Shown here: positions 1 through 64,000 of the stretch, one piece after another
Numbering within the stretch: the first letter of the stretch is position 1
Layout: the number at the start of each line of letters is the position of its first letter
Assembly: GCA_002499585.1 (NCBI GenBank)
Contig: DAMH01000011.1
Location: forward strand, 15,195-79,194
Origin: Euryarchaeota archaeon UBA552
Lineage (GTDB): Archaea > Thermoplasmatota > Poseidoniia > Poseidoniales > Thalassarchaeaceae
Reading direction: 5' to 3'
DNA length: 64,000 nucleotides
Position numbers and translations under genes: made by a program
The notes under the pieces: generated by a model
Told to the model about the DNA's origin: nothing
Seen by the model: the letters and a program-made list of their open reading frames with translations, nothing else
Databases searched by the model: none

Positions 1-99
1 TCAGAGAGTCACTACTCGCAATGGGGAGCCGTCGGGGCATGCCTCTGCGAGGAAATGGGGGCAGATTAATGGTTGCGCGGAGCCATGTGGCGCATTACG

Positions 100-879
100 A
101 TGGTTGAAATTGTAAATCCACACCCGAAAGGTATGCACGGTGCGGTTCTTGTGACTGGCGGCGCAAAGAGAATTGGCCGACACATATGCCTCGCCCTGGC
201 TGAATCCGGTTATCCTGTAGCGGTTCATTACCGCCACTCAAACAACGAAGCAGACCAACTCGCTCAGGAAATCATTCAGAAAGGGGGCATCGCGTGCAGC
301 ATCCAAGGCGACCTCAGCAAGTCTGGTGAGGCGGGCAGCATTCTCGAATCCGCTTCCCAATCAATCGGTTCACCCATTATGGGCCTAGTGAACAATGCCT
401 CACACTATGAGCTAGATAGACTGGAGGACATCAATGAAGGGTCGTGGAAAGCCCATATGGATGCAAACGTCCTAGCTCCCCTGTTACTGATCAAATCGCT
501 CAAAAAGTCCGGAGGCCAATGGGTTACAAACATCCTAGACTACAAGATATCCTCGCCGAACGCCGACTTCCTCTCCTACACGATTTCTAAATTCGCTTTG
601 ATGGGCGTTACTGAGGTCATGGCTCGCGAACTCGCACCAGATATCAGAGTCAATGCAGTGGCGCCTGGACACACAATGGACAGCGCTCACCTTGGAAAAT
701 CCGACCTCGACCGGGTCAAATCAAATGCCCCACTGGGCATTGGCCCCTCCCCAGATGACGTTGCCAGCGCGGTTTCCTATCTGGCATCAGCAAAAACCGT
801 TACAGGTCAGACAATATATGTTGACGCTGGTGAAAGGTTTAGAATGACATCACGGGACCCTGCATTTGAGGGGATGTGA
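100..879 (+). CDS. Short-chain dehydrogenase/reductase, pteridine reductase (PTR1/FolM)-like
   Basis: N-terminal VLVTGGAKRIGRHICLALAESGYPVAVHYRHSNNEADQL closely follows the PTR1/FolM Rossmann motif (TGxxxRIG, HY.(R/H)S). SDR catalytic region is present further downstream. The ORF as drawn runs 73..879; start was trimmed to the ATG at 100, with ATG at 133 as an alternative, so that the Rossmann motif sits near the N-terminus. Confidence 0.6.
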   Translation: MVEIVNPHPKGMHGAVLVTGGAKRIGRHICLALAESGYPVAVHYRHSNNEADQLAQEIIQKGGIACSIQGDLSKSGEAGSILESASQSIGSPIMGLVNNASHYELDRLEDINEGSWKAHMDANVLAPLLLIKSLKKSGGQWVTNILDYKISSPNADFLSYTISKFALMGVTEVMARELAPDIRVNAVAPGHTMDSAHLGKSDLDRVKSNAPLGIGPSPDDVASAVSYLASAKTVTGQTIYVDAGERFRMTSRDPAFEGM

Positions 880-1287
880 ATGACAGGAATATCTCCAATG
901 CTGCAGGCAGCTATGATGCTAGGGCTCAGAGAGTGGGGCACCATTAGATTGGAGGCCCTTGTTCGGCAGGTCGACATTGGCGTCCACGATCACGAAAAGG
1001 GAAAAACCCAACCATTAAGATTCGATATTGAGGTTTTGGTTGAATCCAATGATGCTGAGGATTCAATTGATGATGTGCTCGACTATGAATATCTTGAGCA
1101 CTCTGTGGACTCAGCCTTGGCGTTTTCCCGTGCCGAATTACAAGAAACCATCGCTCGGAGAATTCTGGATTCCGTCATGACCCCAAAGTCGGCTCTAGCT
1201 GCCAGAGTTTCCCTTACCAAATTAGATGTTATGGGCTTCGACAGCCAATTAGGATGCACCCTTGTAAGAATGCCCAAATCAGAGTAA
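880..1287 (+). CDS. Dihydroneopterin aldolase (FolB)-like protein
   Basis: 135-aa ORF abutting the stop of the upstream SDR (TGAATG junction). Size and the motifs LDYEYLEHSV...RAELQETIARRILDSVM fit the FolB/tunnelling-fold family. Pairing with a pteridine reductase-like gene supports a pterin-pathway role. Confidence 0.5.
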   Translation: MTGISPMLQAAMMLGLREWGTIRLEALVRQVDIGVHDHEKGKTQPLRFDIEVLVESNDAEDSIDDVLDYEYLEHSVDSALAFSRAELQETIARRILDSVMTPKSALAARVSLTKLDVMGFDSQLGCTLVRMPKSE

Positions 1288-1312
1288 ATTTTCAGCCGAT
1301 TCGGTCTTGAAC

Positions 1313-1397
1313 TGGTGCAGGGGGTGGGATTTGAACCCACGAAGGCCTTGCCACCGGAGCTTAAGTCCGGCCCCTTTGACCACTCGGGTACCCCTGC
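1313..1397 (-). tRNA. tRNA-Leu (anticodon UAA), CCA genomically encoded
   Basis: Manual fold of the reverse complement. Acceptor GCAGGGG/CCCCUGC, anticodon stem CCGGA/UCCGG with loop CUUAAGC (U33, anticodon UAA). Long variable arm typical of class II tRNA-Leu. T-arm GUGGG-UUCAAAU-CCCAC, discriminator A, then CCA. Confidence 0.85.
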
Positions 1398-1509
1398 ACA
1401 CTGAGCGAGGAGGGTATCGGACTTGAATCAACCCTTGAACCTCGTCAACACGCACAGTATAGGTCCGCGTTGTGAGAATCCTTTAACCTCAGACTAATCA
1501 CCAAGGCAC

Positions 1510-4386
1510 ATGGACGGTGTAACCAAGGTACATGGAGCCACAAGGCTTCAGGTCACTGCCATCGTAATGGTGTTCATATTCCAACTTGGTGCAGCCCCTG
1601 TTACATACCTATCGAATGAGGCGCCCGAGGTGATGGAGTCAACCCCCTCCAACCAGATTGAAACCTACTCTCTGTACCTCTCCACCGGGAACAACCTGTC
1701 AACCGTTCTTCCTGATGAGGGCGGGCAGTTGGAATCCTCAGCACTTGACACCACAGTTGAGTTCACAACGGGAGACTTGATGCAGTCGCTGGTCGTGGTG
1801 GGAAACAAAAGACAGAATTCGGATGGCTCCAGCCAATACTACGTACCCCTCAACATTTTCCTCAAAGCCGAGGGGCCCCAGAACTCAATCGTAACTTGGA
1901 CATTTAGCATAAAATCAGGAGGTTCCACTGTTGCCACAGGAGAACTCGAGAATGAAGCATGCTCGGGCTTTGGAGGGTGTGATTATGAACACGAGGCCAT
2001 TGATATCTACATCTCAGGTCAAACCAGCACAAATTCATTTTCAGTATCAGAGTCCGACGAATTGGTACTTGCAATCAGGGCTGAGATGAGCGGATGCGGT
2101 GACGGGGGCTTCTTCAACGACTGTGAAGCAAATGTGGCCTTCAATCAAATCAGTGGAGACAGTAGGTCCTCTCTTATCGACATAAGCACAAATGCTGTCT
2201 CGGACACTGTCTTCTTCGTCCAACGCCCAGGAGATGAATTCATCGATGGCGCAGTCACGGATTGGTACCCAAACGACGTGATTACGGACCGAGAGATGCA
2301 GTTTAGTTTTGACGTGAAGAGTGCATTTGGTAGGAAGGATATCGAATCGGTGGAGCTGCGACTCCGCAACACTGAGAGAAACCAAATCATACTACAACGG
2401 GATCTAAATCCCGAATCCCAAGATATCGAGTGGACTACTGAGGGCATGTTTGGGCGTGTCAAGTGGACCTATCAAAGTGGCTTGGAGTCAGGGGCTTACG
2501 AGGCCGAGCTTAGGGTTTCAGACGTCCAATCAAACACCTTTACCATCACACATGAGACCCTGACAATGAATGAATTCGGAGTATCCTTGAAACACTCTGA
2601 AGACAGGTCAGTGGAGTATATCGCTCCTGGGGCCATTACCCCAGTTCCGCTCCAATTGATACACAGAGGCGATGCTACGCTGTCGATGAATGTGGAGTTG
2701 CAACTTCTGACCACACTGGGCTCAGACTGGTTAGTGGAGTTCGACAGCCCCGGGGGCTATACCATGAATTCCGGAGGGACCATTCTAAGTCCCATCATGA
2801 CCATAACGGCGCCACTCGATCTCAGTTTCGTCCCTCCAAAGATAAGAATCCGAGCGATTGGGGATGCGGAGGTGGGCGGATCTTTCGAGAGTGTTTCAGA
2901 CACACTCGTGCTGGACATCGAGAAGTTGCAGGTATATCAGCCGCCCTCCGTGGCCCTCTGGGACTACGAAAAAGAGACCCTCATTGCAAATTCTTCGATC
3001 CCGCAAATAGACTCCGGAGTACCGAGGTACGTTGAGAACGGGGAATTTAACCCATTTTTAATGGAGGTTTTCAACTCAGGATTCACCTCGGATTCTTTCC
3101 GGATCGATGTGTTGGAAAGGTCAAAAGCCATCATTCAGCTCTTCGATAATGACACAGGCCAAAGAATACTCGAAGATGACGACGACGGGACATTCCACAC
3201 GAAAGCCCTGGATCGTCACAACACACAATCAATAAGACTCTCAATCAAACCGTCAGGGGACAGATCAGATCCTGATATCGGCCTTATCCGACTGGAGGTG
3301 GCTAGCCTGAACAACAGCTCATTGAAAACAATCGTGGAGTTTACGATCCAAAGGACCTTTGGAATCAGGGCTGAAGTCTCTCAAGATTGTGATGGAGTTC
3401 CCTTGGGCTTCATTGAAACCGGCGACTGTACCTCCAATTCGATGAGGATTAGAATAACCAACAGCCTCTCAGGGGAATCGGGCCAGGCAACATCATGGCT
3501 CATAATTAATCCAGCATCGTTATCTGAGAACACGGATCGAAATCAGGCCTACGGTATCTGGACATACAACATAATTGACAGCGCTGGAGCCAATGCCCCC
3601 AAAGTTACACTGGGGCCGGATGATTTCATTGAGATCTTCATGACCATAGAGATGACCTCACAGGTGGTGCAAGGCAATCACACTGTGTACCTCAGAGTCA
3701 AGGAGGACGTCACGTCCGGAGAAGACGAAGCACGCTACTTCGATCTGGCAATAACACTCAACGTAAAGGCCGACGACCCACAGCTTGAACTCGTGCAAGT
3801 TACGTCCAACAGAGGCATCGCCCCAGGTGACGAATACGCTTACCAGATAAAAGTCAAGAACAAGGGGAATAGCCCACAAACTGTTCTTCTTTCTGCGAAC
3901 GTGGATGAGCAGGGGTGGAGTGTGGAAGTTGAGGGGCCATCCGGCTCCCCTCTTGTAGAAATTGCCCCCTTTGAGGAGTTAACCTTCAGAATCAGGGTCA
4001 CCTCGCCATCTGACGCCAACAATGGCGACAGAGTACCCGTTAGGGTTGAGGCAAGTCCGTTCGCAACCGACAAGGCATGGCCCGAGGAGTACACTGCTAA
4101 GTTGACTCTGACGATGGTCGTTGACATTTCGTCGGTAATAGACCTCCTGATGAACGAGGTCATGCATCCCCGTGGGTCGACCATCGTAGTTCTTGGGATA
4201 GCCCTGCTCCTACTCTTCGCTGGATTCCAGTCCAGAAACAGCAGGAGAAGAGTAGCAGCCCAAATGGCTCTTTTGGATGCATTGTCTAACGAGATGAATG
4301 TCCAGCCCGTGGTCGAGGAAGAAATCGGTGAAATACATGATGAAAGCCCTGATTATGATATCGATGACGACATCGAGTTAGTTTGA
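1510..4386 (+). CDS. Large membrane-anchored surface protein (958 aa) with CARDB-like domain, C-terminal TM helix and acidic tail
   Basis: Hydrophobic N-terminal segment LQVTAIVMVFIFQLGAAPV. CARDB/DUF11-like stretch YQIKVKNKGNSPQTVLLSANVDEQGWSVEVEG. C-terminal TM IVVLGIALLLLFAGF followed by basic residues (SRNSRRR) and the acidic tail EEEIGEIHDESPDYDIDDDIELV. Lies 58 bp upstream of the 2977-aa gene on the same strand, so probably co-transcribed. Confidence 0.6.
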   Translation: MDGVTKVHGATRLQVTAIVMVFIFQLGAAPVTYLSNEAPEVMESTPSNQIETYSLYLSTGNNLSTVLPDEGGQLESSALDTTVEFTTGDLMQSLVVVGNKRQNSDGSSQYYVPLNIFLKAEGPQNSIVTWTFSIKSGGSTVATGELENEACSGFGGCDYEHEAIDIYISGQTSTNSFSVSESDELVLAIRAEMSGCGDGGFFNDCEANVAFNQISGDSRSSLIDISTNAVSDTVFFVQRPGDEFIDGAVTDWYPNDVITDREMQFSFDVKSAFGRKDIESVELRLRNTERNQIILQRDLNPESQDIEWTTEGMFGRVKWTYQSGLESGAYEAELRVSDVQSNTFTITHETLTMNEFGVSLKHSEDRSVEYIAPGAITPVPLQLIHRGDATLSMNVELQLLTTLGSDWLVEFDSPGGYTMNSGGTILSPIMTITAPLDLSFVPPKIRIRAIGDAEVGGSFESVSDTLVLDIEKLQVYQPPSVALWDYEKETLIANSSIPQIDSGVPRYVENGEFNPFLMEVFNSGFTSDSFRIDVLERSKAIIQLFDNDTGQRILEDDDDGTFHTKALDRHNTQSIRLSIKPSGDRSDPDIGLIRLEVASLNNSSLKTIVEFTIQRTFGIRAEVSQDCDGVPLGFIETGDCTSNSMRIRITNSLSGESGQATSWLIINPASLSENTDRNQAYGIWTYNIIDSAGANAPKVTLGPDDFIEIFMTIEMTSQVVQGNHTVYLRVKEDVTSGEDEARYFDLAITLNVKADDPQLELVQVTSNRGIAPGDEYAYQIKVKNKGNSPQTVLLSANVDEQGWSVEVEGPSGSPLVEIAPFEELTFRIRVTSPSDANNGDRVPVRVEASPFATDKAWPEEYTAKLTLTMVVDISSVIDLLMNEVMHPRGSTIVVLGIALLLLFAGFQSRNSRRRVAAQMALLDALSNEMNVQPVVEEEIGEIHDESPDYDIDDDIELV

Positions 4387-4444
4387 CCAGGGTCCGAACA
4401 ATGCTCCATTCCTCTTAAGTGCCCAACTAATTGGGGAACTAACA

Positions 4445-7400
4445 ATGCAATCAGTCCAGGGCATCGCCGATAAGCGATCCGCAGTTCTACTGGTCGCATT
4501 GATGTTGATGTCATCGCTGGCCATTCTCCATATCGGAACGATGAGGGCCGCAGCATCTCTGGATGCCGATGGCGACGGGCTGGCCTATGGATTGGAGTTT
4601 TACATCAACACCCAGCCACAAGACTGGGACAGCGATGATGATGGCCTACCTGATGGTTGGGAGTGGAAATACGGGCTGGACCCGCTTTCTCCTAACGACC
4701 TGAATGGCTCAACCGGGGATCCAGATGGAGATCTCCTTACTAACCTCAACGAGTATCTATGGGGGATCCCTGCTGGTTGGGACGACGTATCGACCCCAAC
4801 CGTGCTCGACAACGGCGTCTGGTGGAACGGAACCGTTCCTGTCAGCGATTGGGACGAAGAATCCGCAATGCAGATAATACAGGGAAATGGTACCGATGGT
4901 GCCGATGAAGATCCTGCTGGGAATATATGTACGAACGGCTTTGATGACGACTACGATGGTTTAGTTGACTCCGCAGATCCTGATTTCGACGGCGACGCTG
5001 ATTGCGCATCCAATGATGACGATGGTGATGGTTTAATCGATGAGGATGTGGATGGCTGGGACACAGACGGCGACGGTATGGACGACGGCTGGGAAATCGC
5101 ATTTGGTCTGGACCCCACTGACGGTACTGGGCAAGACGGAGCCTACGGGGACCCCGATAATGACGGGTTGCTCAATCTATGGGAATACGTGAACCCCGCG
5201 TGGACCACAAGGGACGGCTCTACATTCCCGCCAACTCAGTATTTCCAGCCCGGGCCCGACATCGGTACGCAAACAGAAACCCCTTGCGACCCCGTTTTGT
5301 CCCTGGGGCCAGGGGGATGCGCCTTCCTTACCGCTGAAGTCGACTCGATAACCTTCACCGATCCATTTTCCAATGACACCGATGGCGACGGTCTCAATGA
5401 CTCGCGAGAAGCGCTGGTCCTCCTAACAGACCCTACATCAGTCGACACAGATAGGGATGGGATACCAGATGGTATCGAAGTTAACGGCAGCTACGGGAGC
5501 CCACCGCTTGCTTCCGACCCTAGGAACAACAATACAGATGGGGACCCGTTTGACGATGGTGTCGAAGACCTAAATTTCGATGGGGATGTGGACCCCGGTG
5601 AGACGGACCCAACAAGGATTGAGGATGATGGCGACGAGGATGAGGACGGGATTCCAAATTACATTGAAAACATAACATGCACCAAGTGGGATGTCCCCGA
5701 CACAGACTTCGGAGGGATAGACGACGGAACGGAAGGAGACATCCATGGTACAGATCCATGCAAGAGTGACACCATAGTAAACAGAACAATCACAGACTTC
5801 GACCTAGCCTTGCTCCAGATTACTCTGAATTCAACGGACGGAATTCCATCAGGTCCGAATTGGAGGAACCCAGAACAAATGTTGGGCATATATGTGACCT
5901 CCGATGGCTCAAGAACCCCTTTCCGTTGGCTCAGGATCGACAATCTATCAATCGATCAGATAGAACCCCCGCCCCCAAACAACACTGTCTGGGTGAATGT
6001 CCTCAACGGCTCTTGGTGTTGGAACAATACCGCGGGGGCGATCAACGACCCATGGTGTGATGACGACTATGCCGACACAGACGGTGATGGACTGGCAGAT
6101 TGGGAGGAGACACTTTCGACATACGGCTACTTCTCAAACCCGCTTGCAATCGATACAGATTCAGACGGCGTCGACGACTGGACTGAGGTATGGCTGGACG
6201 GAACAGACCCCGGTGAGCCCTGTTCGAACAGGCTAGACACTGATTCTGATGGACTCAACGACTATTTCGAAAATACAACAGGTTGCGATTTAACTTTCGC
6301 AAGTAACCTTTTGACCAACGGATCCACAGACGGTTGGGTCACACTGTGGAATGTCTCAGACACCGACCAGGGAGGGGTAGGTGACCTTGGTGAATATCTT
6401 GATGGGACCAACCCCCAAAACAACCCCTCAGATGACATGAATCCGTTGGACACAGATGGGGATGGCGTCCCTGACTTGAACGAGGAACAAGATGGCACGG
6501 ATCCGCTGGATCCAGATTCAGATGGCGACGGCATTCCTGATGGAGAAGAGGCTGCCCTCGGCCTCGACCCGTTGAACTACTCTTCGGCCTTTGATCCGGA
6601 TCAGATCATTGTCACGGGATTCAACGAGGGTGGGACCGCCAACATATCTGCGCCCCAATACTACAGGTGGTACACCTTCGACGAGTATCTGAACGGTTCA
6701 TGGGGGCTGAATCAATCTTCGTATGGATTGACGCAGATCCTCCTGGAGGAGGAAATATCATTGGGAACAGCCGATGTTTCTGTTTGGGGTGGCAACACCC
6801 ACTCATGGCAGATTAATTACTACGTCCCAGGTTTCGCTCAACCAGGAAAACATCTCGTTCTTCCACACAACACACTCAGCTTCAGCAGCCTCGTTCAACC
6901 AGATGCCTCTCTAAATTTGACGAACAGCACTCGGGATGTGATAGTCGATAACAACATGATCGAATCGCTGTTGATAGAGGCTCCAGATTACAATGTCTCT
7001 GCGGTCCAAAAACAGGAGTCATTACCAAAATCTTCGTCTGCGTACGGGCTCTACTACCCCCTGACAAATGAAACGAACAGAACCGCATCAATTTCCAGCG
7101 AGGTTATCTCTCAGGCCGGCGCCTTTTCCGCCTGGGAGAAAATTGAGGCGATCTCAAACTTCCTCACAAACGGCAATGCCACTGTGCAATTTCAATGGTC
7201 AGCATCAGGATCTGGATTCAAACAGCAAACAGGATCAGAAAATGGGCCAACTGACATCTCGACGTGGATCCTAGACTCTGCAAGGATAGGATCATGCGAC
7301 GAGTACGCTAGCACATTCGCTCTAATGCTCCGCACCGTAGGCATTCCAGCAAGGAAGGTCACCGGGTTTGCGGGAGGGGTCCAAGATCTAGATAGCAATT

Positions 7401-10400
7401 CCGTCTCCTTCTATGGTCGACACTTGACCTCCTGGGTCGAGGCTAACCTACAAACCAACGAAAACCTGGGGGGGATTGACCTGGGATGGCAGCCTTTCCA
7501 GGCATGCCCGCCGCCGCCTCCATTATCGCTAATCGAAGTGGTCAGAACAACTGGAGAACATGACCGCGATGGGTCCGACCAACTCTTCTTTGAGGCCAGA
7601 CTGGTTTACACTGAAAACGGAACACCTGTAAGCGACTCTCCGGTAAACGGCCATCTGATACCACAGTCCATTGCGACTGAAAACTCCTTTTACACGGCGC
7701 TTTCGAGTTTCGGCACGACTCAGACGAACGAAACCGGGTGGTTCAGAATCAACTCCAATGTGACCACGATGAGTTACCCTCGCCCGGGACTTGCAGTGTT
7801 CGTCATCGAAGTTCTGGGCGTAAACTCTGCTCCATACTCCTTGTTCACAAGTACAGGCGGAATCGCACAAAGCCCCAGTTTCATGTGGGGTCTGAACTTG
7901 TCGGATGACCCTTCGATTTCCTTCTTGAGCCCCCTGCCGACTTCCTTGCCTCCTGTGGGAGCAGGCGTCACAACCGATCTTGAGGGGCGGTTCATGTGGG
8001 AGAACCTCGACCTATCGGACCCCAGTGACCTGGATGACGAAATTACAGGCGCCTCGGCCTTCACTTTGTCCCTCGAATACACCACTGTGTCTCAAGGGAC
8101 GGTCAATCTGACAGCAAATGTGACCGATCTAGGCTTCTTTCAGTTTCCAGTCACTGTTGATGAGAATGAACCGCTTGGCCCTCTAAACGCTAGGGTTTGG
8201 TTCTCAGGGTGGCGCGAGGACGGGCAAGACCTATCCTCAACACCTCCCCATTTAAGGCCAAAAGGCATGAATTTCCAAATGAATGTCACACTTGCACCCG
8301 ATCTGGCGATCACAATGGAGGGCGGCTATCAGAACGCCAGCCTGCTGGGTATCAATGAGAACGTATCAATCAACGGTTCCGCCCTCAGCAGAGGTGGCAC
8401 CCCCGAACCAATGAACGGCACCCTGTTCATGGACATCCGTTCGGCTGCCTCGACAGGTGACTTCACGTCAATCACCTCTTGGTATCTAAACGACTCTGCA
8501 TGGGCCTCACAGGCCGGATTTTTCCAAATCACATGGAATTTCTCCGAAAACAGGGTGCCCATTCCATCGGGCTTGGTCGATGTCAGGTTTAGATACCTCG
8601 CTGATGGTTTGTCTGCCTCCGATTTCGAGATATTCGACAACGAATATGGGATATACGGGTACCTGAACTTCGACTACGCTCTCGAACCTTCCCTGAGAGG
8701 TGTTGAGACCACACTGCAGGTATCGGTAACTGACCATACAAATACCCCTCTTCAGCCATACTCGGGTGCCTTTACGTTGGACTATGATGGTGCACAGTTA
8801 TGGTCGCAGAACGGGTCGCAGACTTCAACGCTTGATGTGACATGGACTCCCGGATCAGGCGTTAGCGTCCCACCGGGCGACTACACTTGGGTGCTGAACT
8901 ACTCCGGATCGCAATATCTCAAACCCAGCTCGGTAGTTGATCTGCACCGTCTGCAGGCAGAGGCACAGGCCACATGGTCTCTGGATCGTGATTGGTTTCA
9001 TCGAAACACCACCGGCTGGGTCAATGGAACACTGGTAGACTCGATACTAGGCACCCCTGTTTTGGGTAACAACACCTCTGTGAGGGTCGACATCTCTGTG
9101 CCAGACACATCCGATTCAGCGGACCAGAGCCAGGGAACAGTGCAGGTACCTTTCACACAAGGTTGGTTGGACACCGCCAGTGGGAACTTCTCAATCCAGT
9201 TCACAACCCCTCTGAACCTCCGGTCTTCTGTCTATGAGTTACAGATAAACTTCGATTTCCTTCAAGGCCTTGAGGATGAGGGCGGCGCATACTATGTCAT
9301 GCCATTCGACGGGTCGCTCTTTTCCTCAATAGGTATAGAGACTGAGTTTGTAATCACCCCTGTGAGCGCCCAGGTAGAGGTAATTGCAGGTGAGGATTTC
9401 GAAGTTGCCGGCCTTGTGACTGATGTCTCGGATAATAGTCCAATTGCCGACGTCGAGGTTTCACTTTGGCTCGATCTCTCTGGTTTGAACGAGACAATCC
9501 TCGGTTTCGGAAATTCCTCATCGGACGGGACAGTGACCTTCAACACAACAATGCCGTCTACAATACCGCCGGGCAACATACAACTTACCATGATCATACA
9601 GGATGACCTGTCAGACAGCCTTGATCAGGAAGACCCCTCAAGAAGAACTGGAAATGATTCCCAGATGGATGCTATCGTGATAGTCCCGAGTGGGATTGCG
9701 ATCGATTCATCCCCCCCTTCTGTCGTGGCCGGTCAGAGCTTCACGGTCACTGGAAGGGTATTGGACGCTGTGGACAACAACAGAACTGTCGATGGCCCGA
9801 TGGCCCTTCAGGTCCGCTTCCTCAACGACGAAAGTGAAATTCTGGTCCAGAGTGTTTTATCCGCAGACAATGGCTCATTTTCTCTGGTCGTGCCAACAGA
9901 TCCACAAATGGATGGCGTGTCCAGCGGAAACAAGACATTGGTCATATCAATCATAAACGGCTCCACGCCATTCTACCTGACATCATCAGCCACGACGGAC
10001 ATCCTCGTAGTCGGAGTCACAGACTTCGTACAAACCCAACCCTCTACCTCAACCACTGTCGATCGGGGGGAATCCGTTTCATTCTCAGCTGTTTTGGTCG
10101 AGTCCTCAAATAGCGACGCGCCCATAGTCGGTGCAGAAGTCGCTGTCCGATTCCACCATACCTGGATCACACCCGAGATTACTTCGAACAACGGCTCAGT
10201 CATATTCCAATTTGGGGTGCCAAATGACCACCCTCTGGGACTCATCGAGATAAAATTCCAATTCAACGGCTCCACCGTCCTGTTAGCGTCAAACTCCTCG
10301 ATATTCAGGCTAACAGTCAGGTCTGACACACAATTGGTCATAGACCCCATCTCAGCCAATCCGACAGCAGGTGGATCCTTCGAGATATCAGGCACCTTGT

Positions 10401-13378
10401 TGAGTGGGAACGGCTCATCGCTCGTAAACAGAATCGGCTCGTCGCTACCGGTGGGAATTAATTTCCGACTGGACGGCTCAGACGATGGTTTCGGTCTGAA
10501 CTCGTTTTCGATAGCAACCAATGGGACGTGGAGCGTCAGGATGGTGCTTGATGGAGACACACCCAGGGGAAGCCATCTGGTAGAAGCTGTCTATTTGCCC
10601 GCTGTCCCCTACTTTTTGCAAAGCGAAGGCGCCGCAACCTTCGACAGCAGAGGATTTACTGCCACCACGGTAATCGATCCGCTGGACCTGGATCCAGATG
10701 GAAGAACCGTCCGAGGAGAAGACGTCACGATAAACGTCTCACTCATCGACAATACTGGGGATCCAGTTATCGCTTCAACAATCTCATTCTCCGTCAATGG
10801 ACAGTTCAATGGCACTGCGACGACAAATCAAGAGGGCATAGCAAGCTATACCCTGACTATAGATGACAAAACCAAACCAGGTTTCATGGAGGTAACCTCT
10901 ACTTTCCCCGGGCTCGCTGGGACCACAGGCCTCTCCAGCAGCACGGACACCGTGAGGATCGTGGTTTTAGCCCCAACAACAATCGATATCACATCGGTAT
11001 CCGGTACCGGAATAGCAGGGGAGAATCTTACATTCACAGGGACCCTGCTGGATGAACACGGATCCCAACTGATTGATTCAGACACACCTACCGCTGGGAT
11101 AATCCGTCTATCGGTGGATGGAGTTTCAATGGGTCCTGAATTCACTGTATTGAGTAATGCGACAACCGGTGAGTGGGAAATCACTATGACAATTCCCCTC
11201 GATGTGGTGTACGGATCACACAACGCGACCTTCGAATTCCTAGGCGGATTCACATGGGTGGACCCCATGGGCCAGGGCGATTCCCTGAATCCTGAGTTCT
11301 ACCTTCCGTCGAACTCGACAGTCGAGTATAATGCCACCCAGAATTCTCAGGTCATAATAACAACTCCTCCAACCAGTGTTGATAGGAACGACCTCTTGCT
11401 CATTGAGGGCAGAATAACCGACGGAATCGGACGTGTCCTTCCCGGCAGGTCGGTCTCTATTTCGATCGAAGGCAACTTTGTCACAGACTCAGTTGCGGAC
11501 AACGAGGGCAACTTCTCAGTATTCCTGCCAATTCCTTCTGACATGGAATTAGGTCCGAGAGTTGTCCGTGCAGCCTTCCTCGGAGAGATCTTCGTCCTGC
11601 CATCAAACGGTAGCACTGTTTTCACAGTTTACGCTCCTACCACCATATCGCTCGACCAAATCAGTCCTGCGGCTGTCGGAGATAAGATATCGATAACGGG
11701 GACCGTGAGTGACAACCTCCCTGGGGGTTTCATTCCCAACCACACTGTTGAGTTGGCTGTAGATGGCGTGTTCATCGGAGCCACGCTGACAGATCAAAAT
11801 GGGTCCTGGAACTTGCAGTGGACAGTTCCGGATTCCCTCGAGGTTGGGAATCATACGGTCAGAGTCACCGTGCCCCAACAAGGATATTACAGGGCGAGCA
11901 TGACCGAGGAAACACTCTCAATCGCATATCACACATCAATATCGCTCGAGATAGCCCAGCCTTCAGTGACCCGCGGGGATTCATGGATCGTCACCGGGAG
12001 GTTGTATGACGATGATACGATAGGCTCACCGGGCTTAGAAAACAGGGATCTCCTGGTTCAACTGGATGGTAATCTCGTTGCCGCTACGGTCACAGGGGCC
12101 AATGGCCTGTTCTCTCTCGAGATTCCAGTCGAAATTTCCGCCGCAAGGGGAGAGCACCTGATATCCATACAATACGAAGGTGAGACCCTGTACCTCCCTG
12201 CCACATCAAATTCATCTGTTATCGCCAAGTCGAATGTGGAGATTCAAGTCATATGGTCCGACGCCAGCGTCATCAGAAGTGACCCCAACAATCCAATCAA
12301 GATCGAGGGGAGGGTCCTAGAGGTAGGGGGAGATTCCGAAATCATCCGTGATATCGACGTTACCCTGTCGTGGAATGGCCAGGTCAAGCCCTCAACGCTG
12401 AGATGGGACGATTCAACCGGCCACTTTGAAATCGAGGCTCCATCGCTCGCCTCGTACCCCCCGGGCAACCTTGAGATGACCATCACCGCATCACCCCCTG
12501 CATCCCTATTCATGAATGAGGGCAATGTCAACTACACGATTTTGATGAGGGTGCCTGTTTTCTTCAACTTCGAACCTTCGTCATTCATCATATACGATGG
12601 CATCAGAACCATCGAAGGTAGAACGATTGTCACCGCCCAGGACACAAACGAGTTTGTAGAGGGGGTTGCGATAACAGCAATCCTCGTCAACAACACAGGG
12701 GCTGTGTTTACAGTCACAAAGGCGACGGATTCTGAAGGAATTGCAGATTACTCATTTTCAACTGAAGACCCAATACCTGAATTCTCTCGATCTGGTTATT
12801 GGGGGGACTTGAGCATAGAATTCAGCACCGACTCCGAGATCATAGATCCACAAGACAGAATTTGGCTAACAATCGCGCATGGAGGCCTGAACATCACATA
12901 TTTCGTCGAGGACTCACCGCTACTTAACCAACAGACCCTGATCATCGTATCGATTTTCAGCATCATAGCCCTCTCCACTTTGTTCTACTCGCGGCGAAGG
13001 AAGGCAAAGCGGCTCCGTGAGTTTTCAAACATATTTGGCTATGCAGCAGAACTACTCGCCGCCGGGGACGAAATAAGGGAAGCCATCTTCAACTGCTACG
13101 AGGGTTTGGTCTCTGTTCTGCAAAAGAGAGGGTTTCTCAGAAGAGACTTTGAGACTGTGAGGGAGTTCGAGGTTGCAATTAGGAAAGCCCTCCCGATACG
13201 GGAAGAGGCCCTAATTTCCTTAGACAGAGTCTTCGAAGAGGCCCGTTATTCGTCACATGAGCTTGGAGACTCAGAAAGGGCCCGCGCTAAGGCCGCACTA
13301 AGTGATGTATTGAGGGCAATAAGTGAGATGCAGGATGTTCCAGATAGGTCGGCGGAGTTAATCGAAGATGACTACTAA
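4445..13378 (+). CDS. Giant surface protein (2977 aa): signal peptide, acidic calcium-binding (thrombospondin type 3-like) repeats, transglutaminase-like core, tandem Ig-like repeats, C-terminal TM and DUF4129-like cytoplasmic domain
   Basis: Signal-like N-terminus [24 protein letters not shown]. Dozens of DxDxDGxxDxxE motifs ([37 protein letters not shown] and others). [30 protein letters not shown] plus downstream [10 protein letters not shown] and DLGWQPF fit the transglutaminase-like Cys-His-Asp core. About twelve ~90-aa repeats follow (ITGTVSDN..., IEGRITDG..., [11 protein letters not shown]...). Then TM [17 protein letters not shown] + RRRKAKR and a cytoplasmic tail with a TPREY-like motif (FETVREFEV), resembling DUF4129 of TgpA-type proteins. 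Confidence 0.75.
   Translation: [2977 protein letters not shown]
4560..6600 (+). repeat. Coding region packed with acidic calcium-binding (thrombospondin type 3-like) repeats in the 2977-aa protein
   Basis: Recurring Asp-rich motifs D-x-D-x-DG-(L/I/M)-x-D-x-x-E and GWExxxGLDP throughout aa ~40-720 of the product. Confidence 0.6.
7180..7530 (+). other. Transglutaminase-like (cysteine protease fold) core domain inside the 2977-aa protein
   Basis: [27 protein letters not shown] holds the candidate catalytic Cys. [12 protein letters not shown] holds the His. [11 protein letters not shown] holds the Asp. Order and spacing match the transglutaminase-like superfamily. Confidence 0.6.
9350..12780 (+). 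repeat. About twelve tandem ~270-bp coding repeats encoding Ig-like / carboxypeptidase-regulatory-like beta-sandwich domains
   Basis: Periodic motif of the form G(D/E)x(F/I)x(V/I)xGx(V/L)xDxxGxP(V/I)...V...(V/L)...G...(T/S)...G.(F/W)(S/N)....P, recurring roughly every 90 aa from [27 protein letters not shown] to [24 protein letters not shown]. Confidence 0.55.
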
Positions 13379-13791
13379 TCTCTATCGAAAATTAGGCTCA
13401 ATGCGTTTTCGGAGAAAAATGCACCAAGAAGCCTGTCTGCACGCGGGTGGTTCATCAATGCCAGCTGCATTCCAAAGCCATCAGTAACCATGACTTCCAC
13501 CCCCTTATCAGTAACTCTTTGATACACATCGACTCTGTCATATTGCTCGGCGTTTATGGATATTAGACGGCCTTTTACAGTCTCCGTCTTCACTTGTGAG
13601 GGTTCACTAATGCTGTTGGATAGTTTCAAAACAGGTGATTTCTGATGATACCATCCTGCTTCTGAATGCCCGAGATGGTCTAGAAATGCCTTATGATTTT
13701 CCTCAGCAGTAGTTTCTAAGCCCTTTGAACTGAGCGTATCGTAAACGTCCAGCCTTGATGCAAGCAGTACCTCAACGGGACCCCAATCCAT
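13375..13791 (-). CDS. Hypothetical protein (138 aa), last gene of the RHH-XPD operon
   Basis: ORF 35 bp downstream of the XPD-like helicase stop on the same strand. No recognisable motif. Its stop overlaps the 2977-aa gene stop by 4 bp, convergently. Confidence 0.4.
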   Translation of the reverse strand: MDWGPVEVLLASRLDVYDTLSSKGLETTAEENHKAFLDHLGHSEAGWYHQKSPVLKLSNSISEPSQVKTETVKGRLISINAEQYDRVDVYQRVTDKGVEVMVTDGFGMQLALMNHPRADRLLGAFFSENALSLIFDRD

Positions 13792-13826
13792 GATTGCCCT
13801 ACTACAGGGGCGTCAATTAACCTATG

Positions 13827-15875
13827 TTATGGATATCGTGAAAAGAACCTTCTGACGAGCCTGCCCGTAACATCAGAATCTGCGCTGGGGATCGTTATGA
13901 TGTTCTTTGGGAGCAGCTTGGAATATGTCCTCTCCAAGAATCTATTTTCCAAGAGTACTAAAATTGCCCTGTCGTCTTCTTTTCTAATCGGCCTTCCGAT
14001 CGCCTGCAGAACAGAGTTCACGGCCGGTTGGCCAGAGGAGTATCTCCAACCCTTGTCTCTGCCATATCTCTTTGACATGTATTCAATGGTCGCTCTTTGG
14101 CGTGAGGATGGCGGAGGAACTGGAAGGCCCACAGCGACAACTGCGGAGAGAATGCCGCCGGAGTAGTCAACTCCCTCCGAAAATCTTCCTCCCATTACAC
14201 CAAACAAGACGGTCTTAGTCCGGCTGTCTGTCAGGGACCTGATGACCTTTGAAACATCAGATTTTGACATTCCTGATTCTTCATCCTTGATTCTGAACGC
14301 CTTTGGTATCCAATCTGTAGTTTCAATAATCTCTGACATCATAGCGTAGCTCGGGGCGAACACAGCTACGTTGCCCGGAGTTTGATCCAGAACTTCCTTG
14401 ACATGAGACCTTATTCTCTTCAAGTTCTCTTTTCCTCTTTTGGTGTATTTGCTGGTTACATCGGAACATATGATGATCGGCCTCCTATCTTGGGCGAATG
14501 GCGAACTGTAGGCCCTCTCTTCATAAGAACCCGAAGTCAAACCAAGCATGTCACCATACATCGATGTCGGGTGCAGCGTGCCCGACATGAGAACAGAACC
14601 CTTCGCTTTGGATATAATCGTCGAGGATATCACCGCTGGATCGAGTAAACAGCTGGTCACCCTGCCCTCATCACCGACTAAATCGAAGACGAGTGCCATA
14701 GCATCGGATTTTTCAAATCTCAATATCGTCTCAAGAAAAGCAAGAAATCTCAAACATGATGTCCCGGTTTCTTCCTCCCCATCGCTGTCGTCGATTGTAA
14801 CCTTGCCAAGGAGAATTGAAAATTCCCTGAATGTAGAGCTCCAATCATTAGTTGTCAATGAGGACAAGAACGAGGTTTTGATCACCTCTACGAGATCCGA
14901 AGCCTCCACTAAAATGTCATTGTGTTCAGAATCGTCGATATCATCCATCTTCGTCGCCATCCAGGACGATACCTCTTCTTCGATTCTCTTGAAACAACTA
15001 ATGGCCACAGATGATACCGCAATGTCTTCGTGCCCAACTTTATTTTTCTCCAGGTTCTCCTTGTATTCCTCCACTTCATATCTTGCAGATTTGATCATTT
15101 TAACAGTAAGGCGAAGTTCCAATCCCATTTTTATGCGATCAGGAAGGTTGTGGGCCTCGTCGATTATCAGTGATGAAGATTGCAGATCGATAGACATGGA
15201 AGAGAGGGACGATTCACTCACAGACTCAACGAAAACGTGGTTGTAATCCAATACAATTACTTCGGCTTCCCTGGCGGCTTCTATGGAACATGCATATGGG
15301 CATACCCCCTCCACCTTGGCATTTCTTATGGTCTCCTCTGCATGTCTGGGCTCGCTCAATATCCACCTACGCAAGAAAGAGCGACGGGCACCTAGAGCCT
15401 TCTCGTTTTGACCTTCTTCACAGAAGCACTTTCTGTCTATTGTCAAGTTGCCACACATTGACTCCCGACCGATCAGGTCTACTACCGTGACTTCGGGGGT
15501 TCCCGCTGGTACCTTTCGATTTAATTCACGTAGTGTATCGATGACAATTCTATGTTGGCTTTGCCTTCCTGTGAGGAATAGGAGCTTGTCGACGCCCTCT
15601 TTTCCCCTCATGACCGAGAGCGCAGAAGAAAGAGATGCTGCGGTTTTACCAAGGCCCGTTGGAGCCTCTGCCACAATGGACTGGCCATCCTGTAACGACA
15701 GATATGCATCCCGCATGAACCTATCTTGTTGATCTCTGGCCGCCTGGTGGGCGAAATATTCCGTCCACGGCCCGTCCGCACCTGCATGCACAATTGTTTT
15801 GTCGTATTCGGCCGAACAAGAATATTGGGTTCCGGAGGATCGATCGTCAGCAATGCCGTGACATGTCGATACCAC
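13827..15875 (-). CDS. Rad3/XPD-family SF2 DNA helicase with Fe-S cluster domain
   Basis: Walker A AEAPTGLGKTAASL. DEAH box IIDEAHNL. Cys cluster between the motifs (C-x-C...C...C, including CGNLTIDRKCFCEE), typical of the XPD/DinG 4Fe-4S insertion. C-terminal helicase motifs are present. Confidence 0.8.
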   Translation of the reverse strand: MVSTCHGIADDRSSGTQYSCSAEYDKTIVHAGADGPWTEYFAHQAARDQQDRFMRDAYLSLQDGQSIVAEAPTGLGKTAASLSSALSVMRGKEGVDKLLFLTGRQSQHRIVIDTLRELNRKVPAGTPEVTVVDLIGRESMCGNLTIDRKCFCEEGQNEKALGARRSFLRRWILSEPRHAEETIRNAKVEGVCPYACSIEAAREAEVIVLDYNHVFVESVSESSLSSMSIDLQSSSLIIDEAHNLPDRIKMGLELRLTVKMIKSARYEVEEYKENLEKNKVGHEDIAVSSVAISCFKRIEEEVSSWMATKMDDIDDSEHNDILVEASDLVEVIKTSFLSSLTTNDWSSTFREFSILLGKVTIDDSDGEEETGTSCLRFLAFLETILRFEKSDAMALVFDLVGDEGRVTSCLLDPAVISSTIISKAKGSVLMSGTLHPTSMYGDMLGLTSGSYEERAYSSPFAQDRRPIIICSDVTSKYTKRGKENLKRIRSHVKEVLDQTPGNVAVFAPSYAMMSEIIETTDWIPKAFRIKDEESGMSKSDVSKVIRSLTDSRTKTVLFGVMGGRFSEGVDYSGGILSAVVAVGLPVPPPSSRQRATIEYMSKRYGRDKGWRYSSGQPAVNSVLQAIGRPIRKEDDRAILVLLENRFLERTYSKLLPKNIITIPSADSDVTGRLVRRFFSRYP

Positions 15876-16024
15876 GCCAGATGTTATTATTTCCTGACGT
15901 TCTTTGATTATCGCTCTTCAATCGCGCAATTATTCCATTAAAGGGTCCTGAGGGTGTGGAGGAGCAGATTTCCTGCTCCTCCACGACATCCGAGTGCATC
16001 CCATCCCCACTCATTGTCTCCACC

Positions 16025-16384
16025 TCATGCTTGTAATGAATCATCATCGTTGGCTGTACTTTCAATTCGGGCCTCAAGAGCCCTGTCAAGAGCATTAGAA
16101 AGTGATATCTCCCTTTCCATGTACAACCTAGCTCCAGATTGCAATACGCTCCCCACGTCTTCTCCTCTGTGGTCGCAGAATCTATTCAGGGTTCTCGAAA
16201 GATCAGACCCTATCTTCACTTCGATCTTGTCTGATGTGAAATCTCCTCCAGATAGGAACCTGCGGACTGACTCCCTGATAACATCAGAGCGATTCCTGAA
16301 TCCATCGGTCCCAACCCTTTGATCTAACTGTAAAATCTGCTCTTCTGTGAGTCTGATCGAGACCAAGGCAGTGGGAGTGACCAT
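16025..16384 (-). CDS. Ribbon-helix-helix (CopG/NikR-like) transcriptional regulator
   Basis: N-terminal VSIRLTEEQILQLDQRVGTDGFRNRSDVIRESVRRFL is a classical RHH motif (beta-strand then two helices). Sits upstream of XPD on the same strand. Confidence 0.6.
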   Translation of the reverse strand: MVTPTALVSIRLTEEQILQLDQRVGTDGFRNRSDVIRESVRRFLSGGDFTSDKIEVKIGSDLSRTLNRFCDHRGEDVGSVLQSGARLYMEREISLSNALDRALEARIESTANDDDSLQA

Positions 16385-16430
16385 AGCGACCGTGAGTCAT
16401 CAGAAGGACGGGCAGTATATCAATGTATCA

Positions 16431-16464
16431 CATTTGAAATACAATTGTAATACAAATTTGAAAC
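16431..16464. promoter_or_regulatory. Candidate operator: perfect 10-bp palindrome TACAATTGTA flanked by direct ATTTGAAA repeats in a divergent promoter region
   Basis: Sequence cATTTGAAAT-ACAATTGTA-ATACAAATTTGAAAc lies in the AT-rich 124-bp gap between the RHH regulator (minus strand) and the HD hydrolase (plus strand). A TATAT element is nearby at 16415-16420. Confidence 0.3.
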
Positions 16465-16508
16465 TGGCCAATCTGCTATCCTAAAACCAATTTGATGATT
16501 GAATTCAA

Positions 16509-17846
16509 GTGCAATACGTCACACGAAGCAGTGTGAAGGTCATCAACGATGCCATTCATGGCGACTTCTCCTTGGAAGGTGTGAGGGAAGAATTACTGGC
16601 GACACCCGAGTTTAACAAGTTGAGCCATATCAAGCAATTGGGATTGGCACACCTTATTTTCCCGGGCGCCCATCATACGAGGTTTGAACATTCACTGGGC
16701 GTTTCTCACGTTGCCGGCCTGATGGCGGATTCCATAGGACTCAGCCCGACAGAAAAGCAAATCGTACAGGTTGCGGGCATGCTGCACGATGTAGGTCATG
16801 GCCCATATTCACACACATTAGAACACATTCTGCATAGCAGAGGCGGTAAAGATCACATGAGTATAACAGAGGGTATAATCACAGGCTCCTATGACGTCGT
16901 TGGAGAGACAGAATCTGTTTCTGTCGGCCCTCGCCAATCAATCCCTGAGATATTAGAGAAGCACGGCGTTGATCCAAAGGAGGTTTCGAGACTTATCAGG
17001 GGTCCAGACGCATCTGGCACAGAGAGAAGCTTATTCGATTGGGAGGAAGGCGGCCAGGAATTCCATTCAGAAGATGTGACTCTAGCGAACATGGTCCATG
17101 GGCCGGTGGATTGTGACCAAATAGACTACCTGATGAGAGATGCGCATTTCACAGGGGTAAAACACGGATCAATTGACCATATGCGGCTGATTCGGTCTCT
17201 TCGTAAGAGAGGAGGTAACATAGCGGTCGACGAAGGAGGATTGGCTGCATTGGAGGGGATGCTGATGGCAAGAGGTCTGATGTACAGTGCAGTCTATTTC
17301 CATAGGGTCACGCGAGTCACAGAGGTGATGTTATCCAGAGCGGTCGAACGGAGCGAAGAGAACCTTCCAGATGCCGAGGAGATGCAAAGAAAAATAGACT
17401 CAGAGATATGGGCTGACCTCAATAAAGCAGGAGGGTATGCTAGGGACATCATCACACGACTGAAATACCGAAAATTGTTCAAAATAGCATCTACATTCCG
17501 CAGAGAGGACCTTACAAAAGATCAAGTTTCGAGTCTGGGGAAAATTGCAACCAATCCTGAACACAGGAGGGCTGTGGAAGACGATATCGCAAAAAGGGCC
17601 GGGCTGGATCCAGGCTATGTCGCCGTTGATGTCCCCAGTGCAAAACTACTGTTGTCAGAGCCGAGAATGAGTCAGGTCGATGTTCGTATAATCGGGGACG
17701 ATGGAAAGACCAGATGGTTACACGACCATACTCCCATAGCAGATGCATTGAAACGCAGGCAAGTAAGCCAATCAGTCGCTTACTTGATGACCATTCCCGG
17801 TCATGAAAAAAAGGTGTCTGAACTATTCCAAAGACACTTAATGTGA
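16509..17846 (+). CDS. HD-domain phosphohydrolase, dGTPase/SAMHD1-like
   Basis: TRFEHSLGVSHVAGLMA ... MLHDVGHGPYSH is the HD metal-binding motif in the dNTP triphosphohydrolase-like arrangement. A further DxxxRD-like stretch (DYLMRDAHFTGV) is present. Confidence 0.7.
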   Translation: MQYVTRSSVKVINDAIHGDFSLEGVREELLATPEFNKLSHIKQLGLAHLIFPGAHHTRFEHSLGVSHVAGLMADSIGLSPTEKQIVQVAGMLHDVGHGPYSHTLEHILHSRGGKDHMSITEGIITGSYDVVGETESVSVGPRQSIPEILEKHGVDPKEVSRLIRGPDASGTERSLFDWEEGGQEFHSEDVTLANMVHGPVDCDQIDYLMRDAHFTGVKHGSIDHMRLIRSLRKRGGNIAVDEGGLAALEGMLMARGLMYSAVYFHRVTRVTEVMLSRAVERSEENLPDAEEMQRKIDSEIWADLNKAGGYARDIITRLKYRKLFKIASTFRREDLTKDQVSSLGKIATNPEHRRAVEDDIAKRAGLDPGYVAVDVPSAKLLLSEPRMSQVDVRIIGDDGKTRWLHDHTPIADALKRRQVSQSVAYLMTIPGHEKKVSELFQRHLM

Positions 17847-17942
17847 TCATAAAATTATGCTAACTAGAGTACCATTCAAAAGGGGAGTTCGGGTACGCGT
17901 GAGCGGAGGTACCAAAGTCAGGAACCTTCAGATGAGATGTGA

Positions 17943-19301
<1,359 letters not shown>

Positions 19302-19308
19302 AACGGGA

Positions 19309-19316
19309 TTTTTTGC
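19309..19316 (+). terminator. Oligo-T tract after the gdhA stop; candidate archaeal intrinsic terminator
   Basis: GGGATTTTTTGCG sits 8 bp after the gdhA stop codon. Archaeal RNAP terminates at T-tracts. Confidence 0.3.
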
Positions 19317-19376
19317 GTCCTAAACTTAAGACCGCGTCGAGCAACATTCATTCGCCTCCGAGCCTGGGGATAGGCT

Positions 19377-20288
19377 ATGTCGGAGATGATTTATCACGGG
19401 AAAGTCAAGCAATTGTGGTCTACGGAGGACCCGGACGTCATTGAGTTCAGGTACACTGATCAGATATCCGTGTTCGATCAAATTATTCCCAGCCTAATAC
19501 CCAGGAAAGGGGAATCACTCAACAGGACCTCATGCCACTGGTTCGATTTAGTGAAGTCCAGGGGAATCTGTGAAACCCATGTTTTGCATATGAGCGCACC
19601 TGACAGACTCGTTGCAAAGAGATTTGACGTTATCAGAGAACCCGGAGCAATATCCCAAGACAGGCAGAATGTATTCGTGCCGTTAGAGGTAATCTGCAGG
19701 CACTACCTAGCAGGCACGGCATGGAGAAGATTCAACAGAGGCGAACTGACCTACCAAGAGCTGGGCTTTGAAGAACCCGGACAGGTCTTCGAGGGCGTTA
19801 AACTGCCAACACCTTTCCTTGAGGTTTCTACAAAGTTTGAGGCATTCGATCGTAATTTGGATCGGGATGAAGCGTTGGAGATATCCAATCTACGCCCAGA
19901 AGAGCTGGACGATATCTTAGCCATCGTTCTAGAGATAGATGACTTGATCCAAGAGGAGGTGGGCAAAAGGGGGCTCATCCACGTCGATGGAAAGAAGGAA
20001 TTCGCCTTAGGCCCGGACCGTACCCCCATTCTGGTAGACTCTTTCGGAACATTGGACGAAGACAGGTGGTGGGATGCAGAAGCTCTGAAAGATGGTAAAA
20101 TCGTCCAACTTTCCAAGGAGTTCGTAAGACAGCACTACCTCAGCACAGGCCATCACTCAGAACTCAAAAAAGCTCGGGATTCAGGTGCCGAGGAACCGCC
20201 TATACCCCCTCTGCCACAGTCAATAATAGACGAAACGGCGCAATTGTATGCCAACATGTACGAAAGACTGACTGGCAAAAACTTCTAG
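19377..20288 (+). CDS. purC: Phosphoribosylaminoimidazole-succinocarboxamide synthase (SAICAR synthetase)
   Basis: N-terminal IYHGKVKQLWSTEDPDVIEFRYTDQISVFDQ...IPRKGESLNRTSCHWFDLV matches the PurC signature (YxGKxK, DRISAFD, IPGKGxxLN, WF). Confidence 0.8.
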   Translation: MSEMIYHGKVKQLWSTEDPDVIEFRYTDQISVFDQIIPSLIPRKGESLNRTSCHWFDLVKSRGICETHVLHMSAPDRLVAKRFDVIREPGAISQDRQNVFVPLEVICRHYLAGTAWRRFNRGELTYQELGFEEPGQVFEGVKLPTPFLEVSTKFEAFDRNLDRDEALEISNLRPEELDDILAIVLEIDDLIQEEVGKRGLIHVDGKKEFALGPDRTPILVDSFGTLDEDRWWDAEALKDGKIVQLSKEFVRQHYLSTGHHSELKKARDSGAEEPPIPPLPQSIIDETAQLYANMYERLTGKNF

Positions 20289-20908
20289 GAATGACGCCTC
20301 ATCATCAGCCCGACACCATGTTTTGCTGCGCCTTGCAGTAAATTGGAGAGGTGCCGAAAACCATCTTGCACCCCGCCATCGAATGACTCATTCGAGTTGA
20401 CGGTCCACCGCCCTCTGTTGATTTCTCTTCGGAGCTCTTTCACCTCTGAATGGGTTATCCAACCCATCAAATTCAATCCGAAAGCACCCTTGTCAAAATC
20501 GTCTTCGCCCAAGAAATCAGGCATGAATCCGAGTGCCAGCTTGGCAAGTAGCTCCTCAATCACCTTGGTAGGCGACCTTATGTTCTCTATGAGGTAAGCA
20601 ATAGCATTACCATCTTCGGTGGGCCATCTCCCCAGCTTTTCCTTGGATCCCTTTCCACCGTCCAAGGGCCGGCTTGAGTCATTGTAAAGGTCCCAATCCA
20701 ACGCTGCCAGAAACAAGAGCGTCGCCCTGTCAAAGATCGCAGGTTCGCCGTTCACCAACTCTTGGATGCCCTCCACTTTGGGTGAAATCATCTTAATTTC
20801 TTCATGATCTCCTGCCATGGACGACAGAATAGGGTCAACAAGCAATGCCGGATCAATCATCAATGGGTCAAAAGTGTAGAAATCCGATGGAGGTATGTAC
20901 CTGTTCAA
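20285..20908 (-). CDS. Hypothetical protein (207 aa)
   Basis: ORF only. No recognisable motif. Convergent 4-bp overlap with purC. Confidence 0.35.
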   Translation of the reverse strand: MNRYIPPSDFYTFDPLMIDPALLVDPILSSMAGDHEEIKMISPKVEGIQELVNGEPAIFDRATLLFLAALDWDLYNDSSRPLDGGKGSKEKLGRWPTEDGNAIAYLIENIRSPTKVIEELLAKLALGFMPDFLGEDDFDKGAFGLNLMGWITHSEVKELRREINRGRWTVNSNESFDGGVQDGFRHLSNLLQGAAKHGVGLMMRRHS

Positions 20909-20918
20909 AATATCATCC

Positions 20919-23900
20919 TCATTTGCCCAGGCGTCGCAACCTCATCTCAAAATCGTCCACATCCTCATCAGACCGGGTTCTTGGGGGCATTGGAGCAGCG
21001 ACTGGATCCCGCTCCTCGATTGATTTTTCCGTTTTTTCGACCTCGGCGATTGCGGCAACTTTCGGTCTCTTCGTCACTTTGCTATCAGCAACTCTCCGTC
21101 TTTCCTCTCTTTCGCTGATAATTCTGCGGGCCATTTCCTCGAGGTCTTTTTGTTGGTTACGTGAGCGGGAATTGAGGATTAACACACCCCCGATTACAAT
21201 GACAAATACAGCAGCAATTGTACCGGTTCGTATATCCTCTGACCTGGTACTAGTCTGTGCCTCGCCCGCCAGGATTATCCGAGATAGGTCGTCACTTGAA
21301 TCGAAATCCTGATCCCAAGGGAACTTGCATGCAAGTAGTACGGAGATCTCCACACCGTCCTCCAGTGACTCCGGCCGTTGTATCAACGGCTCAGGTCCGA
21401 ATGTCCCTGCAACATCGACGATGTGTGTCCGGTCATCGATTCCTGGGGCCTTAAGGGTCACAGTGCAGGTCAGATCGTCATAGGATTGGAGGCCTTCTCG
21501 GGATATTAGCACCCTTATCCTTTGATTCTCTGTGGCCGGGTCGTAGGTCGCAGGCTCCAGCTCCAGTCCGACTACTCCCAAATTCCAGTAATCTGGATGC
21601 CGGATTTCCACCACTTGATTTCTGACGAACAATATCCTCCCAAATTCGTCATAGATTCTTATGCTGATTGTGTTGCTTCCGGGCGGCGGTGTCCAAGGGT
21701 CATAGGAGAGGTTGAGGTAACCTATCTGGCCACTCTGGATAGTGATGTTTCCTGCATCAACGACATCCCCGTCCTCGTCAACCAGCAACCCGCGTATGTT
21801 CAGTGTGTCTTCCCCTTCCCCAACAACACAGAGTGAGTCTATACTACCATAGGATCCGGCTAGTGAGCAAACAGTTGGACGAGTCGTCAAATCAATTATT
21901 TCGACTCTGTAACCCAGAATGTCGGTACCATCGACTGTGACATACCCAATGTTTTGCATGCCGCTTCTCTCAGGTAGTATCCAGAAGCCCAAGGGGTCCC
22001 ATTGAAGCGATTGTTCACTCTGGCTGTCGACTACGTTGTTGGTAGGTCCTGTACCGTGAATCTTCAGGACCGCAGAGCCGCCCATTGTTATCATTGAGAC
22101 CGGGGTGCTGGACCATGAATGATTTGAGGGTGTTACGGTCATCATCATTTCACTCTGATCGTTAGCCTCATTAACGGCGCCGATTCGAACTATGAAAGGC
22201 GATTTGTCCCAATCTGGCGGTGGAATGAGTGATAGCGGGATGCCTTGGCTCTCCCCGCTGCCGACGGCTATTGATGGAGGTCCTGTTTGGCTCCAACCTT
22301 CTGGGAGGCCAATGACGCTCAGGTTAATTGAGGTCGCCGCATTACCTGTGTTCTGTACCCATCCAAGGGGATATCCCCCCTCTTCAGTAATCATCCAGTT
22401 AGGGTCCCCATCTAAAGTGAAGGATCTGGTTGCTTCTACTCTAACTGGGATGGATATTTCAGTTAATCCGGAACCATCAGCATCCCTTATTCTCAATATG
22501 AGGTCGACTGTCAGGCTATGAATCGCATTCCCCGGGGGCGTGACACTCACTGATACTCTCCTTGTTTCTCCGGGTGCCATCTCAAAGTCAGTGTTTGGAG
22601 GTTCGACCTCCCATCCTTTTTGACCGACAATCTGTGTGGATATATAGGGCGAAGATGGCGCGTTTCCTAATTGAACTATGTCTATTTCTAAGTCAGATCC
22701 CTCTGCAGGTATCTCAAGGTCCGTCTCACTGAAAGTGGCGCCCCAGGCTGACTTTCTTGTGATCTCATACTCGACAATTGTAGAACCCATTTCAATACCA
22801 TTTCCAGCCACCAGCGTGAAGTTGATCAAAACCAGGGAACCGTTGACTAGCGAGTTGGGTATCGATAAGTTCGACGTGAATGATGCTTTGCCCCCTGTCG
22901 GCACTTCATCTACTGCCGCACTCCCTTCCAACCATCCCTCGACAATCGTCCCGTCCAAACTCGTTTCAATGGACAGATCTAAGGAGTCTTCGTAATTACC
23001 GTCGTTTCTTACCTGAACCTGGATCGCTGTTGAGCTTCCTGGGTCTATCAAGATCCTGCGGCCAAGTAAGTTCTCTCCGTCTGATTCCACAGACAATATC
23101 GCCCACTGCCTGTCTTGCAAAGCAGATACATTGTATATTACGAAATCTGTGGCTTGTTGATCTATCAAGGAGGACATCGTGATGGTGACTTCTATCGGTC
23201 TTTGAGCATCTGTTCCCTCTCCCAAAGTTATCGATAGCGGGACCGTCTGCAACTCACCGGGAGTCAAGAATGCGTTCTCTTGGGCCAGTGCCACCTCGAT
23301 ATTTGGCGATCCGATATCATCTACGAATTTTGCTTGCCAGGATACTGAATATGAATCCGGGCCATTACCTGAATTTCTCATTTTTAGGACTGAGAAAAAG
23401 GTATCCCCTATCTCAAGAGATTGACTCGCAGCGTCGTTTTCATTTGCCATCTCCAGACTGGCATTGTGTTGTTGAAGAATCTCGATTGAGAAAGACATTA
23501 GACTGTATGCTGGGCCTTCAGATTCACCCTCAAAGCTCAGGAATCCTGGTTGGATATACTGGAGGGAGACTGTCTGTTCTAGAACAATCACCGCGTCGAC
23601 GTGGCTACCCTGAGCTCCGGTTATCTCTAACCTATCTCCATCGATTGAAAGATTGTCATCTGTCGAGGTCCATAGCCAGCCAGGTAAAGACATCCCTAAG
23701 TCTGAAATTGACCAGTTCAAGGAGGTCGCGTCCTCTGGCATTTTCGCAGAGATGCGATACTCCGTCGGGCCGGGAACCATCCTCCTGTGAGGCGGTTCGA
23801 CAACAACATCTGCCGCTACGAATGTCAGCTCGATGTCGTCGCAGGTCTGATCCTGGCTTTGACCCACGCAGAGTTGCAAAATGGTTGAGACATTATCTCC

Positions 23901-26729
23901 TGTGAGCGCGTCATTCGGAATTTCCAAGCTCGCATATACTTCCATTGCTGAGTTTGGTGGAAGAGTCAGTCCTATGATTTCTTCACCACTCGTTGGATCA
24001 TAGATTCTGAGATCATCTCCCCACTCTGTGGAGCCCCATGATTGAACAACCTGATTTTCTGCTGCATTGCCAAGATTTTCTATCAACACCCATGCCATGG
24101 CGTCGCCTCCGGGGAATCCCAAGCCTTCCGAGACAGGAAGCCCCTCAGGGCCTAGTATAGATAACCCACGAGTCCTGTTGGCCTCTACAGGGATTATGCC
24201 GGAGACGCTGACAGTGGGATCTGCGTCTAACGTGAGTCTGAGTCCAAGATGCCCCTCGTCATCCCCTCCGGCCGAGGCTGGGGCAACGACTCGGAGGATC
24301 GGTATCCATGGCGTACCTGATTGTATCAGCACCCCCTGTGAGCCCCCAGGGGTCTTGTCACTCCAAGACCAACCTACGGGCAGGCTATCGTCATCCACAC
24401 TCAGAGACCAAACACCATCTTCCCTACCTGTCGAGATGACGACAGGTTTCGCATCTGAGCTTCCCCCAGGGTCAACCCTGACGGGCGTGGACGGAGCAGA
24501 TATCGTGGCATTGTAGGGGGGTACTATGGAGAGCGTTGCCTCATAGGCATCATTGTCATTTCGATTCTGGGAGATGTTTTCTCCCGGGTCCAACACAAGT
24601 TGGAAAGAATGAGTCCCCAGTCCGCCCGACCAAATAGCTTGGAACGAAACATCTGACCCGGTGCCCGACGGAGGTATTGGTTCAAGTGGCTCGGATCTGA
24701 ACCTCTTGATTTCCACACCGTCAGCCATGAGGCTGGCATCTACCCCCTCCTGAGTCTGGATGTTGCCACTATTTTCAAAGAATGCTGTAATTACAACATC
24801 CTGTCCCGGATCAGGTTCAGTCGGATCAAATATGATGCTCCTGCCATCAAGCAGCGGTCTGACATCTATGTGACCTTGGGATATGGCTGCCGACCCTACT
24901 AGAGCGTCATATGATGCATCTCCGTTTAGATCTGCAAATACGATCTCAGACCATGTCCTGTGAGGCACCTCGACGGGTTGAGTCCAGTTGGAGCCAACTC
25001 CAGACGGCGAACCAGAGTCGCCGTCGAATGCATGAATGCCCCGGCCATAGGCTACCAGAATGTCCGGCGACCCGTCACCGTCAATATTCATGGAAGCTGG
25101 TGGAGCGACTGCAATTTCATCGTTCAACACTCCATCTGGGTTAACGAGATCGAGAGTTTGTGACCATTCCAGTGTCGGTATGGTTTGATTCACATCATGA
25201 CAGCCAGCGAATCCGCTTCTTTCTTGAGTCAACCCTTCGCTGGTCATCGTCCAGGTAGCCCAGCAAACGTAATCGGATAAGCCGTCACCGTCCGAATCAA
25301 TTGGAAGAGGGGGGGCATCAGCGTAACCGTCAATTGCATTGATGGACCACAACTCGGTCTGTCCGTCCGAAATTTCAAGCGCTCTGTATTCTGCACCGTC
25401 TGCATTTCCTGTACCCCCCAAATCTGTTGGTATGGTGACTATAACCTCAAGCGCTGAATCAGCGTCTAGATTGGACAGTACTGGCCCTGGAAGGCGAAGG
25501 TGGGGTACATTGGAGTCCCCATCGGTGTTCCCCATGGATCTCGGAGCCCATGCTTCATTTCCGTTTGAACCGTCCAACTTCCATAGCCATACAGCGCCTG
25601 TGGACGAATCAGTTGTCGTAATTAGTACGAAGCCGGTACTCGGATCAGCCCTCACATATGCGGGGTCTGAAGGGTGGGTCCCAAGATCCAATGTCGCGGT
25701 CCAAATGGGGGCGGAAGGGGCAGATGCGGTCAGGTCCATCGCGACAACTTTGATTTGCTCGTCCGAATCATCCCAAAGCGCGAGGAGCGCCTCGTCCGTG
25801 CCGTCAAAATCTACGTCTGCCAACAAAACCTGTGTCGTCGGCCGATGTCCAGATATTGATACGGAAGGAGAAGGGCTGGGCCTGGATATTGACATGTCCG
25901 AATCAAACCAGCTCCATAACATCTCATCTGAATGATCACCCCCGTAGGACCAGCCCGTGAGTCCACATTCCAAGGATGGGGAGTACAGCCTGAGGTTGAA
26001 TGAACCCGAATCGTCATCATAGGCCGTGATGACTTCAATTGTTCCGTCATTGTCAATGTCGGTGAGCACGGGACTAGTTTTGACCAGCTCAGTTTCTCCC
26101 AGGTCAACCTCCCACGCAAGCTCTGCGTTATCGCTGTCTATGGCTCTTATGTGGGACCGCCCGTTATCGTCGGTTTGAACAACGAACGCAAACAGGGAGT
26201 CTGCCCCGCATCGCTCCTCGGCCCCAGCTTCAACGGTGATTTGGTTGTGCAGGCTAGCAACTGGGGTACTCAGAGCATCATTACCGAGGGAGTAGGATCC
26301 GAAAGTCCAATCTATCACTGGGTCATTGATGGAACGCAGCCTCTCTGCAGCCGACGGGTCACCATTTCTTGCACCACCGTCTGGGCCGTGGTCAATCAAT
26401 ACTGGAACTTTTGCTGAGTTCTGGCCAAACTGCCCCCAGACTGGCGACTGAGGATAATCATACCAAGGCGGTGTTTGCATTGTTTGATTTGAGTCACCCT
26501 CCAACAAGCGTGCATTGTCAACTGCGTCATTTAATTGCTCGATTTCTATGAGATGGAGACAGAAAGAGGCCTGAATCAGGATCACAAGTGACAAGGCCCT
26601 CACAAACGCCGGATCCGACCCTTCGTTCTTTCCCACGCCCCGTTTTGGATAGTGGCCATCTTCAAAGTTCGCCCAACTAGATCGGTTCAGGATGCGATTA
26701 AAGCCTATCTTCTCGTTTAACGAAGCCAT
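20919..26729 (-). CDS. Giant surface protein (~1936 aa from the chosen start): FG-GAP/integrin-alpha-like beta-propeller repeats, CARDB-like domains, C-terminal TM and charged tail
   Basis: Repeated Ca-binding loop motifs DIDNDGTIEVI, DVDFDGTDEALL, DSDGDGLSDYV, IDGDGSPDILVA, DLNGDASYDALVG (FG-GAP/VCBS-like). CARDB-like DVVITAFFENSGN...FQLVLDP. C-terminal TM IAAVFVIVIGGVLIL + SRSRNQQ, then a tail rich in K/E/R/D. The ORF could extend to 26945, but that would overlap the divergent rpo7 gene. The ATG at 26729 (MASLNEK..., followed by hydrophobic LSLVILIQASFCL) is preferred. Confidence 0.7.
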   Translation of the reverse strand: MASLNEKIGFNRILNRSSWANFEDGHYPKRGVGKNEGSDPAFVRALSLVILIQASFCLHLIEIEQLNDAVDNARLLEGDSNQTMQTPPWYDYPQSPVWGQFGQNSAKVPVLIDHGPDGGARNGDPSAAERLRSINDPVIDWTFGSYSLGNDALSTPVASLHNQITVEAGAEERCGADSLFAFVVQTDDNGRSHIRAIDSDNAELAWEVDLGETELVKTSPVLTDIDNDGTIEVITAYDDDSGSFNLRLYSPSLECGLTGWSYGGDHSDEMLWSWFDSDMSISRPSPSPSVSISGHRPTTQVLLADVDFDGTDEALLALWDDSDEQIKVVAMDLTASAPSAPIWTATLDLGTHPSDPAYVRADPSTGFVLITTTDSSTGAVWLWKLDGSNGNEAWAPRSMGNTDGDSNVPHLRLPGPVLSNLDADSALEVIVTIPTDLGGTGNADGAEYRALEISDGQTELWSINAIDGYADAPPLPIDSDGDGLSDYVCWATWTMTSEGLTQERSGFAGCHDVNQTIPTLEWSQTLDLVNPDGVLNDEIAVAPPASMNIDGDGSPDILVAYGRGIHAFDGDSGSPSGVGSNWTQPVEVPHRTWSEIVFADLNGDASYDALVGSAAISQGHIDVRPLLDGRSIIFDPTEPDPGQDVVITAFFENSGNIQTQEGVDASLMADGVEIKRFRSEPLEPIPPSGTGSDVSFQAIWSGGLGTHSFQLVLDPGENISQNRNDNDAYEATLSIVPPYNATISAPSTPVRVDPGGSSDAKPVVISTGREDGVWSLSVDDDSLPVGWSWSDKTPGGSQGVLIQSGTPWIPILRVVAPASAGGDDEGHLGLRLTLDADPTVSVSGIIPVEANRTRGLSILGPEGLPVSEGLGFPGGDAMAWVLIENLGNAAENQVVQSWGSTEWGDDLRIYDPTSGEEIIGLTLPPNSAMEVYASLEIPNDALTGDNVSTILQLCVGQSQDQTCDDIELTFVAADVVVEPPHRRMVPGPTEYRISAKMPEDATSLNWSISDLGMSLPGWLWTSTDDNLSIDGDRLEITGAQGSHVDAVIVLEQTVSLQYIQPGFLSFEGESEGPAYSLMSFSIEILQQHNASLEMANENDAASQSLEIGDTFFSVLKMRNSGNGPDSYSVSWQAKFVDDIGSPNIEVALAQENAFLTPGELQTVPLSITLGEGTDAQRPIEVTITMSSLIDQQATDFVIYNVSALQDRQWAILSVESDGENLLGRRILIDPGSSTAIQVQVRNDGNYEDSLDLSIETSLDGTIVEGWLEGSAAVDEVPTGGKASFTSNLSIPNSLVNGSLVLINFTLVAGNGIEMGSTIVEYEITRKSAWGATFSETDLEIPAEGSDLEIDIVQLGNAPSSPYISTQIVGQKGWEVEPPNTDFEMAPGETRRVSVSVTPPGNAIHSLTVDLILRIRDADGSGLTEISIPVRVEATRSFTLDGDPNWMITEEGGYPLGWVQNTGNAATSINLSVIGLPEGWSQTGPPSIAVGSGESQGIPLSLIPPPDWDKSPFIVRIGAVNEANDQSEMMMTVTPSNHSWSSTPVSMITMGGSAVLKIHGTGPTNNVVDSQSEQSLQWDPLGFWILPERSGMQNIGYVTVDGTDILGYRVEIIDLTTRPTVCSLAGSYGSIDSLCVVGEGEDTLNIRGLLVDEDGDVVDAGNITIQSGQIGYLNLSYDPWTPPPGSNTISIRIYDEFGRILFVRNQVVEIRHPDYWNLGVVGLELEPATYDPATENQRIRVLISREGLQSYDDLTCTVTLKAPGIDDRTHIVDVAGTFGPEPLIQRPESLEDGVEISVLLACKFPWDQDFDSSDDLSRIILAGEAQTSTRSEDIRTGTIAAVFVIVIGGVLILNSRSRNQQKDLEEMARRIISEREERRRVADSKVTKRPKVAAIAEVEKTEKSIEERDPVAAPMPPRTRSDEDVDDFEMRLRRLGK

Positions 26730-26862
26730 ATGCCCATCGCGCTTATAGGCAGTTGCCGTTCCGCCGGAACATCGGGATCTCCTCCAGAGGCACAGCCTGT
26801 GAAGGACGGGAACCTTCCGACGGCAAAAACCGTGGAGCGTCCCGACAAAAGGACGTAACAAC

Positions 26863-27411
26863 ATGTACACACTAATAACAAAGGAAGATACCATTCGTAT
26901 CCCTGCAGAGTATATCCGCCGGGGGAGGAAGCTCGAGGACCACATTGACGAATTGGCTCATCAAGCCTTCGAGGGAAGATTTGACGAGGATGAGAATTAC
27001 ATACTCTTGACCTTTGACCACGAGACTATTGGCCGAGGAAAGATAATACACGGCGATGGAGCGATCTATCAAAGGGTAAAATTCCGGGCTTTGTTGTTCT
27101 CCATGGACACAAATGAGATTGTGGACGGAGCCGTCTCGGAGATTTCAGAGTACGGCGCATTCGTCAGAATAGGCCCCATAGAGGCACTTTTGCACAAATC
27201 ACAGATTCTAGATGAACCAATCAATGTAAATCCAGCCGAGCGAAGGATAGAGGGCGCCAAATCCGGCAAGTTGATCGAAGTCGGCACCAATGTGAGATCC
27301 AGAATCGTTTCTAAAGCAATAAACCAGAACGACCCGAGATCCAGCAAGATCGGGCTTAATTGCAAAATGGCTGGCCTTGGCGCTCACCAATGGATCGACG
27401 GAGATGAGTAG
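26863..27411 (+). CDS. rpo7: DNA-directed RNA polymerase subunit E' (Rpo7) with S1 domain
   Basis: MYTLITKEDTIRIPAEY...GAFVRIGPIEALLHKSQILDE matches the archaeal Rpo7/E' pattern (N-terminal RNP fold, then S1 with GaFVriGp..gLlH.SQ). Confidence 0.8.
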   Translation: MYTLITKEDTIRIPAEYIRRGRKLEDHIDELAHQAFEGRFDEDENYILLTFDHETIGRGKIIHGDGAIYQRVKFRALLFSMDTNEIVDGAVSEISEYGAFVRIGPIEALLHKSQILDEPINVNPAERRIEGAKSGKLIEVGTNVRSRIVSKAINQNDPRSSKIGLNCKMAGLGAHQWIDGDE

Positions 27412-27413
27412 TC

Positions 27414-27632
27414 ATGCCAAAACAACCATTTGCGTGCGGGGAGTGCAACAGGATCCTACCAGATCCAGAAAAGAAGAATGAGGTCCCTCAGTGTACCTCA
27501 TGTCCAAACGCCCCGGTAACAACAGATTGGCAAGGGTACGTGATTATACTGGACCCTTCCAGGTCCGAGGTTGCTCGAAGGCTGAATGTCACTTCGTCAG
27601 GGGCATACGCCCTCAAGGTGAATATTAGGTAG
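27414..27632 (+). CDS. spt4: Transcription elongation factor Spt4 / RNAP subunit E''
   Basis: FACGECNRI...CTSCPN zinc ribbon followed by TTDWQGYVIILDPSRSEVARRLNV...GAYALKV. This is the canonical Spt4 pattern. Located directly after rpo7 as in most archaea. Confidence 0.75.
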   Translation: MPKQPFACGECNRILPDPEKKNEVPQCTSCPNAPVTTDWQGYVIILDPSRSEVARRLNVTSSGAYALKVNIR

Positions 27633-27641
27633 GGTTTTACT

Positions 27642-27947
27642 ATGGAAATTATCGAAAGGAAAGATAACCCGCTTTTGAACCGGGTCGAGATCGAGTTTGT
27701 TTGGAATCATCAAGGATCTCCGACGCCAACTAGAAAAGAGATGGTAGAGGCAGCAGCGAAATCTGAGCCCAACGGAAAGAAAGAATTGACCTACATCAAA
27801 AATGTCAGGACTGTCTATGGCAAAGGAAGAACAGAAGGCCTCGCCCTTGTCTACGCCTCAGTGGATGCAGCGTCAATCGAACCGGACTACGTATCTGCAA
27901 GGCACAAAGACTTGTTCGGAAGCACTGACGGAGAATCAGCGGAGTAG
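27642..27947 (+). CDS. rps24e: 30S ribosomal protein S24e
   Basis: [34 protein letters not shown] is the S24e N-terminal signature (eNpLL.R.E..f...H.g..TPsR.e). Confidence 0.8.
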
Positions 27948-27952
27948 ATCTT

Positions 27953-28132
27953 ATGCCAGATGGAACCCCAAACCCAAATTCTAAACATAGTAAATACTCA
28001 ATAGAAGGTGACAAGCTAGTCAGAAAAGCACCTTTTTGCCCCAAGTGTGGGGATGGAATATTCCTAGCACAACACTCAGACAGGCTTTCCTGTGGGAAAT
28101 GCGGTTACACTGCCTCTGACTCTGAAGAGTAA
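27953..28132 (+). CDS. rps27ae: 30S ribosomal protein S27ae (59 aa), not present in the supplied ORF track
   Basis: Translated by hand: [59 protein letters not shown]. Shows the CPKCG...CGKCGYT zinc ribbon of S27ae, directly downstream of S24e as in the conserved archaeal pair. At 59 codons it falls below the 60-aa cutoff of the ORF list. Confidence 0.7.
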
Positions 28133-29037
28133 GGGCCCCACGAGACGACCTTCCCGTCGTTGCATACGCACCAATTATCATTGATCATCCCGACTCCTAT
28201 TTCTCTCCTGGTGTGTAAAGTAAATTCCCCGCCCGCTGTCGAGAATTCTCCGTCGTGTCTCCAACCTGTCCATCTCACAATCCCCTCGTTAACAAGCACG
28301 TCCAAGACAGGGCCAGGAAGGCCAGTAAAATCATGCTTTGAATTAAAATCGTGGTCCACTATGACAGCATGGCTTCCCCTCGTCATAATCATAATCCCGT
28401 GATCTCCAAGGTCAGAGGCCCTGTAAACTGGATCTCTGACCTTGAGAGTGCCTTGACTGAGTATCTCACCATTTTCAGATGATAATCTAAGCCACTCCCC
28501 TCCCTCCGATAGGACATTGAAACCATGGTGACTGAAGCACATCGCGGCCACTCTGTCAGATATTCCTGAGCCCATTGCATTCTTCCAGGTTGGATATGGC
28601 GACCTCCACTTCTCATTCACCTTTATTTCGCCCTTGGTACCTGTAATCTCCATGCTGTATATCCCCAGACGGTGCAGGACGAAAATGAAATTGCTTCCCT
28701 CGGAGCATAAAGCCTCAAGCGTTCCCTCCAGAACTCTGTCCCACGAAAAAGGAAGAATGCTGCCGGTTGGGAGTTCAGGAATTTCTCCGGCTATGGAGGG
28801 CGTTTCAGGCTGTATTTCTATCAACCCGATCTTTGACCCTAATGAGGGCGCTTGGGGTTGAGATGAGACAATCAAAACATCCTCGGCCAGTGCGGAGAGA
28901 GAAATCGAATCGATACTGGTCAAAGACTGTTTTGCAATGTTATTCTCTCGGTCGAGGACTGCCACGTTACCGTCGCCGCCGATCACCAATGTGGAGGAAT
29001 TAGACCTGTGGACCCGGGATGGCGTGAACCCAAGCAT
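28105..29037 (-). CDS. Hypothetical protein (310 aa), possibly a beta-propeller
   Basis: ORF only. Weak repeat character ([12 protein letters not shown]...). 3' end overlaps rps27ae by 28 bp, convergently. Confidence 0.35.
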
Positions 29038-29120
29038 GGCCGACGGTGAGGGTGGGTACAGTTGAACCTGCGCGCGAATGCGCTCACATGATATAGTGAG
29101 GGCGACTGTGGAGATATCCT

Positions 29121-30068
29121 ATGAGTACTCTGCTGGTCGTTTCGAGGTCCGACACAGCATCGATGTCACTAGGTCATGCTATTTGCAGTTCCTCAGACTT
29201 CGATCAGAAAGATAGCTCACTTGGAGATCTAATTGAATTTAGATCCATGGACGCCTTTATGATCACCATCGACAAAATACACCTGAATTCAGATTTCATT
29301 GGTTCGTTGCTTGAAGAGGAAATAAACCACAAATTCGATGACGTGATCGTACTCTCCAGGCACTATTCAGAATCTGGCCGACCTGCGATGACAGTCCATC
29401 CAATCGGAGTAGTGACTGGCGTGAAACTCGGTGAAATCGGGCTATCTGGAGGGTTATTTGGAACACTCGTACCTCCAAATCCAAAAATGAGTTGGTTCTT
29501 ATCTGAAATAAATCGCGTGGGACGAGTTGACCCAAGGCTAGAGAACTTCGACTTGACTATCGAAGCCACTCACCATGGGCCGGTGATGTCCCTGCCCACC
29601 ATGTATCTGGAAATTGGTTCAACTGAGTTACAGTGGTCTGACCCCTATCTTGCAAACATATGGTCGGACTTAATCACCAAGAGCTTATCCTCCTGTTTTA
29701 TTGATGAAAAGCGAAGATGGATCCTCGGAATCGGCGGAGGCCACTACGCCCCACGCCACAGAGACATTGTGATTAGATCAGGTGAAATCATCGGCCACAT
29801 CCTGCCCGGGTATAGTTTACCAAAAATCGATGATGACCTTCAGAAAGAGAAATTTGAGATCGTTCTTGAATCGGCCATTCAATCCATGATCGCCTCCAGG
29901 CCAGAGGCGGACATCATCGCGCACTTCGACAGGAAGTCGATGAAGTCGTGGCAAAGAAAATGGCTAACAGAGAGACTGGCTCATTACGGTATCCCTGTGC
30001 TTCGGGGGAAACAAATACTACAAAACCCAGAAATCGATAAAGGCCTCTTTCCTCACAGCCGGTCATGA
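29121..30068 (+). CDS. dtdA: D-aminoacyl-tRNA deacylase, archaeal type (DtdA)-like
   Basis: MSTLLVVSRSDTASMSLG... N-terminus and the internal MTVHPIGV and ATHHGP motifs resemble the archaeal DTD2 family. Call rests on recalled motif similarity only. Confidence 0.55.
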   Translation: MSTLLVVSRSDTASMSLGHAICSSSDFDQKDSSLGDLIEFRSMDAFMITIDKIHLNSDFIGSLLEEEINHKFDDVIVLSRHYSESGRPAMTVHPIGVVTGVKLGEIGLSGGLFGTLVPPNPKMSWFLSEINRVGRVDPRLENFDLTIEATHHGPVMSLPTMYLEIGSTELQWSDPYLANIWSDLITKSLSSCFIDEKRRWILGIGGGHYAPRHRDIVIRSGEIIGHILPGYSLPKIDDDLQKEKFEIVLESAIQSMIASRPEADIIAHFDRKSMKSWQRKWLTERLAHYGIPVLRGKQILQNPEIDKGLFPHSRS

Positions 30069-31039
30069 ACATGTTCGGCCGTGTGATTATGGCGTTCATG
30101 CCCATCACTCCTCGGGCCCTCGTCAGATTCTTTGCGCGCAGGTACGTTGCGGGGACTGAACTAAAAGATGCTTTGAAAGTAATGAGCGAACTGTCCTCTG
30201 AGAACACATCGTTCACTGTTGACGTTCTGGGCGAGGACATATCCTCGATCGATGAGACAGAAAAATTTGTCAGGGAATACACCGACTTAATTTCAGCCAT
30301 ATCCAAATCAGAAATAGACGCGCATGTCTCACTGAAACCCACTGCGTTCGGACTGGATATTGACTACGCCTTAGCAATAGAAAAATTATCTGAAATAGTA
30401 GAGATGGCAAACAAATCTGAGATATTCGTCCGGTTAGACATGGAGGACAGCAAACTAACTGAGCTCACTTTGAAAGCCACGGAGGATCTGTATAAAAAGG
30501 GGCATAACAACATCGGCGTGGTTCTTCAAGGTAGGATGTTCCGGACACCAGACGACCTCCGGAGAATCTCAAAGTCGATGGGCAAGGACGCAGATGTGAG
30601 AATTTGCAAAGGCATCTACTTAGAACCCCCCGACATAGCTCACACCAAGTATCAGGATATCGTAGATGCGACCGCTGAAGCAATTTCGTCTGCATTGGAC
30701 CTCGGAATGTACGTTGGCATCGCAAGCCACGATATCCCTGTCATCGAAGCATCTCTAACCGAACTCCAGAACAGGGGCTTTCTACCGGACTTTCAAGACC
30801 CACGAGACCCTGTTCCCACCAAAAGGAATGGAAAGGGAAATGGTTACGAATTCCAGTTTCTACTAGGGGTGAGGGGCGATGTCAGGAGACGGCTGGCCTC
30901 AGAGGGCCATCTTACCCGTGTTTACCTCCCATACGGTAAGCAATGGTACGAATACAGCATGAGAAGGCTCAGAGAAAACCCCGGTGTGGCGTGGCACGTG
31001 GCAAAATCAGTCATATTCCCGTGGACCAACAGAAGATAG
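30065..31039 (+). CDS. Proline dehydrogenase family protein
   Basis: YVAGTELKDA..., FTVDVLGEDI..., VSLKPTAFGL..., GIASHD... match proline dehydrogenase (PutA-like monofunctional PRODH) motifs. Start overlaps the dtdA stop (ATGA). Confidence 0.6.
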   Translation: MNMFGRVIMAFMPITPRALVRFFARRYVAGTELKDALKVMSELSSENTSFTVDVLGEDISSIDETEKFVREYTDLISAISKSEIDAHVSLKPTAFGLDIDYALAIEKLSEIVEMANKSEIFVRLDMEDSKLTELTLKATEDLYKKGHNNIGVVLQGRMFRTPDDLRRISKSMGKDADVRICKGIYLEPPDIAHTKYQDIVDATAEAISSALDLGMYVGIASHDIPVIEASLTELQNRGFLPDFQDPRDPVPTKRNGKGNGYEFQFLLGVRGDVRRRLASEGHLTRVYLPYGKQWYEYSMRRLRENPGVAWHVAKSVIFPWTNRR

Positions 31040-31040
31040 A

Positions 31041-31631
31041 TCATTGGGCATGAAGGTACATCCGTCGAATATCCTCTGCGGCTCTGCGGCCTCCTAATGT
31101 GCGTCCCTTGCCTGTGTGAATAGCCCTGATCATCCAGACTCTCCCCTCCACTTCGATCAAACTCTCACATTGGAATATCGTGTCCGGAGTACATTCTATC
31201 GACGAAGACGTGCTGTGTTCCCCGTCAGTGAGTGTAAGGGGGATGATGACCCTGTCGACTCTCGTCGCCCAGCCCCTCTTGATTTCGTGAGCCAGCATGC
31301 TCCTCTTGGCCCTGCCGGCTTCGTCCTCGATCCGCGTCACTTCCCAATGAGAATCAATGTGTTCGAATTTGTCCCCTAGGCCAATGACCTCATCATCATC
31401 GGATTCGATTTCCTCAAAAAAAGAAATCTTGCCGTCGGAAAGTGTCATGGGGATTCTAACTATCTTGTTTGGTCGAATTTCCGCCGTACAAACATTACCG
31501 CAAAGCCCACATTTCAGCAGTAGGTCATATCCATCCCCAACTTTCTTCTCTCTGAGGACTGTGTGGTCTTCCTCCTCATCGCAGATAGAGCAGAATAACA
31601 CTCTCTTGTCGGAATCACCCTCACGTGACAT
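31041..31631 (-). CDS. Zinc-ribbon domain protein (196 aa), hypothetical
   Basis: N-terminal CSIC...(24 aa)...CGLCGNVC four-Cys zinc ribbon. Rest unassigned. Confidence 0.4.
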   Translation of the reverse strand: MSREGDSDKRVLFCSICDEEEDHTVLREKKVGDGYDLLLKCGLCGNVCTAEIRPNKIVRIPMTLSDGKISFFEEIESDDDEVIGLGDKFEHIDSHWEVTRIEDEAGRAKRSMLAHEIKRGWATRVDRVIIPLTLTDGEHSTSSSIECTPDTIFQCESLIEVEGRVWMIRAIHTGKGRTLGGRRAAEDIRRMYLHAQ

Positions 31632-31709
31632 TCTTCTTCAGGGCACGGCTTCCTTTTTTCAAGTCGATGGAAAGGCATTGTTGATATCCCAGCCCGTTTT
31701 TCAAGTATC

Positions 31710-32480
31710 GTGGACGTTGGTGGTGGCATGCTCCCCATGAGGGGGGAGGGCGATATGCTTCTTGCATTAGTTGCGGCCGATGAGGCCCTCGATTCAGGGG
31801 AGCCTGAGATAGCAGCCAACATTGGCCAACAGATGCTTCACATGGACCTCACTATACTTCCGAGGTCTGTCAGAACACGGATCAGGGACATCTCGGCCAG
31901 AATCAAACCAGAAAATGCCATTCTTGTGGGTGGCGGCATAGGACACATGTCGGCATGGCTCCTTGATGTCTGGACCTCAGAAAATCAGCATCGCCCGTCC
32001 TCCTTCAGAATAGTAGAGGAGGGGGGCAAGTTCGGAGTGATACTTGACAGATTGATCCGCAGGTATGATGCGGTATCTTGGACCTCTGTAATTTCCACTC
32101 CATGGACTGAGGTGGTCGCAGAGACCTCGGCATGGAATGCAGCATCAGCGACAAATGAAGTCCCATCCATCAGCAAAGCACCACTTCCGTCACCAACCGG
32201 ATTGGTGGTAATAGACGTGCCTGAAATACAACGGCCTGCCTTTTTGAGGTCCGCACTGGACATTATACAGGAGGATGGCGTCATCCTGATTCTGGAACCC
32301 GAAGTCCCGACTGGCGATGTAGGCGATTTCGAGCCAGGCAATCCTCAGACTGAAGCTCAGAGGCGTGTGGATGCATTTAATTCTTGGATGGCTGTAATCC
32401 GGGAAGCTGGTGCGCGCGGTTTCAAGTCTGCCTTCGTCGAGCTGTCGGGCGCCACGCTGGTTGTTCTTGTCGGCGCATAA
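31710..32480 (+). CDS. Class I SAM-dependent O-methyltransferase-like protein
   Basis: AILVGGGIGHMSAWLL (glycine-rich SAM loop) and LVVIDVPEIQRPAFLRSALDIIQEDGVILI resemble O-methyltransferase family 3. Weak call. Confidence 0.35.
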   Translation: MDVGGGMLPMRGEGDMLLALVAADEALDSGEPEIAANIGQQMLHMDLTILPRSVRTRIRDISARIKPENAILVGGGIGHMSAWLLDVWTSENQHRPSSFRIVEEGGKFGVILDRLIRRYDAVSWTSVISTPWTEVVAETSAWNAASATNEVPSISKAPLPSPTGLVVIDVPEIQRPAFLRSALDIIQEDGVILILEPEVPTGDVGDFEPGNPQTEAQRRVDAFNSWMAVIREAGARGFKSAFVELSGATLVVLVGA

Positions 32481-33700
32481 TCCAACAAAGCCCCTGATAG
32501 TGATTCCGAGGATACTTTTGTTGTGGGCTGATAGAGTACTAAACCAGGGGCATGTAGGATTCCGTATCCAAAACGGTCGTCATGACTTGTCTGGCCTTCA
32601 TTTTTTATTGATGAATCAGCAATCCTATCCTTCATCTCTTCGATTTTCGTTCTGTCACCGTATCGTGCTAGGTCGGGCTCTCCTTGTATTGCTAGGGCGA
32701 TAACCCCCGAGACCCAAGCAGTTGCTGCTGAGGTCCCGCTGGAATAACCATACCAACTCCCGCTGTTGCTCAATAAGACGGGTACTTCAGAGGCAGGGGC
32801 TATCACTTCGGGTTTCTTGTCAGGATCCTGTCTTGGTAAAATTGGGTTTGGCCAGATCCTTCCGTTGTTGTCCCCTCTTGAGCTGCCGGACCAAACATCT
32901 CCGTTGCGGTTCACCCCTCCGACGCAAATAACATCCGAAACAGACCCTGGTGAGGCCACATCACCATCGTCATCCGCCCCGTCATTACCTGCAGCAGCCA
33001 CAACAAAAACTCCTTGATCGAGCGCATCCTCCACCGCAGATTCCAATACGTCCAAGGTTATACCAATAAGACCGGGCCCCTGGTCGCCTCCGAGACTGAG
33101 GGATATTATGTCAGCCCCCTGATCAACACACCACTCTACTGACTGAGCGATACCTTCGTCAGTACCGACACCACTTTTATCGATACCCTTTGCTATGAAC
33201 AGGTCTGCGCCTTTGGATATCCCCCCGATGCCCTCCCTTGATGAAATGATCCCGGCCATCGCAGTACCGTGGCCTTGGTCGTCGTATGGCAATGACTCAC
33301 CGTTTACAGCGTCGAACCACCCAGCTATTGTGACGCCCCTCATTCCAGGGTGACTAGGATTTATGCCTGAATCAACGACGCATATTGCCACGCCTGTACC
33401 ATCTAAATCTGAGGGTATCTCGTCTAAGCCCGTCATTCGTTCGTAATCATCCTGCCATGCCACCAGAGTAGGGGGCGGCCCACCAAATATGACTCCATCC
33501 TCATCGAGGAGCCACAGAGCCAAGATCGAGATTGATAACGCAGTTATTAGGGTTGAAACTGCTGTTATCACATAAGGTAGAGCAGATGAAATCACCTTCC
33601 TCTTTTCTGTATCTGAAAAATCGGATATTCGGGAAGTATCAACTTCTGGGAGGCTTTCGTTATCCACCTGCAACACTCCAAGAAGCCATGATGTCACCAA
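32357..33700 (-). CDS. Subtilisin-like serine protease (peptidase S8) with N-terminal membrane anchor
   Basis: Catalytic triad motifs VVDSGINPSHPGM (Asp), HGTAMAGIIS (His), GTSAATAWVSG (Ser). N-terminal TM TAVSTLITALSISILALWLL. Confidence 0.85.
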   Translation of the reverse strand: MVTSWLLGVLQVDNESLPEVDTSRISDFSDTEKRKVISSALPYVITAVSTLITALSISILALWLLDEDGVIFGGPPPTLVAWQDDYERMTGLDEIPSDLDGTGVAICVVDSGINPSHPGMRGVTIAGWFDAVNGESLPYDDQGHGTAMAGIISSREGIGGISKGADLFIAKGIDKSGVGTDEGIAQSVEWCVDQGADIISLSLGGDQGPGLIGITLDVLESAVEDALDQGVFVVAAAGNDGADDDGDVASPGSVSDVICVGGVNRNGDVWSGSSRGDNNGRIWPNPILPRQDPDKKPEVIAPASEVPVLLSNSGSWYGYSSGTSAATAWVSGVIALAIQGEPDLARYGDRTKIEEMKDRIADSSIKNEGQTSHDDRFGYGILHAPGLVLYQPTTKVSSESLSGALLDYAPTRTTSVAPDSSTKADLKPRAPASRITAIQELNASTRL

Positions 33701-34875
33701 AGTTCCCCTTCGGTATAAAAATGGGTTTCAACGTGTGATTTAGTTCCACATGAACCACAAGCAATCACAGCATTGAGATTCTCGGAACAGATGGGGCATG
33801 CAGATCCAATCTCGCCCCTGCCTTCGCATTCTTCTGAAAGACAAACGACGGATACAACCCCTTCTTCATCACGAAGAGCGGCGCTGGAGACTCCGCAGTT
33901 TGGACACTTGCCGACCTCAGCGACCCTATCTGACGTATCTTGCCCCTCAGATAGTATTCTAGCCAGCCTAGATTGAATCCCGCCGCTGGAATTTCCCATC
34001 ATGAATTGAGGGTACCACGCGACATGAATCAAGAACAAGAATGCTAGGGTTCCCGTAGCGATGTGCATTATCACGATGCCTCCAAGATCGCCGGCAATGG
34101 GAGGGGGCCTCGCAATTGAATGTGCACCTGCCCAGGCACTTAGATTCAAGAATATCAGCCATAGAACCAGCGAAAAATTCCACAATAACAGACTGTGGTC
34201 TTCTTTCGCTGCTCTCATTTTCCGGGGATCTGGGTGCATGTGCATAACATCCACGTGAAAATCTCTAGTCTCCATAACAGACCTGCGAACGACCCCTATG
34301 GCTATGAAGAGCATAATCAGATTGGAAACCGTGAAACCAACCCATGAGGTGATACCCGATCCAAATGGGAAATAGGGGTCGCTGGCGTGACTTGCGATCT
34401 GTCCGTATTCGACTGTCAATATCCCAAATACGAGGTAAATCATATTCTCTCTCATTAGTGGAAATATCGCCATCAACAGGAGGTACGAGGCCATGGTTAT
34501 GATCAAAGACAGAAACGAAAGTATCAACGCCCCACCTGAAACATGAAGAAATCCGCTTTCAGAACCGAAGATACCTCCTCTGTTGTAGTCACCACCGCTG
34601 GATAATTCTCCGCTGCCAAGATCCCACGAACCTAATATCAGACCAATCACGGCAAGCAAGAATGGGGCCATGTGGGTGAATCCAAGGGATGATCGAGCGG
34701 ATCTGTAATTGAACAAAACCTGCCTAGTCAGCTTGTCGAGAGTGGACAAATATGGAAACTTCTCGCCAAAGTTTGTTGGAGGACTGACATCTGTCAGCCT
34801 TGTGTTCACATCGGCACCATGTCTCTGCACCCCCTCCTTGGCGGTCGAAGATTGAACTGCCCTAGACTCCTTCAT
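33694..34875 (-). CDS. Polytopic membrane protein with C-terminal double zinc ribbon
   Basis: Several hydrophobic helices, then CPNCG...CLSEEC...CPIC...CGSCG at the C-terminus. Stop overlaps the subtilisin start by 7 bp. Confidence 0.5.
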   Translation of the reverse strand: MKESRAVQSSTAKEGVQRHGADVNTRLTDVSPPTNFGEKFPYLSTLDKLTRQVLFNYRSARSSLGFTHMAPFLLAVIGLILGSWDLGSGELSSGGDYNRGGIFGSESGFLHVSGGALILSFLSLIITMASYLLLMAIFPLMRENMIYLVFGILTVEYGQIASHASDPYFPFGSGITSWVGFTVSNLIMLFIAIGVVRRSVMETRDFHVDVMHMHPDPRKMRAAKEDHSLLLWNFSLVLWLIFLNLSAWAGAHSIARPPPIAGDLGGIVIMHIATGTLAFLFLIHVAWYPQFMMGNSSGGIQSRLARILSEGQDTSDRVAEVGKCPNCGVSSAALRDEEGVVSVVCLSEECEGRGEIGSACPICSENLNAVIACGSCGTKSHVETHFYTEGELW

Positions 34876-34939
34876 CGTTCGTCTGTGGAAACACCACCAT
34901 TTGGAAATATTGTATGTAGGACAGTCTTGGGAGGAGTTT

Positions 34940-35025
34940 TGGCGCCGAGACGGAGATTTGAACTCCGGAGGGAAAATCCCACATGATTTCCAGTCATGCG
35001 CAATACCAGGCTATGCGACCTCGGC
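34940..35025 (-). tRNA. tRNA-Ser (anticodon GGA), CCA encoded; missed by the ORF-centred view
   Basis: Reverse complement folds as follows. Acceptor GCCGAGG/UCUCGGC. D-arm GCAU-AGCCUGGUA-UUGC. Anticodon stem CAUGA/UCAUG with loop CUGGAAA (anticodon GGA). Long variable arm GGGA-UUU-UCCC. T-arm CGGAG-UUCAAAU-CUCCG. Discriminator G, then CCA. Confidence 0.8.
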
Positions 35026-35123
35026 AGACGGACGATGCGAATCTGTGTTGAGGTTTGAGTGTGTTGATAGAACATACTCCTCAACGCAGCGATTAAATCA
35101 ACCTCACGAGCCCATTACTCAGC

Positions 35124-35198
35124 GCCACTGTGGCTTAGGGGTATAGCGTCGCCTTGGTAAGGCGAAGGTCGGGGGTTCAATTCCCCCCAGTGGCTCCA
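35124..35198 (+). tRNA. tRNA-Thr (anticodon GGU), CCA encoded
   Basis: Acceptor GCCACUG/CAGUGGC. Anticodon stem UCGCC/GGCGA with loop UUGGUAA (anticodon GGU). T-arm GGGGG-UUCAAUU-CCCCC. Discriminator U, then CCA. An A9 tract follows. Confidence 0.85.
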
Positions 35199-35252
35199 AA
35201 AAAAAACCAATTCATTCGTAGGATTCATATTCCTATCACTCCTCTTCACCTC

Positions 35253-38200
35253 ATGTCCTACGCCAAGGCCAGACGCGCCATCATCATGACAGCCCTCATG
35301 CTTCTGCTACCCACGACCCAGGCTAATGTCGCAGACTGGAGGGGGCCAGACGTGGTGAAGCCCGGTCCTGATGGCTCGGAATTTACCGCCTTCAGAGTCC
35401 CAACAAATGCAACGATCGTTGACAGCTGGGTTGAGATCTCAAATGACGACACCGCCCAGTCCTCTGCTGATTTGCTCTCATGGTCGATCGAAGATGGATT
35501 GAGGTCTGGCATTCGGAGTGGAACCTCTTTCAGCTCATCTGGGGAGCTAATTCTGACAGATGACTTCACAGTCTCAATAGTTGATGATTTCGATGAAGGT
35601 AACTTCACAATAGAAATGCCAAATGGATATTACCATTCTCCGGGGGTGCTCAGTGTTTACAACATACAAGAAAGCACTGCGAACCCGAATTGTAACAACT
35701 TGTCCTCGATAACTGTATCACAAGGACACGACTTTGACGATGATGGCTATTTGGACGGCCAGGAGACAACCTCCTCCGTTGAATATTGCCCCTCCTCTGG
35801 ACTGGACACCAGCATAACCTCCCTCAACATAACCGCGGGCGGAACCGGATATGGGAACGGTAACCTCACAGCAACTGGCGGCGGAGGTTCTGGATTCGCA
35901 GGTACTTACATCTCCGGCAGAGAAATCGCTTCAGCAACCTTGAATGCCGGCGGTTCAGGCTACACCAGTGGGACCGTTTTCAATGTGGAGTGCGGCAGAG
36001 ACTGTACTGGATCCGGTGCGACCGTGACAGCTACCTCGGTAGATGCAAATGGGGCCATAACTGGCATATCACTGACAAACAGCGGTTCAAACTACACAAC
36101 CGAACATGTACTGACCCTAGTAAACACCGGTGCCTCTGGGAGGTTGGCGGACATATCCGTGACTCTCAACAGTACAGGGGAAATAGTCTCCGCGGACATA
36201 ACCTCCCTGGGGACTGACTACACCAGCCCCCCTTCAATCGTCATCAGCGGCACAGGCAGTGGCGCTGTCATAACCCCCGGGCTCGGCGGATTCTTCAATT
36301 GGTTGGCTGAGCCCCATCCAGACTCCGCCACCAACGCTTCTTGTCCAGAAGGCGGACACGTCATCGATCTAGGTCAAGATCTAGACAATGACAATGAGTT
36401 AGATCCCACTGAAATAACCCAAAACCTAACCCTCTGCCACAATCCAGACATCGACTATTGGTCGTCGGTATTGGCAGAGAGCATAGATGGAGATGTGTAT
36501 CTGGACCAGAAGAACCTGACTCACGGAGTCGTGCCCGCAAAGGCGGCGGAGGGCAAGGTAATGGCCGCAACCCTGCCCGGAACAGCCGTTCCTGCAGGCA
36601 CGGACACATCCCTCTTCCTTCCCCCGATGGAGGTTCCGGCTGACGACCTCCAGATCGGTTACACGCTATCATTCCAACACTGGTATCACGTAGACAGCAC
36701 CTCAAACGGAGGAGGAGATGGCGCCTGGGTTGAATACAGGCTCATGAACGGCACTTGGGGCAACTGGTCTTACATCGAACCAACCGGGGGATATCCGAGC
36801 ACACTTTCACCAGATGGCCCATCCGTCGATGGGCAACCTGCAGGAAATCTTCCAGTGTTCGCTTCGGAAACCCACAGCGGATGGGTATCGAACGACATAG
36901 ACCTGACTACGATACCCCAGATACAGGATTCTGACGAGATCCAGTTCAGATTCAGACTTTGGACCCATCCTTCCGCTCAGAATCTCAGGCCCGGGTGGTA
37001 TCTGGATAACATCTCCTACCAGAACGTTGGAGGAACAGATGGCGGGTGGCTCCACGGGTGCGCTTCCCCTGCCGGCACAACATGCCTGTACAGCAACTAT
37101 GCATACGGCGCGCTCCAAACCCAGTTCAGCACTCAGGGTACGAATTCGGCTTCAATCGTCAGGGTGCATCTTGAATATGACCTAGAGGGCTCCTCATTCG
37201 ATAATTTCTGTGTCGAAATGTCCTCGAACAACATAACATGGACAGACATTTCGTCTGCGACTTCCGCGACTACTCAAAATTGTGAGGACAGGTCCGGTGC
37301 AATACCCGGATCCACGGGCGATCAGAGCGGTGGCCTAATCATACAAGATTACCCCCTCCCGTCCCAATTCACCAACCAGGCGAACGTACATTTGCGCTTT
37401 ATAGTAGATACAGATGGATCGGTAGGCTACGGAACTCCACAGGATAACTTCGAGGGCCTCTTCATCACCGACGTGTCACTCGTCACACCAGGGACTTCAG
37501 TACATTGGTCCGACGATCTAGGGTCCTCGACCACATTCTTCCATTACGCGGCAACACCTCCCAGCACATCGTTTGGAGGGCCCACCGATGACTGGAATCA
37601 CATTCAGAGATTCGGCGGAGTGATAGATCAGGTACTAGGTTTCGAGAACTCCTTTGCTACGCCCCCTGAGTCTGAACACGCCTCAGGATGGAGCCACTCT
37701 GGAAGCACTGGCGGCACCACATGGGAATACGGGTTCCCAGGATCAAGCCTTACCCTGGAAGAGCCAAACAGCTTCCCATACCTATACGGCACGGACTTGA
37801 ACGGAGAATATCTGGACAATTGGAACGGATATCTCGAATCTCCGCAATATGACATCCCTACTTCAGGGGCCACCTTGCAATTCGCGAAGTGGGCCTGCAT
37901 GGATCAGTTCGATTCAGACGGAGCTGTTTTGCAATACAAGGTAAATAACGGAGGCTGGCAGTATTTCCAACCTTCAATACCAGGTTGGTATGACGGGGTG
38001 AAGACTTCATGGAACAATCCCTTCGGGACAAATGAAGTGTGGTTTAACGACGATTGTGGCCTTGATGAGATGTCCTTCAGGGAAGCCCCCCTGGACCAAT
38101 GGGGAGGAGAAACGATGACCTTCAGATTTTGGTTCCAATCAGACACATGTTGTCAAAGCTCAACATGGGCAAACGATGATTTCGAGGGATTCTACTTGGA

Positions 38201-41200
38201 CGACTTCGGGGTGCTCATTCCAAATTACAGTTCAAACGGATCATGGTTGAGCCCCGATATACAACTAACCAATCACGATTCCTTCAACCTTGGTTTCCTC
38301 GACATCGATGCTGAAATCCCAGAGGGCACCCGGGTACTTGCTTCGATAATCGATGCAACAACCATGATACCGGTCGACGGGTATCAGATGAGGTCCCTCC
38401 CGCTCTCAATGGCAGGAATAAACCCTGTTTCCAGTCCCTCAGTGAATGTCCAGCTACATTTGGAGACCGTTAACTCCAGCCTCACTCCTGTCATTAAATC
38501 AGTTAGATTAGACGGATTCAGAACCCTTTCGGCAGATTCTGGCGAAGGGAACGGATGGGAGTTCAGTCCAAGCTTGGTCATAGAAAATGGGGAGATCGTA
38601 ACCACAGGGATAGCAGGTGGGATCGATTCTGACTTCGTTACATCATCACGGCCGATCAAAGCAGTAACAGTGAGTGGAGACTATTCCGGAGTCACGCTCA
38701 GTTTCAAGGACGCAAATGGGGCAAACCTCGGACCGCCATCAGTTACTGGGGGATTGGTAGAATTCCCCTGGTCCCAGCCCGGCTTCAGAGTCGATATCTC
38801 CCTATCCCCGACCGGATACATAAATCAACTCAACATCTCTGCGAAATTTACCGAGCCCGCTAAGTCCCCAAGTTTGGACCTTGGGTCGGATGGCACCGAT
38901 GACTGGTTATTCCCGTTCGGAACCTCTTACGGACATCTGGGCTGGCAGTCGATGATCGATTCTGGTACTAGCACTAGAAGCACAAGCCTGGTGCTCGACC
39001 CATCAAACCCATCCACAGTACCTGTTATCGTCCCAGCGGGGTCATCGACCGATCCAAACCTTGATTCGACATCTTGGGTCGTATCGGGTTATCTTGCTGT
39101 GTCTCCGGTGGGAGCAGATACCCTGTTGTCTCCAGTTACGCTATCAATTGGGAGTGCATCGGTCACCACCTCCGGAACCGACGAGGGCCCAAAATACCTA
39201 CACCTCACCGGGCAGATGATTTCTGAGATAAACGCAGTTCAGACTTCTATCGAAGATACGGTTGGTAACAGGAACTGGAAGCTACTCGGATTCGAGGTAT
39301 CATCGTCGACTCAACAGGAGATTTCCATTAGCACCCTTGGGCTATCTTACTACCTCCACGAGAACTTTTCGTCTCTACAGGATATTGTTACGGCGTCAAT
39401 GGCTGCAATCCAGTCTAATTCATCCGACACGAACATTCCGTTTTCTGTTTCCTCCGACGGTGGGATGATTTCAGTCGGCGGGGGCGCGTACTATGATTAC
39501 ATTACCACCAACTATCCATTTACGCCTCCCAACACATTTGTTCCGAGAGGCGATCATTACACGCTCTACACTGAGCACAGCCACCTCTATGATAACGGAT
39601 TGATCTCCTCAATCAGGCTTGTTGGAACCACGGAGGAAGGAGATACTGCCATTTTCACGGCGACTACCGAGGGAGGCGACTGGAGCGATTCCGCTTCGAC
39701 TACTTTCCAACAATCTGGAAACGGAATCCCCGGAATTAGTCTTGTCGAGATTGAATCAAGCGTGGATGTTGTAACGGACGAAAGTGGGTCGGAAAGATTG
39801 AGAGCAAACTGGTCAATAGCTTCAACATGGGGGCCCGATGACGTTTCAACAATATCCTGGTCATCAAGTGCCGTAGACACTGACGGCCAGACGAGATGGA
39901 GTGCAGATTCTTCAAGTGGAGTCGGAGGCAGGTCGGCATATGAAAACGATCTTGAAATAGAGTCATTTACCGTCAGGAACCATCTTGGGAATTTGGTTTC
40001 GGATCAGTTTTCATCCATGTACCCCTTCCCTGTCGACCCCGGTAACAACCTGTTCATAGAAGGCTCTGTCAGGTTCGAGGGCTCTCCCGATCTGAGGCCC
40101 GATTCATCTGACTTCCTAGTGAGTGTCAACCTGTCTGGAACCTCCGTTGCAATGACATCCGGGGAAGATGGAAGTTTTTACGGGGAGTTGACGATTCCAC
40201 TTGGAACTCCGACTATCTCGCTTTCCCCTGTGATAGATTCCATAGGTCCGAATAATCAGATTGTTGGAGCATACGATCTCACAATCGACCATCCTGTCAT
40301 CAATGCGATCGTGGATCAGGATCCGCCCATCGCAGGCCCTATTCAGGTCCTTACGCCCCTCGGCTTCCAAAATGCTGCAGGGAAGATAGTCGGCCCAGAT
40401 GCACCCCTCACGGTTTACGTCACAGTCTCAGACACGGACGCCAGAGATTCTGATGTGACGCTGCGATATTGGCGATCTGGAGTGGATGATGCGAATATGG
40501 ATGGCATCCCCAGCCAAGATGAATACGAATCCATTACCGCACCACTAGCAATTGGCTTCTCAGGCGAGGAGCAAAAGGACTTCACCGGGATAGACCTCTC
40601 TGGAGTACCCTTCAATAGTCCCGTTTACATGTACATAGAAGGAACTGACTGGTCAGGACGAAGTTACCAAAGTGGAGGCACCGGCGGTGGCCCGGGAGTC
40701 GATGAGGCCTGGGCGACTCTGCTTGTAGCAGAAAACGTGGAGACTCAGATACTTGGTTCTGGTTTCGCTCTTGACAGGGCCTCTGGCTACCTCATGCCGG
40801 GCATAGAACACACATTCACGATGGTCATCGACGAGCCAAATGGAATCAGGACTTTGGACGGCATAGATTTGATGCTGTGCGATGACGGGCCAACTGGCTT
40901 GGGCAAGATGCACTGGAACCCCGCCGAGCAAATCCTCACTTCCCCGGATGATTCGTACTTGACTCTGACCGGTGCCCGGGCGACTCCCGTGCAATCAGAC
41001 TCGATCCTTTCTGTTGAGATGGATTTCATACTTGATTGGGACTTCCCATGGACTCCTGGGGACGCCCTGTGCAGCCCAAGAGTAATCATTACAGACGATC
41101 TACAGGTTGCTGCACAATCATCTTTGTTGACAACATTGTCATGGGAGTTGGACAACCAGCTGGAGGCGATTCCAAACTCGGCTTCGGACCTCACTCTGCC

Positions 41201-42458
41201 GATAGGGGAGAGTGATTCAACGGGGATCTATCTCATGAAGGGCGACTCCTTCAGTGTTAACGGCACGGTTGTGCACGCAGGATCCGGCATCCCATTCGAC
41301 ATGGACGCTGGAAATACGATGGTAGACGTCTTCTTCGTCTATGGATCTGAGCGAGTCAGTTCTGTGGCCTCGATAGGCCCGGCAGGACACTGGGCCGTTG
41401 AACTTACGCTGCCCGACAGGCCACCAGTATACCCTGTAATGGAGATCGGAACAAGCGTGATCGATCCTCCGGGCGCTGGGGGTTCCCTTGGAAACAATGA
41501 TATCTCAATTACAGTAGACTCGGCTGCACCCACAATATTGTTCGATCAGACCGCATACCCAGACAGCTCACTTTCTGTGGAGGAGTCCGATGAATTGGAC
41601 CGTGTGAAAATAACCCTTCAAATCAATGACGCCGTAGGCATGCAGCAAGGCGACTTAGAGGTAGCATGGGTCTTCAAAAGAGGCGGTGATGTGATAAGTC
41701 AGGTTTCATTTGGATCGATTCCGCTAATTGCTGATCAACCACAGTTTGACATATATCAAGGCGAAGTCGACATGCACCAATCTCTAACCACCACGCTGAT
41801 AGATGGCGATTACGCAGAGTTTTGGGTCGTCTCCACTGACCGGGCTGGCAACCAAGTCAACGGACTAGGAAGCGAGTCTTTGCCCAAAAGGGTCGATGTG
41901 CGAATCATGGAATTCCTGCCGACGCTAACCAACGTTGTTTTCGACCCGACAGATAAACCACTGCCGGGGCAAAGAGTGACCGTTAAGACATTCTGGTCGA
42001 ACCTTGGCAAGAGGGATGGGACACTTTCCCTATCACTCTGGCAAAACAACGGCGGAGAGTCGTGGTCCCAATCCCCTCCGGCTGACGATATCGAAATCCT
42101 TCTGGCCGCGGGCTCTACTAGCGTAGTGGTGGATTTGATTTACGAACCAAGTCTTCCCGGCCCACAGGTCCTCTATGTCATAAATCAGGGAGATTTTCAA
42201 AATCTTGGATACCCTGTGGAGGGAATGATCGTCTCATCAGCCGACATAGACAGCGTTTCTGAAGGAGATTCTACATTGGCATACACCTTGATCGGAGCAG
42301 CCGCCTTGATAATAGTCGGAATAGGTGCATACATGGTCAAGACTGGATCTGGCAGAAGGGACGATGACTACTACGAAGATGAGGATTTTGAGTACGATGA
42401 CGACGAGGATTACGAGTACGATGAGGACGGGTATGACGACGAGGAACAAGACGATTAG
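35253..42458 (+). CDS. Giant surface protein (~2401 aa): signal peptide, degenerate ~42-aa GxGYT repeats, three MAM/LamG-like lectin modules, C-terminal TM and Tyr/Asp/Glu-rich tail
   Basis: The ORF as drawn starts at 35154 inside tRNA-Thr. The first sensible start is the ATG at 35253 (MSYAKARRAIIMTALMLLLPTTQA signal peptide). Repeats GGTGYGNGNLTATGGG, GGSGYTSGTVFNVECG, GSNYTTEHVLTLVNTG, GTDYTSPPSIVISGTG. Three modules end in GWYLDNISYQN, GLFITDVSLV and GFYLDDFGVL, the C-terminal strand signature of MAM/concanavalin-like domains. C-terminal TM LIGAAALIIVGIGAYMV, then RRDDDYYEDEDFEYDDDEDYEYDEDGYDDEEQDD. Confidence 0.7.
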   Translation: MSYAKARRAIIMTALMLLLPTTQANVADWRGPDVVKPGPDGSEFTAFRVPTNATIVDSWVEISNDDTAQSSADLLSWSIEDGLRSGIRSGTSFSSSGELILTDDFTVSIVDDFDEGNFTIEMPNGYYHSPGVLSVYNIQESTANPNCNNLSSITVSQGHDFDDDGYLDGQETTSSVEYCPSSGLDTSITSLNITAGGTGYGNGNLTATGGGGSGFAGTYISGREIASATLNAGGSGYTSGTVFNVECGRDCTGSGATVTATSVDANGAITGISLTNSGSNYTTEHVLTLVNTGASGRLADISVTLNSTGEIVSADITSLGTDYTSPPSIVISGTGSGAVITPGLGGFFNWLAEPHPDSATNASCPEGGHVIDLGQDLDNDNELDPTEITQNLTLCHNPDIDYWSSVLAESIDGDVYLDQKNLTHGVVPAKAAEGKVMAATLPGTAVPAGTDTSLFLPPMEVPADDLQIGYTLSFQHWYHVDSTSNGGGDGAWVEYRLMNGTWGNWSYIEPTGGYPSTLSPDGPSVDGQPAGNLPVFASETHSGWVSNDIDLTTIPQIQDSDEIQFRFRLWTHPSAQNLRPGWYLDNISYQNVGGTDGGWLHGCASPAGTTCLYSNYAYGALQTQFSTQGTNSASIVRVHLEYDLEGSSFDNFCVEMSSNNITWTDISSATSATTQNCEDRSGAIPGSTGDQSGGLIIQDYPLPSQFTNQANVHLRFIVDTDGSVGYGTPQDNFEGLFITDVSLVTPGTSVHWSDDLGSSTTFFHYAATPPSTSFGGPTDDWNHIQRFGGVIDQVLGFENSFATPPESEHASGWSHSGSTGGTTWEYGFPGSSLTLEEPNSFPYLYGTDLNGEYLDNWNGYLESPQYDIPTSGATLQFAKWACMDQFDSDGAVLQYKVNNGGWQYFQPSIPGWYDGVKTSWNNPFGTNEVWFNDDCGLDEMSFREAPLDQWGGETMTFRFWFQSDTCCQSSTWANDDFEGFYLDDFGVLIPNYSSNGSWLSPDIQLTNHDSFNLGFLDIDAEIPEGTRVLASIIDATTMIPVDGYQMRSLPLSMAGINPVSSPSVNVQLHLETVNSSLTPVIKSVRLDGFRTLSADSGEGNGWEFSPSLVIENGEIVTTGIAGGIDSDFVTSSRPIKAVTVSGDYSGVTLSFKDANGANLGPPSVTGGLVEFPWSQPGFRVDISLSPTGYINQLNISAKFTEPAKSPSLDLGSDGTDDWLFPFGTSYGHLGWQSMIDSGTSTRSTSLVLDPSNPSTVPVIVPAGSSTDPNLDSTSWVVSGYLAVSPVGADTLLSPVTLSIGSASVTTSGTDEGPKYLHLTGQMISEINAVQTSIEDTVGNRNWKLLGFEVSSSTQQEISISTLGLSYYLHENFSSLQDIVTASMAAIQSNSSDTNIPFSVSSDGGMISVGGGAYYDYITTNYPFTPPNTFVPRGDHYTLYTEHSHLYDNGLISSIRLVGTTEEGDTAIFTATTEGGDWSDSASTTFQQSGNGIPGISLVEIESSVDVVTDESGSERLRANWSIASTWGPDDVSTISWSSSAVDTDGQTRWSADSSSGVGGRSAYENDLEIESFTVRNHLGNLVSDQFSSMYPFPVDPGNNLFIEGSVRFEGSPDLRPDSSDFLVSVNLSGTSVAMTSGEDGSFYGELTIPLGTPTISLSPVIDSIGPNNQIVGAYDLTIDHPVINAIVDQDPPIAGPIQVLTPLGFQNAAGKIVGPDAPLTVYVTVSDTDARDSDVTLRYWRSGVDDANMDGIPSQDEYESITAPLAIGFSGEEQKDFTGIDLSGVPFNSPVYMYIEGTDWSGRSYQSGGTGGGPGVDEAWATLLVAENVETQILGSGFALDRASGYLMPGIEHTFTMVIDEPNGIRTLDGIDLMLCDDGPTGLGKMHWNPAEQILTSPDDSYLTLTGARATPVQSDSILSVEMDFILDWDFPWTPGDALCSPRVIITDDLQVAAQSSLLTTLSWELDNQLEAIPNSASDLTLPIGESDSTGIYLMKGDSFSVNGTVVHAGSGIPFDMDAGNTMVDVFFVYGSERVSSVASIGPAGHWAVELTLPDRPPVYPVMEIGTSVIDPPGAGGSLGNNDISITVDSAAPTILFDQTAYPDSSLSVEESDELDRVKITLQINDAVGMQQGDLEVAWVFKRGGDVISQVSFGSIPLIADQPQFDIYQGEVDMHQSLTTTLIDGDYAEFWVVSTDRAGNQVNGLGSESLPKRVDVRIMEFLPTLTNVVFDPTDKPLPGQRVTVKTFWSNLGKRDGTLSLSLWQNNGGESWSQSPPADDIEILLAAGSTSVVVDLIYEPSLPGPQVLYVINQGDFQNLGYPVEGMIVSSADIDSVSEGDSTLAYTLIGAAALIIVGIGAYMVKTGSGRRDDDYYEDEDFEYDDDEDYEYDEDGYDDEEQDD
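35830..36270 (+). repeat. Four degenerate ~126-bp coding repeats (GxGYT-type) in the N-terminal region of the 2434-aa protein
   Basis: Protein-level periodicity of ~42 aa with G-G-(S/T)-G-Y-(T/G) cores, rich in Gly, Ser and Thr. Confidence 0.4.
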
Positions 42459-42739
42459 ATGCATTCCCGGACACTACCGTAGGTAGACGAAAATCCAGCC
42501 CAAGACTTCGTTTGCGAGGGCTTGTTTATTACCTAGGACGTGACTATACCCGTTCGGAACGTCAACCGTTCTGGGTGGGATTTATGTGGACGAAGTAGTT
42601 GAACTAAGGAAGGAAATTGAAGACCTGAGGCAATTGGTGCACACTCTATTGACGGTAATAATGGAAGAGTCCGATGGGTCTGATCAGGCTCTGAGACCAG
42701 TTGGGGTGGAAGGCATACCCCCTGGTTATTCAATGTAGA

Positions 42740-43423
42740 CTAATAATTCACAGGCTCCGGGTCGATCGTTCTCCAGAGATACCACGTTGCAACCGTCCTG
42801 TATGGCCTCCAGGGCTCGGAAATGGAAATAACGTCCTCCAGCGGAAGCCGCTCACCCCCAGCATAGTTTTTCTCGACAGCTCGAAGGAGCCCCACGTCCC
42901 CTGTGGGGAAGATATCTGGTAAACCGAGTGAGAAAATGAGGGCCATGTCAACAGTCCATGGCCCAACACCTCTAATTTTCATCAGGGCATCTTTGACTTG
43001 CGGTTCATTCAGTGTTGACCAATCCACTTCCTTTAGCCCGCCGCACCACTCTTTCGCTATCCCGGTGATGTACTCTGACTTCCTCATTGAGAGGCCGCAA
43101 CCCCTCAAATCACCTATTTCGACTTGGAGGACTGATTGGGGCGTTACCTGTCCAAGTAGATCCGTCATTCTAGACCACACCGCATCGGCGGCTTGTACTG
43201 AAATCTGTTGGCCCACCACTGCCTTGATCAGTGTCCGGCCGACATTTCCGTTCGGTTTCAACCGCGGCTCACGATACTGGGTGATGATATCGCCCATTCT
43301 GGGGTCACTTGAGGATAGGTGTTCGATAGCATCGAGCCAGAATTCAGGTGAGCCCACATCGATCCGACAAGGTAGGGAGGTTTCAATATGGGGTATATTT
43401 CCCGTCGACCATGGACGCTGCAA
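42740..43423 (-). CDS. HhH-GPD superfamily DNA glycosylase (AlkA / 3-methyladenine DNA glycosylase II-like)
   Basis: LMKIRGVGPWTVDMALIFSLGLPDIFPTGDVGLLRAV is a helix-hairpin-helix followed by the conserved Asp, typical of AlkA/Ogg/Nth-type glycosylases. No Fe-S Cys cluster, which favours the AlkA type. Confidence 0.7.
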   Translation of the reverse strand: MQRPWSTGNIPHIETSLPCRIDVGSPEFWLDAIEHLSSSDPRMGDIITQYREPRLKPNGNVGRTLIKAVVGQQISVQAADAVWSRMTDLLGQVTPQSVLQVEIGDLRGCGLSMRKSEYITGIAKEWCGGLKEVDWSTLNEPQVKDALMKIRGVGPWTVDMALIFSLGLPDIFPTGDVGLLRAVEKNYAGGERLPLEDVISISEPWRPYRTVATWYLWRTIDPEPVNY

Positions 43424-43902
43424 GGGCTGCTATGATTGGAGGCGCCGCTTTCACTGTGATATTGGTGGGGGCTGTCATATGGGATGAAATTGCACCGCCT
43501 CCAACACCAGACAATGCGCAGGAAGTTGCAGACTTCTGTCTTGGGGACCACAGCAACATTGGAGTTCATTACCACCCTCTCATTGAAATCATCATAAATG
43601 GCCAAGAAGTGAGCATACCAGCAAATATCGGCATAAATCACGATGGATGCTCGATGAGGGGGGTCCACACACATGATTCTTCAGGCAAGATACATGTAGA
43701 GATGGACAAGAAATACAATGTTCCGGCCGAGTCCTTCTTCTTGATTTGGGGCGAAACTTTCAACGAGAATCAAATCCTAGACTATGTGGTGGACGATGAC
43801 CACGAAATAGTGGTCACACTAAACGGTGACAGTGTCGATACCTTTGAGGATACCGTCATGGAAGATTCAGAGGTTCTAAGGATAGAATACAAACCAAAGT
43901 GA
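43411..43902 (+). CDS. Hypothetical membrane-anchored exported protein with His-rich motifs
   Basis: The ORF as drawn starts at 43348, but the ATG at 43411 precedes a TM/signal anchor (MIGGAAFTVILVGAVIW). Conserved-looking HYHPLIEIIINGQ and GVHTHDSSGKIHVE suggest a metal-binding beta protein. No family assigned. Confidence 0.4.
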   Translation: MDAARAAMIGGAAFTVILVGAVIWDEIAPPPTPDNAQEVADFCLGDHSNIGVHYHPLIEIIINGQEVSIPANIGINHDGCSMRGVHTHDSSGKIHVEMDKKYNVPAESFFLIWGETFNENQILDYVVDDDHEIVVTLNGDSVDTFEDTVMEDSEVLRIEYKPK

Positions 43903-45375
43903 TTACCCCTTGACGACACCCAATGGCGTCAACCTGGCCACTGGTCTTGCCAGACCGGCTGAATTCGTGATTCGAACCACTTCATCGACGTCCTTGTAGG
44001 CTTCGGGTGCTTCTTCTGATATCAGTGACCTCGTTTTAGCCCTGACGACGACTCCCTTTCTCTCCAACTCGGCCAAGAGTGTTTCTGTGTCTATGCTTTT
44101 TCTCGCAGCTGTTCGTGAAAGCCTCCTACCTGCTCCGTGACAAGAGGATGAAAAGGCATCGTTCTCTCCTATTTTTGGTCCTGCAAGTACCCAAGACGCC
44201 CTGCCCATATCACCTGGGACCAGAACCGGCTGACCAACCCCTCTGAACCTCTCGTTCAAATCTGGGTTGCTTCCTGAAAATGCACGAGTAGCGCCCTTCC
44301 TGTGTACACAGCATTTACAACTCTCTCCATGAACTGTATGCGTCTCTACCTTGGCGATGTTGTGACTTACATCATAGGCTACACTGATATCCGCGTCGTT
44401 GGAGGAAATTGTCCGAAATGATTGCCTCACCCTCTCTGTGAGTGCAGACCGATTTGCAAATGCGAAGTTTCCTGCTGCCCTCATTGAATCAAGGTAGGCC
44501 TGACCTTCACGAGAGTGAATTGGTGCGCATGCCAACTGACGGTCGGCGATATCGAAACCCCACTTTTGTGAAACCCACCTACCTCCTATTTCGTGATATT
44601 CAGCTTCAATCGCCTTCACGTGATCGCTGCAGACCTGGTGACCAAGCCCCCTCGAACCGGTGTGAATCATAACCGTAAGTTCCCCTTCGTGCAGTCCAAA
44701 CTCCTTCGCCGCTGTCGTATCTACCACTTTGTCAACCATTTGCACTTCCAGAAAGTGATTTCCAGATCCTAATGTTCCGAGGGCCTTCTTTCCCCTCTTT
44801 TTCGCCCTATCGCTGAGGTCACGCTCTGCGGATTCCATTACACCTCCAGATTCTATGTTTTGAAGGTCTTCCTCGTACCCCAGCCCTAGATCTGTTGCGG
44901 CCTTTGCCCCGCGTGACAATATGTCATCTAGATTGGGGTCAGAGAGTGTGACCCCGCCTTTGGACGAGGCGCCCGCAGGGACCTCCCTCTGCAATTTGTC
45001 CATTATTTCCTTGATGTCTGAGTCTTCAGCCATTAGCCCCGTTGAAAGTAGCCTCACTCCGCAATTGATATCGAAGCCGACACCGCCGGGGGATATAGCA
45101 CCCCCTTGCTCACCGTATTCGACGGATGTCGCGACCACCCCCCCAATGGGGAATCCATATCCAAAATGCCAGTCTGCCATAGCCCATGCCTCTCCGACAA
45201 TGCCTGGTAACTCGGCCGTATTCACGAGCTGCTGCGGGGTCCTGTCGTCAAAATTACCCTGTAGCATATTTGGTTCAGCAACCATCATAGCGTCTGCTAA
45301 CATCCTTCCATGTTTCCTAATCCTCACTCTTCCGGGGCCCGCTACCTCTGTGTGGTCCGACCAAGAATCGCCCAT
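43903..45375 (-). CDS. rtcB: RNA-splicing ligase RtcB (tRNA-splicing ligase)
   Basis: Full-length RtcB hallmarks: DINCGVRLL, the metal-binding His and Cys residues, MIHTGSRGLGHQV and SSCHGAGR (GMP-His site). Length 490 aa. Confidence 0.9.
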   Translation of the reverse strand: MGDSWSDHTEVAGPGRVRIRKHGRMLADAMMVAEPNMLQGNFDDRTPQQLVNTAELPGIVGEAWAMADWHFGYGFPIGGVVATSVEYGEQGGAISPGGVGFDINCGVRLLSTGLMAEDSDIKEIMDKLQREVPAGASSKGGVTLSDPNLDDILSRGAKAATDLGLGYEEDLQNIESGGVMESAERDLSDRAKKRGKKALGTLGSGNHFLEVQMVDKVVDTTAAKEFGLHEGELTVMIHTGSRGLGHQVCSDHVKAIEAEYHEIGGRWVSQKWGFDIADRQLACAPIHSREGQAYLDSMRAAGNFAFANRSALTERVRQSFRTISSNDADISVAYDVSHNIAKVETHTVHGESCKCCVHRKGATRAFSGSNPDLNERFRGVGQPVLVPGDMGRASWVLAGPKIGENDAFSSSCHGAGRRLSRTAARKSIDTETLLAELERKGVVVRAKTRSLISEEAPEAYKDVDEVVRITNSAGLARPVARLTPLGVVKG

Positions 45376-45487
45376 GGACCGCCACAGTACTGAATCTTCA
45401 AGAAATAGTCGATCCGGATTAGTCGCAGAAGCTTGTTTTTACACACAGGCTGGGAACCACTAAGTCCTCCGGCCTCGACCAGGTGGC

Positions 45488-46636
45488 ATGCTTGGATTCA
45501 AGTTGTCAGAAGAACAGCAGATGCTTCGTGAACTTGCCAGGGACTTTGCAATGGAAAATGTTAGGCCCAAAGCAGAGAAATGGGATTTAGAAAGCCAATT
45601 TCCTCTTGATGCAATAAAAGAGGCTCACTCCCTCGGTTTGACCAATTTGCATATTCCAGAGAAGTACGGAGGCCCTGGGATGGGCGTTCTAGAGGAAGCC
45701 ATCGTTGGCGAAGAGATGTCTTGGGGAGACCCCGGTTTTGGGACGGCTCAGTATTCCAACGGCCTGACAGCCGCCCCAATTATTACTGGTGGCACAGAAT
45801 ATCAGAAAGAAAAATATCTGCGCATGCTCGCAGAAAAGCCACTAATAGCATCCTACTGCGTAACCGAACCAGGTGCGGGGAGCGACGTCTCAGCAATCAA
45901 GACAACGGCTGTGTTGGAAGGTGACTACTACATTCTGAATGGCAGCAAGATGTGGATAACAGGCGCGGGGCAGGCGGAATGGTTCTTCGTGCTAGCATAC
46001 ACAGACCAGACCAAGGGCTACAAGGGCATGAGTGCATTCATTGTCGAGTCTGGATGGGATGGAGTTGAATTGGGAAAGAAGGAAACCAACATGGGTCAAA
46101 GGGCATCCGACACTCGAGGCGTGACTTTCACAGATGTGAGCGTGCCCAAAGAGAACCTCGTCGGAGGTGTTGAGGGAATGGGGTGGATGAACGCAATGAA
46201 GGCCTTTGATTACTCAAGACCAGTCGTCGCAGCTCAGGCAGTGGGCATATCCAGGGCCGCCTACGAACACGCCCTTCACTATTCAAACGAGCGCCAGTCC
46301 TTCGGCAAGAAGCTCCATGAACATCAGTCGATACAGTTCATTCTCGCCGACATGAAAACCAAGATAGAAGCCAGCCGTTTACTATGCTGGAAGTCGGCAT
46401 GGGAGGCAGATAACGGTATAAGGAACACAGAAAGTGCTGCTCACGCGAAGCGCTTCTCCGCAGATGCCTGCATGGAAATAACCACGGACGCAGTACAGGT
46501 TTTCGGCGGCTACGGGTACTCAGAGGAGTACCCCGTTGCCAGGTTAATGAGAGGTGCTAAAGTTCTTCAGATATACGAGGGAAGCAGTCAAGTTCAGCGA
46601 ATGATCATCGGAAGAGAGATGCTCAAAGGCTTGTAG
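45488..46636 (+). CDS. Acyl-CoA dehydrogenase
   Basis: CVTEPGAGSDV, the FAD/substrate motifs, and C-terminal QVFGGYGYSEEYPVARLMRGAKVLQIYEGSSQVQR (the catalytic Glu is in the YEG motif). Confidence 0.85.
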   Translation: MLGFKLSEEQQMLRELARDFAMENVRPKAEKWDLESQFPLDAIKEAHSLGLTNLHIPEKYGGPGMGVLEEAIVGEEMSWGDPGFGTAQYSNGLTAAPIITGGTEYQKEKYLRMLAEKPLIASYCVTEPGAGSDVSAIKTTAVLEGDYYILNGSKMWITGAGQAEWFFVLAYTDQTKGYKGMSAFIVESGWDGVELGKKETNMGQRASDTRGVTFTDVSVPKENLVGGVEGMGWMNAMKAFDYSRPVVAAQAVGISRAAYEHALHYSNERQSFGKKLHEHQSIQFILADMKTKIEASRLLCWKSAWEADNGIRNTESAAHAKRFSADACMEITTDAVQVFGGYGYSEEYPVARLMRGAKVLQIYEGSSQVQRMIIGREMLKGL

Positions 46637-46662
46637 ATCCGGATTTTCCACAACGCTTTGAA

Positions 46663-49518
46663 ATGCAGAACACAGCAGCAAGGGTCGTGGTGTTTGGCGA
46701 GATAGACATTCCCTTCTGGTCAGAGGAAGGTTTCAGACTCGCAATTTGTGAGGAGACCGGGTCTAGATTCTGGACAAGGGATCAAACTAGGACCACGTCG
46801 GGTGACACCCAAAGAGACCCTTACACCTTCATCGGGAAACCGATTATCTCAGGCTATGATGTCCGGGGAAGCCCGCTGAAGGATGCCATGAGGCACGAAT
46901 TCTTGACTTTCTTTGAGGATCGCGGGCACAAGAAAATCGCCCCTTACCCAGTTGTCGCACGATGGAGAGATGACATCCACCTCACGATCGCTAGCATCGC
47001 AGATTTTCAGCCCCATGTGACTTCTGGGAAAACACCTCCTCCCGCAAATCCCCTGACAATAAGTCAACCATGCATCAGATTGACTGATGTGGCTGCTGTC
47101 GGACGCAGCGGCAGACATCTAACAACATTCGAGATGATGGCCCATCACGCCTTCAATCGCGAAGCAAGTGACGATTTTCACTACTGGATAGACAAATGCG
47201 TCCGCCTTTGTGATGAATTGCTGACGGAGTCATTTGGCATCATTGGCACGGATATCACTTATGTCGAAAATCCGTGGTCCGGCGGGGGAAATGCCGGCGC
47301 AGCACTGGAGGTCATAGTTGGAGGACTTGAACTAGCAACACTTGTTTTTATGGATTTAGAGGAACATCCAGAGGGAGATACAGAAATCAAAGGGCTAATG
47401 TATCGAAAAATGGATCAGAAAATCATAGACACTGGATACGGTCTTGAGAGGTTCTGCTGGGCAGCGGCAGGAACTCCAACGATTTACGAGGCAGTTTATC
47501 CAGAAACTGTGTCTAACTTACGAAAGATTACAGATTTCGACAACAGAGTAAAATCACTTGGATTGCCGATTGACATGGATTACCTTTTGGGCGAGCTTTC
47601 CAGACTCGCCGGAATTTTGAACATTGATGTCGGTACTGACGCTGAGGAGCTGTATGTCTCGCTTGCCGCGAAAATATCAGGGGGAAAAATCCAGATATCG
47701 GTGGATCAACTCAAGGAGATAACCGAGCCCCTGTCCTTAATTTATGCAATCCCTGACCACCTCCAAGCAGTGTGTTCCATGCTTGGAGACGGATTAGTCC
47801 CCAGCAATTCCAAAGCAGGTTACCTCCCGAGAATGTTGGCTAGAAGGGTCTGTAGGATGAAGGCTGAATTGGGAATCAATCTATCATTGGCTGAATTGGG
47901 GCAAAAGCACATTGATAATCACATGAGGGCTCTGGATAAGTCATCTGTTGAGGGTATTTTGCTCATGCTGAAATCAGAGGAGGAAAAATATAACTCGATG
48001 CTACAGAGAGGCAGATCTGCAGTCAAAACTGCTCTCAAGGACATTCACAAAAACGCAAGTTCGATTGATGACCAAATACTCATCAGGCTTGCCGAGGAAA
48101 GGGGCATTCAACCAGATATGACACTAACTATCGCTAGAGAGTCTGGATGGGAAAACCTCGAGATAAGAGTGGGATTTTCTGCTGAAATGGCAGCTAGGAG
48201 CGCTGACAGGACCAAACAAGAGTCCCTCCGAAAGGCAAGTAAAGAAACATATCAAATCCAACATGACAGGCCAACAGTACGACTATTTGATCAGGATCCC
48301 GATATCCTTGAATTCAAGGCCAGAGTGGTATTTTGCGAAAAAATAATTTCGAGGGACGAGGAGGGAAGTCCAGAGAGGTGGGTGGTAGCGCTAGATCAAT
48401 CCGCATTTTACCCCACAAGTGGTGGACAAGAGTGCGATCTCGGTTGGATTGAAAACTCAAGGGTCACAGAAGTCACGTCGGAAAAAGGGATAATTTTACA
48501 CTATATTGAGACCGAGTTGCCGGGCTCAGAAGTGACTGGAAGAGTAGACAGAAAAAGACGAAAGCAGATCACACAACATCACTCGGCTGTTCATGTGGTC
48601 GGAGGTTCTGCAAGGAAAGTACTCGGGCAGCATGTATGGCAGGCGGGGTCGTACAAGAGCAGAGACCTGGCCAGGCTTGATATAACACACTTCGAGCGAT
48701 TGACAAGAGCACAGCTGGATCAAATTGAGGATCATGCGAATTTGATTGTCGAAAGTAGCATCGATATCGACATTAAAGTAGTTCCCAGATCTCACGCCGA
48801 CGAATTCTATGGATTCACCATATACCAGGGGGGAGCTCCCAAACACGACAGAATAAGAATTGTTGATATCAATGGACATGACACACAGGCATGCGGGGGA
48901 ACGCACGTTGGCAACACCTCCGAAATAAGCGATATTCGACTGGTACGCTCCAGTCAAGTCCAAGACGGGGTGGAACGTCTCGTTGTCATGGCAGGAGAGG
49001 CAGCCAGAGAACACGCCAGGCAACAAACTGAGATTCTGACAAAGTCTGCGGATATTCTTGGAGTGCAGCCAGAGGACCTACCTAAGGCCGTTGACAGATT
49101 CTTCAGAGAATGGAAAGATCAGAGGAAGACGATCGAAAATCTAAGGGCAGAAGTCACCAGGATCAGAGCTGGCGGAGACTCATCGGCTACGAATAAAGAC
49201 GGGGTGAGGTACGTACTCATGGAAATGGAAGGGGAATTTCGGGACTTAATGTCAACATTGGGCGAGTTGACCAGAGACCCACAAAACCCAACTGTTGCGA
49301 TACTTGCAAGTCGAAGCGGAGGAGGAAAGATCGTAGTTGCCATCACAGAGGATACGATTGCATCCAAACGACACAATGCGGCAACCATAGTGAAGGCAAT
49401 GGCCCCCTCGATCAAGGGGTCAGGCGGCGGAAAGCCCACTATGGCACAAGCCAGCGGCAAGGACCCTGAAGGAATGGAATCAGCAATGTCAGCGGCTAGG
49501 TCTGAATTAGGCATCTAA
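46663..49518 (+). CDS. alaS: Alanine--tRNA ligase, archaeal type
   Basis: 951 aa. Class II aaRS core. Editing-domain motif HSAVHVVGG...CGGTHV (HxxxH and CxxxH zinc site). C-terminal DHHA1-like region. Architecture and length fit archaeal AlaRS. Confidence 0.85.
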   Translation: MQNTAARVVVFGEIDIPFWSEEGFRLAICEETGSRFWTRDQTRTTSGDTQRDPYTFIGKPIISGYDVRGSPLKDAMRHEFLTFFEDRGHKKIAPYPVVARWRDDIHLTIASIADFQPHVTSGKTPPPANPLTISQPCIRLTDVAAVGRSGRHLTTFEMMAHHAFNREASDDFHYWIDKCVRLCDELLTESFGIIGTDITYVENPWSGGGNAGAALEVIVGGLELATLVFMDLEEHPEGDTEIKGLMYRKMDQKIIDTGYGLERFCWAAAGTPTIYEAVYPETVSNLRKITDFDNRVKSLGLPIDMDYLLGELSRLAGILNIDVGTDAEELYVSLAAKISGGKIQISVDQLKEITEPLSLIYAIPDHLQAVCSMLGDGLVPSNSKAGYLPRMLARRVCRMKAELGINLSLAELGQKHIDNHMRALDKSSVEGILLMLKSEEEKYNSMLQRGRSAVKTALKDIHKNASSIDDQILIRLAEERGIQPDMTLTIARESGWENLEIRVGFSAEMAARSADRTKQESLRKASKETYQIQHDRPTVRLFDQDPDILEFKARVVFCEKIISRDEEGSPERWVVALDQSAFYPTSGGQECDLGWIENSRVTEVTSEKGIILHYIETELPGSEVTGRVDRKRRKQITQHHSAVHVVGGSARKVLGQHVWQAGSYKSRDLARLDITHFERLTRAQLDQIEDHANLIVESSIDIDIKVVPRSHADEFYGFTIYQGGAPKHDRIRIVDINGHDTQACGGTHVGNTSEISDIRLVRSSQVQDGVERLVVMAGEAAREHARQQTEILTKSADILGVQPEDLPKAVDRFFREWKDQRKTIENLRAEVTRIRAGGDSSATNKDGVRYVLMEMEGEFRDLMSTLGELTRDPQNPTVAILASRSGGGKIVVAITEDTIASKRHNAATIVKAMAPSIKGSGGGKPTMAQASGKDPEGMESAMSAARSELGI

Positions 49519-49555
49519 ATCGGCGCCTTCATGTGCCTCGTATCGATGGGGATAC

Positions 49556-50758
49556 ATGGACGGGATCCCTGTGTCTAACCGGGCCGCCTCGATCGAGTAC
49601 GCCATCCGAGATGTCGTAGTACCTGCAAACGAGCTAGAAAAGAAGGGGTTTGAACTAATTAAGCTGAATATCGGCGATCCCCTTTCCTACCCCGGTTTAC
49701 CGACACCTGAACACATGGTAGAGGCTTTCAAACAAGCCCTAGAAAGGCAAGACAACGGCTACGGCCCGTCCTACGGGATCGAACCTCTGAGGGCGGAGAT
49801 TGCAAAGGATGAGTTTTCCAAAGGCTGGAATTGTTCATCTGAAGATGTCTATGTAACACACGGGGTCACAGAAGCTTTGCAAATATTGTTCGCTGCGTTT
49901 TTGCAGGACGGCGACACGGTCCTAGCACCTGGTCCTCATTACCCGCCGTACATGGCTTATCCACAGATGTACGGTGCTACAACCGTCGAATATGCCCTAA
50001 ATCCAGACGATGGATGGTCAATTGAAGTCGAGGACATACGCCGTAAGATGAATGAGAGTGTACGGTTCATCGTGTTGATTAACCCAAACAACCCCACTGG
50101 CAATGTGGCAACAGAGTCCGAAATTAAAGAAGTGCTTGAAATAGCTAAGAAATGGCCTAATTGCACCATCATTGCAGATGAGATATACGATGGCCTGGAC
50201 TTTTCAGGAGGTCAAAAATCCATAGCTTCCCTGTCATCAGATGTTCCAGTCGTGACACTAAACGGAGTCTCGAAGGTACACTTCGCCCCTGGCTGGAGAA
50301 TAGGGTACATGGCATTTCATGACCCCAATGGCAAGATGCATGCTCCAAGAGATGGCGTAGAGAGACTGCTGAGGAGCAGACTTTGCGCCTCAACACCGGC
50401 CCAGCACGGGTATCTCGCAGCACTCCAACAGGATAGAACATGGCTCAGTGAAAGAGTCGCCAAAATCAAGCGAAGGGTAGACCTGTGCTTGAACAGGATA
50501 CATGAAATCGATGGACTGTCATGCAACTCCCCTGGTGGTGCATTTTACCTATTTCCGAAGATAGAGAATGCGGGCAAATTCAAATCGGACAAAAATTTTG
50601 TTCTAGACTTACTCCACAAGGAACACGTCTTGGTCGTCCATGGATCGGGATTCTCCCCATTACATGGATCCGGACACTTTCGCATGGTAGCTCTTGCACC
50701 GGAGGAGATATTGAACGAGGCCTTTGATAGAATTGAGAGATTCATGAGGTCTGTTTGA
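49556..50758 (+). CDS. Pyridoxal-phosphate-dependent aminotransferase, class I (aspartate/alanine aminotransferase family)
   Basis: INPNNPTGNV motif. PLP-lysine motif SKVHFAPGWRIGY. About 400 aa. Confidence 0.8.
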   Translation: MDGIPVSNRAASIEYAIRDVVVPANELEKKGFELIKLNIGDPLSYPGLPTPEHMVEAFKQALERQDNGYGPSYGIEPLRAEIAKDEFSKGWNCSSEDVYVTHGVTEALQILFAAFLQDGDTVLAPGPHYPPYMAYPQMYGATTVEYALNPDDGWSIEVEDIRRKMNESVRFIVLINPNNPTGNVATESEIKEVLEIAKKWPNCTIIADEIYDGLDFSGGQKSIASLSSDVPVVTLNGVSKVHFAPGWRIGYMAFHDPNGKMHAPRDGVERLLRSRLCASTPAQHGYLAALQQDRTWLSERVAKIKRRVDLCLNRIHEIDGLSCNSPGGAFYLFPKIENAGKFKSDKNFVLDLLHKEHVLVVHGSGFSPLHGSGHFRMVALAPEEILNEAFDRIERFMRSV

Positions 50759-51774
50759 TGGGCCTCAGGCATAGAATTAGATCTCTAACATCATCCAAGG
50801 TGAAGAATCGTCTGTTCTACGGCGATAAGGGATCGATACATGACAAACGTCGCGATTATGCGCCTGTTGGGTTAGTGAAGTCTGATTTTTTATCCTCCTT
50901 TGTGGATAACATGGCCGCCAGAGTCGGCCCCGATGCGTTGAGAACCCTCAGATATGCCTCCAGTGATGAGTGGGCGGCCACCCTCGAGTCCACGGGCTTT
51001 AGCTGGTCGGGCCCCGATCCAAATAAATGGAGAGGTTTTCGTGAGTTTTGGAGGGACGAAGGACATCAAAGCGCTGTGCTCATCACGGAGGCCGAGGGGA
51101 AGAAATACATCATTGAATCATCCGCACCAATCCCGATAGCAGCTGGCAATATGCGTGCTGCACTGGAGTACTCCACCCGAGTAGGACTCCGGGTCGGGCT
51201 GGAGACAATTAGTGAGAGTTCAGCAATCATGTCGGTACAATACTCGAGAAAACGAGCGAAAGATCGTCCAATTTCAACTGATAAACCAGTCAAGAAGGAA
51301 CTAGGAAACCTAACTGCAATTAATTCCGATGAGATTACTCTCCAGCGGGAAGGAGGGATATACTGGTTAGATTCGAGATGCTCGATCTTACCCTTCAGAC
51401 TCATGGATCTATGGAGGATGGAGGCTGGGTTTATCCAAAATATCGAATTTAATGGTAATGAGGAATCATGGGAAGAGTCCGTTTGCAAATCAATAAGTCA
51501 GTGTTTCATAGAATCTGGTGACTTGATAATGGTCGAAAATGATGCGTCATGGTTTGAGATCTCAAAGCGTAGGATATCGAGGATGGGATTCGGAATTTTA
51601 CAAAGTGCAAAAATGTGTGATGGGGTACTCACACTAATTCTTCAGGGTTCTGCCCAGCCGTATGTAGTCGCAGGTTTTTACATGGGATATGTATACAGAG
51701 CCTACGGAAAAAAAATACTTCCGAAATGGGGTCCGGAATCCGATGGTTTTCACTTAAAATTCAATCTGAATTGA
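50755..51774 (+). CDS. Hypothetical protein (339 aa), start overlaps the aminotransferase stop (ATGA)
   Basis: ORF only. Translationally coupled to the upstream aminotransferase. No recognisable catalytic motif. Confidence 0.4.
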   Translation: MMGLRHRIRSLTSSKVKNRLFYGDKGSIHDKRRDYAPVGLVKSDFLSSFVDNMAARVGPDALRTLRYASSDEWAATLESTGFSWSGPDPNKWRGFREFWRDEGHQSAVLITEAEGKKYIIESSAPIPIAAGNMRAALEYSTRVGLRVGLETISESSAIMSVQYSRKRAKDRPISTDKPVKKELGNLTAINSDEITLQREGGIYWLDSRCSILPFRLMDLWRMEAGFIQNIEFNGNEESWEESVCKSISQCFIESGDLIMVENDASWFEISKRRISRMGFGILQSAKMCDGVLTLILQGSAQPYVVAGFYMGYVYRAYGKKILPKWGPESDGFHLKFNLN

Positions 51775-51858
51775 TCGGGCCTCGTTGCCCCCCTACGCCC
51801 AACGGTTATATCCGGGGGACAGCGGAACAGGAGCAGCCTTGTCGCGGGGAGGGCCACT

Positions 51859-54800
51859 ATGCAGCTAAATCACAACCAGTATGCCATCGGCGCAATAGTC
51901 GCAACTTTGTGCTTGGCCGGACTCTACACTGTAGTTGACGCAATGCTGAGCACCAGTCAAACGGTAGGTTACTATGAGCCTGCAGCGGACGACATCTTCC
52001 TAGATGAAGACGAAGAGCAAATCACTGGCGAAGACTCCGACGGTGACGGAATCCCCAACAGGATGGAAGAAACACTGTACGGCACGAGTAAACTGTCACC
52101 TGACACCGATGGCGACGGGCTCGGTGACGGCTGGGAGATCGAGAATGGATTGGACCCACTCGACAGTGGAGAGGCGAGAATAACAGAACTGACATTCGAA
52201 AATCCAGATGCAGATTCTGAGGCGGGCGATCAAAACGAGACTTTCCCAGACCCGGACAATGGTCCTAACGGTGACCCCGACAGGGATGGCCTCACAAACA
52301 TCGAGGAGGCTGAAATCGGAACCAACCCTAGTGTTAGAGACTCTGATGGTGACGGACTGAACGACCTTTGGGAGTCTCTGTACTCGATCGAAATAACCGT
52401 ATCCGGATCTGAATCGTTTACCTTATTGGACCCCCTAAATCCAAACTGGGACTGCCCACTGCTAACTGCAACGAAGAAAGCAGAATTGGAACAAGCAATC
52501 GGCAGCAGTATATGGAAGGAGCTCGCCACGGGCCCCTTTGGTGAACATTCATGCGATGCCGTCCTCGACCTTGAGCCATCAGGCGGAGATACCCTTCACA
52601 ACTATCTCGAAGAACAATATTCCACCAACCCCCTCTCCGATGACAGCGATGAGGACCTGATACCCGACAGGGTCGAGGTTGCATTCGGCATTCAATACCT
52701 GGATGTGAGCTGTGGCCGATTCACTTTTTCGGTTGTAACAAAAGATGCACCCTACACTTCTATGATGACCGACGCCAACGACCAATCTTGGTTCTCTGAG
52801 GACATGGATGGCGATGGCAAGTTCAATGGGCCGGGAGATTGGGACACCGATGGTGACGGAATGCCCGACGGTTTCGAATATTGCTATGACGACACACTCG
52901 ATCCACTAAGTCCCACAGACGCCTATGGGGACCCTGATCAAGACGGCCTCAACAACCTACAGGAATACGAAGTTGCTTACACTTGGGGCCCAATCAACTT
53001 CACCAGCCCCTCGTCAAGCGACACTGATGGTGACAACATGCCTGATGGCTGGGAGCACCTGAATGGAATCAACCCCCGGGATGGAATGAACGGAATTGAA
53101 GACCCAGACATGGACGGTTTCGATTCCGATGGTGACGGTTCCGTATTCTATCGCGATCTGGTTGGCGTTTCAACAGTACAATCAATCTCTGTAGAAATTG
53201 GCGATTTCGTACAGAAAAACCAGACATTAATTTGGATCAGGACTGTTCAAGATCTGGCCTACATAAACATCCCGTTGAAAGCCCATCAAGATGGTTTCAT
53301 TTACGATATTAGCATAGAAGTCGGAGAAGAAGTCGAACGGAGAAGCCAATCTCTGATGACCATAGTCGAAGGCCATGAAAGACTGACAAACCTCGACGAA
53401 TATGAGGCCAGAGACCTCAACAAAGACGGAATCGTCGACGGCAGATCAACGAATCCCATGAATCCAGATACGGATGGCGACGGACTAATTGACGGTATCG
53501 AAGTGATCGGGTGGACAATAAGGATCGTGGATGGCACGGCTCGAGATATCAAAGTCAGGAGTGATCCAGGAGTTTTCGACTCAGATGCCGACGGCCTTTC
53601 GGACTCCGTTGAATATTACACCACATACACAAATGCCACAGACAGGGACACCGATAGCGACGGAATTGAAGACTTCACAGAGGCTATGGACGGTTTCCAG
53701 TGGAACGGCTCGGTCTATTTCACAAATGCATCCAGATTGGATAGTGACAATGATGGATTGGACGACAGAGAAGAAGTAATCGCCGGACAGGATCAATATG
53801 TCACAAATGCATCAGACATCGATAGCGATGATGATGATCTGAAAGATGGCTTCGAAGTTTTGAATATACCCCGGCCATGGCAAACTGCTACCAACCCCCT
53901 AGATCCAGATACAGACGGAGATTTACAGCCTGATGGCTGGGAGATGCAAATCACCTCGGTGGAGGATGACACCGTCAGTCACAGTCTCTGGATAGCCCCC
54001 GATAACTGGCTCCCGCCTGGGTGCCTATCCTTGATCGAGTGCGGAAGAGGCCCAGGCGGGTGGATATGGGACAACTATCTTCAGGGCTTCTCATCTTCCG
54101 GAGACCCCGACGGGGATGGTAAACTAAACCCCACATATTCATTCTCAGAACTGAATCTCACTGGATTCACGATACCAGACAACGGTAGATGGGCATTAGA
54201 TCCAAGTTTCGGCAGTCTCCCAGATTCATCGTTTGATGCAGACAACGATTCCCTGCCAAATTTGATGGAAATTCCCTCCAGATGGGATACAAACCCAGTC
54301 AAGGTAGACACCGACGGGGACCTCCTGCCAGATGGCTGGGAAGTGACATACAATGAATTCGCTGTTACTTACGGGAACATCACTCTTTCTGTGACTGAAA
54401 GAGGCCCCCTCGATCCAAAAATGATAGATTCTGACGGAGATGGAATAAACGACGGATCCGAAGACCTTGACTCAGATGGTCTGAATGTCATGCACTTGAT
54501 GAACAAATACTGCCCAGGGTGGAACGATCCTCAGAATTCCGCGTGCCACATAGACCCTTCAACACCAAGCGGATCAATATTTTATAATGATCTTGGAAAC
54601 TACACAAACTACGAAGAGTACCAGAATGGGACCCACCCAATTCTGAATGACACAGATGGAGATTTGTGGCTCGACGGAAGCGAGGTTTACCATCAAGATC
54701 AGGATGACGACTCGATGTGGAGTGGCTGGGAGTACTACTTTGGTTTGGATCCGTTCGATCCATCTGATGCTACTATAGACTCAGACGCGGATGGATACAG

Positions 54801-54888
54801 CAACAAATGTGAGAACAAATACAACACGAATCCATTGAACCCACTTTCATTCCCAGGGCAGGGAGAACTATGCAATCAGTTCGACTAA
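51859..54888 (+). CDS. N-terminally anchored surface protein (1009 aa) rich in acidic calcium-binding (thrombospondin type 3-like) repeats, with an embedded biotin/lipoyl-like barrel motif
   Basis: N-terminal TM AIGAIVATLCLAGLYTVV. Many DxDxDGxxDxxE repeats (DSDGDGIPNRME, DTDGDGLGDGWE, DTDGDNMPDGWE and others). Internal segment VEIGDFVQKNQTLIWI...INIPLKAHQDGFIYDISIEVGEEVERRSQSLMTI fits the barrel-sandwich hybrid pattern. Confidence 0.65.
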   Translation: MQLNHNQYAIGAIVATLCLAGLYTVVDAMLSTSQTVGYYEPAADDIFLDEDEEQITGEDSDGDGIPNRMEETLYGTSKLSPDTDGDGLGDGWEIENGLDPLDSGEARITELTFENPDADSEAGDQNETFPDPDNGPNGDPDRDGLTNIEEAEIGTNPSVRDSDGDGLNDLWESLYSIEITVSGSESFTLLDPLNPNWDCPLLTATKKAELEQAIGSSIWKELATGPFGEHSCDAVLDLEPSGGDTLHNYLEEQYSTNPLSDDSDEDLIPDRVEVAFGIQYLDVSCGRFTFSVVTKDAPYTSMMTDANDQSWFSEDMDGDGKFNGPGDWDTDGDGMPDGFEYCYDDTLDPLSPTDAYGDPDQDGLNNLQEYEVAYTWGPINFTSPSSSDTDGDNMPDGWEHLNGINPRDGMNGIEDPDMDGFDSDGDGSVFYRDLVGVSTVQSISVEIGDFVQKNQTLIWIRTVQDLAYINIPLKAHQDGFIYDISIEVGEEVERRSQSLMTIVEGHERLTNLDEYEARDLNKDGIVDGRSTNPMNPDTDGDGLIDGIEVIGWTIRIVDGTARDIKVRSDPGVFDSDADGLSDSVEYYTTYTNATDRDTDSDGIEDFTEAMDGFQWNGSVYFTNASRLDSDNDGLDDREEVIAGQDQYVTNASDIDSDDDDLKDGFEVLNIPRPWQTATNPLDPDTDGDLQPDGWEMQITSVEDDTVSHSLWIAPDNWLPPGCLSLIECGRGPGGWIWDNYLQGFSSSGDPDGDGKLNPTYSFSELNLTGFTIPDNGRWALDPSFGSLPDSSFDADNDSLPNLMEIPSRWDTNPVKVDTDGDLLPDGWEVTYNEFAVTYGNITLSVTERGPLDPKMIDSDGDGINDGSEDLDSDGLNVMHLMNKYCPGWNDPQNSACHIDPSTPSGSIFYNDLGNYTNYEEYQNGTHPILNDTDGDLWLDGSEVYHQDQDDDSMWSGWEYYFGLDPFDPSDATIDSDADGYSNKCENKYNTNPLNPLSFPGQGELCNQFD

Positions 54889-54922
54889 GTTCATGTGACA
54901 ACAAACCAGGTTTGACAGTGCA

Positions 54923-55369
54923 ATGACGTTTCCAACTTGGTCAATATTGCCGACGACTGCCGATATTGGTTTCATCGCCGAGGCGCCCTCACTGTCAGAA
55001 TTGTTCAGCGTCTCTGCAGCTGCTTTACAATCAATTAGACTCGGTCTTAGGCCCTCCGAAGAATTCCCAGCAAAAAAAGGAGCGAATTTTACCATCTCAA
55101 TAAAGAGGTCCGACAGGGTGGACAGAGATCTTGTTTCATGGCTCGAAGAGATCAACTGGACTGCTGAAGACAAGGCTTCAGTGGTCCATGTCGAAAGATT
55201 AGATTTTTCCGGGAATAACCTGGTCGCCAAATGTCTGATACAGCCTGCAGAGGCCGAACCGGCGATAGAAATTAAGGCTGTAACACATCATGAACTGAAA
55301 GTTTCCCAGTTGAAATCACCATCAGGGGATGTCGAAGGATTCAGGGCAAGAGTCATTCTAGACGTCTAG
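54923..55369 (+). CDS. Archease (RtcB activator / tRNA-processing chaperone)
   Basis: TADIGFIAEAPSLSELFSVSAAAL (archease N-terminal motif HTADiG) and C-terminal IKAVTHHELKV (KAvTyH). Length 148 aa. Confidence 0.75.
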   Translation: MTFPTWSILPTTADIGFIAEAPSLSELFSVSAAALQSIRLGLRPSEEFPAKKGANFTISIKRSDRVDRDLVSWLEEINWTAEDKASVVHVERLDFSGNNLVAKCLIQPAEAEPAIEIKAVTHHELKVSQLKSPSGDVEGFRARVILDV

Positions 55370-55370
55370 G

Positions 55371-56423
55371 TTAACCGTCGATCTCAAATCCCCTGTAAAC
55401 CTCATTCGTCGTTTGGGTGACTCTGATAAATGTCGTGCATTTTGGTAGATCCTTGATCCTCCGGGCCCCAACATACGAGCAACTAGACCTCAGCCCCCCC
55501 AGTATAGCCTGCACTGTGATCGACAGAGGCCCCCTGTAGGGAACCCGAACCGCTTTCCCTTCTGGAGCCCTGTGCTGGGCTATCTCTCCATAATGTCTCT
55601 CCATCGCTGTCGAGGAAGACATTCCGTGGAAGGACTTGTAGAGGCGTCCGTCTTCACCACTCTCTATCTCTCCCCCCGACTCGTCATGACCGGCAAACAT
55701 TCCTCCGAGCATCACGAAGTCGGCCCCTGCAGCAAATGCCTTTGCCAAGTCCCCGGGCGAGTTACAGCCCCCATCCGCCATCACATGACCACCGAGCCCG
55801 TGAGCTGCGTCTGCACATTCGGCGATCGCAGATAGTTGTGGATATCCGACGCCTGCAACTTTCCGAGTAGTGCAGACAGAACCTGGCCCTATGCCAACTT
55901 TGACGATATCTGCGCCTGCTAATATCAGTGCCTCAGTCATTTCATTTGTGGCAACGTTCCCTGCAATTATTATCTTGTCAGGGTATTGTGACCGAACCAC
56001 TTTTACAAATTCTAAGAAGACCTCTCGATACCCATTCGCGACGTCAATACAAATCATAGACAACTTCTCGTTCGTTGCCATCTTCCTCTTCAGCAACTGT
56101 AGTGACTCGTCTGTAGATCCACAGGTAACCGCAACAAACTCAGGGTCCACACCACTGGCCCACGCGCTCTCTAGATCCTTGACTGAGTAAAACTTCTGCA
56201 GACACGTAAGCATATTGTGCCCCTGAAGAGCCATTGCAACGTCAAAAACACCTGTCGTATCCATGTTGGCTGCTGCAATGGGAACTCCGGACCATTTTTT
56301 CGATGTGTGCCTGAATGAGAACTCGCGCGCCAATGAGACGTCTGATCTTGAAACCAGCGTGCTCCTCTTGGGGCGTATCATTACATCATCAAACGCTAAC
56401 TTAATTTCCCCTTCTACTCTCAT
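55371..56423 (-). CDS. guaC: GMP reductase (GuaC-type, bacterial-like IMPDH/GMPR family without CBS domains)
   Basis: From the ATG at 56423: [31 protein letters not shown]...[13 protein letters not shown]...ICIDVANGY...[18 protein letters not shown]...[30 protein letters not shown]...[14 protein letters not shown]. Near-colinear, high-identity match to enterobacterial GuaC as recalled from memory. The ORF as drawn extends to 56522 and would overlap the cupin gene. Confidence 0.85.
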
Positions 56424-56482
56424 CCGAACCTTACTAATCCAACGAAGGTGTGTTTTTGAGTCTGTTGATGAAGAATTAAAAT

Positions 56483-56998
56483 TTACTCTGACGACCTGTC
56501 GTAAGGCTCTATATTCTGCCATTCAGATGCATCCGATCGTGCCACTATTGCATGGACCCAGTCGGTGTCAGAACAGTTGAATACCTCATGAGGCAAACCA
56601 GGCTCTATGTAGAACATATCTCCCTCACTATGGACGACGGATTCCCTGCAACCTGGACCATATTCATGCCTGACGCTGCCTTTTAGAAGGTAAATCATTA
56701 CGTCAAAATCCACATGTATGTGCGCGTTCGCAATTCCGCCAGGTGGGATGTATGCCCTATTCATCGAAAGTCCAGTCGAGGGGGTGTTTTTTCCAGATAG
56801 ACCTGCACCGTACTCGATATTATTCCAGCCCCTGACTTTTTCAAGATCCCTCAGGCTCCATATCCCGCCCTCATCTGTGACATACTTTGACAGGTCAACT
56901 TGTTCACCCGACAGCTCCATTTCCTCTTCGGACATGATACCTCCATTATGTTCTCGCCAATATGGTTGTCGATTAATGCGTGTTGAGCGGTCAAGCAT
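56483..56998 (-). CDS. Cupin-domain protein
   Basis: YIPPGGIANAHIHVDFDVMIYLLKGSVRHEYG is the two-His cupin motif 1. Motif 2 follows downstream. Confidence 0.6.
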   Translation of the reverse strand: MLDRSTRINRQPYWREHNGGIMSEEEMELSGEQVDLSKYVTDEGGIWSLRDLEKVRGWNNIEYGAGLSGKNTPSTGLSMNRAYIPPGGIANAHIHVDFDVMIYLLKGSVRHEYGPGCRESVVHSEGDMFYIEPGLPHEVFNCSDTDWVHAIVARSDASEWQNIEPYDRSSE

Positions 56999-57226
56999 AA
57001 AAAGGAGGGGTAACTCGCAAGGCCGTCAGGTGAACGCGCATGAGGAAAAGGGCATCAATATGCAGCTCGTCGGGGATACCCCTAGTGGAACCCAAATCCA
57101 CTTCTTTCCCGTGTCCGATGTGTGGAGAACCGATAGGAAGAAGCGAGCGCTGCCGAGATCAGGGGGTACAGTACAGGTGCTCGAGTTGCTCTTTTGAGGG
57201 CCCCTGACAATATCGGAGGACTATCG

Positions 57227-57493
57227 ATGGGTCAAGTTGTTGTAAAGTACAAAATCACACTGGATCAACCGGAGGATGAAAAACCAGATTATGATGGAAT
57301 TGCAAAAAAAATTTCCAGCATGGAAGAGGTCCAAGCTATATCCATAAAACCGCTGGCCTTCGGAATGATGTTTATAGAAATAGATGTCGTATTGGGAGAA
57401 GGAGAAGGAATTGTGGATGGTTTCGAGGACAAAGTAAGGGGTGCCGATCCATTGATATCCCAAATCGAGGCCCTAGAAATGGGCAGGCTGTAA
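57227..57493 (+). CDS. Translation elongation factor aEF-1 beta
   Basis: MGQVVVKYKITLDQPEDEKPDYDGIAKKISS...AFGMMFIEIDVVLGEGEG...ISQIEALE matches the archaeal EF1B family. About 88 aa from the ATG at 57227. Confidence 0.75.
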   Translation: MGQVVVKYKITLDQPEDEKPDYDGIAKKISSMEEVQAISIKPLAFGMMFIEIDVVLGEGEGIVDGFEDKVRGADPLISQIEALEMGRL

Positions 57494-57494
57494 A

Positions 57495-58892
57495 TTAGTA
57501 GTGATCCAATGGGGATCTCATGAACTCGCGCATCAGCACAGTAGCATAGCTTCCGGGCGGTAGCACAAATCTGATTCTGAGACTTGCACCCTCTGGGTGC
57601 CACCTTTCACCTTTCCTCGGGCCCTCTGCCCACCGTTCCGAGAGGTCTGAAGGGGCGGGAGGAGCCTCTTCGACAGAGAAATCGGAGAATGGAACTGCCA
57701 AGGCTCTTCTAGTGCCCGTTGTGGACAGTCTTGGTATCTCTGGCACTAACCAGTCGATATTTTGCAGTTCAGAAGTCCTCATGCCTTCCTGTTCGAAATC
57801 CCCTGGAGAACCACCCGCAAACAAGGAACCAGTGCCAGGAAGCGGCCCTGTGACCGCAATACGTCCCTTCAATGCGTTAGCGATACAACGCTCCAGATTC
57901 CATTTGCCCACTATTGTCGACTTACCCGAATCTAGCCGACCGTTTTCTGATATCGGTGCAACTATGTCTCCTATGATTGGACGTGTAATCTCCACCCCTC
58001 CACTCAACCTTGCACGCATGGAGTGATTAAACGCAAGAGATTGAAGTGAATGAATCATCAGTATCTGGAGTGACTGAGGAAGGGTCTTGAAGGCTCCAAT
58101 GTAATCTTGCTCCCGACTATCAAGCCTCTCGAGCATTTTCCTCTCGAAACCAAGGTGCCTCGGTATGATTTCGAGGCATGATCCTGGATCTCTGCTCTCT
58201 CTCCATAACTTTCTGAATTCCTCGACGTCCTCCCTTCTCCCATCACCGGGCATCCCTAGATATGTGGAAACGGCCCCCTCAAAGTCTGAATTTACAACGA
58301 ACCGGCCGACTTTCGGGGTCACCGGCCGGGTCGATCCAAACCTTTGGGGCCCAATCCAATTTGGGAATGCGTCGATACCGAGGAGTTTGCTCATTGAGGT
58401 TTTGATGGATAAAACACGTTGCATAGCCTCTTTGCTGTCCATTGGTTCGCCATCGATATGTGCACATCCCCGTACAGTGACTGTGAATCTATTGCCGTCA
58501 TGATCCCCCATCCCTATCTTCTGATGGGTCCGTCCGAGAATTTCAATTTCTGAGTCCGGGATACTTACTTGTTCTATCACTTTCGATTTGGCATCAACCA
58601 CCATAAGTTGAGTCGTGACTGCCCTCTTGTCTTTCATGCCAGATGAGAAAATCCTGTTTCTGGATATCTTACACGCTGAGGCCAACCGCCCCATGAAACG
58701 ATTAGTCTCCCAATCTCTCAGTGTCACTCTGATAGCTGTAAACCTACCTTTGGGGTCCATGGAGGGGGTGCGGGCCTGTTCTTTTACTCGGAAGTCATCG
58801 ACACGGGTCTTCAATATCCCTCCCGTCCCCCTGCCCTCTACGCAGAAATAATCCAGTCCAAGGTACTCTTCGACCTCACGACGGTCGATCAC
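57495..58892 (-). CDS. truD: tRNA pseudouridine synthase TruD/Pus7
   Basis: GMKDKRAVTTQ motif (TruD catalytic Asp in GxKD). About 465 aa. Other conserved TruD motifs are present. Confidence 0.8.
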   Translation of the reverse strand: MIDRREVEEYLGLDYFCVEGRGTGGILKTRVDDFRVKEQARTPSMDPKGRFTAIRVTLRDWETNRFMGRLASACKISRNRIFSSGMKDKRAVTTQLMVVDAKSKVIEQVSIPDSEIEILGRTHQKIGMGDHDGNRFTVTVRGCAHIDGEPMDSKEAMQRVLSIKTSMSKLLGIDAFPNWIGPQRFGSTRPVTPKVGRFVVNSDFEGAVSTYLGMPGDGRREDVEEFRKLWRESRDPGSCLEIIPRHLGFERKMLERLDSREQDYIGAFKTLPQSLQILMIHSLQSLAFNHSMRARLSGGVEITRPIIGDIVAPISENGRLDSGKSTIVGKWNLERCIANALKGRIAVTGPLPGTGSLFAGGSPGDFEQEGMRTSELQNIDWLVPEIPRLSTTGTRRALAVPFSDFSVEEAPPAPSDLSERWAEGPRKGERWHPEGASLRIRFVLPPGSYATVLMREFMRSPLDHY

Positions 58893-58907
58893 AGAACCAC
58901 CGACTCA

Positions 58908-59165
58908 TCACAGACTGAGGTTAGAAAAATCCTCAATTATAGTCTCGCAAAGCTCAGAAATCACTTTAGACGCGTCCTTTCCCTTCTTGACTCTGAGGTA
59001 TAACTCGGGATCATCCAAGTCAGGATGTCCTGTGAAGAAGTTAGCGTATTCGACATCCGGATGGTCATTGAGCCTTGATCTAAAAAGTTGTAAGGTGGAA
59101 CTCCCCTCACCTTCAATTCTGAGTTTGAGTTCTTTACCGTCATTTGCTAGTAGTCTTACAGGCAT
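58908..59165 (-). CDS. rpo11: DNA-directed RNA polymerase subunit L (Rpo11)
   Basis: From the ATG at 59165: MPVRLLANDGKELKLRIEGEGSSTLQLFRSRLNDHPDVEYANFFTGHPDLDDPELYLRVKKGKD follows the Rpo11/RpoL pattern (...l.i.gE.HTl.n.L...L...p.V.fa.Y...HP...p.l.i.t). Confidence 0.65.
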   Translation of the reverse strand: MPVRLLANDGKELKLRIEGEGSSTLQLFRSRLNDHPDVEYANFFTGHPDLDDPELYLRVKKGKDASKVISELCETIIEDFSNLSL

Positions 59166-59301
59166 GGCAGCGCGTCTGGCACATGGGTTTTGATACCTTC
59201 TCTTCACAACCAACCAAAATTACCCCACAACGGCAGCCGGGATTATACCTCAGATACGTGGACGGTGTGGTATGCGAGGGGGTGACCGCCGACAAGATAA
59301 C

Positions 59302-61824
59302 ATGGCACACCTCTTGGAAAAACATGCGATAAGCATACTCCTGGGCTCCGTATTTGTAACATTACTGATGGCGTCACAGTTATTTCCCCTGCCTGAGTTT
59401 TCCACAGAAGTCTCAGATTTCGCCCCTCCTGACGAGTCAGAGGCCCAAATTAAGTCAATAGAGTCTGAGTTTCCACCTCAGGCTTCGAGGATATACATTA
59501 ATGTAAAAACCACAAATGAGTCCTCAAATCCCCTCTCAATCCCATCTCTTCAAGAGTTGCTGCAAGAAGAGCAGAACGTAGCGGCCTTGGCAATTCAACG
59601 CGATGTCGAAATCATATCCCAGATCAACGTGGCAATCACCATCGACATTTTGATGAAGGAAAGGGACCAATTGTCAGAGCTGTCGGCAGTCTCTGAGTGG
59701 TCTGAAATTGTCGATGTCATTGAGGACGGTGAGGACTGCACCAGCATAGCAGGAGAGTCTGCAGTCACCTCAACAGCGAGTTTTACCGCATCTGTCCTTG
59801 TGAGCAGTGATCTGACCTTCGATGAATTATGCGATTATTTGGATGGCGTGGCAGAATCAGATCCGACTCCGAGAGCATCCTCAACGATGTGGATTATCGA
59901 AGTTTCTCAATCCAGCAATCCAGAATCTTTGAGGGTTTTCTCGTTAGAACTAAGAGATTATCTAACTGAAAAATCTGCTTCTGGAGAATCGCACTTGTCA
60001 TATGGGGTCGTTTCCGAAGAATTGGTGAGTGAGGATATTAACGAGGGCACGCTTTCGAACTTTACAGGACTTTTAGCGATCTCGCTCATTGTGATTGTCG
60101 CTATCCTCGCAATGGCATTCCGATCTGCCGTTATGGTTGCCGCTCCTCTGATTGCACTCACAGCCGCCCTTTCTTGGACCTACGGGTCTGTTGCCTTGGC
60201 CGGAGCCGAATTTACAGTTTTGGACATCGCCGTTGCACCGGTGATCCTGGGCCTCGGTATTGACTATGGTATACACATGCAAAGGGGATATGAGAGAAAC
60301 TTGGCTGCAGGTATGAAACCGGCTAGGGCATGGGTTGGCGCGTTTAGTGCCCTTAGATTGGCACTCAGCCTGTCAGTCATAACGACAGTTACAGCCTTCC
60401 TGTCAAACGCACTGTCTCCGATCGACCCGCTGCAGGCCTTCGGGACTACACTTGCTGTCGGCGTCGTCTGCGCTTTCACTGCAAGCACAGTCACCGTTGG
60501 AGCGATACACGTCGTTTCAGAACGAACTACTGGGAGATATTCGGGAAGGGGGCCCAATTCTAGTAAAATATGGTCCAAATTATCCGAGTTTCAAGACAAA
60601 GGACTCCCAAAGGTGATGGTGGCAGTCGCCATACTGACCATGGCATCTGCGTTGGTTTCGGTCGGTAGATTGGAAACCAGTTTTGAGTTGACTGACTTTT
60701 TGGATGATGACATGGAATCCATGGAAACTAGAGATGAGATATATTCTAACTATGATGTTGAGTTCATCAAGACAGCCATTGTGTTGATGGAATTTGACAA
60801 TGATAGTGAAGCCATCGAAGACCAGACTATTATGGCTACAATCCTAGGCTTACACAGCAGGTTTGTTCTCGATGACAACATAATCAGACCAGATGGCACT
60901 GAGAACAGCAGGCCGCAGTATGAAGGTCTATACACAGTACTTAGAGATAAATTGGAGGTCGACTCTGGTTGGGGGGCGGAATATGGAATTGAGATCTTCG
61001 ACGGAAAAGTCGGACTTTCTGCAGATCATGAGGAGGGCGATTTGGCCGATGCAATATTTGACTTGTCGAGGGACACAGGCCTCGGCGATCCGTTACGAGG
61101 ACACACATGGGGCGATAGGATATCCAGAGTGGTTGTGCTGGATGACGCGACTGGATCATTCAGTTTCCTCATGATGGATGTGAGTGTTACAGCTGCATCA
61201 AGTGAGGACACCGATTCCATTGCAGACCAATTCAAACGGCATGCCTCGTGGTTGCAGTCGGAGGGAGCGTGTGGATGCAATGTTTACCTTTCAGGGGAAA
61301 TAATCGAGATCGAAGCGGTCCTCGATGGACTCTTTATCTCTCAATTAGAGTCCACCGGCCTGAGCCTTGTCGCCTCGTTCCTGGTATTGATGGCGATGAC
61401 CAGAAGGTTCAGTACATCGGCTGTCATAATATTGCCTGTTGCACTTGCCGGCATTTGGGTAGTTGGAACCATGGCATTAGTCGGGTTGAACTGGAATGTC
61501 CTAACCGTCATGATAACTGCACTAACAATTGGTTTGGGTATCGATTATTCGATACATATGTGGCGTAGATTTGAGGATGAAATGTCCCAGGGCGCCGGCA
61601 GGGTCGAAGCGATGAGCCGTACATATTCCGTTACAGGCTCGGCGTTATTGATGTCTGCATTCACTACGGCCTCAGGTTTCCTGGTCCTGATTCTCTCTCC
61701 TATTCCGGTCATACAGGATTTCGGATTTGTGAGCGCATCATCAGTCGCACTTTCGTTGATCCTAGCACTATTTGTTTTACCGTCGCTCCTTTTGTCAGAG
61801 GCCAAGGCAAGAGGCAGGAGTTAG
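59302..61824 (+). CDS. MMPL/RND-superfamily membrane exporter
   Basis: Two-fold arrangement of TM1, a large extracytoplasmic loop, then TM2-6. The conserved GxGIDYxIH motif appears twice (GLGIDYGIHM, GLGIDYSIHM). About 840 aa. Confidence 0.75.
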   Translation: MAHLLEKHAISILLGSVFVTLLMASQLFPLPEFSTEVSDFAPPDESEAQIKSIESEFPPQASRIYINVKTTNESSNPLSIPSLQELLQEEQNVAALAIQRDVEIISQINVAITIDILMKERDQLSELSAVSEWSEIVDVIEDGEDCTSIAGESAVTSTASFTASVLVSSDLTFDELCDYLDGVAESDPTPRASSTMWIIEVSQSSNPESLRVFSLELRDYLTEKSASGESHLSYGVVSEELVSEDINEGTLSNFTGLLAISLIVIVAILAMAFRSAVMVAAPLIALTAALSWTYGSVALAGAEFTVLDIAVAPVILGLGIDYGIHMQRGYERNLAAGMKPARAWVGAFSALRLALSLSVITTVTAFLSNALSPIDPLQAFGTTLAVGVVCAFTASTVTVGAIHVVSERTTGRYSGRGPNSSKIWSKLSEFQDKGLPKVMVAVAILTMASALVSVGRLETSFELTDFLDDDMESMETRDEIYSNYDVEFIKTAIVLMEFDNDSEAIEDQTIMATILGLHSRFVLDDNIIRPDGTENSRPQYEGLYTVLRDKLEVDSGWGAEYGIEIFDGKVGLSADHEEGDLADAIFDLSRDTGLGDPLRGHTWGDRISRVVVLDDATGSFSFLMMDVSVTAASSEDTDSIADQFKRHASWLQSEGACGCNVYLSGEIIEIEAVLDGLFISQLESTGLSLVASFLVLMAMTRRFSTSAVIILPVALAGIWVVGTMALVGLNWNVLTVMITALTIGLGIDYSIHMWRRFEDEMSQGAGRVEAMSRTYSVTGSALLMSAFTTASGFLVLILSPIPVIQDFGFVSASSVALSLILALFVLPSLLLSEAKARGRS

Positions 61825-61884
61825 GCCAAGAGAATCGAACAACAAGACGTTGGGTTTGAATCCTGTACACTCCTCCGCGCCGCC

Positions 61885-63084
61885 GTGCCAGAGTACATTG
61901 CACGCGATCCGAGGACAGGGTTGCCCCTGTCTACAGGCAAGTCTCGGAGTGCAGGTAATCTAGGCCCATTAACCCCTGATCTTGGAAAATGGGCAGTTCT
62001 TCCACTGGATATCATACTCCCCCTTGCCAATCAGAAAATAGCCGCGGCCGAGATACCGTTAGGGGATGGAGGAGGATTCGCCACAAGAAGCGACGCCATA
62101 ATAGCACTTCACAGGGTCAGGGATGAAGATCTTGCTGATGCACACATGTCCTTGTCAGAGGCAATAGATGAGGATGAACCAAAACTCAGGCTATCTGCGA
62201 TAGTCGGCCTGCCTAGAATGATGCTTCGTAGATCTGAGAACCTGATGTACCAGCTAGTTGTGAGGTTAGATGACCCAAATCCCGAGGTTTCTGAAGCCGC
62301 TTGGGAAACACTTGAGAGAATAGCCCCCATATTCCCGTCATCCTCTGAACTGGATATGGAGGAGTTACTGAGGAGGGAATCTCGAAAACACAGGGACAAG
62401 GCCTTCAAAGTCCTCAAGGCTATGTCAAGGGAATGGGTCGAAACAGGCTGTCAGCACTTGGAGACACTACTCAAGGATGAAGATGTGGACTTGAGACGCC
62501 GCGCTTCGAAATTACTCCGAGTAATAACGGATCGCGGGGGGGCGGTGGGATGGGATCTGATCGCATGGGCGCTCGAGGACACAGATTCCAAAGTCAGATC
62601 TTCAGGAGCCGACTGCCTACCGAGATTGGCTTCATCAGAGCCAAGGATTGCTGCTATCCTGGTCGAAGCCTCACTGGGTGAGAAAGATCCCTCTGTCAGG
62701 ATGAAAATCCTCCGGGCCATCAAATCCCTGGACATGCAGAATCCACGGGTTGCACGGCTGGTGATTGACGGTGCATCTGACACCGACATAAAACTCAGGC
62801 GCGCATGCATCTCTCAGCTATCAGCCGTTCTCACCGGGGCCTCTCTGAGGGAGACTGCGGGAGAACTGGCGAGGAACGAGGTCGATCCGGAATTAAAGCG
62901 TCAGCTGATGGCCCTGGCCTACGATCCGGAGATGGAGGGAACTGAGGAGGAAAAGAATAGATATCTGGCAGATCTGGATCCTGTGGAGGATGAAGTCGAG
63001 ATGTTGAAAATGAGTAATACCGACAATACACCCCAGCGAGAAGGTCATAAACAAGAGCAAGGTCGGCAGGCCTACGAGGAATGA
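61885..63084 (+). CDS. HEAT-repeat (PBS-lyase-like) protein
   Basis: Repeated ~30-aa units of the form (D/E)xxxVRxxAxxaLxxI (DEDEPKLRLSAIVGL, DPNPEVSEAAWETL, DEDVDLRRRASKLL, DTDSKVRSSGADCL, EKDPSVRMKILRAI, DTDIKLRRACISQL). Confidence 0.55.
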   Translation: MPEYIARDPRTGLPLSTGKSRSAGNLGPLTPDLGKWAVLPLDIILPLANQKIAAAEIPLGDGGGFATRSDAIIALHRVRDEDLADAHMSLSEAIDEDEPKLRLSAIVGLPRMMLRRSENLMYQLVVRLDDPNPEVSEAAWETLERIAPIFPSSSELDMEELLRRESRKHRDKAFKVLKAMSREWVETGCQHLETLLKDEDVDLRRRASKLLRVITDRGGAVGWDLIAWALEDTDSKVRSSGADCLPRLASSEPRIAAILVEASLGEKDPSVRMKILRAIKSLDMQNPRVARLVIDGASDTDIKLRRACISQLSAVLTGASLRETAGELARNEVDPELKRQLMALAYDPEMEGTEEEKNRYLADLDPVEDEVEMLKMSNTDNTPQREGHKQEQGRQAYEE

Positions 63085-63371
63085 CAATGACCGACGCTGT
63101 CACAGAAAAAGAGGCGCAATTCGAGCGGCTCTGGGCCGGAGAGACTCCCAAGGGTGTAAACCGGACGAAGGCACTGAAATTCAGGCAATACATGAAACAG
63201 CACGTACTCCAGAAATACCACAAAAGGCGTAAAGAGCAATTCGCCAGCGCCGACAAAGGGCACTTCAATCACAGTTTCACCAGCAAACATATGTTCCTAA
63301 CAAAGGAAAATTGCAGGAAGTACTGGATGGGTGAGCTACAACAGGAAATTAAGGACTCGGAGAGTTTCTGA
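63081..63371 (+). CDS. Hypothetical small basic protein (96 aa)
   Basis: ORF only. Start overlaps the stop of the HEAT protein (ATGA). Confidence 0.3.
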   Translation: MTMTDAVTEKEAQFERLWAGETPKGVNRTKALKFRQYMKQHVLQKYHKRRKEQFASADKGHFNHSFTSKHMFLTKENCRKYWMGELQQEIKDSESF

Positions 63372-63380
63372 GGCCTAGCT

Positions 63381-64000
63381 ATGGAGAAAACAGGGTTTTC
63401 GAGATTTGAAATCTCGATTTCAGTATTGAACGCCCTAAACAAAAAGGGATGGGAAAAACCAACTGAAATTCAGCGTGAGACCCTACCCTCAGCACTCAGA
63501 GGAAAGGACATAATCGGACAGGCTCAGACAGGCTCGGGAAAGACAGCCGCGTTCGGAATTCCAATAATAGAGGCAACCAATCCAAAAAAAGTGGTACAAG
63601 CCATAGTTCTCTGTCCAACTAGAGAGCTCGCAATCCAAGTTGCCGAGGAAATGAACTGGCTGCAAGGTGACAAAGGACTGATCATAGAAAATGTCTATGG
63701 TGGGACCGACCTGGAAAGACAAGCCAAGAAACTTGAGGCCGGCGTTGACGTAGTTGTTGGCACACCCGGCAGGGTTATCGACATGGCAAAAAGAGGACAT
63801 CTGCCACTATCCAAGATCAAGACTTTCTGCTTAGATGAAGCCGATAGGATGCTCGATATGGGTTTCTTCCCAGATGTAACATGGATATTCGAACAAGCAC
63901 CTAACAGAGAACAAACGATGCTGTTCAGTGCCACATTCCCCCAGGAAGTTCTCGACGCTTCTGAGGAACTCATGAATGAACCAGAGCAGGTCTTCACGGG
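63381..64000 (+). CDS. DEAD-box ATP-dependent RNA helicase (5' part; continues beyond the window)
   Basis: Translation from the ATG at 63381: MEKTGFSRFEISISVLNALNKKGWEKPTEIQRETLP (Q motif), AQTGSGKTAAF (motif I), PTRELA (Ia), GTPGR, DEAD (FCLDEADRMLDMGF). No stop before the window end, which is why it is absent from the ORF track. Confidence 0.85.
   Translation, partial: MEKTGFSRFEISISVLNALNKKGWEKPTEIQRETLPSALRGKDIIGQAQTGSGKTAAFGIPIIEATNPKKVVQAIVLCPTRELAIQVAEEMNWLQGDKGLIIENVYGGTDLERQAKKLEAGVDVVVGTPGRVIDMAKRGHLPLSKIKTFCLDEADRMLDMGFFPDVTWIFEQAPNREQTMLFSATFPQEVLDASEELMNEPEQVFT

Follow-up and report, generated by a model that had tools for sequence, protein, structure and literature searches.

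A giant single-pass TgpA-family surface protein of Poseidoniales with a probably non-catalytic transglutaminase fold

The stretch of 64,000 nucleotides from Euryarchaeota archaeon UBA552 analysed here (referred to as the window) encodes a giant single-pass member of the TgpA family that is probably non-catalytic. Its ectodomain of ~2790 residues comprises, from the tip inwards, an acidic region of thrombospondin type 3 (TSP3) motifs, a copy of the TgpA periplasmic domain and an Ig-like stalk. As judged from alignments, the TgpA-like domain keeps the nucleophile cysteine and has lost the catalytic histidine at the level of the whole clade. Because of this loss, the TgpA-like fold is more likely to serve for binding, as part of an adhesin-like fibre, than for catalysis. 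We favor, with about even confidence, a model in which this giant surface protein descends from the TgpA family, is vertically inherited in marine group II archaea (Poseidoniales) and would carry a non-catalytic TgpA-descended fold on a Ca2+-stiffened, glycosylated surface fibre of adhesive or binding function. Marine group II archaea, abundant in the surface waters of the ocean, have not been cultured, and their contact with particles, cells and polymers has been inferred mainly from gene lists.

The 2977-residue open reading frame delimited in the first-pass annotation was recovered over the same span, together with its single C-terminal transmembrane segment (Table 1). Hydropathy analysis revealed only two hydrophobic segments in the whole protein, at residues 10–34 and 2826–2850, and the second is followed directly by RRRKAKR, so that the tail side fits the cytoplasm. 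The protein is strongly acidic (D+E 439 versus K+R 123) and contains 76 N-X-S/T sequons, compared with ~30 expected. Four full-length orthologues of closely similar size (2970–2978 residues) show 72–73% identity.

Table 1. Features of the giant protein gene and its upstream neighbor, in positions of the window (residue numbers refer to the giant protein)
Feature	Residues	Position	Strand	Basis
Upstream partner gene, 958-aa predicted surface protein		1510..4386	+	ORF and profile scans
Giant ORF, predicted type I membrane glycoprotein, 2977 aa		4445..13378	+	ORF call, translation, hydropathy
N-terminal signal-like segment (K/R, hydrophobic core, AAAS)	1-38	4445..4558	+	hydropathy; cleavage site inferred
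Membrane-distal acidic region, ~15 DxDxDGxxD motifs, five conserved Cys pairs	39-719	4559..6601	+	motif scan, TSP3_bac
Whole TgpA periplasmic domain homologue: beta-rich N-subdomain, then transglutaminase core	720-1030	6602..7534	+	AF2 + Foldseek
Pfam Transglut_core	918-1018	7196..7498	+	E=1.6e-10, 41.7 bits, cut-off 23
Cys951, canonical nucleophile position, clade-invariant	951	7295..7297	+	alignments
His993-Leu994-Thr995; Thr995 in the canonical catalytic His column	993-995	7421..7429	+	alignments
Gln1019 (canonical Asp column), Ala1020, Cys1021 (clade-invariant)	1019-1021	7499..7507	+	alignments
Stalk of tandem Ig-like (Big_3_5-type) beta-sandwich repeats	1031-2790	7535..12814	+	profile searches
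Single C-terminal TM; hydrophobic core ~2831-2848	2826-2850	12920..12994	+	hydropathy
Cytoplasmic tail, starts with RRRKAKR; holds DUF4129	2851-2977	12995..13375	+	Pfam, alignment, AF2

The membrane-distal region holds 14–15 strict DxDxDGxxD motifs (~22 with a loose pattern), all of them inside residues 40–711, and not the ~30 calcium-binding repeats counted at first. In this regard, the TSP3_bac profile scores 36.8 bits on residues 1–719 (cut-off 25), a thrombospondin type 3-like match from which Ca2+ binding is predicted. The calcium-dependent stalk of the first-pass annotation was misplaced, since the calcium-binding repeats lie in the N-terminal part, farther from the membrane than the transglutaminase-like domain, and the stalk itself is Ig-like, with 13 strong and 2–3 weak repeats between residues 1030 and 2790 instead of about 12. 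Many Poseidoniales carry thrombospondin-type genes, which have been connected with adhesion (PMC6461757). In the present protein, what points to an adhesive role is the set of its domain types.

The transglutaminase-like core that had been noticed in the middle of the ectodomain is well supported, both by a Transglut_core match above the Pfam cut-off and by its fold. An AF2 model of residues 720–1080 (pLDDT 79.4, pTM 0.80) matched the TgpA structure 6G49 in Foldseek with E=1.8e-13 and a target TM-score of 0.63 over 310 aligned columns. TgpA is also the best solved relative by sequence (6g49, E=1.6e-4; clade profile, E=2.8e-11). No match to PF11992 (TgpA_N/DUF3488) was found in the giant protein at E<=1, and its N-terminus has one hydrophobic segment only. 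Word-indexed homologue searches with the transglutaminase region returned almost exclusively short fragments (one match with the single sequence and 11 with the clade profile); the full-length relatives discussed below came from an exhaustive search of representatives.

Our alignments indicate that the Cys-His-Asp triad is incomplete at its canonical positions. The first-pass annotation had read a full triad in this core and had proposed conservation of the catalytic cysteine in orthologues as a test of it; the cysteine holds, Cys951 being invariant at the nucleophile position, but the histidine and aspartate that had been read as its partners, His993 and Asp1012, lie off the canonical columns. 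The canonical histidine column (H-x-W-x-E) is occupied by T, S, N, D, L or A in 13 out of 13 clade domains, with Thr995 in the query, and the catalytic histidine is missing from its column in every relative that has the architecture of the giant protein. Across these relatives of the same architecture, no histidine is conserved anywhere in the TgpA-like domain. His993 is placed two residues upstream of the H-x-W-x-E histidine and is kept in the query, in its four orthologues and in P0001 and P0123; its column shows H in the query lineage and P0133 alone, and D, S or N in most relatives. A role for His993 as a shifted catalytic histidine at the family level was rejected on account of these D, S and N residues, while a substitution for the lost histidine is possible for the query lineage alone. 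Regarding the aspartate, column 1019 is Gln in the query and D, E or N in the relatives, mostly D or E; Asp1012 is ~90% conserved, but it is not the catalytic column. Around the active site, the W997-x-E999 and G-W motifs are retained.

A second clade-invariant cysteine, Cys1021, takes the position of the Thr of 'DPT' in canonical relatives; in human TG2, the residue at Asp+2, Thr360, lines the active-site tunnel (PMC13073648). All 17 representative domains bearing Cys1021 are without the canonical histidine, none of 41 domains with the canonical histidine carries Cys1021, and the nucleophile cysteine co-occurs perfectly with this clade-specific residue. The histidine loss and the cysteine gain are confined to one clade, and thus represent one evolutionary event and not independent covariation. 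The co-occurrence of the nucleophile and the clade-specific cysteine suggests a disulfide. Such a Cys951–Cys1021 bond is plausible from the sequences because the ectodomain cysteines come in conserved pairs: the 12 of them form six conserved sequential pairs, and relatives gain or lose cysteines pairwise, as seen in P0139 for the pairs of the acidic region. The spacing of Cys951 and Cys1021, 70 residues as compared to 11–27 in the other pairs, speaks against it.

These observations bear directly on the idea, which we consider unlikely, of an active surface enzyme: a cysteine transglutaminase, deamidase or protease whose catalytic residues are arranged in a non-canonical way. In such an enzyme, Cys951 would work either with an acidic residue elsewhere or, in this lineage, with a His993 displaced by one strand register, and the fibre would present the domain at a distance from the cell, where it could modify or cleave proteins of the surroundings. 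The invariant Cys951, the retained W-x-E and G-W motifs and the mostly acidic column 1019 also fit a retained non-canonical activity, as would the conservation of His993 among the sequences listed above, the Pfam score over the cut-off and the transglutaminase activity measured in vitro for residues 180–544 of TgpA (PMC3507681). However, the domain has no conserved histidine across relatives of the same architecture, the query carries Gln at the aspartate column, and Cys1021 tracks the histidine loss perfectly. In addition, the Transglut_core score falls far under that of P0229, a canonical relative (95 bits), and no module of the protein is less conserved than the TgpA-like domain, with 24–41% identity in distant relatives versus 42–66% for the TSP3 region. 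With the histidine gone from its canonical column clade-wide, Gln1019 in the query and conservation at its lowest in this module, the surface cross-linking or protease activity put forward in the first-pass annotation is unsupported.

In the binding-module reading that we prefer, the TgpA-like domain would have ceased to work as a transglutaminase or protease of the canonical Cys-His-Asp kind, a disulfide to the clade-specific Cys1021 would probably lock Cys951, and the fold could be used to bind ligands or as a scaffold, in the manner of band 4.2 or XPC. In line with this notion, inactive transglutaminase folds are known to act as scaffolds or binders (PMC10318531; band 4.2, PMC13073648). The whole protein may then behave as a glycosylated fibre, stiffened by Ca2+, that serves adhesion or binding. 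A more specific version of this proposal, which we advance only tentatively and regard as the weaker bet, is that of a Poseidoniales-wide TgpA lineage whose active site would have turned structural or redox through a Cys951–Cys1021 disulfide, with the histidine discarded, leaving a pseudoenzyme on a ~3000-residue fibre constrained at its calcium-binding tip and at its DUF4129 bundle.

The giant protein probably acts with a co-conserved membrane protein of 958 residues, encoded directly upstream across a gap of 58 nt. In this protein, a hydrophobic segment at the N-terminus and a C-terminal TM are accompanied by an Ig-like domain (FixG_C/NPCBM_assoc) and by an acidic tail whose last residues are DIELV; comparison with solved structures gave no informative match. 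L001-L004, L005 and the P0128 contig each have, at this position and on the strand of the giant gene, a gene for ~950–970 residues (49% identity between the 958-residue protein and the L005 copy), and the gene order SDR-FolB-pair-XPD is fixed in all relatives examined, down to ~30% identity. Neither AAA_3/MoxR nor DUF58 was found in the scanned ORFs of the window or among the genes called for L005 and for the P0128 contig. The window also encodes three more large surface proteins.

Both members of the gene pair could alternatively be structural envelope components, the giant protein forming an S-layer-like or canopy structure with the 958-residue glycoprotein instead of being a dedicated adhesin; we hold this to be distinctly improbable. 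Both proteins start with a signal-like segment and carry a TM at the C-terminal end, and the giant one has the traits of S-layer-type glycoproteins, namely (i) a signal-like start, (ii) a C-terminal anchor, (iii) an acidic composition and (iv) many sequons. Moreover, the fixed housekeeping position of the pair is as expected of a core envelope gene. However, profile and solved-structure searches identified no known S-layer protein similar to either of them, and the three further large surface proteins of the window mean that the pair is not unique.

Turning to the cytoplasmic side, the DUF4129-like module anticipated in the first-pass annotation was recognized by Pfam (PF13559, residues 2884–2952, 31.0 bits versus a cut-off of 24.8), and its TPREY-like motif corresponds to T2904-V-R-E-F, invariant in 61 out of 61 aligned tails. 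Other invariant motifs of the tail are E..LA.GD..R, CY, LRRDFETVREFE and D..FE.ARY. The AF2 model of the tail is all-helical, a predicted helical bundle, and Foldseek returned no significant match to it in the PDB (best E=0.21). A HEPN domain was also considered for the tail, but its Rx4-6H RNase motif is not conserved: R2934 is invariant, but the histidine stands at +4 (His2938, R-x3-H) and is found in only 61 of ~120 homologues. The DUF4129 core is the most conserved part of the protein, reaching 71–79% identity in relatives whose TgpA-like domain is at 24–41%, and this pattern suggests that selection acts mainly on the calcium-binding tip and on the cytoplasmic DUF4129 tail. In our preferred reading, the conserved bundle would connect the fibre, as its anchor or coupler, with a conserved partner inside the cell. 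Literature searches found no work linking DUF4129 with transglutaminase, or Marine Group II with transglutaminase, and the DUF4129 literature that was found is uninformative. An outside-in signalling or mechanosensing receptor, passing ligand binding or tension from the ectodomain through the TM and the DUF4129 bundle to a cytoplasmic effector, would account for the tail being by far the most conserved part and would recall a passage in PMC6803598 where bifidobacterial TgpA-like Tgm proteins are proposed to participate in signal transduction, but it is very unlikely, given that none of the nearby genes scanned is a kinase, MoxR, DUF58 or another gene of signalling, that the tail shows neither a significant PDB match nor a conserved HEPN motif, and that anchoring explains its conservation equally well.

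Taken together, our findings describe a gene pair that is a fixed syntenic part of Poseidoniales genomes, the giant protein being among the largest surface proteins that these genomes encode. Automatic annotation names this protein a transglutaminase, whereas the evidence presented here suggests that the fold is probably non-catalytic; with the tip and the tail probably being the constrained parts, follow-up work shifts from enzyme assays to binding, anchoring and partners. In addition, the transglutaminase-TM-DUF4129 cassette can occur without TgpA_N, MoxR or DUF58, which constrains ideas on the role of DUF4129. If the reading of the protein as a pseudoenzyme-bearing fibre is true, DUF4129 would gain its first functional context, anchoring or coupling a giant surface fibre on the cytoplasmic side, and a core organelle of envelope or adhesion type would have been identified in the most abundant archaea of the surface ocean. 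Databases already label fragments of these proteins as 'transglutaminase domain-containing' or 'DUF4129 domain-containing', and in this regard our finding elaborates a known architecture.

Among known systems, the best match in both sequence and fold is the periplasmic domain of TgpA (PA2873; 6G49) from Pseudomonas aeruginosa. The TgpA family shows the same order of modules, with an extracytoplasmic transglutaminase fold, one TM and a cytoplasmic DUF4129 (T-x-R-E ... A-R-Y-S), so that the TgpA-like order with a much larger ectodomain described in the first-pass annotation holds; P0229 presents this canonical order (TgpA_N, Transglut_core and DUF4129), and its tail aligns directly with that of the giant protein. 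Unlike TgpA, which begins with a polytopic TgpA_N of ~5 TM helices, the giant protein has a signal-like segment in its place, and it further differs by ~680 residues of TSP3 motifs before the transglutaminase fold and ~1750 residues of Ig-like repeats after it, by the loss of the catalytic histidine, the Gln at the aspartate column and the extra invariant cysteine, and by its archaeal host and its neighborhood devoid of MoxR and DUF58. According to a passage in PMC6803598, citing Wong and Houry 2012, TgpA-type genes are associated with genes for DUF58 and for an ATPase of the MoxR (MRP) type.

TgpA-like giants with several transglutaminase domains, which came up among the distant matches (e.g., P0147, P0151 and P0153), share with the present protein a length of 1500–3250 residues, Ig-like arrays, a C-terminal TM and a weakly similar DUF4129-like tail with T-P-R-E, which also aligns with its tail. 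They differ in keeping a TgpA_N-like bundle of 4–6 TM helices and 3–4 tandem Transglut_core domains with the canonical Q-A-H-Q-W-A-E histidine, and in being without the TSP3 head and the Cys1021 signature. The models of Myxococcus MtsD and CglD gave partial N-terminal matches via the TSP3 repeats, with scores of 67 and 60 bits that are far under their equivalog cut-offs (800 and 400). The logic of a calcium-binding head on a long Ig-like array is shared with CglD/MtsD and with bacterial giant Ig-repeat adhesins, all of which are without the transglutaminase fold, the TM and the DUF4129 module. Finally, band 4.2/EPB42, XPC/Rad4 and FBXO21 have likewise kept the transglutaminase fold with an incomplete triad and put it to scaffolding or binding use. 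These proteins are, however, eukaryotic and intracellular, and band 4.2 has lost its triad wholly, whereas the giant protein of Poseidoniales keeps the cysteine, possibly as one half of a disulfide.

By hydropathy, the 2977-aa product of the giant gene has two hydrophobic segments only, aa 10-34 and aa 2826-2850. The latter is directly followed by the stretch RRRKAKR, and the last ~127 residues are therefore expected to lie in the cytoplasm, with ~2790 residues outside. The protein is strongly acidic (439 D+E vs 123 K+R) and carries 76 N-X-S/T sequons, as compared to ~30 expected. Pfam assigns Transglut_core to aa 918-1018 (41.7 bits, cut-off 23) and DUF4129 to aa 2884-2952 (31.0 bits, cut-off 24.8), together with Big_3_5 Ig-like and TSP3_bac repeats; the transglutaminase-like and DUF4129 modules predicted by the first-pass annotation are thus real, both exceeding curated thresholds. 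That annotation also counted ~30 calcium-binding repeats and placed them in the stalk, which overstates their number and mislocates them: 14-15 strict DxDxDGxxD motifs (~22 with a loose pattern) all fall within aa 40-711, a distal head that partially matches MtsD and CglD, two TSP3 proteins of Myxococcus. The Ig-like repeats of the stalk occupy aa 1030-2790 (13 strong and 2-3 weak, by iterated profile).

Among solved structures, the periplasmic domain of P. aeruginosa TgpA is closest to the query in sequence (6g49; E-value 1.6e-4 with the single sequence, 2.8e-11 with the clade profile). Residues 720-1080 were also modelled with AF2 (pLDDT 79.4, pTM 0.80), and Foldseek aligned this model with 6G49 across 310 columns (E=1.8e-13, target TM-score 0.63); on this model the query contains a complete two-subdomain TgpA ectodomain, more than the core alone. 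In TgpA, the periplasmic domain (aa 180-544), for which transglutaminase activity has been measured, lies between five N-terminal TM helices and a sixth TM (PMC3507681). P0229, a canonical relative of 731 aa, combines TgpA_N, Transglut_core and DUF4129, and the query tail aligns directly with the P0229 tail and with those of other giants, which read T-P-R-E ... F-E-E-A-x-Y-S. The module order first proposed, transglutaminase fold, TM and cytoplasmic DUF4129, is therefore that of TgpA. A helical structure is predicted for the tail (pLDDT 73.6), and a Foldseek comparison of the tail model with the PDB gave no significant match.

When 1.84 billion representatives were searched exhaustively, 1037 relatives were retrieved at E<=1e-3. 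They split into three classes: (a) proteins of ~2940-3090 aa with the query architecture (P0122, P0128, P0130, P0131, P0139 and fragments), (b) giants (1500-3250 aa) that combine a TgpA_N-like TM bundle with 3-4 canonical transglutaminase cores, and (c) TgpA-like proteins of the ordinary kind, 600-870 aa long. In the multi-transglutaminase giants with a TgpA_N-like bundle and tandem Transglut_core (P0138, P0142-P0144, P0147, P0149, P0151-P0153), the nucleophile Cys of the first copy is often replaced by Ser, Ala or Gly, and later copies retain Cys and the canonical His. The closest database fragments are labelled Candidatus Poseidoniales, Thalassarchaeaceae, Poseidoniaceae or Thermoplasmatota. 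One tail homologue, from a match list including P0070, P0018, P0059 and P0061, is labelled 'Pelagibacteraceae bacterium', probably through MAG contamination, and several JGI fragments are clearly misnamed (nitrate reductase beta subunit, predicted deacylase, Flp pilus assembly protein TadB).

The Cys-His-Asp triad initially proposed for this domain does not hold. The His motif of classes (b) and (c) is A-H-[AQ]-W-[AV]-E. Class (a) has an invariant W-x-E, but its canonical His column is occupied by T, S, N, D, L or A. In the column of the canonical Asp (G-W-x-x-x-D), the query has Gln1019 and P0001 has Glu, with D/E/N in other relatives; the Asp originally chosen, D1012, is conserved but sits outside this column. 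Cys951 is present in 13/13 class (a) domains that cover the position. Two residues upstream of the canonical His, the column of His993 has H in the query lineage and P0133 only, and D, S or N outside them; no invariant His was found anywhere in the class (a) transglutaminase-like domain. In a less likely rival reading, the domain would be a non-canonical active enzyme that uses His993 in the query lineage.

A second Cys, Cys1021 (F-[DEQ]-A-C-P), is also invariant in class (a); the corresponding motif of canonical relatives is F-D-P-T-P. Among representative domains spanning both columns, the canonical His is missing in 17/17 with Cys1021, and Cys1021 occurs in 0/41 with the canonical His, an association confined to a single clade that counts as one evolutionary event. 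Through the TG2 motif GWQALDPTP, we take Cys1021 to occupy the Asp+2 position, that of Thr360 in human TG2. Conservation of Thr360 is strict among active enzymes, and the residue lines the active-site tunnel together with Trp241 and Trp332 (PMC13073648). The 12 ectodomain Cys form six sequential pairs kept across relatives (162/187, 281/292, 412/439, 525/538, 593/614, 951/1021); 162/187 is lost together in P0139, and additional Cys in relatives are mostly adjacent pairs too. From this pattern, Cys951 and Cys1021 are probably joined by a disulfide.

An enzyme domain normally ranks among the best conserved parts of a protein. The TgpA-like domain is the least conserved module here: identities of the query to P0122, P0128, P0130, P0131 and P0139 are 24-41% for this domain, 27-41% for the Ig-like stalk, 42-66% for the TSP3 head and 71-79% for the DUF4129 core. 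The motifs E..LA.GD..R, CY, LRRDFETVREFE and D..FE.ARY are invariant in 61-121 tails. As far as alignments indicate, conservation points to tail and tip.

Full-length orthologues (2970-2978 aa, 72-73% identity) are present in four GTDB species representatives. The locus order SDR, FolB, ~950-970-aa membrane protein, giant gene, small opposite-strand ORF and XPD is the same in relatives whose TgpA-like region is just 43% (P0122) or 31% (P0128) identical, and the 958-aa upstream protein shares 49% identity with its counterpart in L005, a related locus. The giant gene and its upstream gene are a core pair, inherited vertically, and not a mobile oddity; in a second, less likely rival reading, their products would form an S-layer-like envelope pair. 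The cytoplasmic tail of the 958-aa protein ends in an acidic D-[ED]-D-[IV]-E-L-V, common to the L005 orthologue, which could be an interaction site. Genes near the giant ORF include XPD helicase, Rpb7/RpoE, RtcB, archaease and an archaeal-type D-aminoacyl-tRNA deacylase; together with the taxonomic labels of the closest database fragments, they assign the window to a marine group II archaeon. In L005 and the P0128 contig, a 140-160-aa gene occupies the slot between giant gene and XPD. With three other large predicted surface proteins, the region has unusually many giant envelope proteins. The true start codon of the 2434-aa ORF must lie downstream of the overlapping tRNA-Thr.

Features of the window discussed here
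Feature	Position	Strand	Remarks
tRNA-Leu(TAA)	1313..1397	-	between folB and 958-aa partner gene
958-aa partner	1510..4386	+	
Giant ORF, 2977 aa	4445..13378	+	without interruption
Small ORF, 138 aa	13375..13791	-	overlaps giant ORF stop codon by 4 nt; no match in Pfam scan
Large predicted surface protein, 2008 aa	20919..26945	-	FG-GAP_3, CARDB, FixG_C matches
tRNA-Thr(GGT)	35124..35198	+	overlaps mechanically listed TTG start (35154) of 2434-aa ORF
Large predicted surface protein, 2434 aa	35154..42458	+	DUF7151
Large predicted surface protein, 1009 aa	51859..54888	+	TSP3_bac repeats

Taken together, the best-supported reading of these sequence features is that the giant protein would descend from a TgpA ancestor and form a calcium-binding, glycosylated surface fibre. 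The transglutaminase fold would have turned into a non-catalytic binding or scaffolding module, and inside the cell the fibre would be anchored or coupled through its conserved cytoplasmic DUF4129 bundle. In a third rival reading, also less likely, the protein would be an outside-in receptor. Non-catalytic transglutaminase folds have precedents in band 4.2, XPC and FBXO21 (PMC10318531, PMC13073648), and thrombospondin-type genes are widespread in Poseidoniales, where Rinke et al. tied them to adhesion (PMC6461757).

The domain combination itself is the already known TgpA architecture, and databases label fragments of the giant protein accordingly. What is new is the ~3000-aa single-pass form with TSP3 head and Ig-like stalk, the gain of Cys1021 accompanied by loss of the catalytic His throughout the clade, the conservation pattern pointing to tail and tip, and the independence from TgpA_N, MoxR and DUF58. 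In this regard, a MoxR-DUF58 neighbourhood usually accompanies TgpA-type genes (PMC6803598); none was found among the scanned ORFs of the window or in related loci, and Pfam gave no TgpA_N match in the giant protein.

Follow-up and report, generated by a model that had tools for sequence, protein, structure and literature searches.

Three probable InhA-like MAM / reelin-subrepeat beta-sandwich modules in a giant predicted surface protein of Poseidoniales archaea

Introduction

The InhA-like MAM family (PF20773) has been solved as the MAM domain of the Bacillus anthracis immune inhibitor A2 (InhA2) peptidase (PDB 4yu5/4yu6), a secreted enzyme with one copy of a domain for which we know of no established function. 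Subrepeat B of reelin (PF21471; PDB 2e26, 3a7q, 2ddu) is likewise a jelly roll, arranged in tandem strings with a horseshoe A-EGF-B repeat organisation, and reelin itself is secreted in metazoans as a signalling protein, with lipoprotein receptors as its known ligands. Canonical MAM domains (PF00629) are present in meprin, neuropilin, RPTPmu and enteropeptidase, and those of RPTPmu and meprin make homophilic contacts. MAM domains have been described as beta-sandwiches with an adhesive or oligomerising role (PMC9848320). Giant bacterial S8 subtilases and T9SS cargo proteins can have several InhA-like MAM modules in one chain (P0051, P0060, P0090 and P0093); these proteins are extracellular, multi-domain and 1100 to 2755 aa long, and also contain catalytic domains and bacterial sorting signals (dockerin, Por_Secre_tail). 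Tandem modules of the same general fold occur on bacterial surface or secreted proteins in the gingipain/HagA cleaved-adhesin (PF07675; 3km5, 3m1h, 4itc) and CBM4/22/27 families, whose ligands include erythrocyte proteins, xylan and mannan.

Here we describe three tandem copies of such a module, unlike the single copy of InhA2, in a non-enzymatic and apparently membrane-anchored giant protein encoded in a 64,000 nt stretch of DNA (the window). Its host belongs to the Poseidoniales (Thalassarchaeaceae), and was correctly taken as archaeal in a first-pass annotation made from the sequence. We consider it probable that nt 36573-38225 encode three mutually homologous beta-sandwich modules in tandem, jelly rolls of the InhA-like MAM / reelin-subrepeat type, with a multivalent binding role.

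Results

A giant predicted surface protein

The modules had been placed in a 2434-aa ORF (35154..42458, forward strand), the TTG start of which is overlapped by a tRNA-Thr gene (anticodon GGT; 35124..35198, forward strand; ARAGORN), and the initial 33 codons of which translate the tRNA (..RRSGVQFPP..). Because of this overlap the protein is 2401 aa rather than 2434 aa long, and the most likely coding sequence starts at the ATG at 35253 (MSYAKARR..; 35253..42458 including the stop codon, forward strand, as are all features of the gene below). A signal peptide (35253..35324) is predicted from a basic n-region, the hydrophobic AIIMTALMLLLP and a following TQA, and orthologues have one of matching layout. 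Two stretches match DUF7151 (PF23657; cut-off 27.2) with scores of 42-43 bits, the better copy at 36330..36437; this module is an acidic loop bracketed by Cys. Modules 1-3 follow, in the outer half of the predicted ectodomain, and are the best-conserved segment of the protein (median identity 43% over 46 loci). The ectodomain middle (38226..40500) has no Pfam match above cut-off and no recognisable family, and is present in all 46 complete orthologous loci at a median identity of 38%. The membrane-proximal ectodomain (40501..42275) evolves fast: tblastn (E<=1e-5) detects it in just three of the 46 loci with a complete gene, and in the closest genome its identity is 36%, as against 80% for modules 1-3.

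The C-terminus contains a single predicted transmembrane helix, LAYTLIGAAALIIVGIGAYMV (42276..42338), the sole 19-residue stretch of the protein with a mean Kyte-Doolittle hydropathy >1.8, followed by a short and very acidic tail (42339..42455; ..DDDYYEDEDFEYDDDEDYEYDEDGYDDEEQDD) that would be cytoplasmic. A hydrophobic stretch is visible in several of the orthologue C-termini displayed; orthologue tails are acidic and many terminate in EEE. All 16 Cys lie in the ectodomain, there are 23 N-x-S/T sequons, and the composition is rich in S, T, G and D and low in K and R. A Pfam search of the giant protein found no catalytic domain. The predicted signal peptide, single helix, acidic tail, ectodomain Cys and sequons together suggest a location at the cell surface, and we infer a type I membrane protein with about 2300 aa outside the cell. 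Compared with the bacterial giants it lacks both catalytic domains and sorting signals, and it has the C-terminal helix in place of the latter.

Three homologous modules and their shared strands

With aa positions counted from the TTG of the 2434-aa ORF, module 1 occupies 36573..37031 (aa 474-626, about 153 aa), module 2, the most divergent copy, 37032..37520 (aa 627-789, about 163 aa) and module 3 37521..38225 (aa 790-1024, about 235 aa). Module 2 contains four Cys (aa 636, 644, 686 and 710), and module 3 begins with about 40 aa of leading strands, after which GFENS (nt 37638) opens a MAM-like core. The span of 36990-38220 given in the first-pass annotation therefore has to be extended to about 36573-38225, with the body of module 1 upstream of the earlier start; its uniform figure of about 150 aa before each motif gives way to the unequal module sizes above.

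Comparison of the modules by hhalign gave probabilities of 98.9% (E 2e-17) for modules 1 and 3, 98.1% (E 1e-13) for modules 1 and 2 and 95.1% (E 3e-8) for modules 2 and 3, with homology extending over at least 120 columns. AlphaFold predicts the three-module region as all-beta (pLDDT 84.6, mostly >90 across module 1), and module 2 alone likewise (pLDDT 83.9, pTM 0.83). Structure prediction and hhalign thus both back the existence of three homologous jelly-roll-type beta-sandwiches.

The six strings quoted in support of the modules are all in frame 1 of the forward-strand ORF: the motifs lie where they had been placed, with WYHVDSTSNGGGDGAW, WSHSGSTGG and WANDDFEG upstream of them. The proposal that each motif is a C-terminal beta-strand is borne out by the AlphaFold model, in which GWYLDNISYQN (36993..37025; strand E160-170) is the last strand of module 1, GLFITDVSLV (37455..37484; E312-324) the last long strand of module 2 and GFYLDDFGVL (38187..38216; E558-567) the last strand of module 3. 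In motif 1 the G and D are invariant across 24 orthologues, the equivalent of motif 2 in distant orthologues, PPEG(V/L)FIDD(L/V)S, is nearer the consensus, and motif 3 aligns with YKGFAMDHVNVTVD of InhA2 in the module 3 profile alignment. The pattern G[WLFY][YFW][LIV][DT][DN][IVFL][SG] has exactly three matches in the six frames of the window, all of them at the motif sites; since it was derived post hoc from these motifs, the independent test is the homology of the modules. A hydrophobic (I/V)xFRF strand is a further landmark common to the three. A second recurring motif, an Asp-box-like hairpin S-x-D-x-G-x-x-W in equivalent columns of all three modules, had been overlooked at first reading.

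Family membership and fold

The modules are divergent members of the known prokaryotic InhA-like MAM / reelin-subrepeat group (PF20773, PF21471). None of the window's own copies passes a Pfam gathering threshold, being too divergent for the InhA-like MAM cut-off: module 1 has a weak Reelin_subrepeat-B match (15.7 bits, E 0.009-0.013), the best match of module 2 is to DUF5017 (15.2 bits), both below cut-off, and module 3 has no Pfam match whatever. Orthologous copies are more informative. For module 3, 21 of 23 match PF20773 (best E 1.3e-12), the full-length orthologues P0022, P0031 and P0038 exceed the cut-off of 26.9 bits with scores of 30.6-40.7, and homologue P0004 comes near it at 26.1 bits; its profile matches the InhA2 MAM region (4yu5_A residues 452-564) at E 6e-7. 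Module 1 orthologues match PF21471 in 12 of 24 cases and PF20773 in three of 24, and the module 1 profile matches reelin 3a7q (E 8e-6) and an NCBIfam M36-peptidase accessory region (E 1e-5). PF20773 is matched by four of 25 module 2 orthologues. For modules 1 and 2, models other than PF20773 give higher or similarly weak scores.

The bacterial giants P0051, P0060, P0090 and P0093 are direct phmmer matches of the window's modules, and P0076 and P0077 align to module 1 exactly over their own PF20773 region. In bacterial proteins from an exhaustive search PF20773 coincides with the region aligned to module 1 or 3, and in many of these it matches the same region as PF21471, while in P0047 the PF20773 and PF00629 matches overlap; these models thus describe one broad group. 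The MAM assignment of the first-pass annotation stands in that the nearest named family is the InhA-like MAM, although canonical PF00629 matches neither the modules of the window nor any of 72 orthologous copies and the link runs solely through the InhA-like family. The LamG half falls away, with no model match in the same sets and nothing recognisable as LamG among the top 50 Foldseek matches. Nor is this branch largely metazoan: its distant relatives are T9SS cargo proteins and secreted peptidases of bacteria (M6, M14, S8 and NCBIfam M36 models), and some of them contain more than one copy of the module.

In Foldseek comparisons of the three-module model, reelin repeats are the top matches (E 6e-9). 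Multi-domain alignments have low TM-scores (0.15-0.21), so that a clean single-domain comparison comes only from the module 2 model, for which the top PDB match is InhA2 4yu5/4yu6 (E 1e-6, TMq 0.59, identity 23-25%), with CBM27, meprin and neuropilin MAM next in rank. Overall the solved MAM domains matched are neuropilin-1 (5l73, TMt 0.62), meprin alpha/beta (prob 1.0), enteropeptidase and RPTPmu; gingipain cleaved-adhesin domains are also matched. InhA2 shares with the archaeal modules the final strand (Y/F)xG(F/W)xxDxV and a prokaryotic, extracellular setting. Reelin shares the tandem jelly rolls, the W(A/F)IDN(V/I) final strand and the Asp-box hairpin described for its subrepeats (PMC4882317), but the archaeal modules have neither EGF domains between the sandwiches nor the horseshoe organisation. 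With canonical MAM they have in common a jelly roll of similar size and, in module 3, an FE...GW...W start and xDD(I/V) end. The likeness to cleaved adhesins and CBMs is weaker and at the level of fold (TMt ~0.5), with no family HMM match in the archaeal modules. Among the bacterial relatives, P0068 has matches to PF20773 as well as PF07675.

Distribution and neighbourhood

The giant protein gene is a vertically inherited syntenic core gene of the Poseidoniales (Marine Group II, MGII). We confirmed 162 loci in species-representative genomes; among the 80 listed, all are from Poseidoniales or unclassified marine archaeal MAGs. The gene is single-copy at each of 46 syntenic loci, with synteny preserved in 42-46 of them. 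A divergently oriented S8 subtilase gene (32357..33700, reverse strand; Peptidase_S8 E 5e-46) lies 1.4 kb upstream, with one further gene and two tRNAs in between; its product has one N-terminal hydrophobic anchor segment (aa 36-66). It adjoins the giant gene in 45 of 46 loci, inside a fully syntenic block of 20 kb that includes tRNA-ligase, AlaRS and proline dehydrogenase genes. Besides this protein, the window codes for several more giant surface proteins.

Discussion

The G-aromatic-aromatic-(L/I)-D-(D/N) string is the conserved last strand of the fold. The conserved strands would build a rigid sandwich that, like its MAM, reelin and CBM relatives, probably has a structural metal site, and variable loops on one edge may form a binding surface. 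Three modules in a row could then project from the cell and bind an extracellular partner multivalently; this partner is more likely to be a protein, or a second molecule of the giant protein, than a free glycan. InhA2, reelin and MAM domains are not known as glycan binders; the closest relatives are mostly protein binders or companions of secreted peptidases. The modules may plausibly serve in binding or adhesion, and the extracellular adhesive or oligomerising role of canonical MAM is a putative one for the archaeal modules.

Binding of glycans, the lectin reading of the first-pass annotation, by which cells would attach to particles of algal polysaccharide or glycoprotein, appears unlikely. 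The fold lists do contain CBM4-2, CBM22, CBM27 and beta-galactosidase all-beta domains, but the CBM matches stand lower down and trail InhA2 and reelin by one to four orders of magnitude, and the F5/8 type C and NedA-like galactose-binding matches of module 2 orthologues are weak; no CBM or lectin Pfam family rises above threshold in the 72 orthologous modules, and the ligands of the cleaved-adhesin and CBM families cannot be transferred to them. Reelin subrepeats have been termed CBM-like or galactose-binding-domain-like (PMC4882317), and MGII are reported to degrade algal saccharides and to be sometimes particle-associated (PMC6336850, PMC6461757), yet the nearest relatives occur with peptidases rather than glycoside hydrolases and no glycoside hydrolase gene adjoins the giant gene in the window. 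Those peptidase associations (M6, P0076; M14, P0080; S8 with at least three copies, P0051 and P0060; M36 models), the neighbouring S8 subtilase and the view of MGII as extracellular protein degraders (PMC6336850) would suit modules that capture proteins or peptides at the cell surface and pass them to the subtilase. We regard this as somewhat less likely still: the giant protein is without a catalytic domain, its gene lies on the strand opposite to the subtilase gene with others between, and the equal synteny of the whole neighbourhood leaves the adjacency of the subtilase with little functional weight. About as improbable as glycan binding is self-association, in which homophilic module contacts would make the protein an S-layer-like component of the MGII envelope and not an adhesin for foreign ligands. 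The single copy per locus, the C-terminal anchor, the strong conservation of modules 1-3, as expected for a fixed partner, and a composition and sequon content typical of archaeal surface glycoproteins are in keeping with this, as is the contribution of MAM to meprin beta dimerisation (PMC9848320); but the other giant surface proteins of the window are equally possible envelope components, and a literature search on an MGII S-layer protein found nothing.

Beside the preferred reading, divergent prokaryotic modules with a multivalent binding role, an animal origin of the modules as canonical MAM or LamG domains of metazoan type is very improbable. Metazoan MAM is detectable by fold, but this origin is contradicted by the PF00629 and LamG negatives, by sequence relatives that are all archaeal or bacterial and by vertical inheritance with conserved synteny. 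Least probable of all is a chance recurrence of a short motif, for which the length and the G, S, T and D richness of the protein might speak; it is refuted by the profile homology, by the identity of every motif as the same structural element, and by shuffling, with three matches observed and a mean of 0.00065 per shuffled protein.

Gene model and topology of the giant protein

The three modules lie in a giant protein encoded by ORF 35154..42458 (+), which the first-pass annotation listed at 2434 aa. That figure counts from a TTG codon which sits inside a tRNA-Thr(GGT) gene, placed by ARAGORN at 35124-35198 on the same strand, and the first in-frame ATG past this gene, at 35253, opens what reads from the sequence as a typical signal peptide; the product is therefore most likely 2401 aa and the listed length too long. 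A tRNA-Ser(GGA) gene is located just upstream on the opposite strand (34940-35025, -). A hydropathy scan found a single cluster of hydrophobic 19-mers in the protein, at about aa 2373-2397, corresponding to one helix near the C-terminus (aa 2375-2395), and the 39 residues that follow form an extremely acidic tail. There are 23 N-x-S/T sequons and 16 cysteines, the latter all within the predicted ectodomain. Orthologues likewise have signal-type N-terminal leaders and acidic C-terminal tails, with a hydrophobic stretch visible in several of them. By these features the protein fits a predicted archaeal type I membrane-anchored surface protein, with a signal peptide, a large ectodomain, one C-terminal transmembrane helix and a short tail.

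When the protein was searched against Pfam, entire and as seven segments, only DUF7151 scored above threshold, and scans with a whole-family profile and with full-length orthologues revealed no hidden catalytic domain. The two DUF7151 copies (35685-35789 and 36330-36437) have Cys-bracketed, Asp-rich loops resembling calcium-binding repeats, and flank a Gly/Ser-rich 'GGSGY' repeat region of the N-terminal part that is absent from some orthologues. The orthologue tails (window 42339-42455; homologues P0024-P0067) are strongly acidic, many of them ending in EEE, and several have in common WPEPPExFPDE..PPPLPPGL, possibly a conserved motif at which a partner in the cytoplasm docks.

Homology among the three modules

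The motifs GWYLDNISYQN (36993-37025), GLFITDVSLV (37455-37484) and GFYLDDFGVL (38187-38216) are all encoded on the forward strand within ORF 35154..42458, as are the W/G-rich strings upstream of each that had been quoted with them. The motifs thus fall in the interval initially proposed, 36990-38220, but the extent does not hold: the modules span about 36573-38225 (M1, 36573..37031; M2, 37032..37520; M3, 37521..38225), the body of M1 having been missed because the earlier interval begins at the first motif. A degenerate pattern fitted to all three motifs has no further match when the window is translated in six frames, and only 0.00065 matches are expected per shuffled copy of the giant protein. 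This pattern was drawn up after the motifs had been seen, and the real test is therefore homology between the modules. Shallow alignments linked M1 to M3 at 96.6% and M1 to M2 at 77.5%; deeper hhalign comparisons, using 23-25 orthologous sequences per module, gave 98.9% for M1-M3 (E 2e-17, 123 columns), 98.1% for M1-M2 (E 1e-13, 121 columns) and 95.1% for M2-M3 (E 3e-8, 126 columns). These alignments superimpose the quoted motifs and, besides them, a hydrophobic '(I/V)xFRF' strand. The proposal of three related modules sharing a strand is thereby borne out, and chance recurrence of the motif can be rejected, both from the module homology and from the presence of three motifs against the 0.00065 expected per shuffle.

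An Asp-box-like (BNR-like) hairpin, S-x-D-x-G-x-x-W, occupies equivalent columns of M1, M2 and M3, at about 36750-36790, 37215-37240 and 37905-37930, where it follows GAWVEY, FCVEM and AVLQY, respectively (module alignments A8, A6 and A7). The strict form occurs in 8/24, 5/25 and 10/23 of the M1, M2 and M3 orthologues; the window's own copies are one residue shorter than this consensus.

The window's remaining ORFs, four of which encode further giant proteins, contain no additional copies of the modules. The four are of 2977 aa (4445-13378, +; Transglut_core, Big_3_5, TSP3_bac and DUF4129), 2008 aa (20919-26945, -; FG-GAP_3 and CARDB), 958 aa (1510-4386, +; NPCBM_assoc/FixG_C) and 1009 aa (51859-54888, +; TSP3_bac), none with MAM-like modules.

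Sequence family of the modules

None of the window's own copies reaches a Pfam cut-off. M1 matches Reelin_subrepeat-B (PF21471) at E 0.013, with 15.7-16.2 bits against a cut-off of 27, the top match of M2 is DUF5017 (E 0.015), M3 has no Pfam match, and the InhA-like MAM family PF20773 gives nothing in any of the three even at E<=10. Among orthologous copies of M3, 21/23 match PF20773 at E<=0.01 (best E 1.3e-12); three full-length orthologues exceed its cut-off (30.6-40.7 bits against 26.9), and the homologue P0004, which is 41% identical across the whole region, scores 26.1 bits against the same 26.9 at the M3 position. At E<=0.01 the orthologous M1 copies match PF21471 in 12/24 cases and PF20773 in 3/24, and PF20773 is matched by 4/25 orthologous copies of M2. 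The M3 profile matches residues 452-564 of the Bacillus anthracis InhA2 peptidase (4yu5_A) at E 6e-7, with the last strands aligned (YDGWYIDDVGVEVD with YKGFAMDHVNVTVD), and the M1 profile matches reelin structures at E 8e-6; the M2 profile has no match among PDB sequences. Both matches needed the deeper profiles, as phmmer with the region and shallow M1 and M3 profiles returned nothing meaningful from the PDB sequences. In NCBIfam, M1 maps, like its orthologous copies and those of M3, to a single accessory region (about 1051-1166) of bacterial M36 peptidase models, a local match confined to that region. As judged by sequence comparison, PF20773 membership rests on orthology and profile rather than on a single sequence, and for M1 and M2 also on their hhalign links to M3.

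The modules had been labelled MAM/LamG-like, a description that survives in part. Canonical MAM (PF00629) has no match in the window modules at E<=10 or in 72 orthologous modules at E<=0.01, and the LamG/concanavalin-like models PF00054, PF02210 and PF13385 likewise match neither the window modules (E<=10) nor the orthologous ones; the kinship that stands is with the InhA-like MAM family. We conclude that the modules are divergent members of the catalogued PF20773 family, overlapping PF21471, and are not canonical MAM, LamG or an animal-type module in an archaeon.

Predicted structure

An AlphaFold2 model of aa 455-1030 (numbered from the TTG) built on a 30-sequence alignment is all-beta, with a mean pLDDT of 84.6, and in it the three motifs form the terminal long strands E160-170, E312-324 and E558-567, in agreement with their original reading as C-terminal beta-strands. 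With this three-module model, Foldseek returned from the PDB reelin repeats first (E 6e-9) and InhA2 within the top five (E 3e-6), then enteropeptidase, gingipain cleaved-adhesin domains, CBM4-2 and CBM22, and then the neuropilin-1 MAM domain (5l73; TMt 0.62, rmsd 4.3), meprin and RPTPmu. The single-domain search was made with M2, M1 and M3 being compared within the three-module model. Modelled alone (pLDDT 83.9, pTM 0.83), M2 has InhA2 chains as its top four PDB matches (E 1e-6 to 1e-5, TMq 0.56-0.59, rmsd 3.5-6.4 A, 23-25% identity), followed by CBM27, meprin alpha/beta (prob 0.99-1.0) and neuropilin MAM. The predicted fold is thus an InhA2-superposable jelly roll and MAM-type beta-sandwich, as the jelly-roll expectation required. 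No recognisable LamG structure was among the top 50 Foldseek matches of either search. The entry 1dhk_B, listed under a title naming amylase, appears at rank 25 (E 0.026); we take it to be a legume-lectin-like chain, and it is the only such entry recognised in the top-50 lists. A fold search of the viral BFVD gave nothing beyond generic strings of jelly rolls, in phage tail and host-recognition proteins (TM <0.2), and was uninformative.

M2 and M3 have four cysteines each (aa 636, 644, 686 and 710, and aa 915, 968, 999 and 1000, respectively, from the TTG), and those of M2 are absent from distant orthologues. Reelin subrepeats have been described as jelly rolls like those of CBMs; they contain an Asp-box, and a Ca2+ site that recurs in CBMs and cleaved-adhesin domains (PMC4882317). 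The Asp-box-like hairpin of M1-M3 may correspond to theirs. MAM, for its part, has been described as a jelly roll that binds a cation and serves in adhesion or dimerisation (PMC9848320).

Distribution, synteny and relatives

Close homologues of the giant protein all come from Poseidoniales or Thermoplasmatota metagenomes. A genome scan with an 8-sequence M1 alignment confirmed 162 loci in species-representative genomes, and the 80 of these that are listed all belong to Poseidoniales (many to Thalassarchaeaceae, MGIIb) or to unclassified marine archaeal MAGs, so that the archaeal host first assigned to the protein is upheld. Of the 46 loci in which the gene is complete, 42-46 preserve the gene order over a block of roughly 20 kb (window 29121-49518) comprising DTD2 (D-aminoacyl-tRNA deacylase), proline dehydrogenase, a CPxCG zinc-finger protein, an unknown gene, an S8 subtilase (-), a polytopic membrane protein (-), the giant protein (+), HhH-GPD (-), RtcB (-) and AlaRS. 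It follows that the giant protein is a core gene with vertical inheritance. The subtilase (32357-33700) has a single N-terminal hydrophobic anchor. The polytopic membrane protein carries C-terminal zinc-ribbon-like CxxC motifs, and in the closest four loci only, an acyl-CoA dehydrogenase lies between RtcB and AlaRS.

Identity to the window across the 46 loci, taken as the median, is highest in M1-M3 (43%), with 38% in the middle part and 35% in the N-terminal part. The C-terminal stretch of about 650 aa is detectable in only three of them, and its ectodomain portion (window 40501-42275) escapes tblastn in 43/46; even in the closest genome that portion is 36% identical, against 80% for the modules. 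The modules are therefore the most constrained part of the protein and the membrane-proximal third of the ectodomain is hypervariable, perhaps as a result of diversifying selection or of cassette exchange.

HMMER, run exhaustively against 1.84 billion representatives, yielded 89 relatives, about 25 of them full-length archaeal orthologues. The remainder include bacterial proteins with PF20773 exactly at the M1- or M3-aligned region, among them M6 and M14 peptidases, T9SS cargo proteins and two S8 subtilases of about 2750 aa. The latter (P0051 and P0060) have at least three InhA-like MAM modules and a C-terminal dockerin, and represent a fusion of two protein types that adjoin each other in the archaeal locus; tandem arrays of the module are thus present in bacteria as well as in the archaeal protein. 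In many bacterial relatives PF20773 and PF21471 match the same region, and in the distant bacterial relative P0047 a PF00629 match of 67 bits overlaps that of PF20773, and the three models therefore describe one broad group. The premise that such modules are largely metazoan fails for this branch, given that their relatives are bacterial peptidases, T9SS cargo proteins and archaeal orthologues with PF20773-type modules. A metazoan origin can be rejected, as neither the window modules nor their orthologous copies match PF00629 or LamG, all sequence relatives are archaeal or bacterial, and the gene is inherited vertically in conserved synteny. The family is broadly prokaryotic and usually goes with secreted peptidases.

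Discussion

The ectodomain of this predicted type I membrane protein contains three homologous sandwiches of the InhA-like MAM and reelin type, and the quoted motif is the last core strand of their fold. In the mechanism that we propose, the conserved strands, and probably a structural cation site, would provide a rigid scaffold on which variable loops form a binding surface, and the three modules in series would extend from the cell as a multivalent binding device. Its partner is more likely to be a protein than a free glycan, to judge by the analogy of InhA2, reelin, MAM and the bacterial relatives linked to peptidases, and could be a foreign protein, a substrate of the neighbouring subtilase or the giant protein itself. 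That the modules act instead as lectins or glycan binders would suit the CBM-like fold of the models and their fold-level likeness to CBM4-2, CBM22 and CBM27; set against the analogies that favour a protein partner, we consider this unlikely. A broader proposal, which we regard as a long shot, is that Marine Group IIb cells have in the giant protein their main binding organelle facing outwards. The three modules would then bind a single, fixed partner: dissolved or particulate protein, to be handed on to the membrane-anchored subtilase encoded nearby, or further copies of the giant protein within an envelope lattice. The hypervariable membrane-proximal third would diversify under viral pressure. 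If true, this would open a molecular route to understanding how these archaea, the most abundant uncultured ones of the surface ocean, attach to high-molecular-weight organic matter and feed on it.

Marine Group II archaea, abundant and uncultured, are believed to subsist on high-molecular-weight organic matter. What we found in print on their adhesion concerns archaella, thrombospondin-like and flotillin genes only and makes no mention of these modules; we found nothing specific to the giant protein, to an MGII S-layer or to the InhA MAM structure. What is new is the recognition of InhA-like MAM modules in a conserved MGII giant surface protein, as its best-conserved part. The domain family has already been catalogued, and the gain is therefore one of annotation and hypothesis rather than of a new principle: a conserved, syntenic protein of roughly 2000-2400 aa annotated only as hypothetical now has three InhA-like MAM modules, M1-M3 mark out a fragment of about 560 aa that can be expressed to study binding, and the MAM-like fold in archaea is seen to belong to a broad prokaryotic family that usually goes with secreted peptidases, not to be an animal-type adhesion module.

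Modules are also exchanged within the family, since in the orthologue P0003, from a Thermoplasmatota MAG, M2 is swapped for an unrelated module of about 110 aa (residues about 95-235), which by eye looks like a pre-peptidase C-terminal (PPC) domain.
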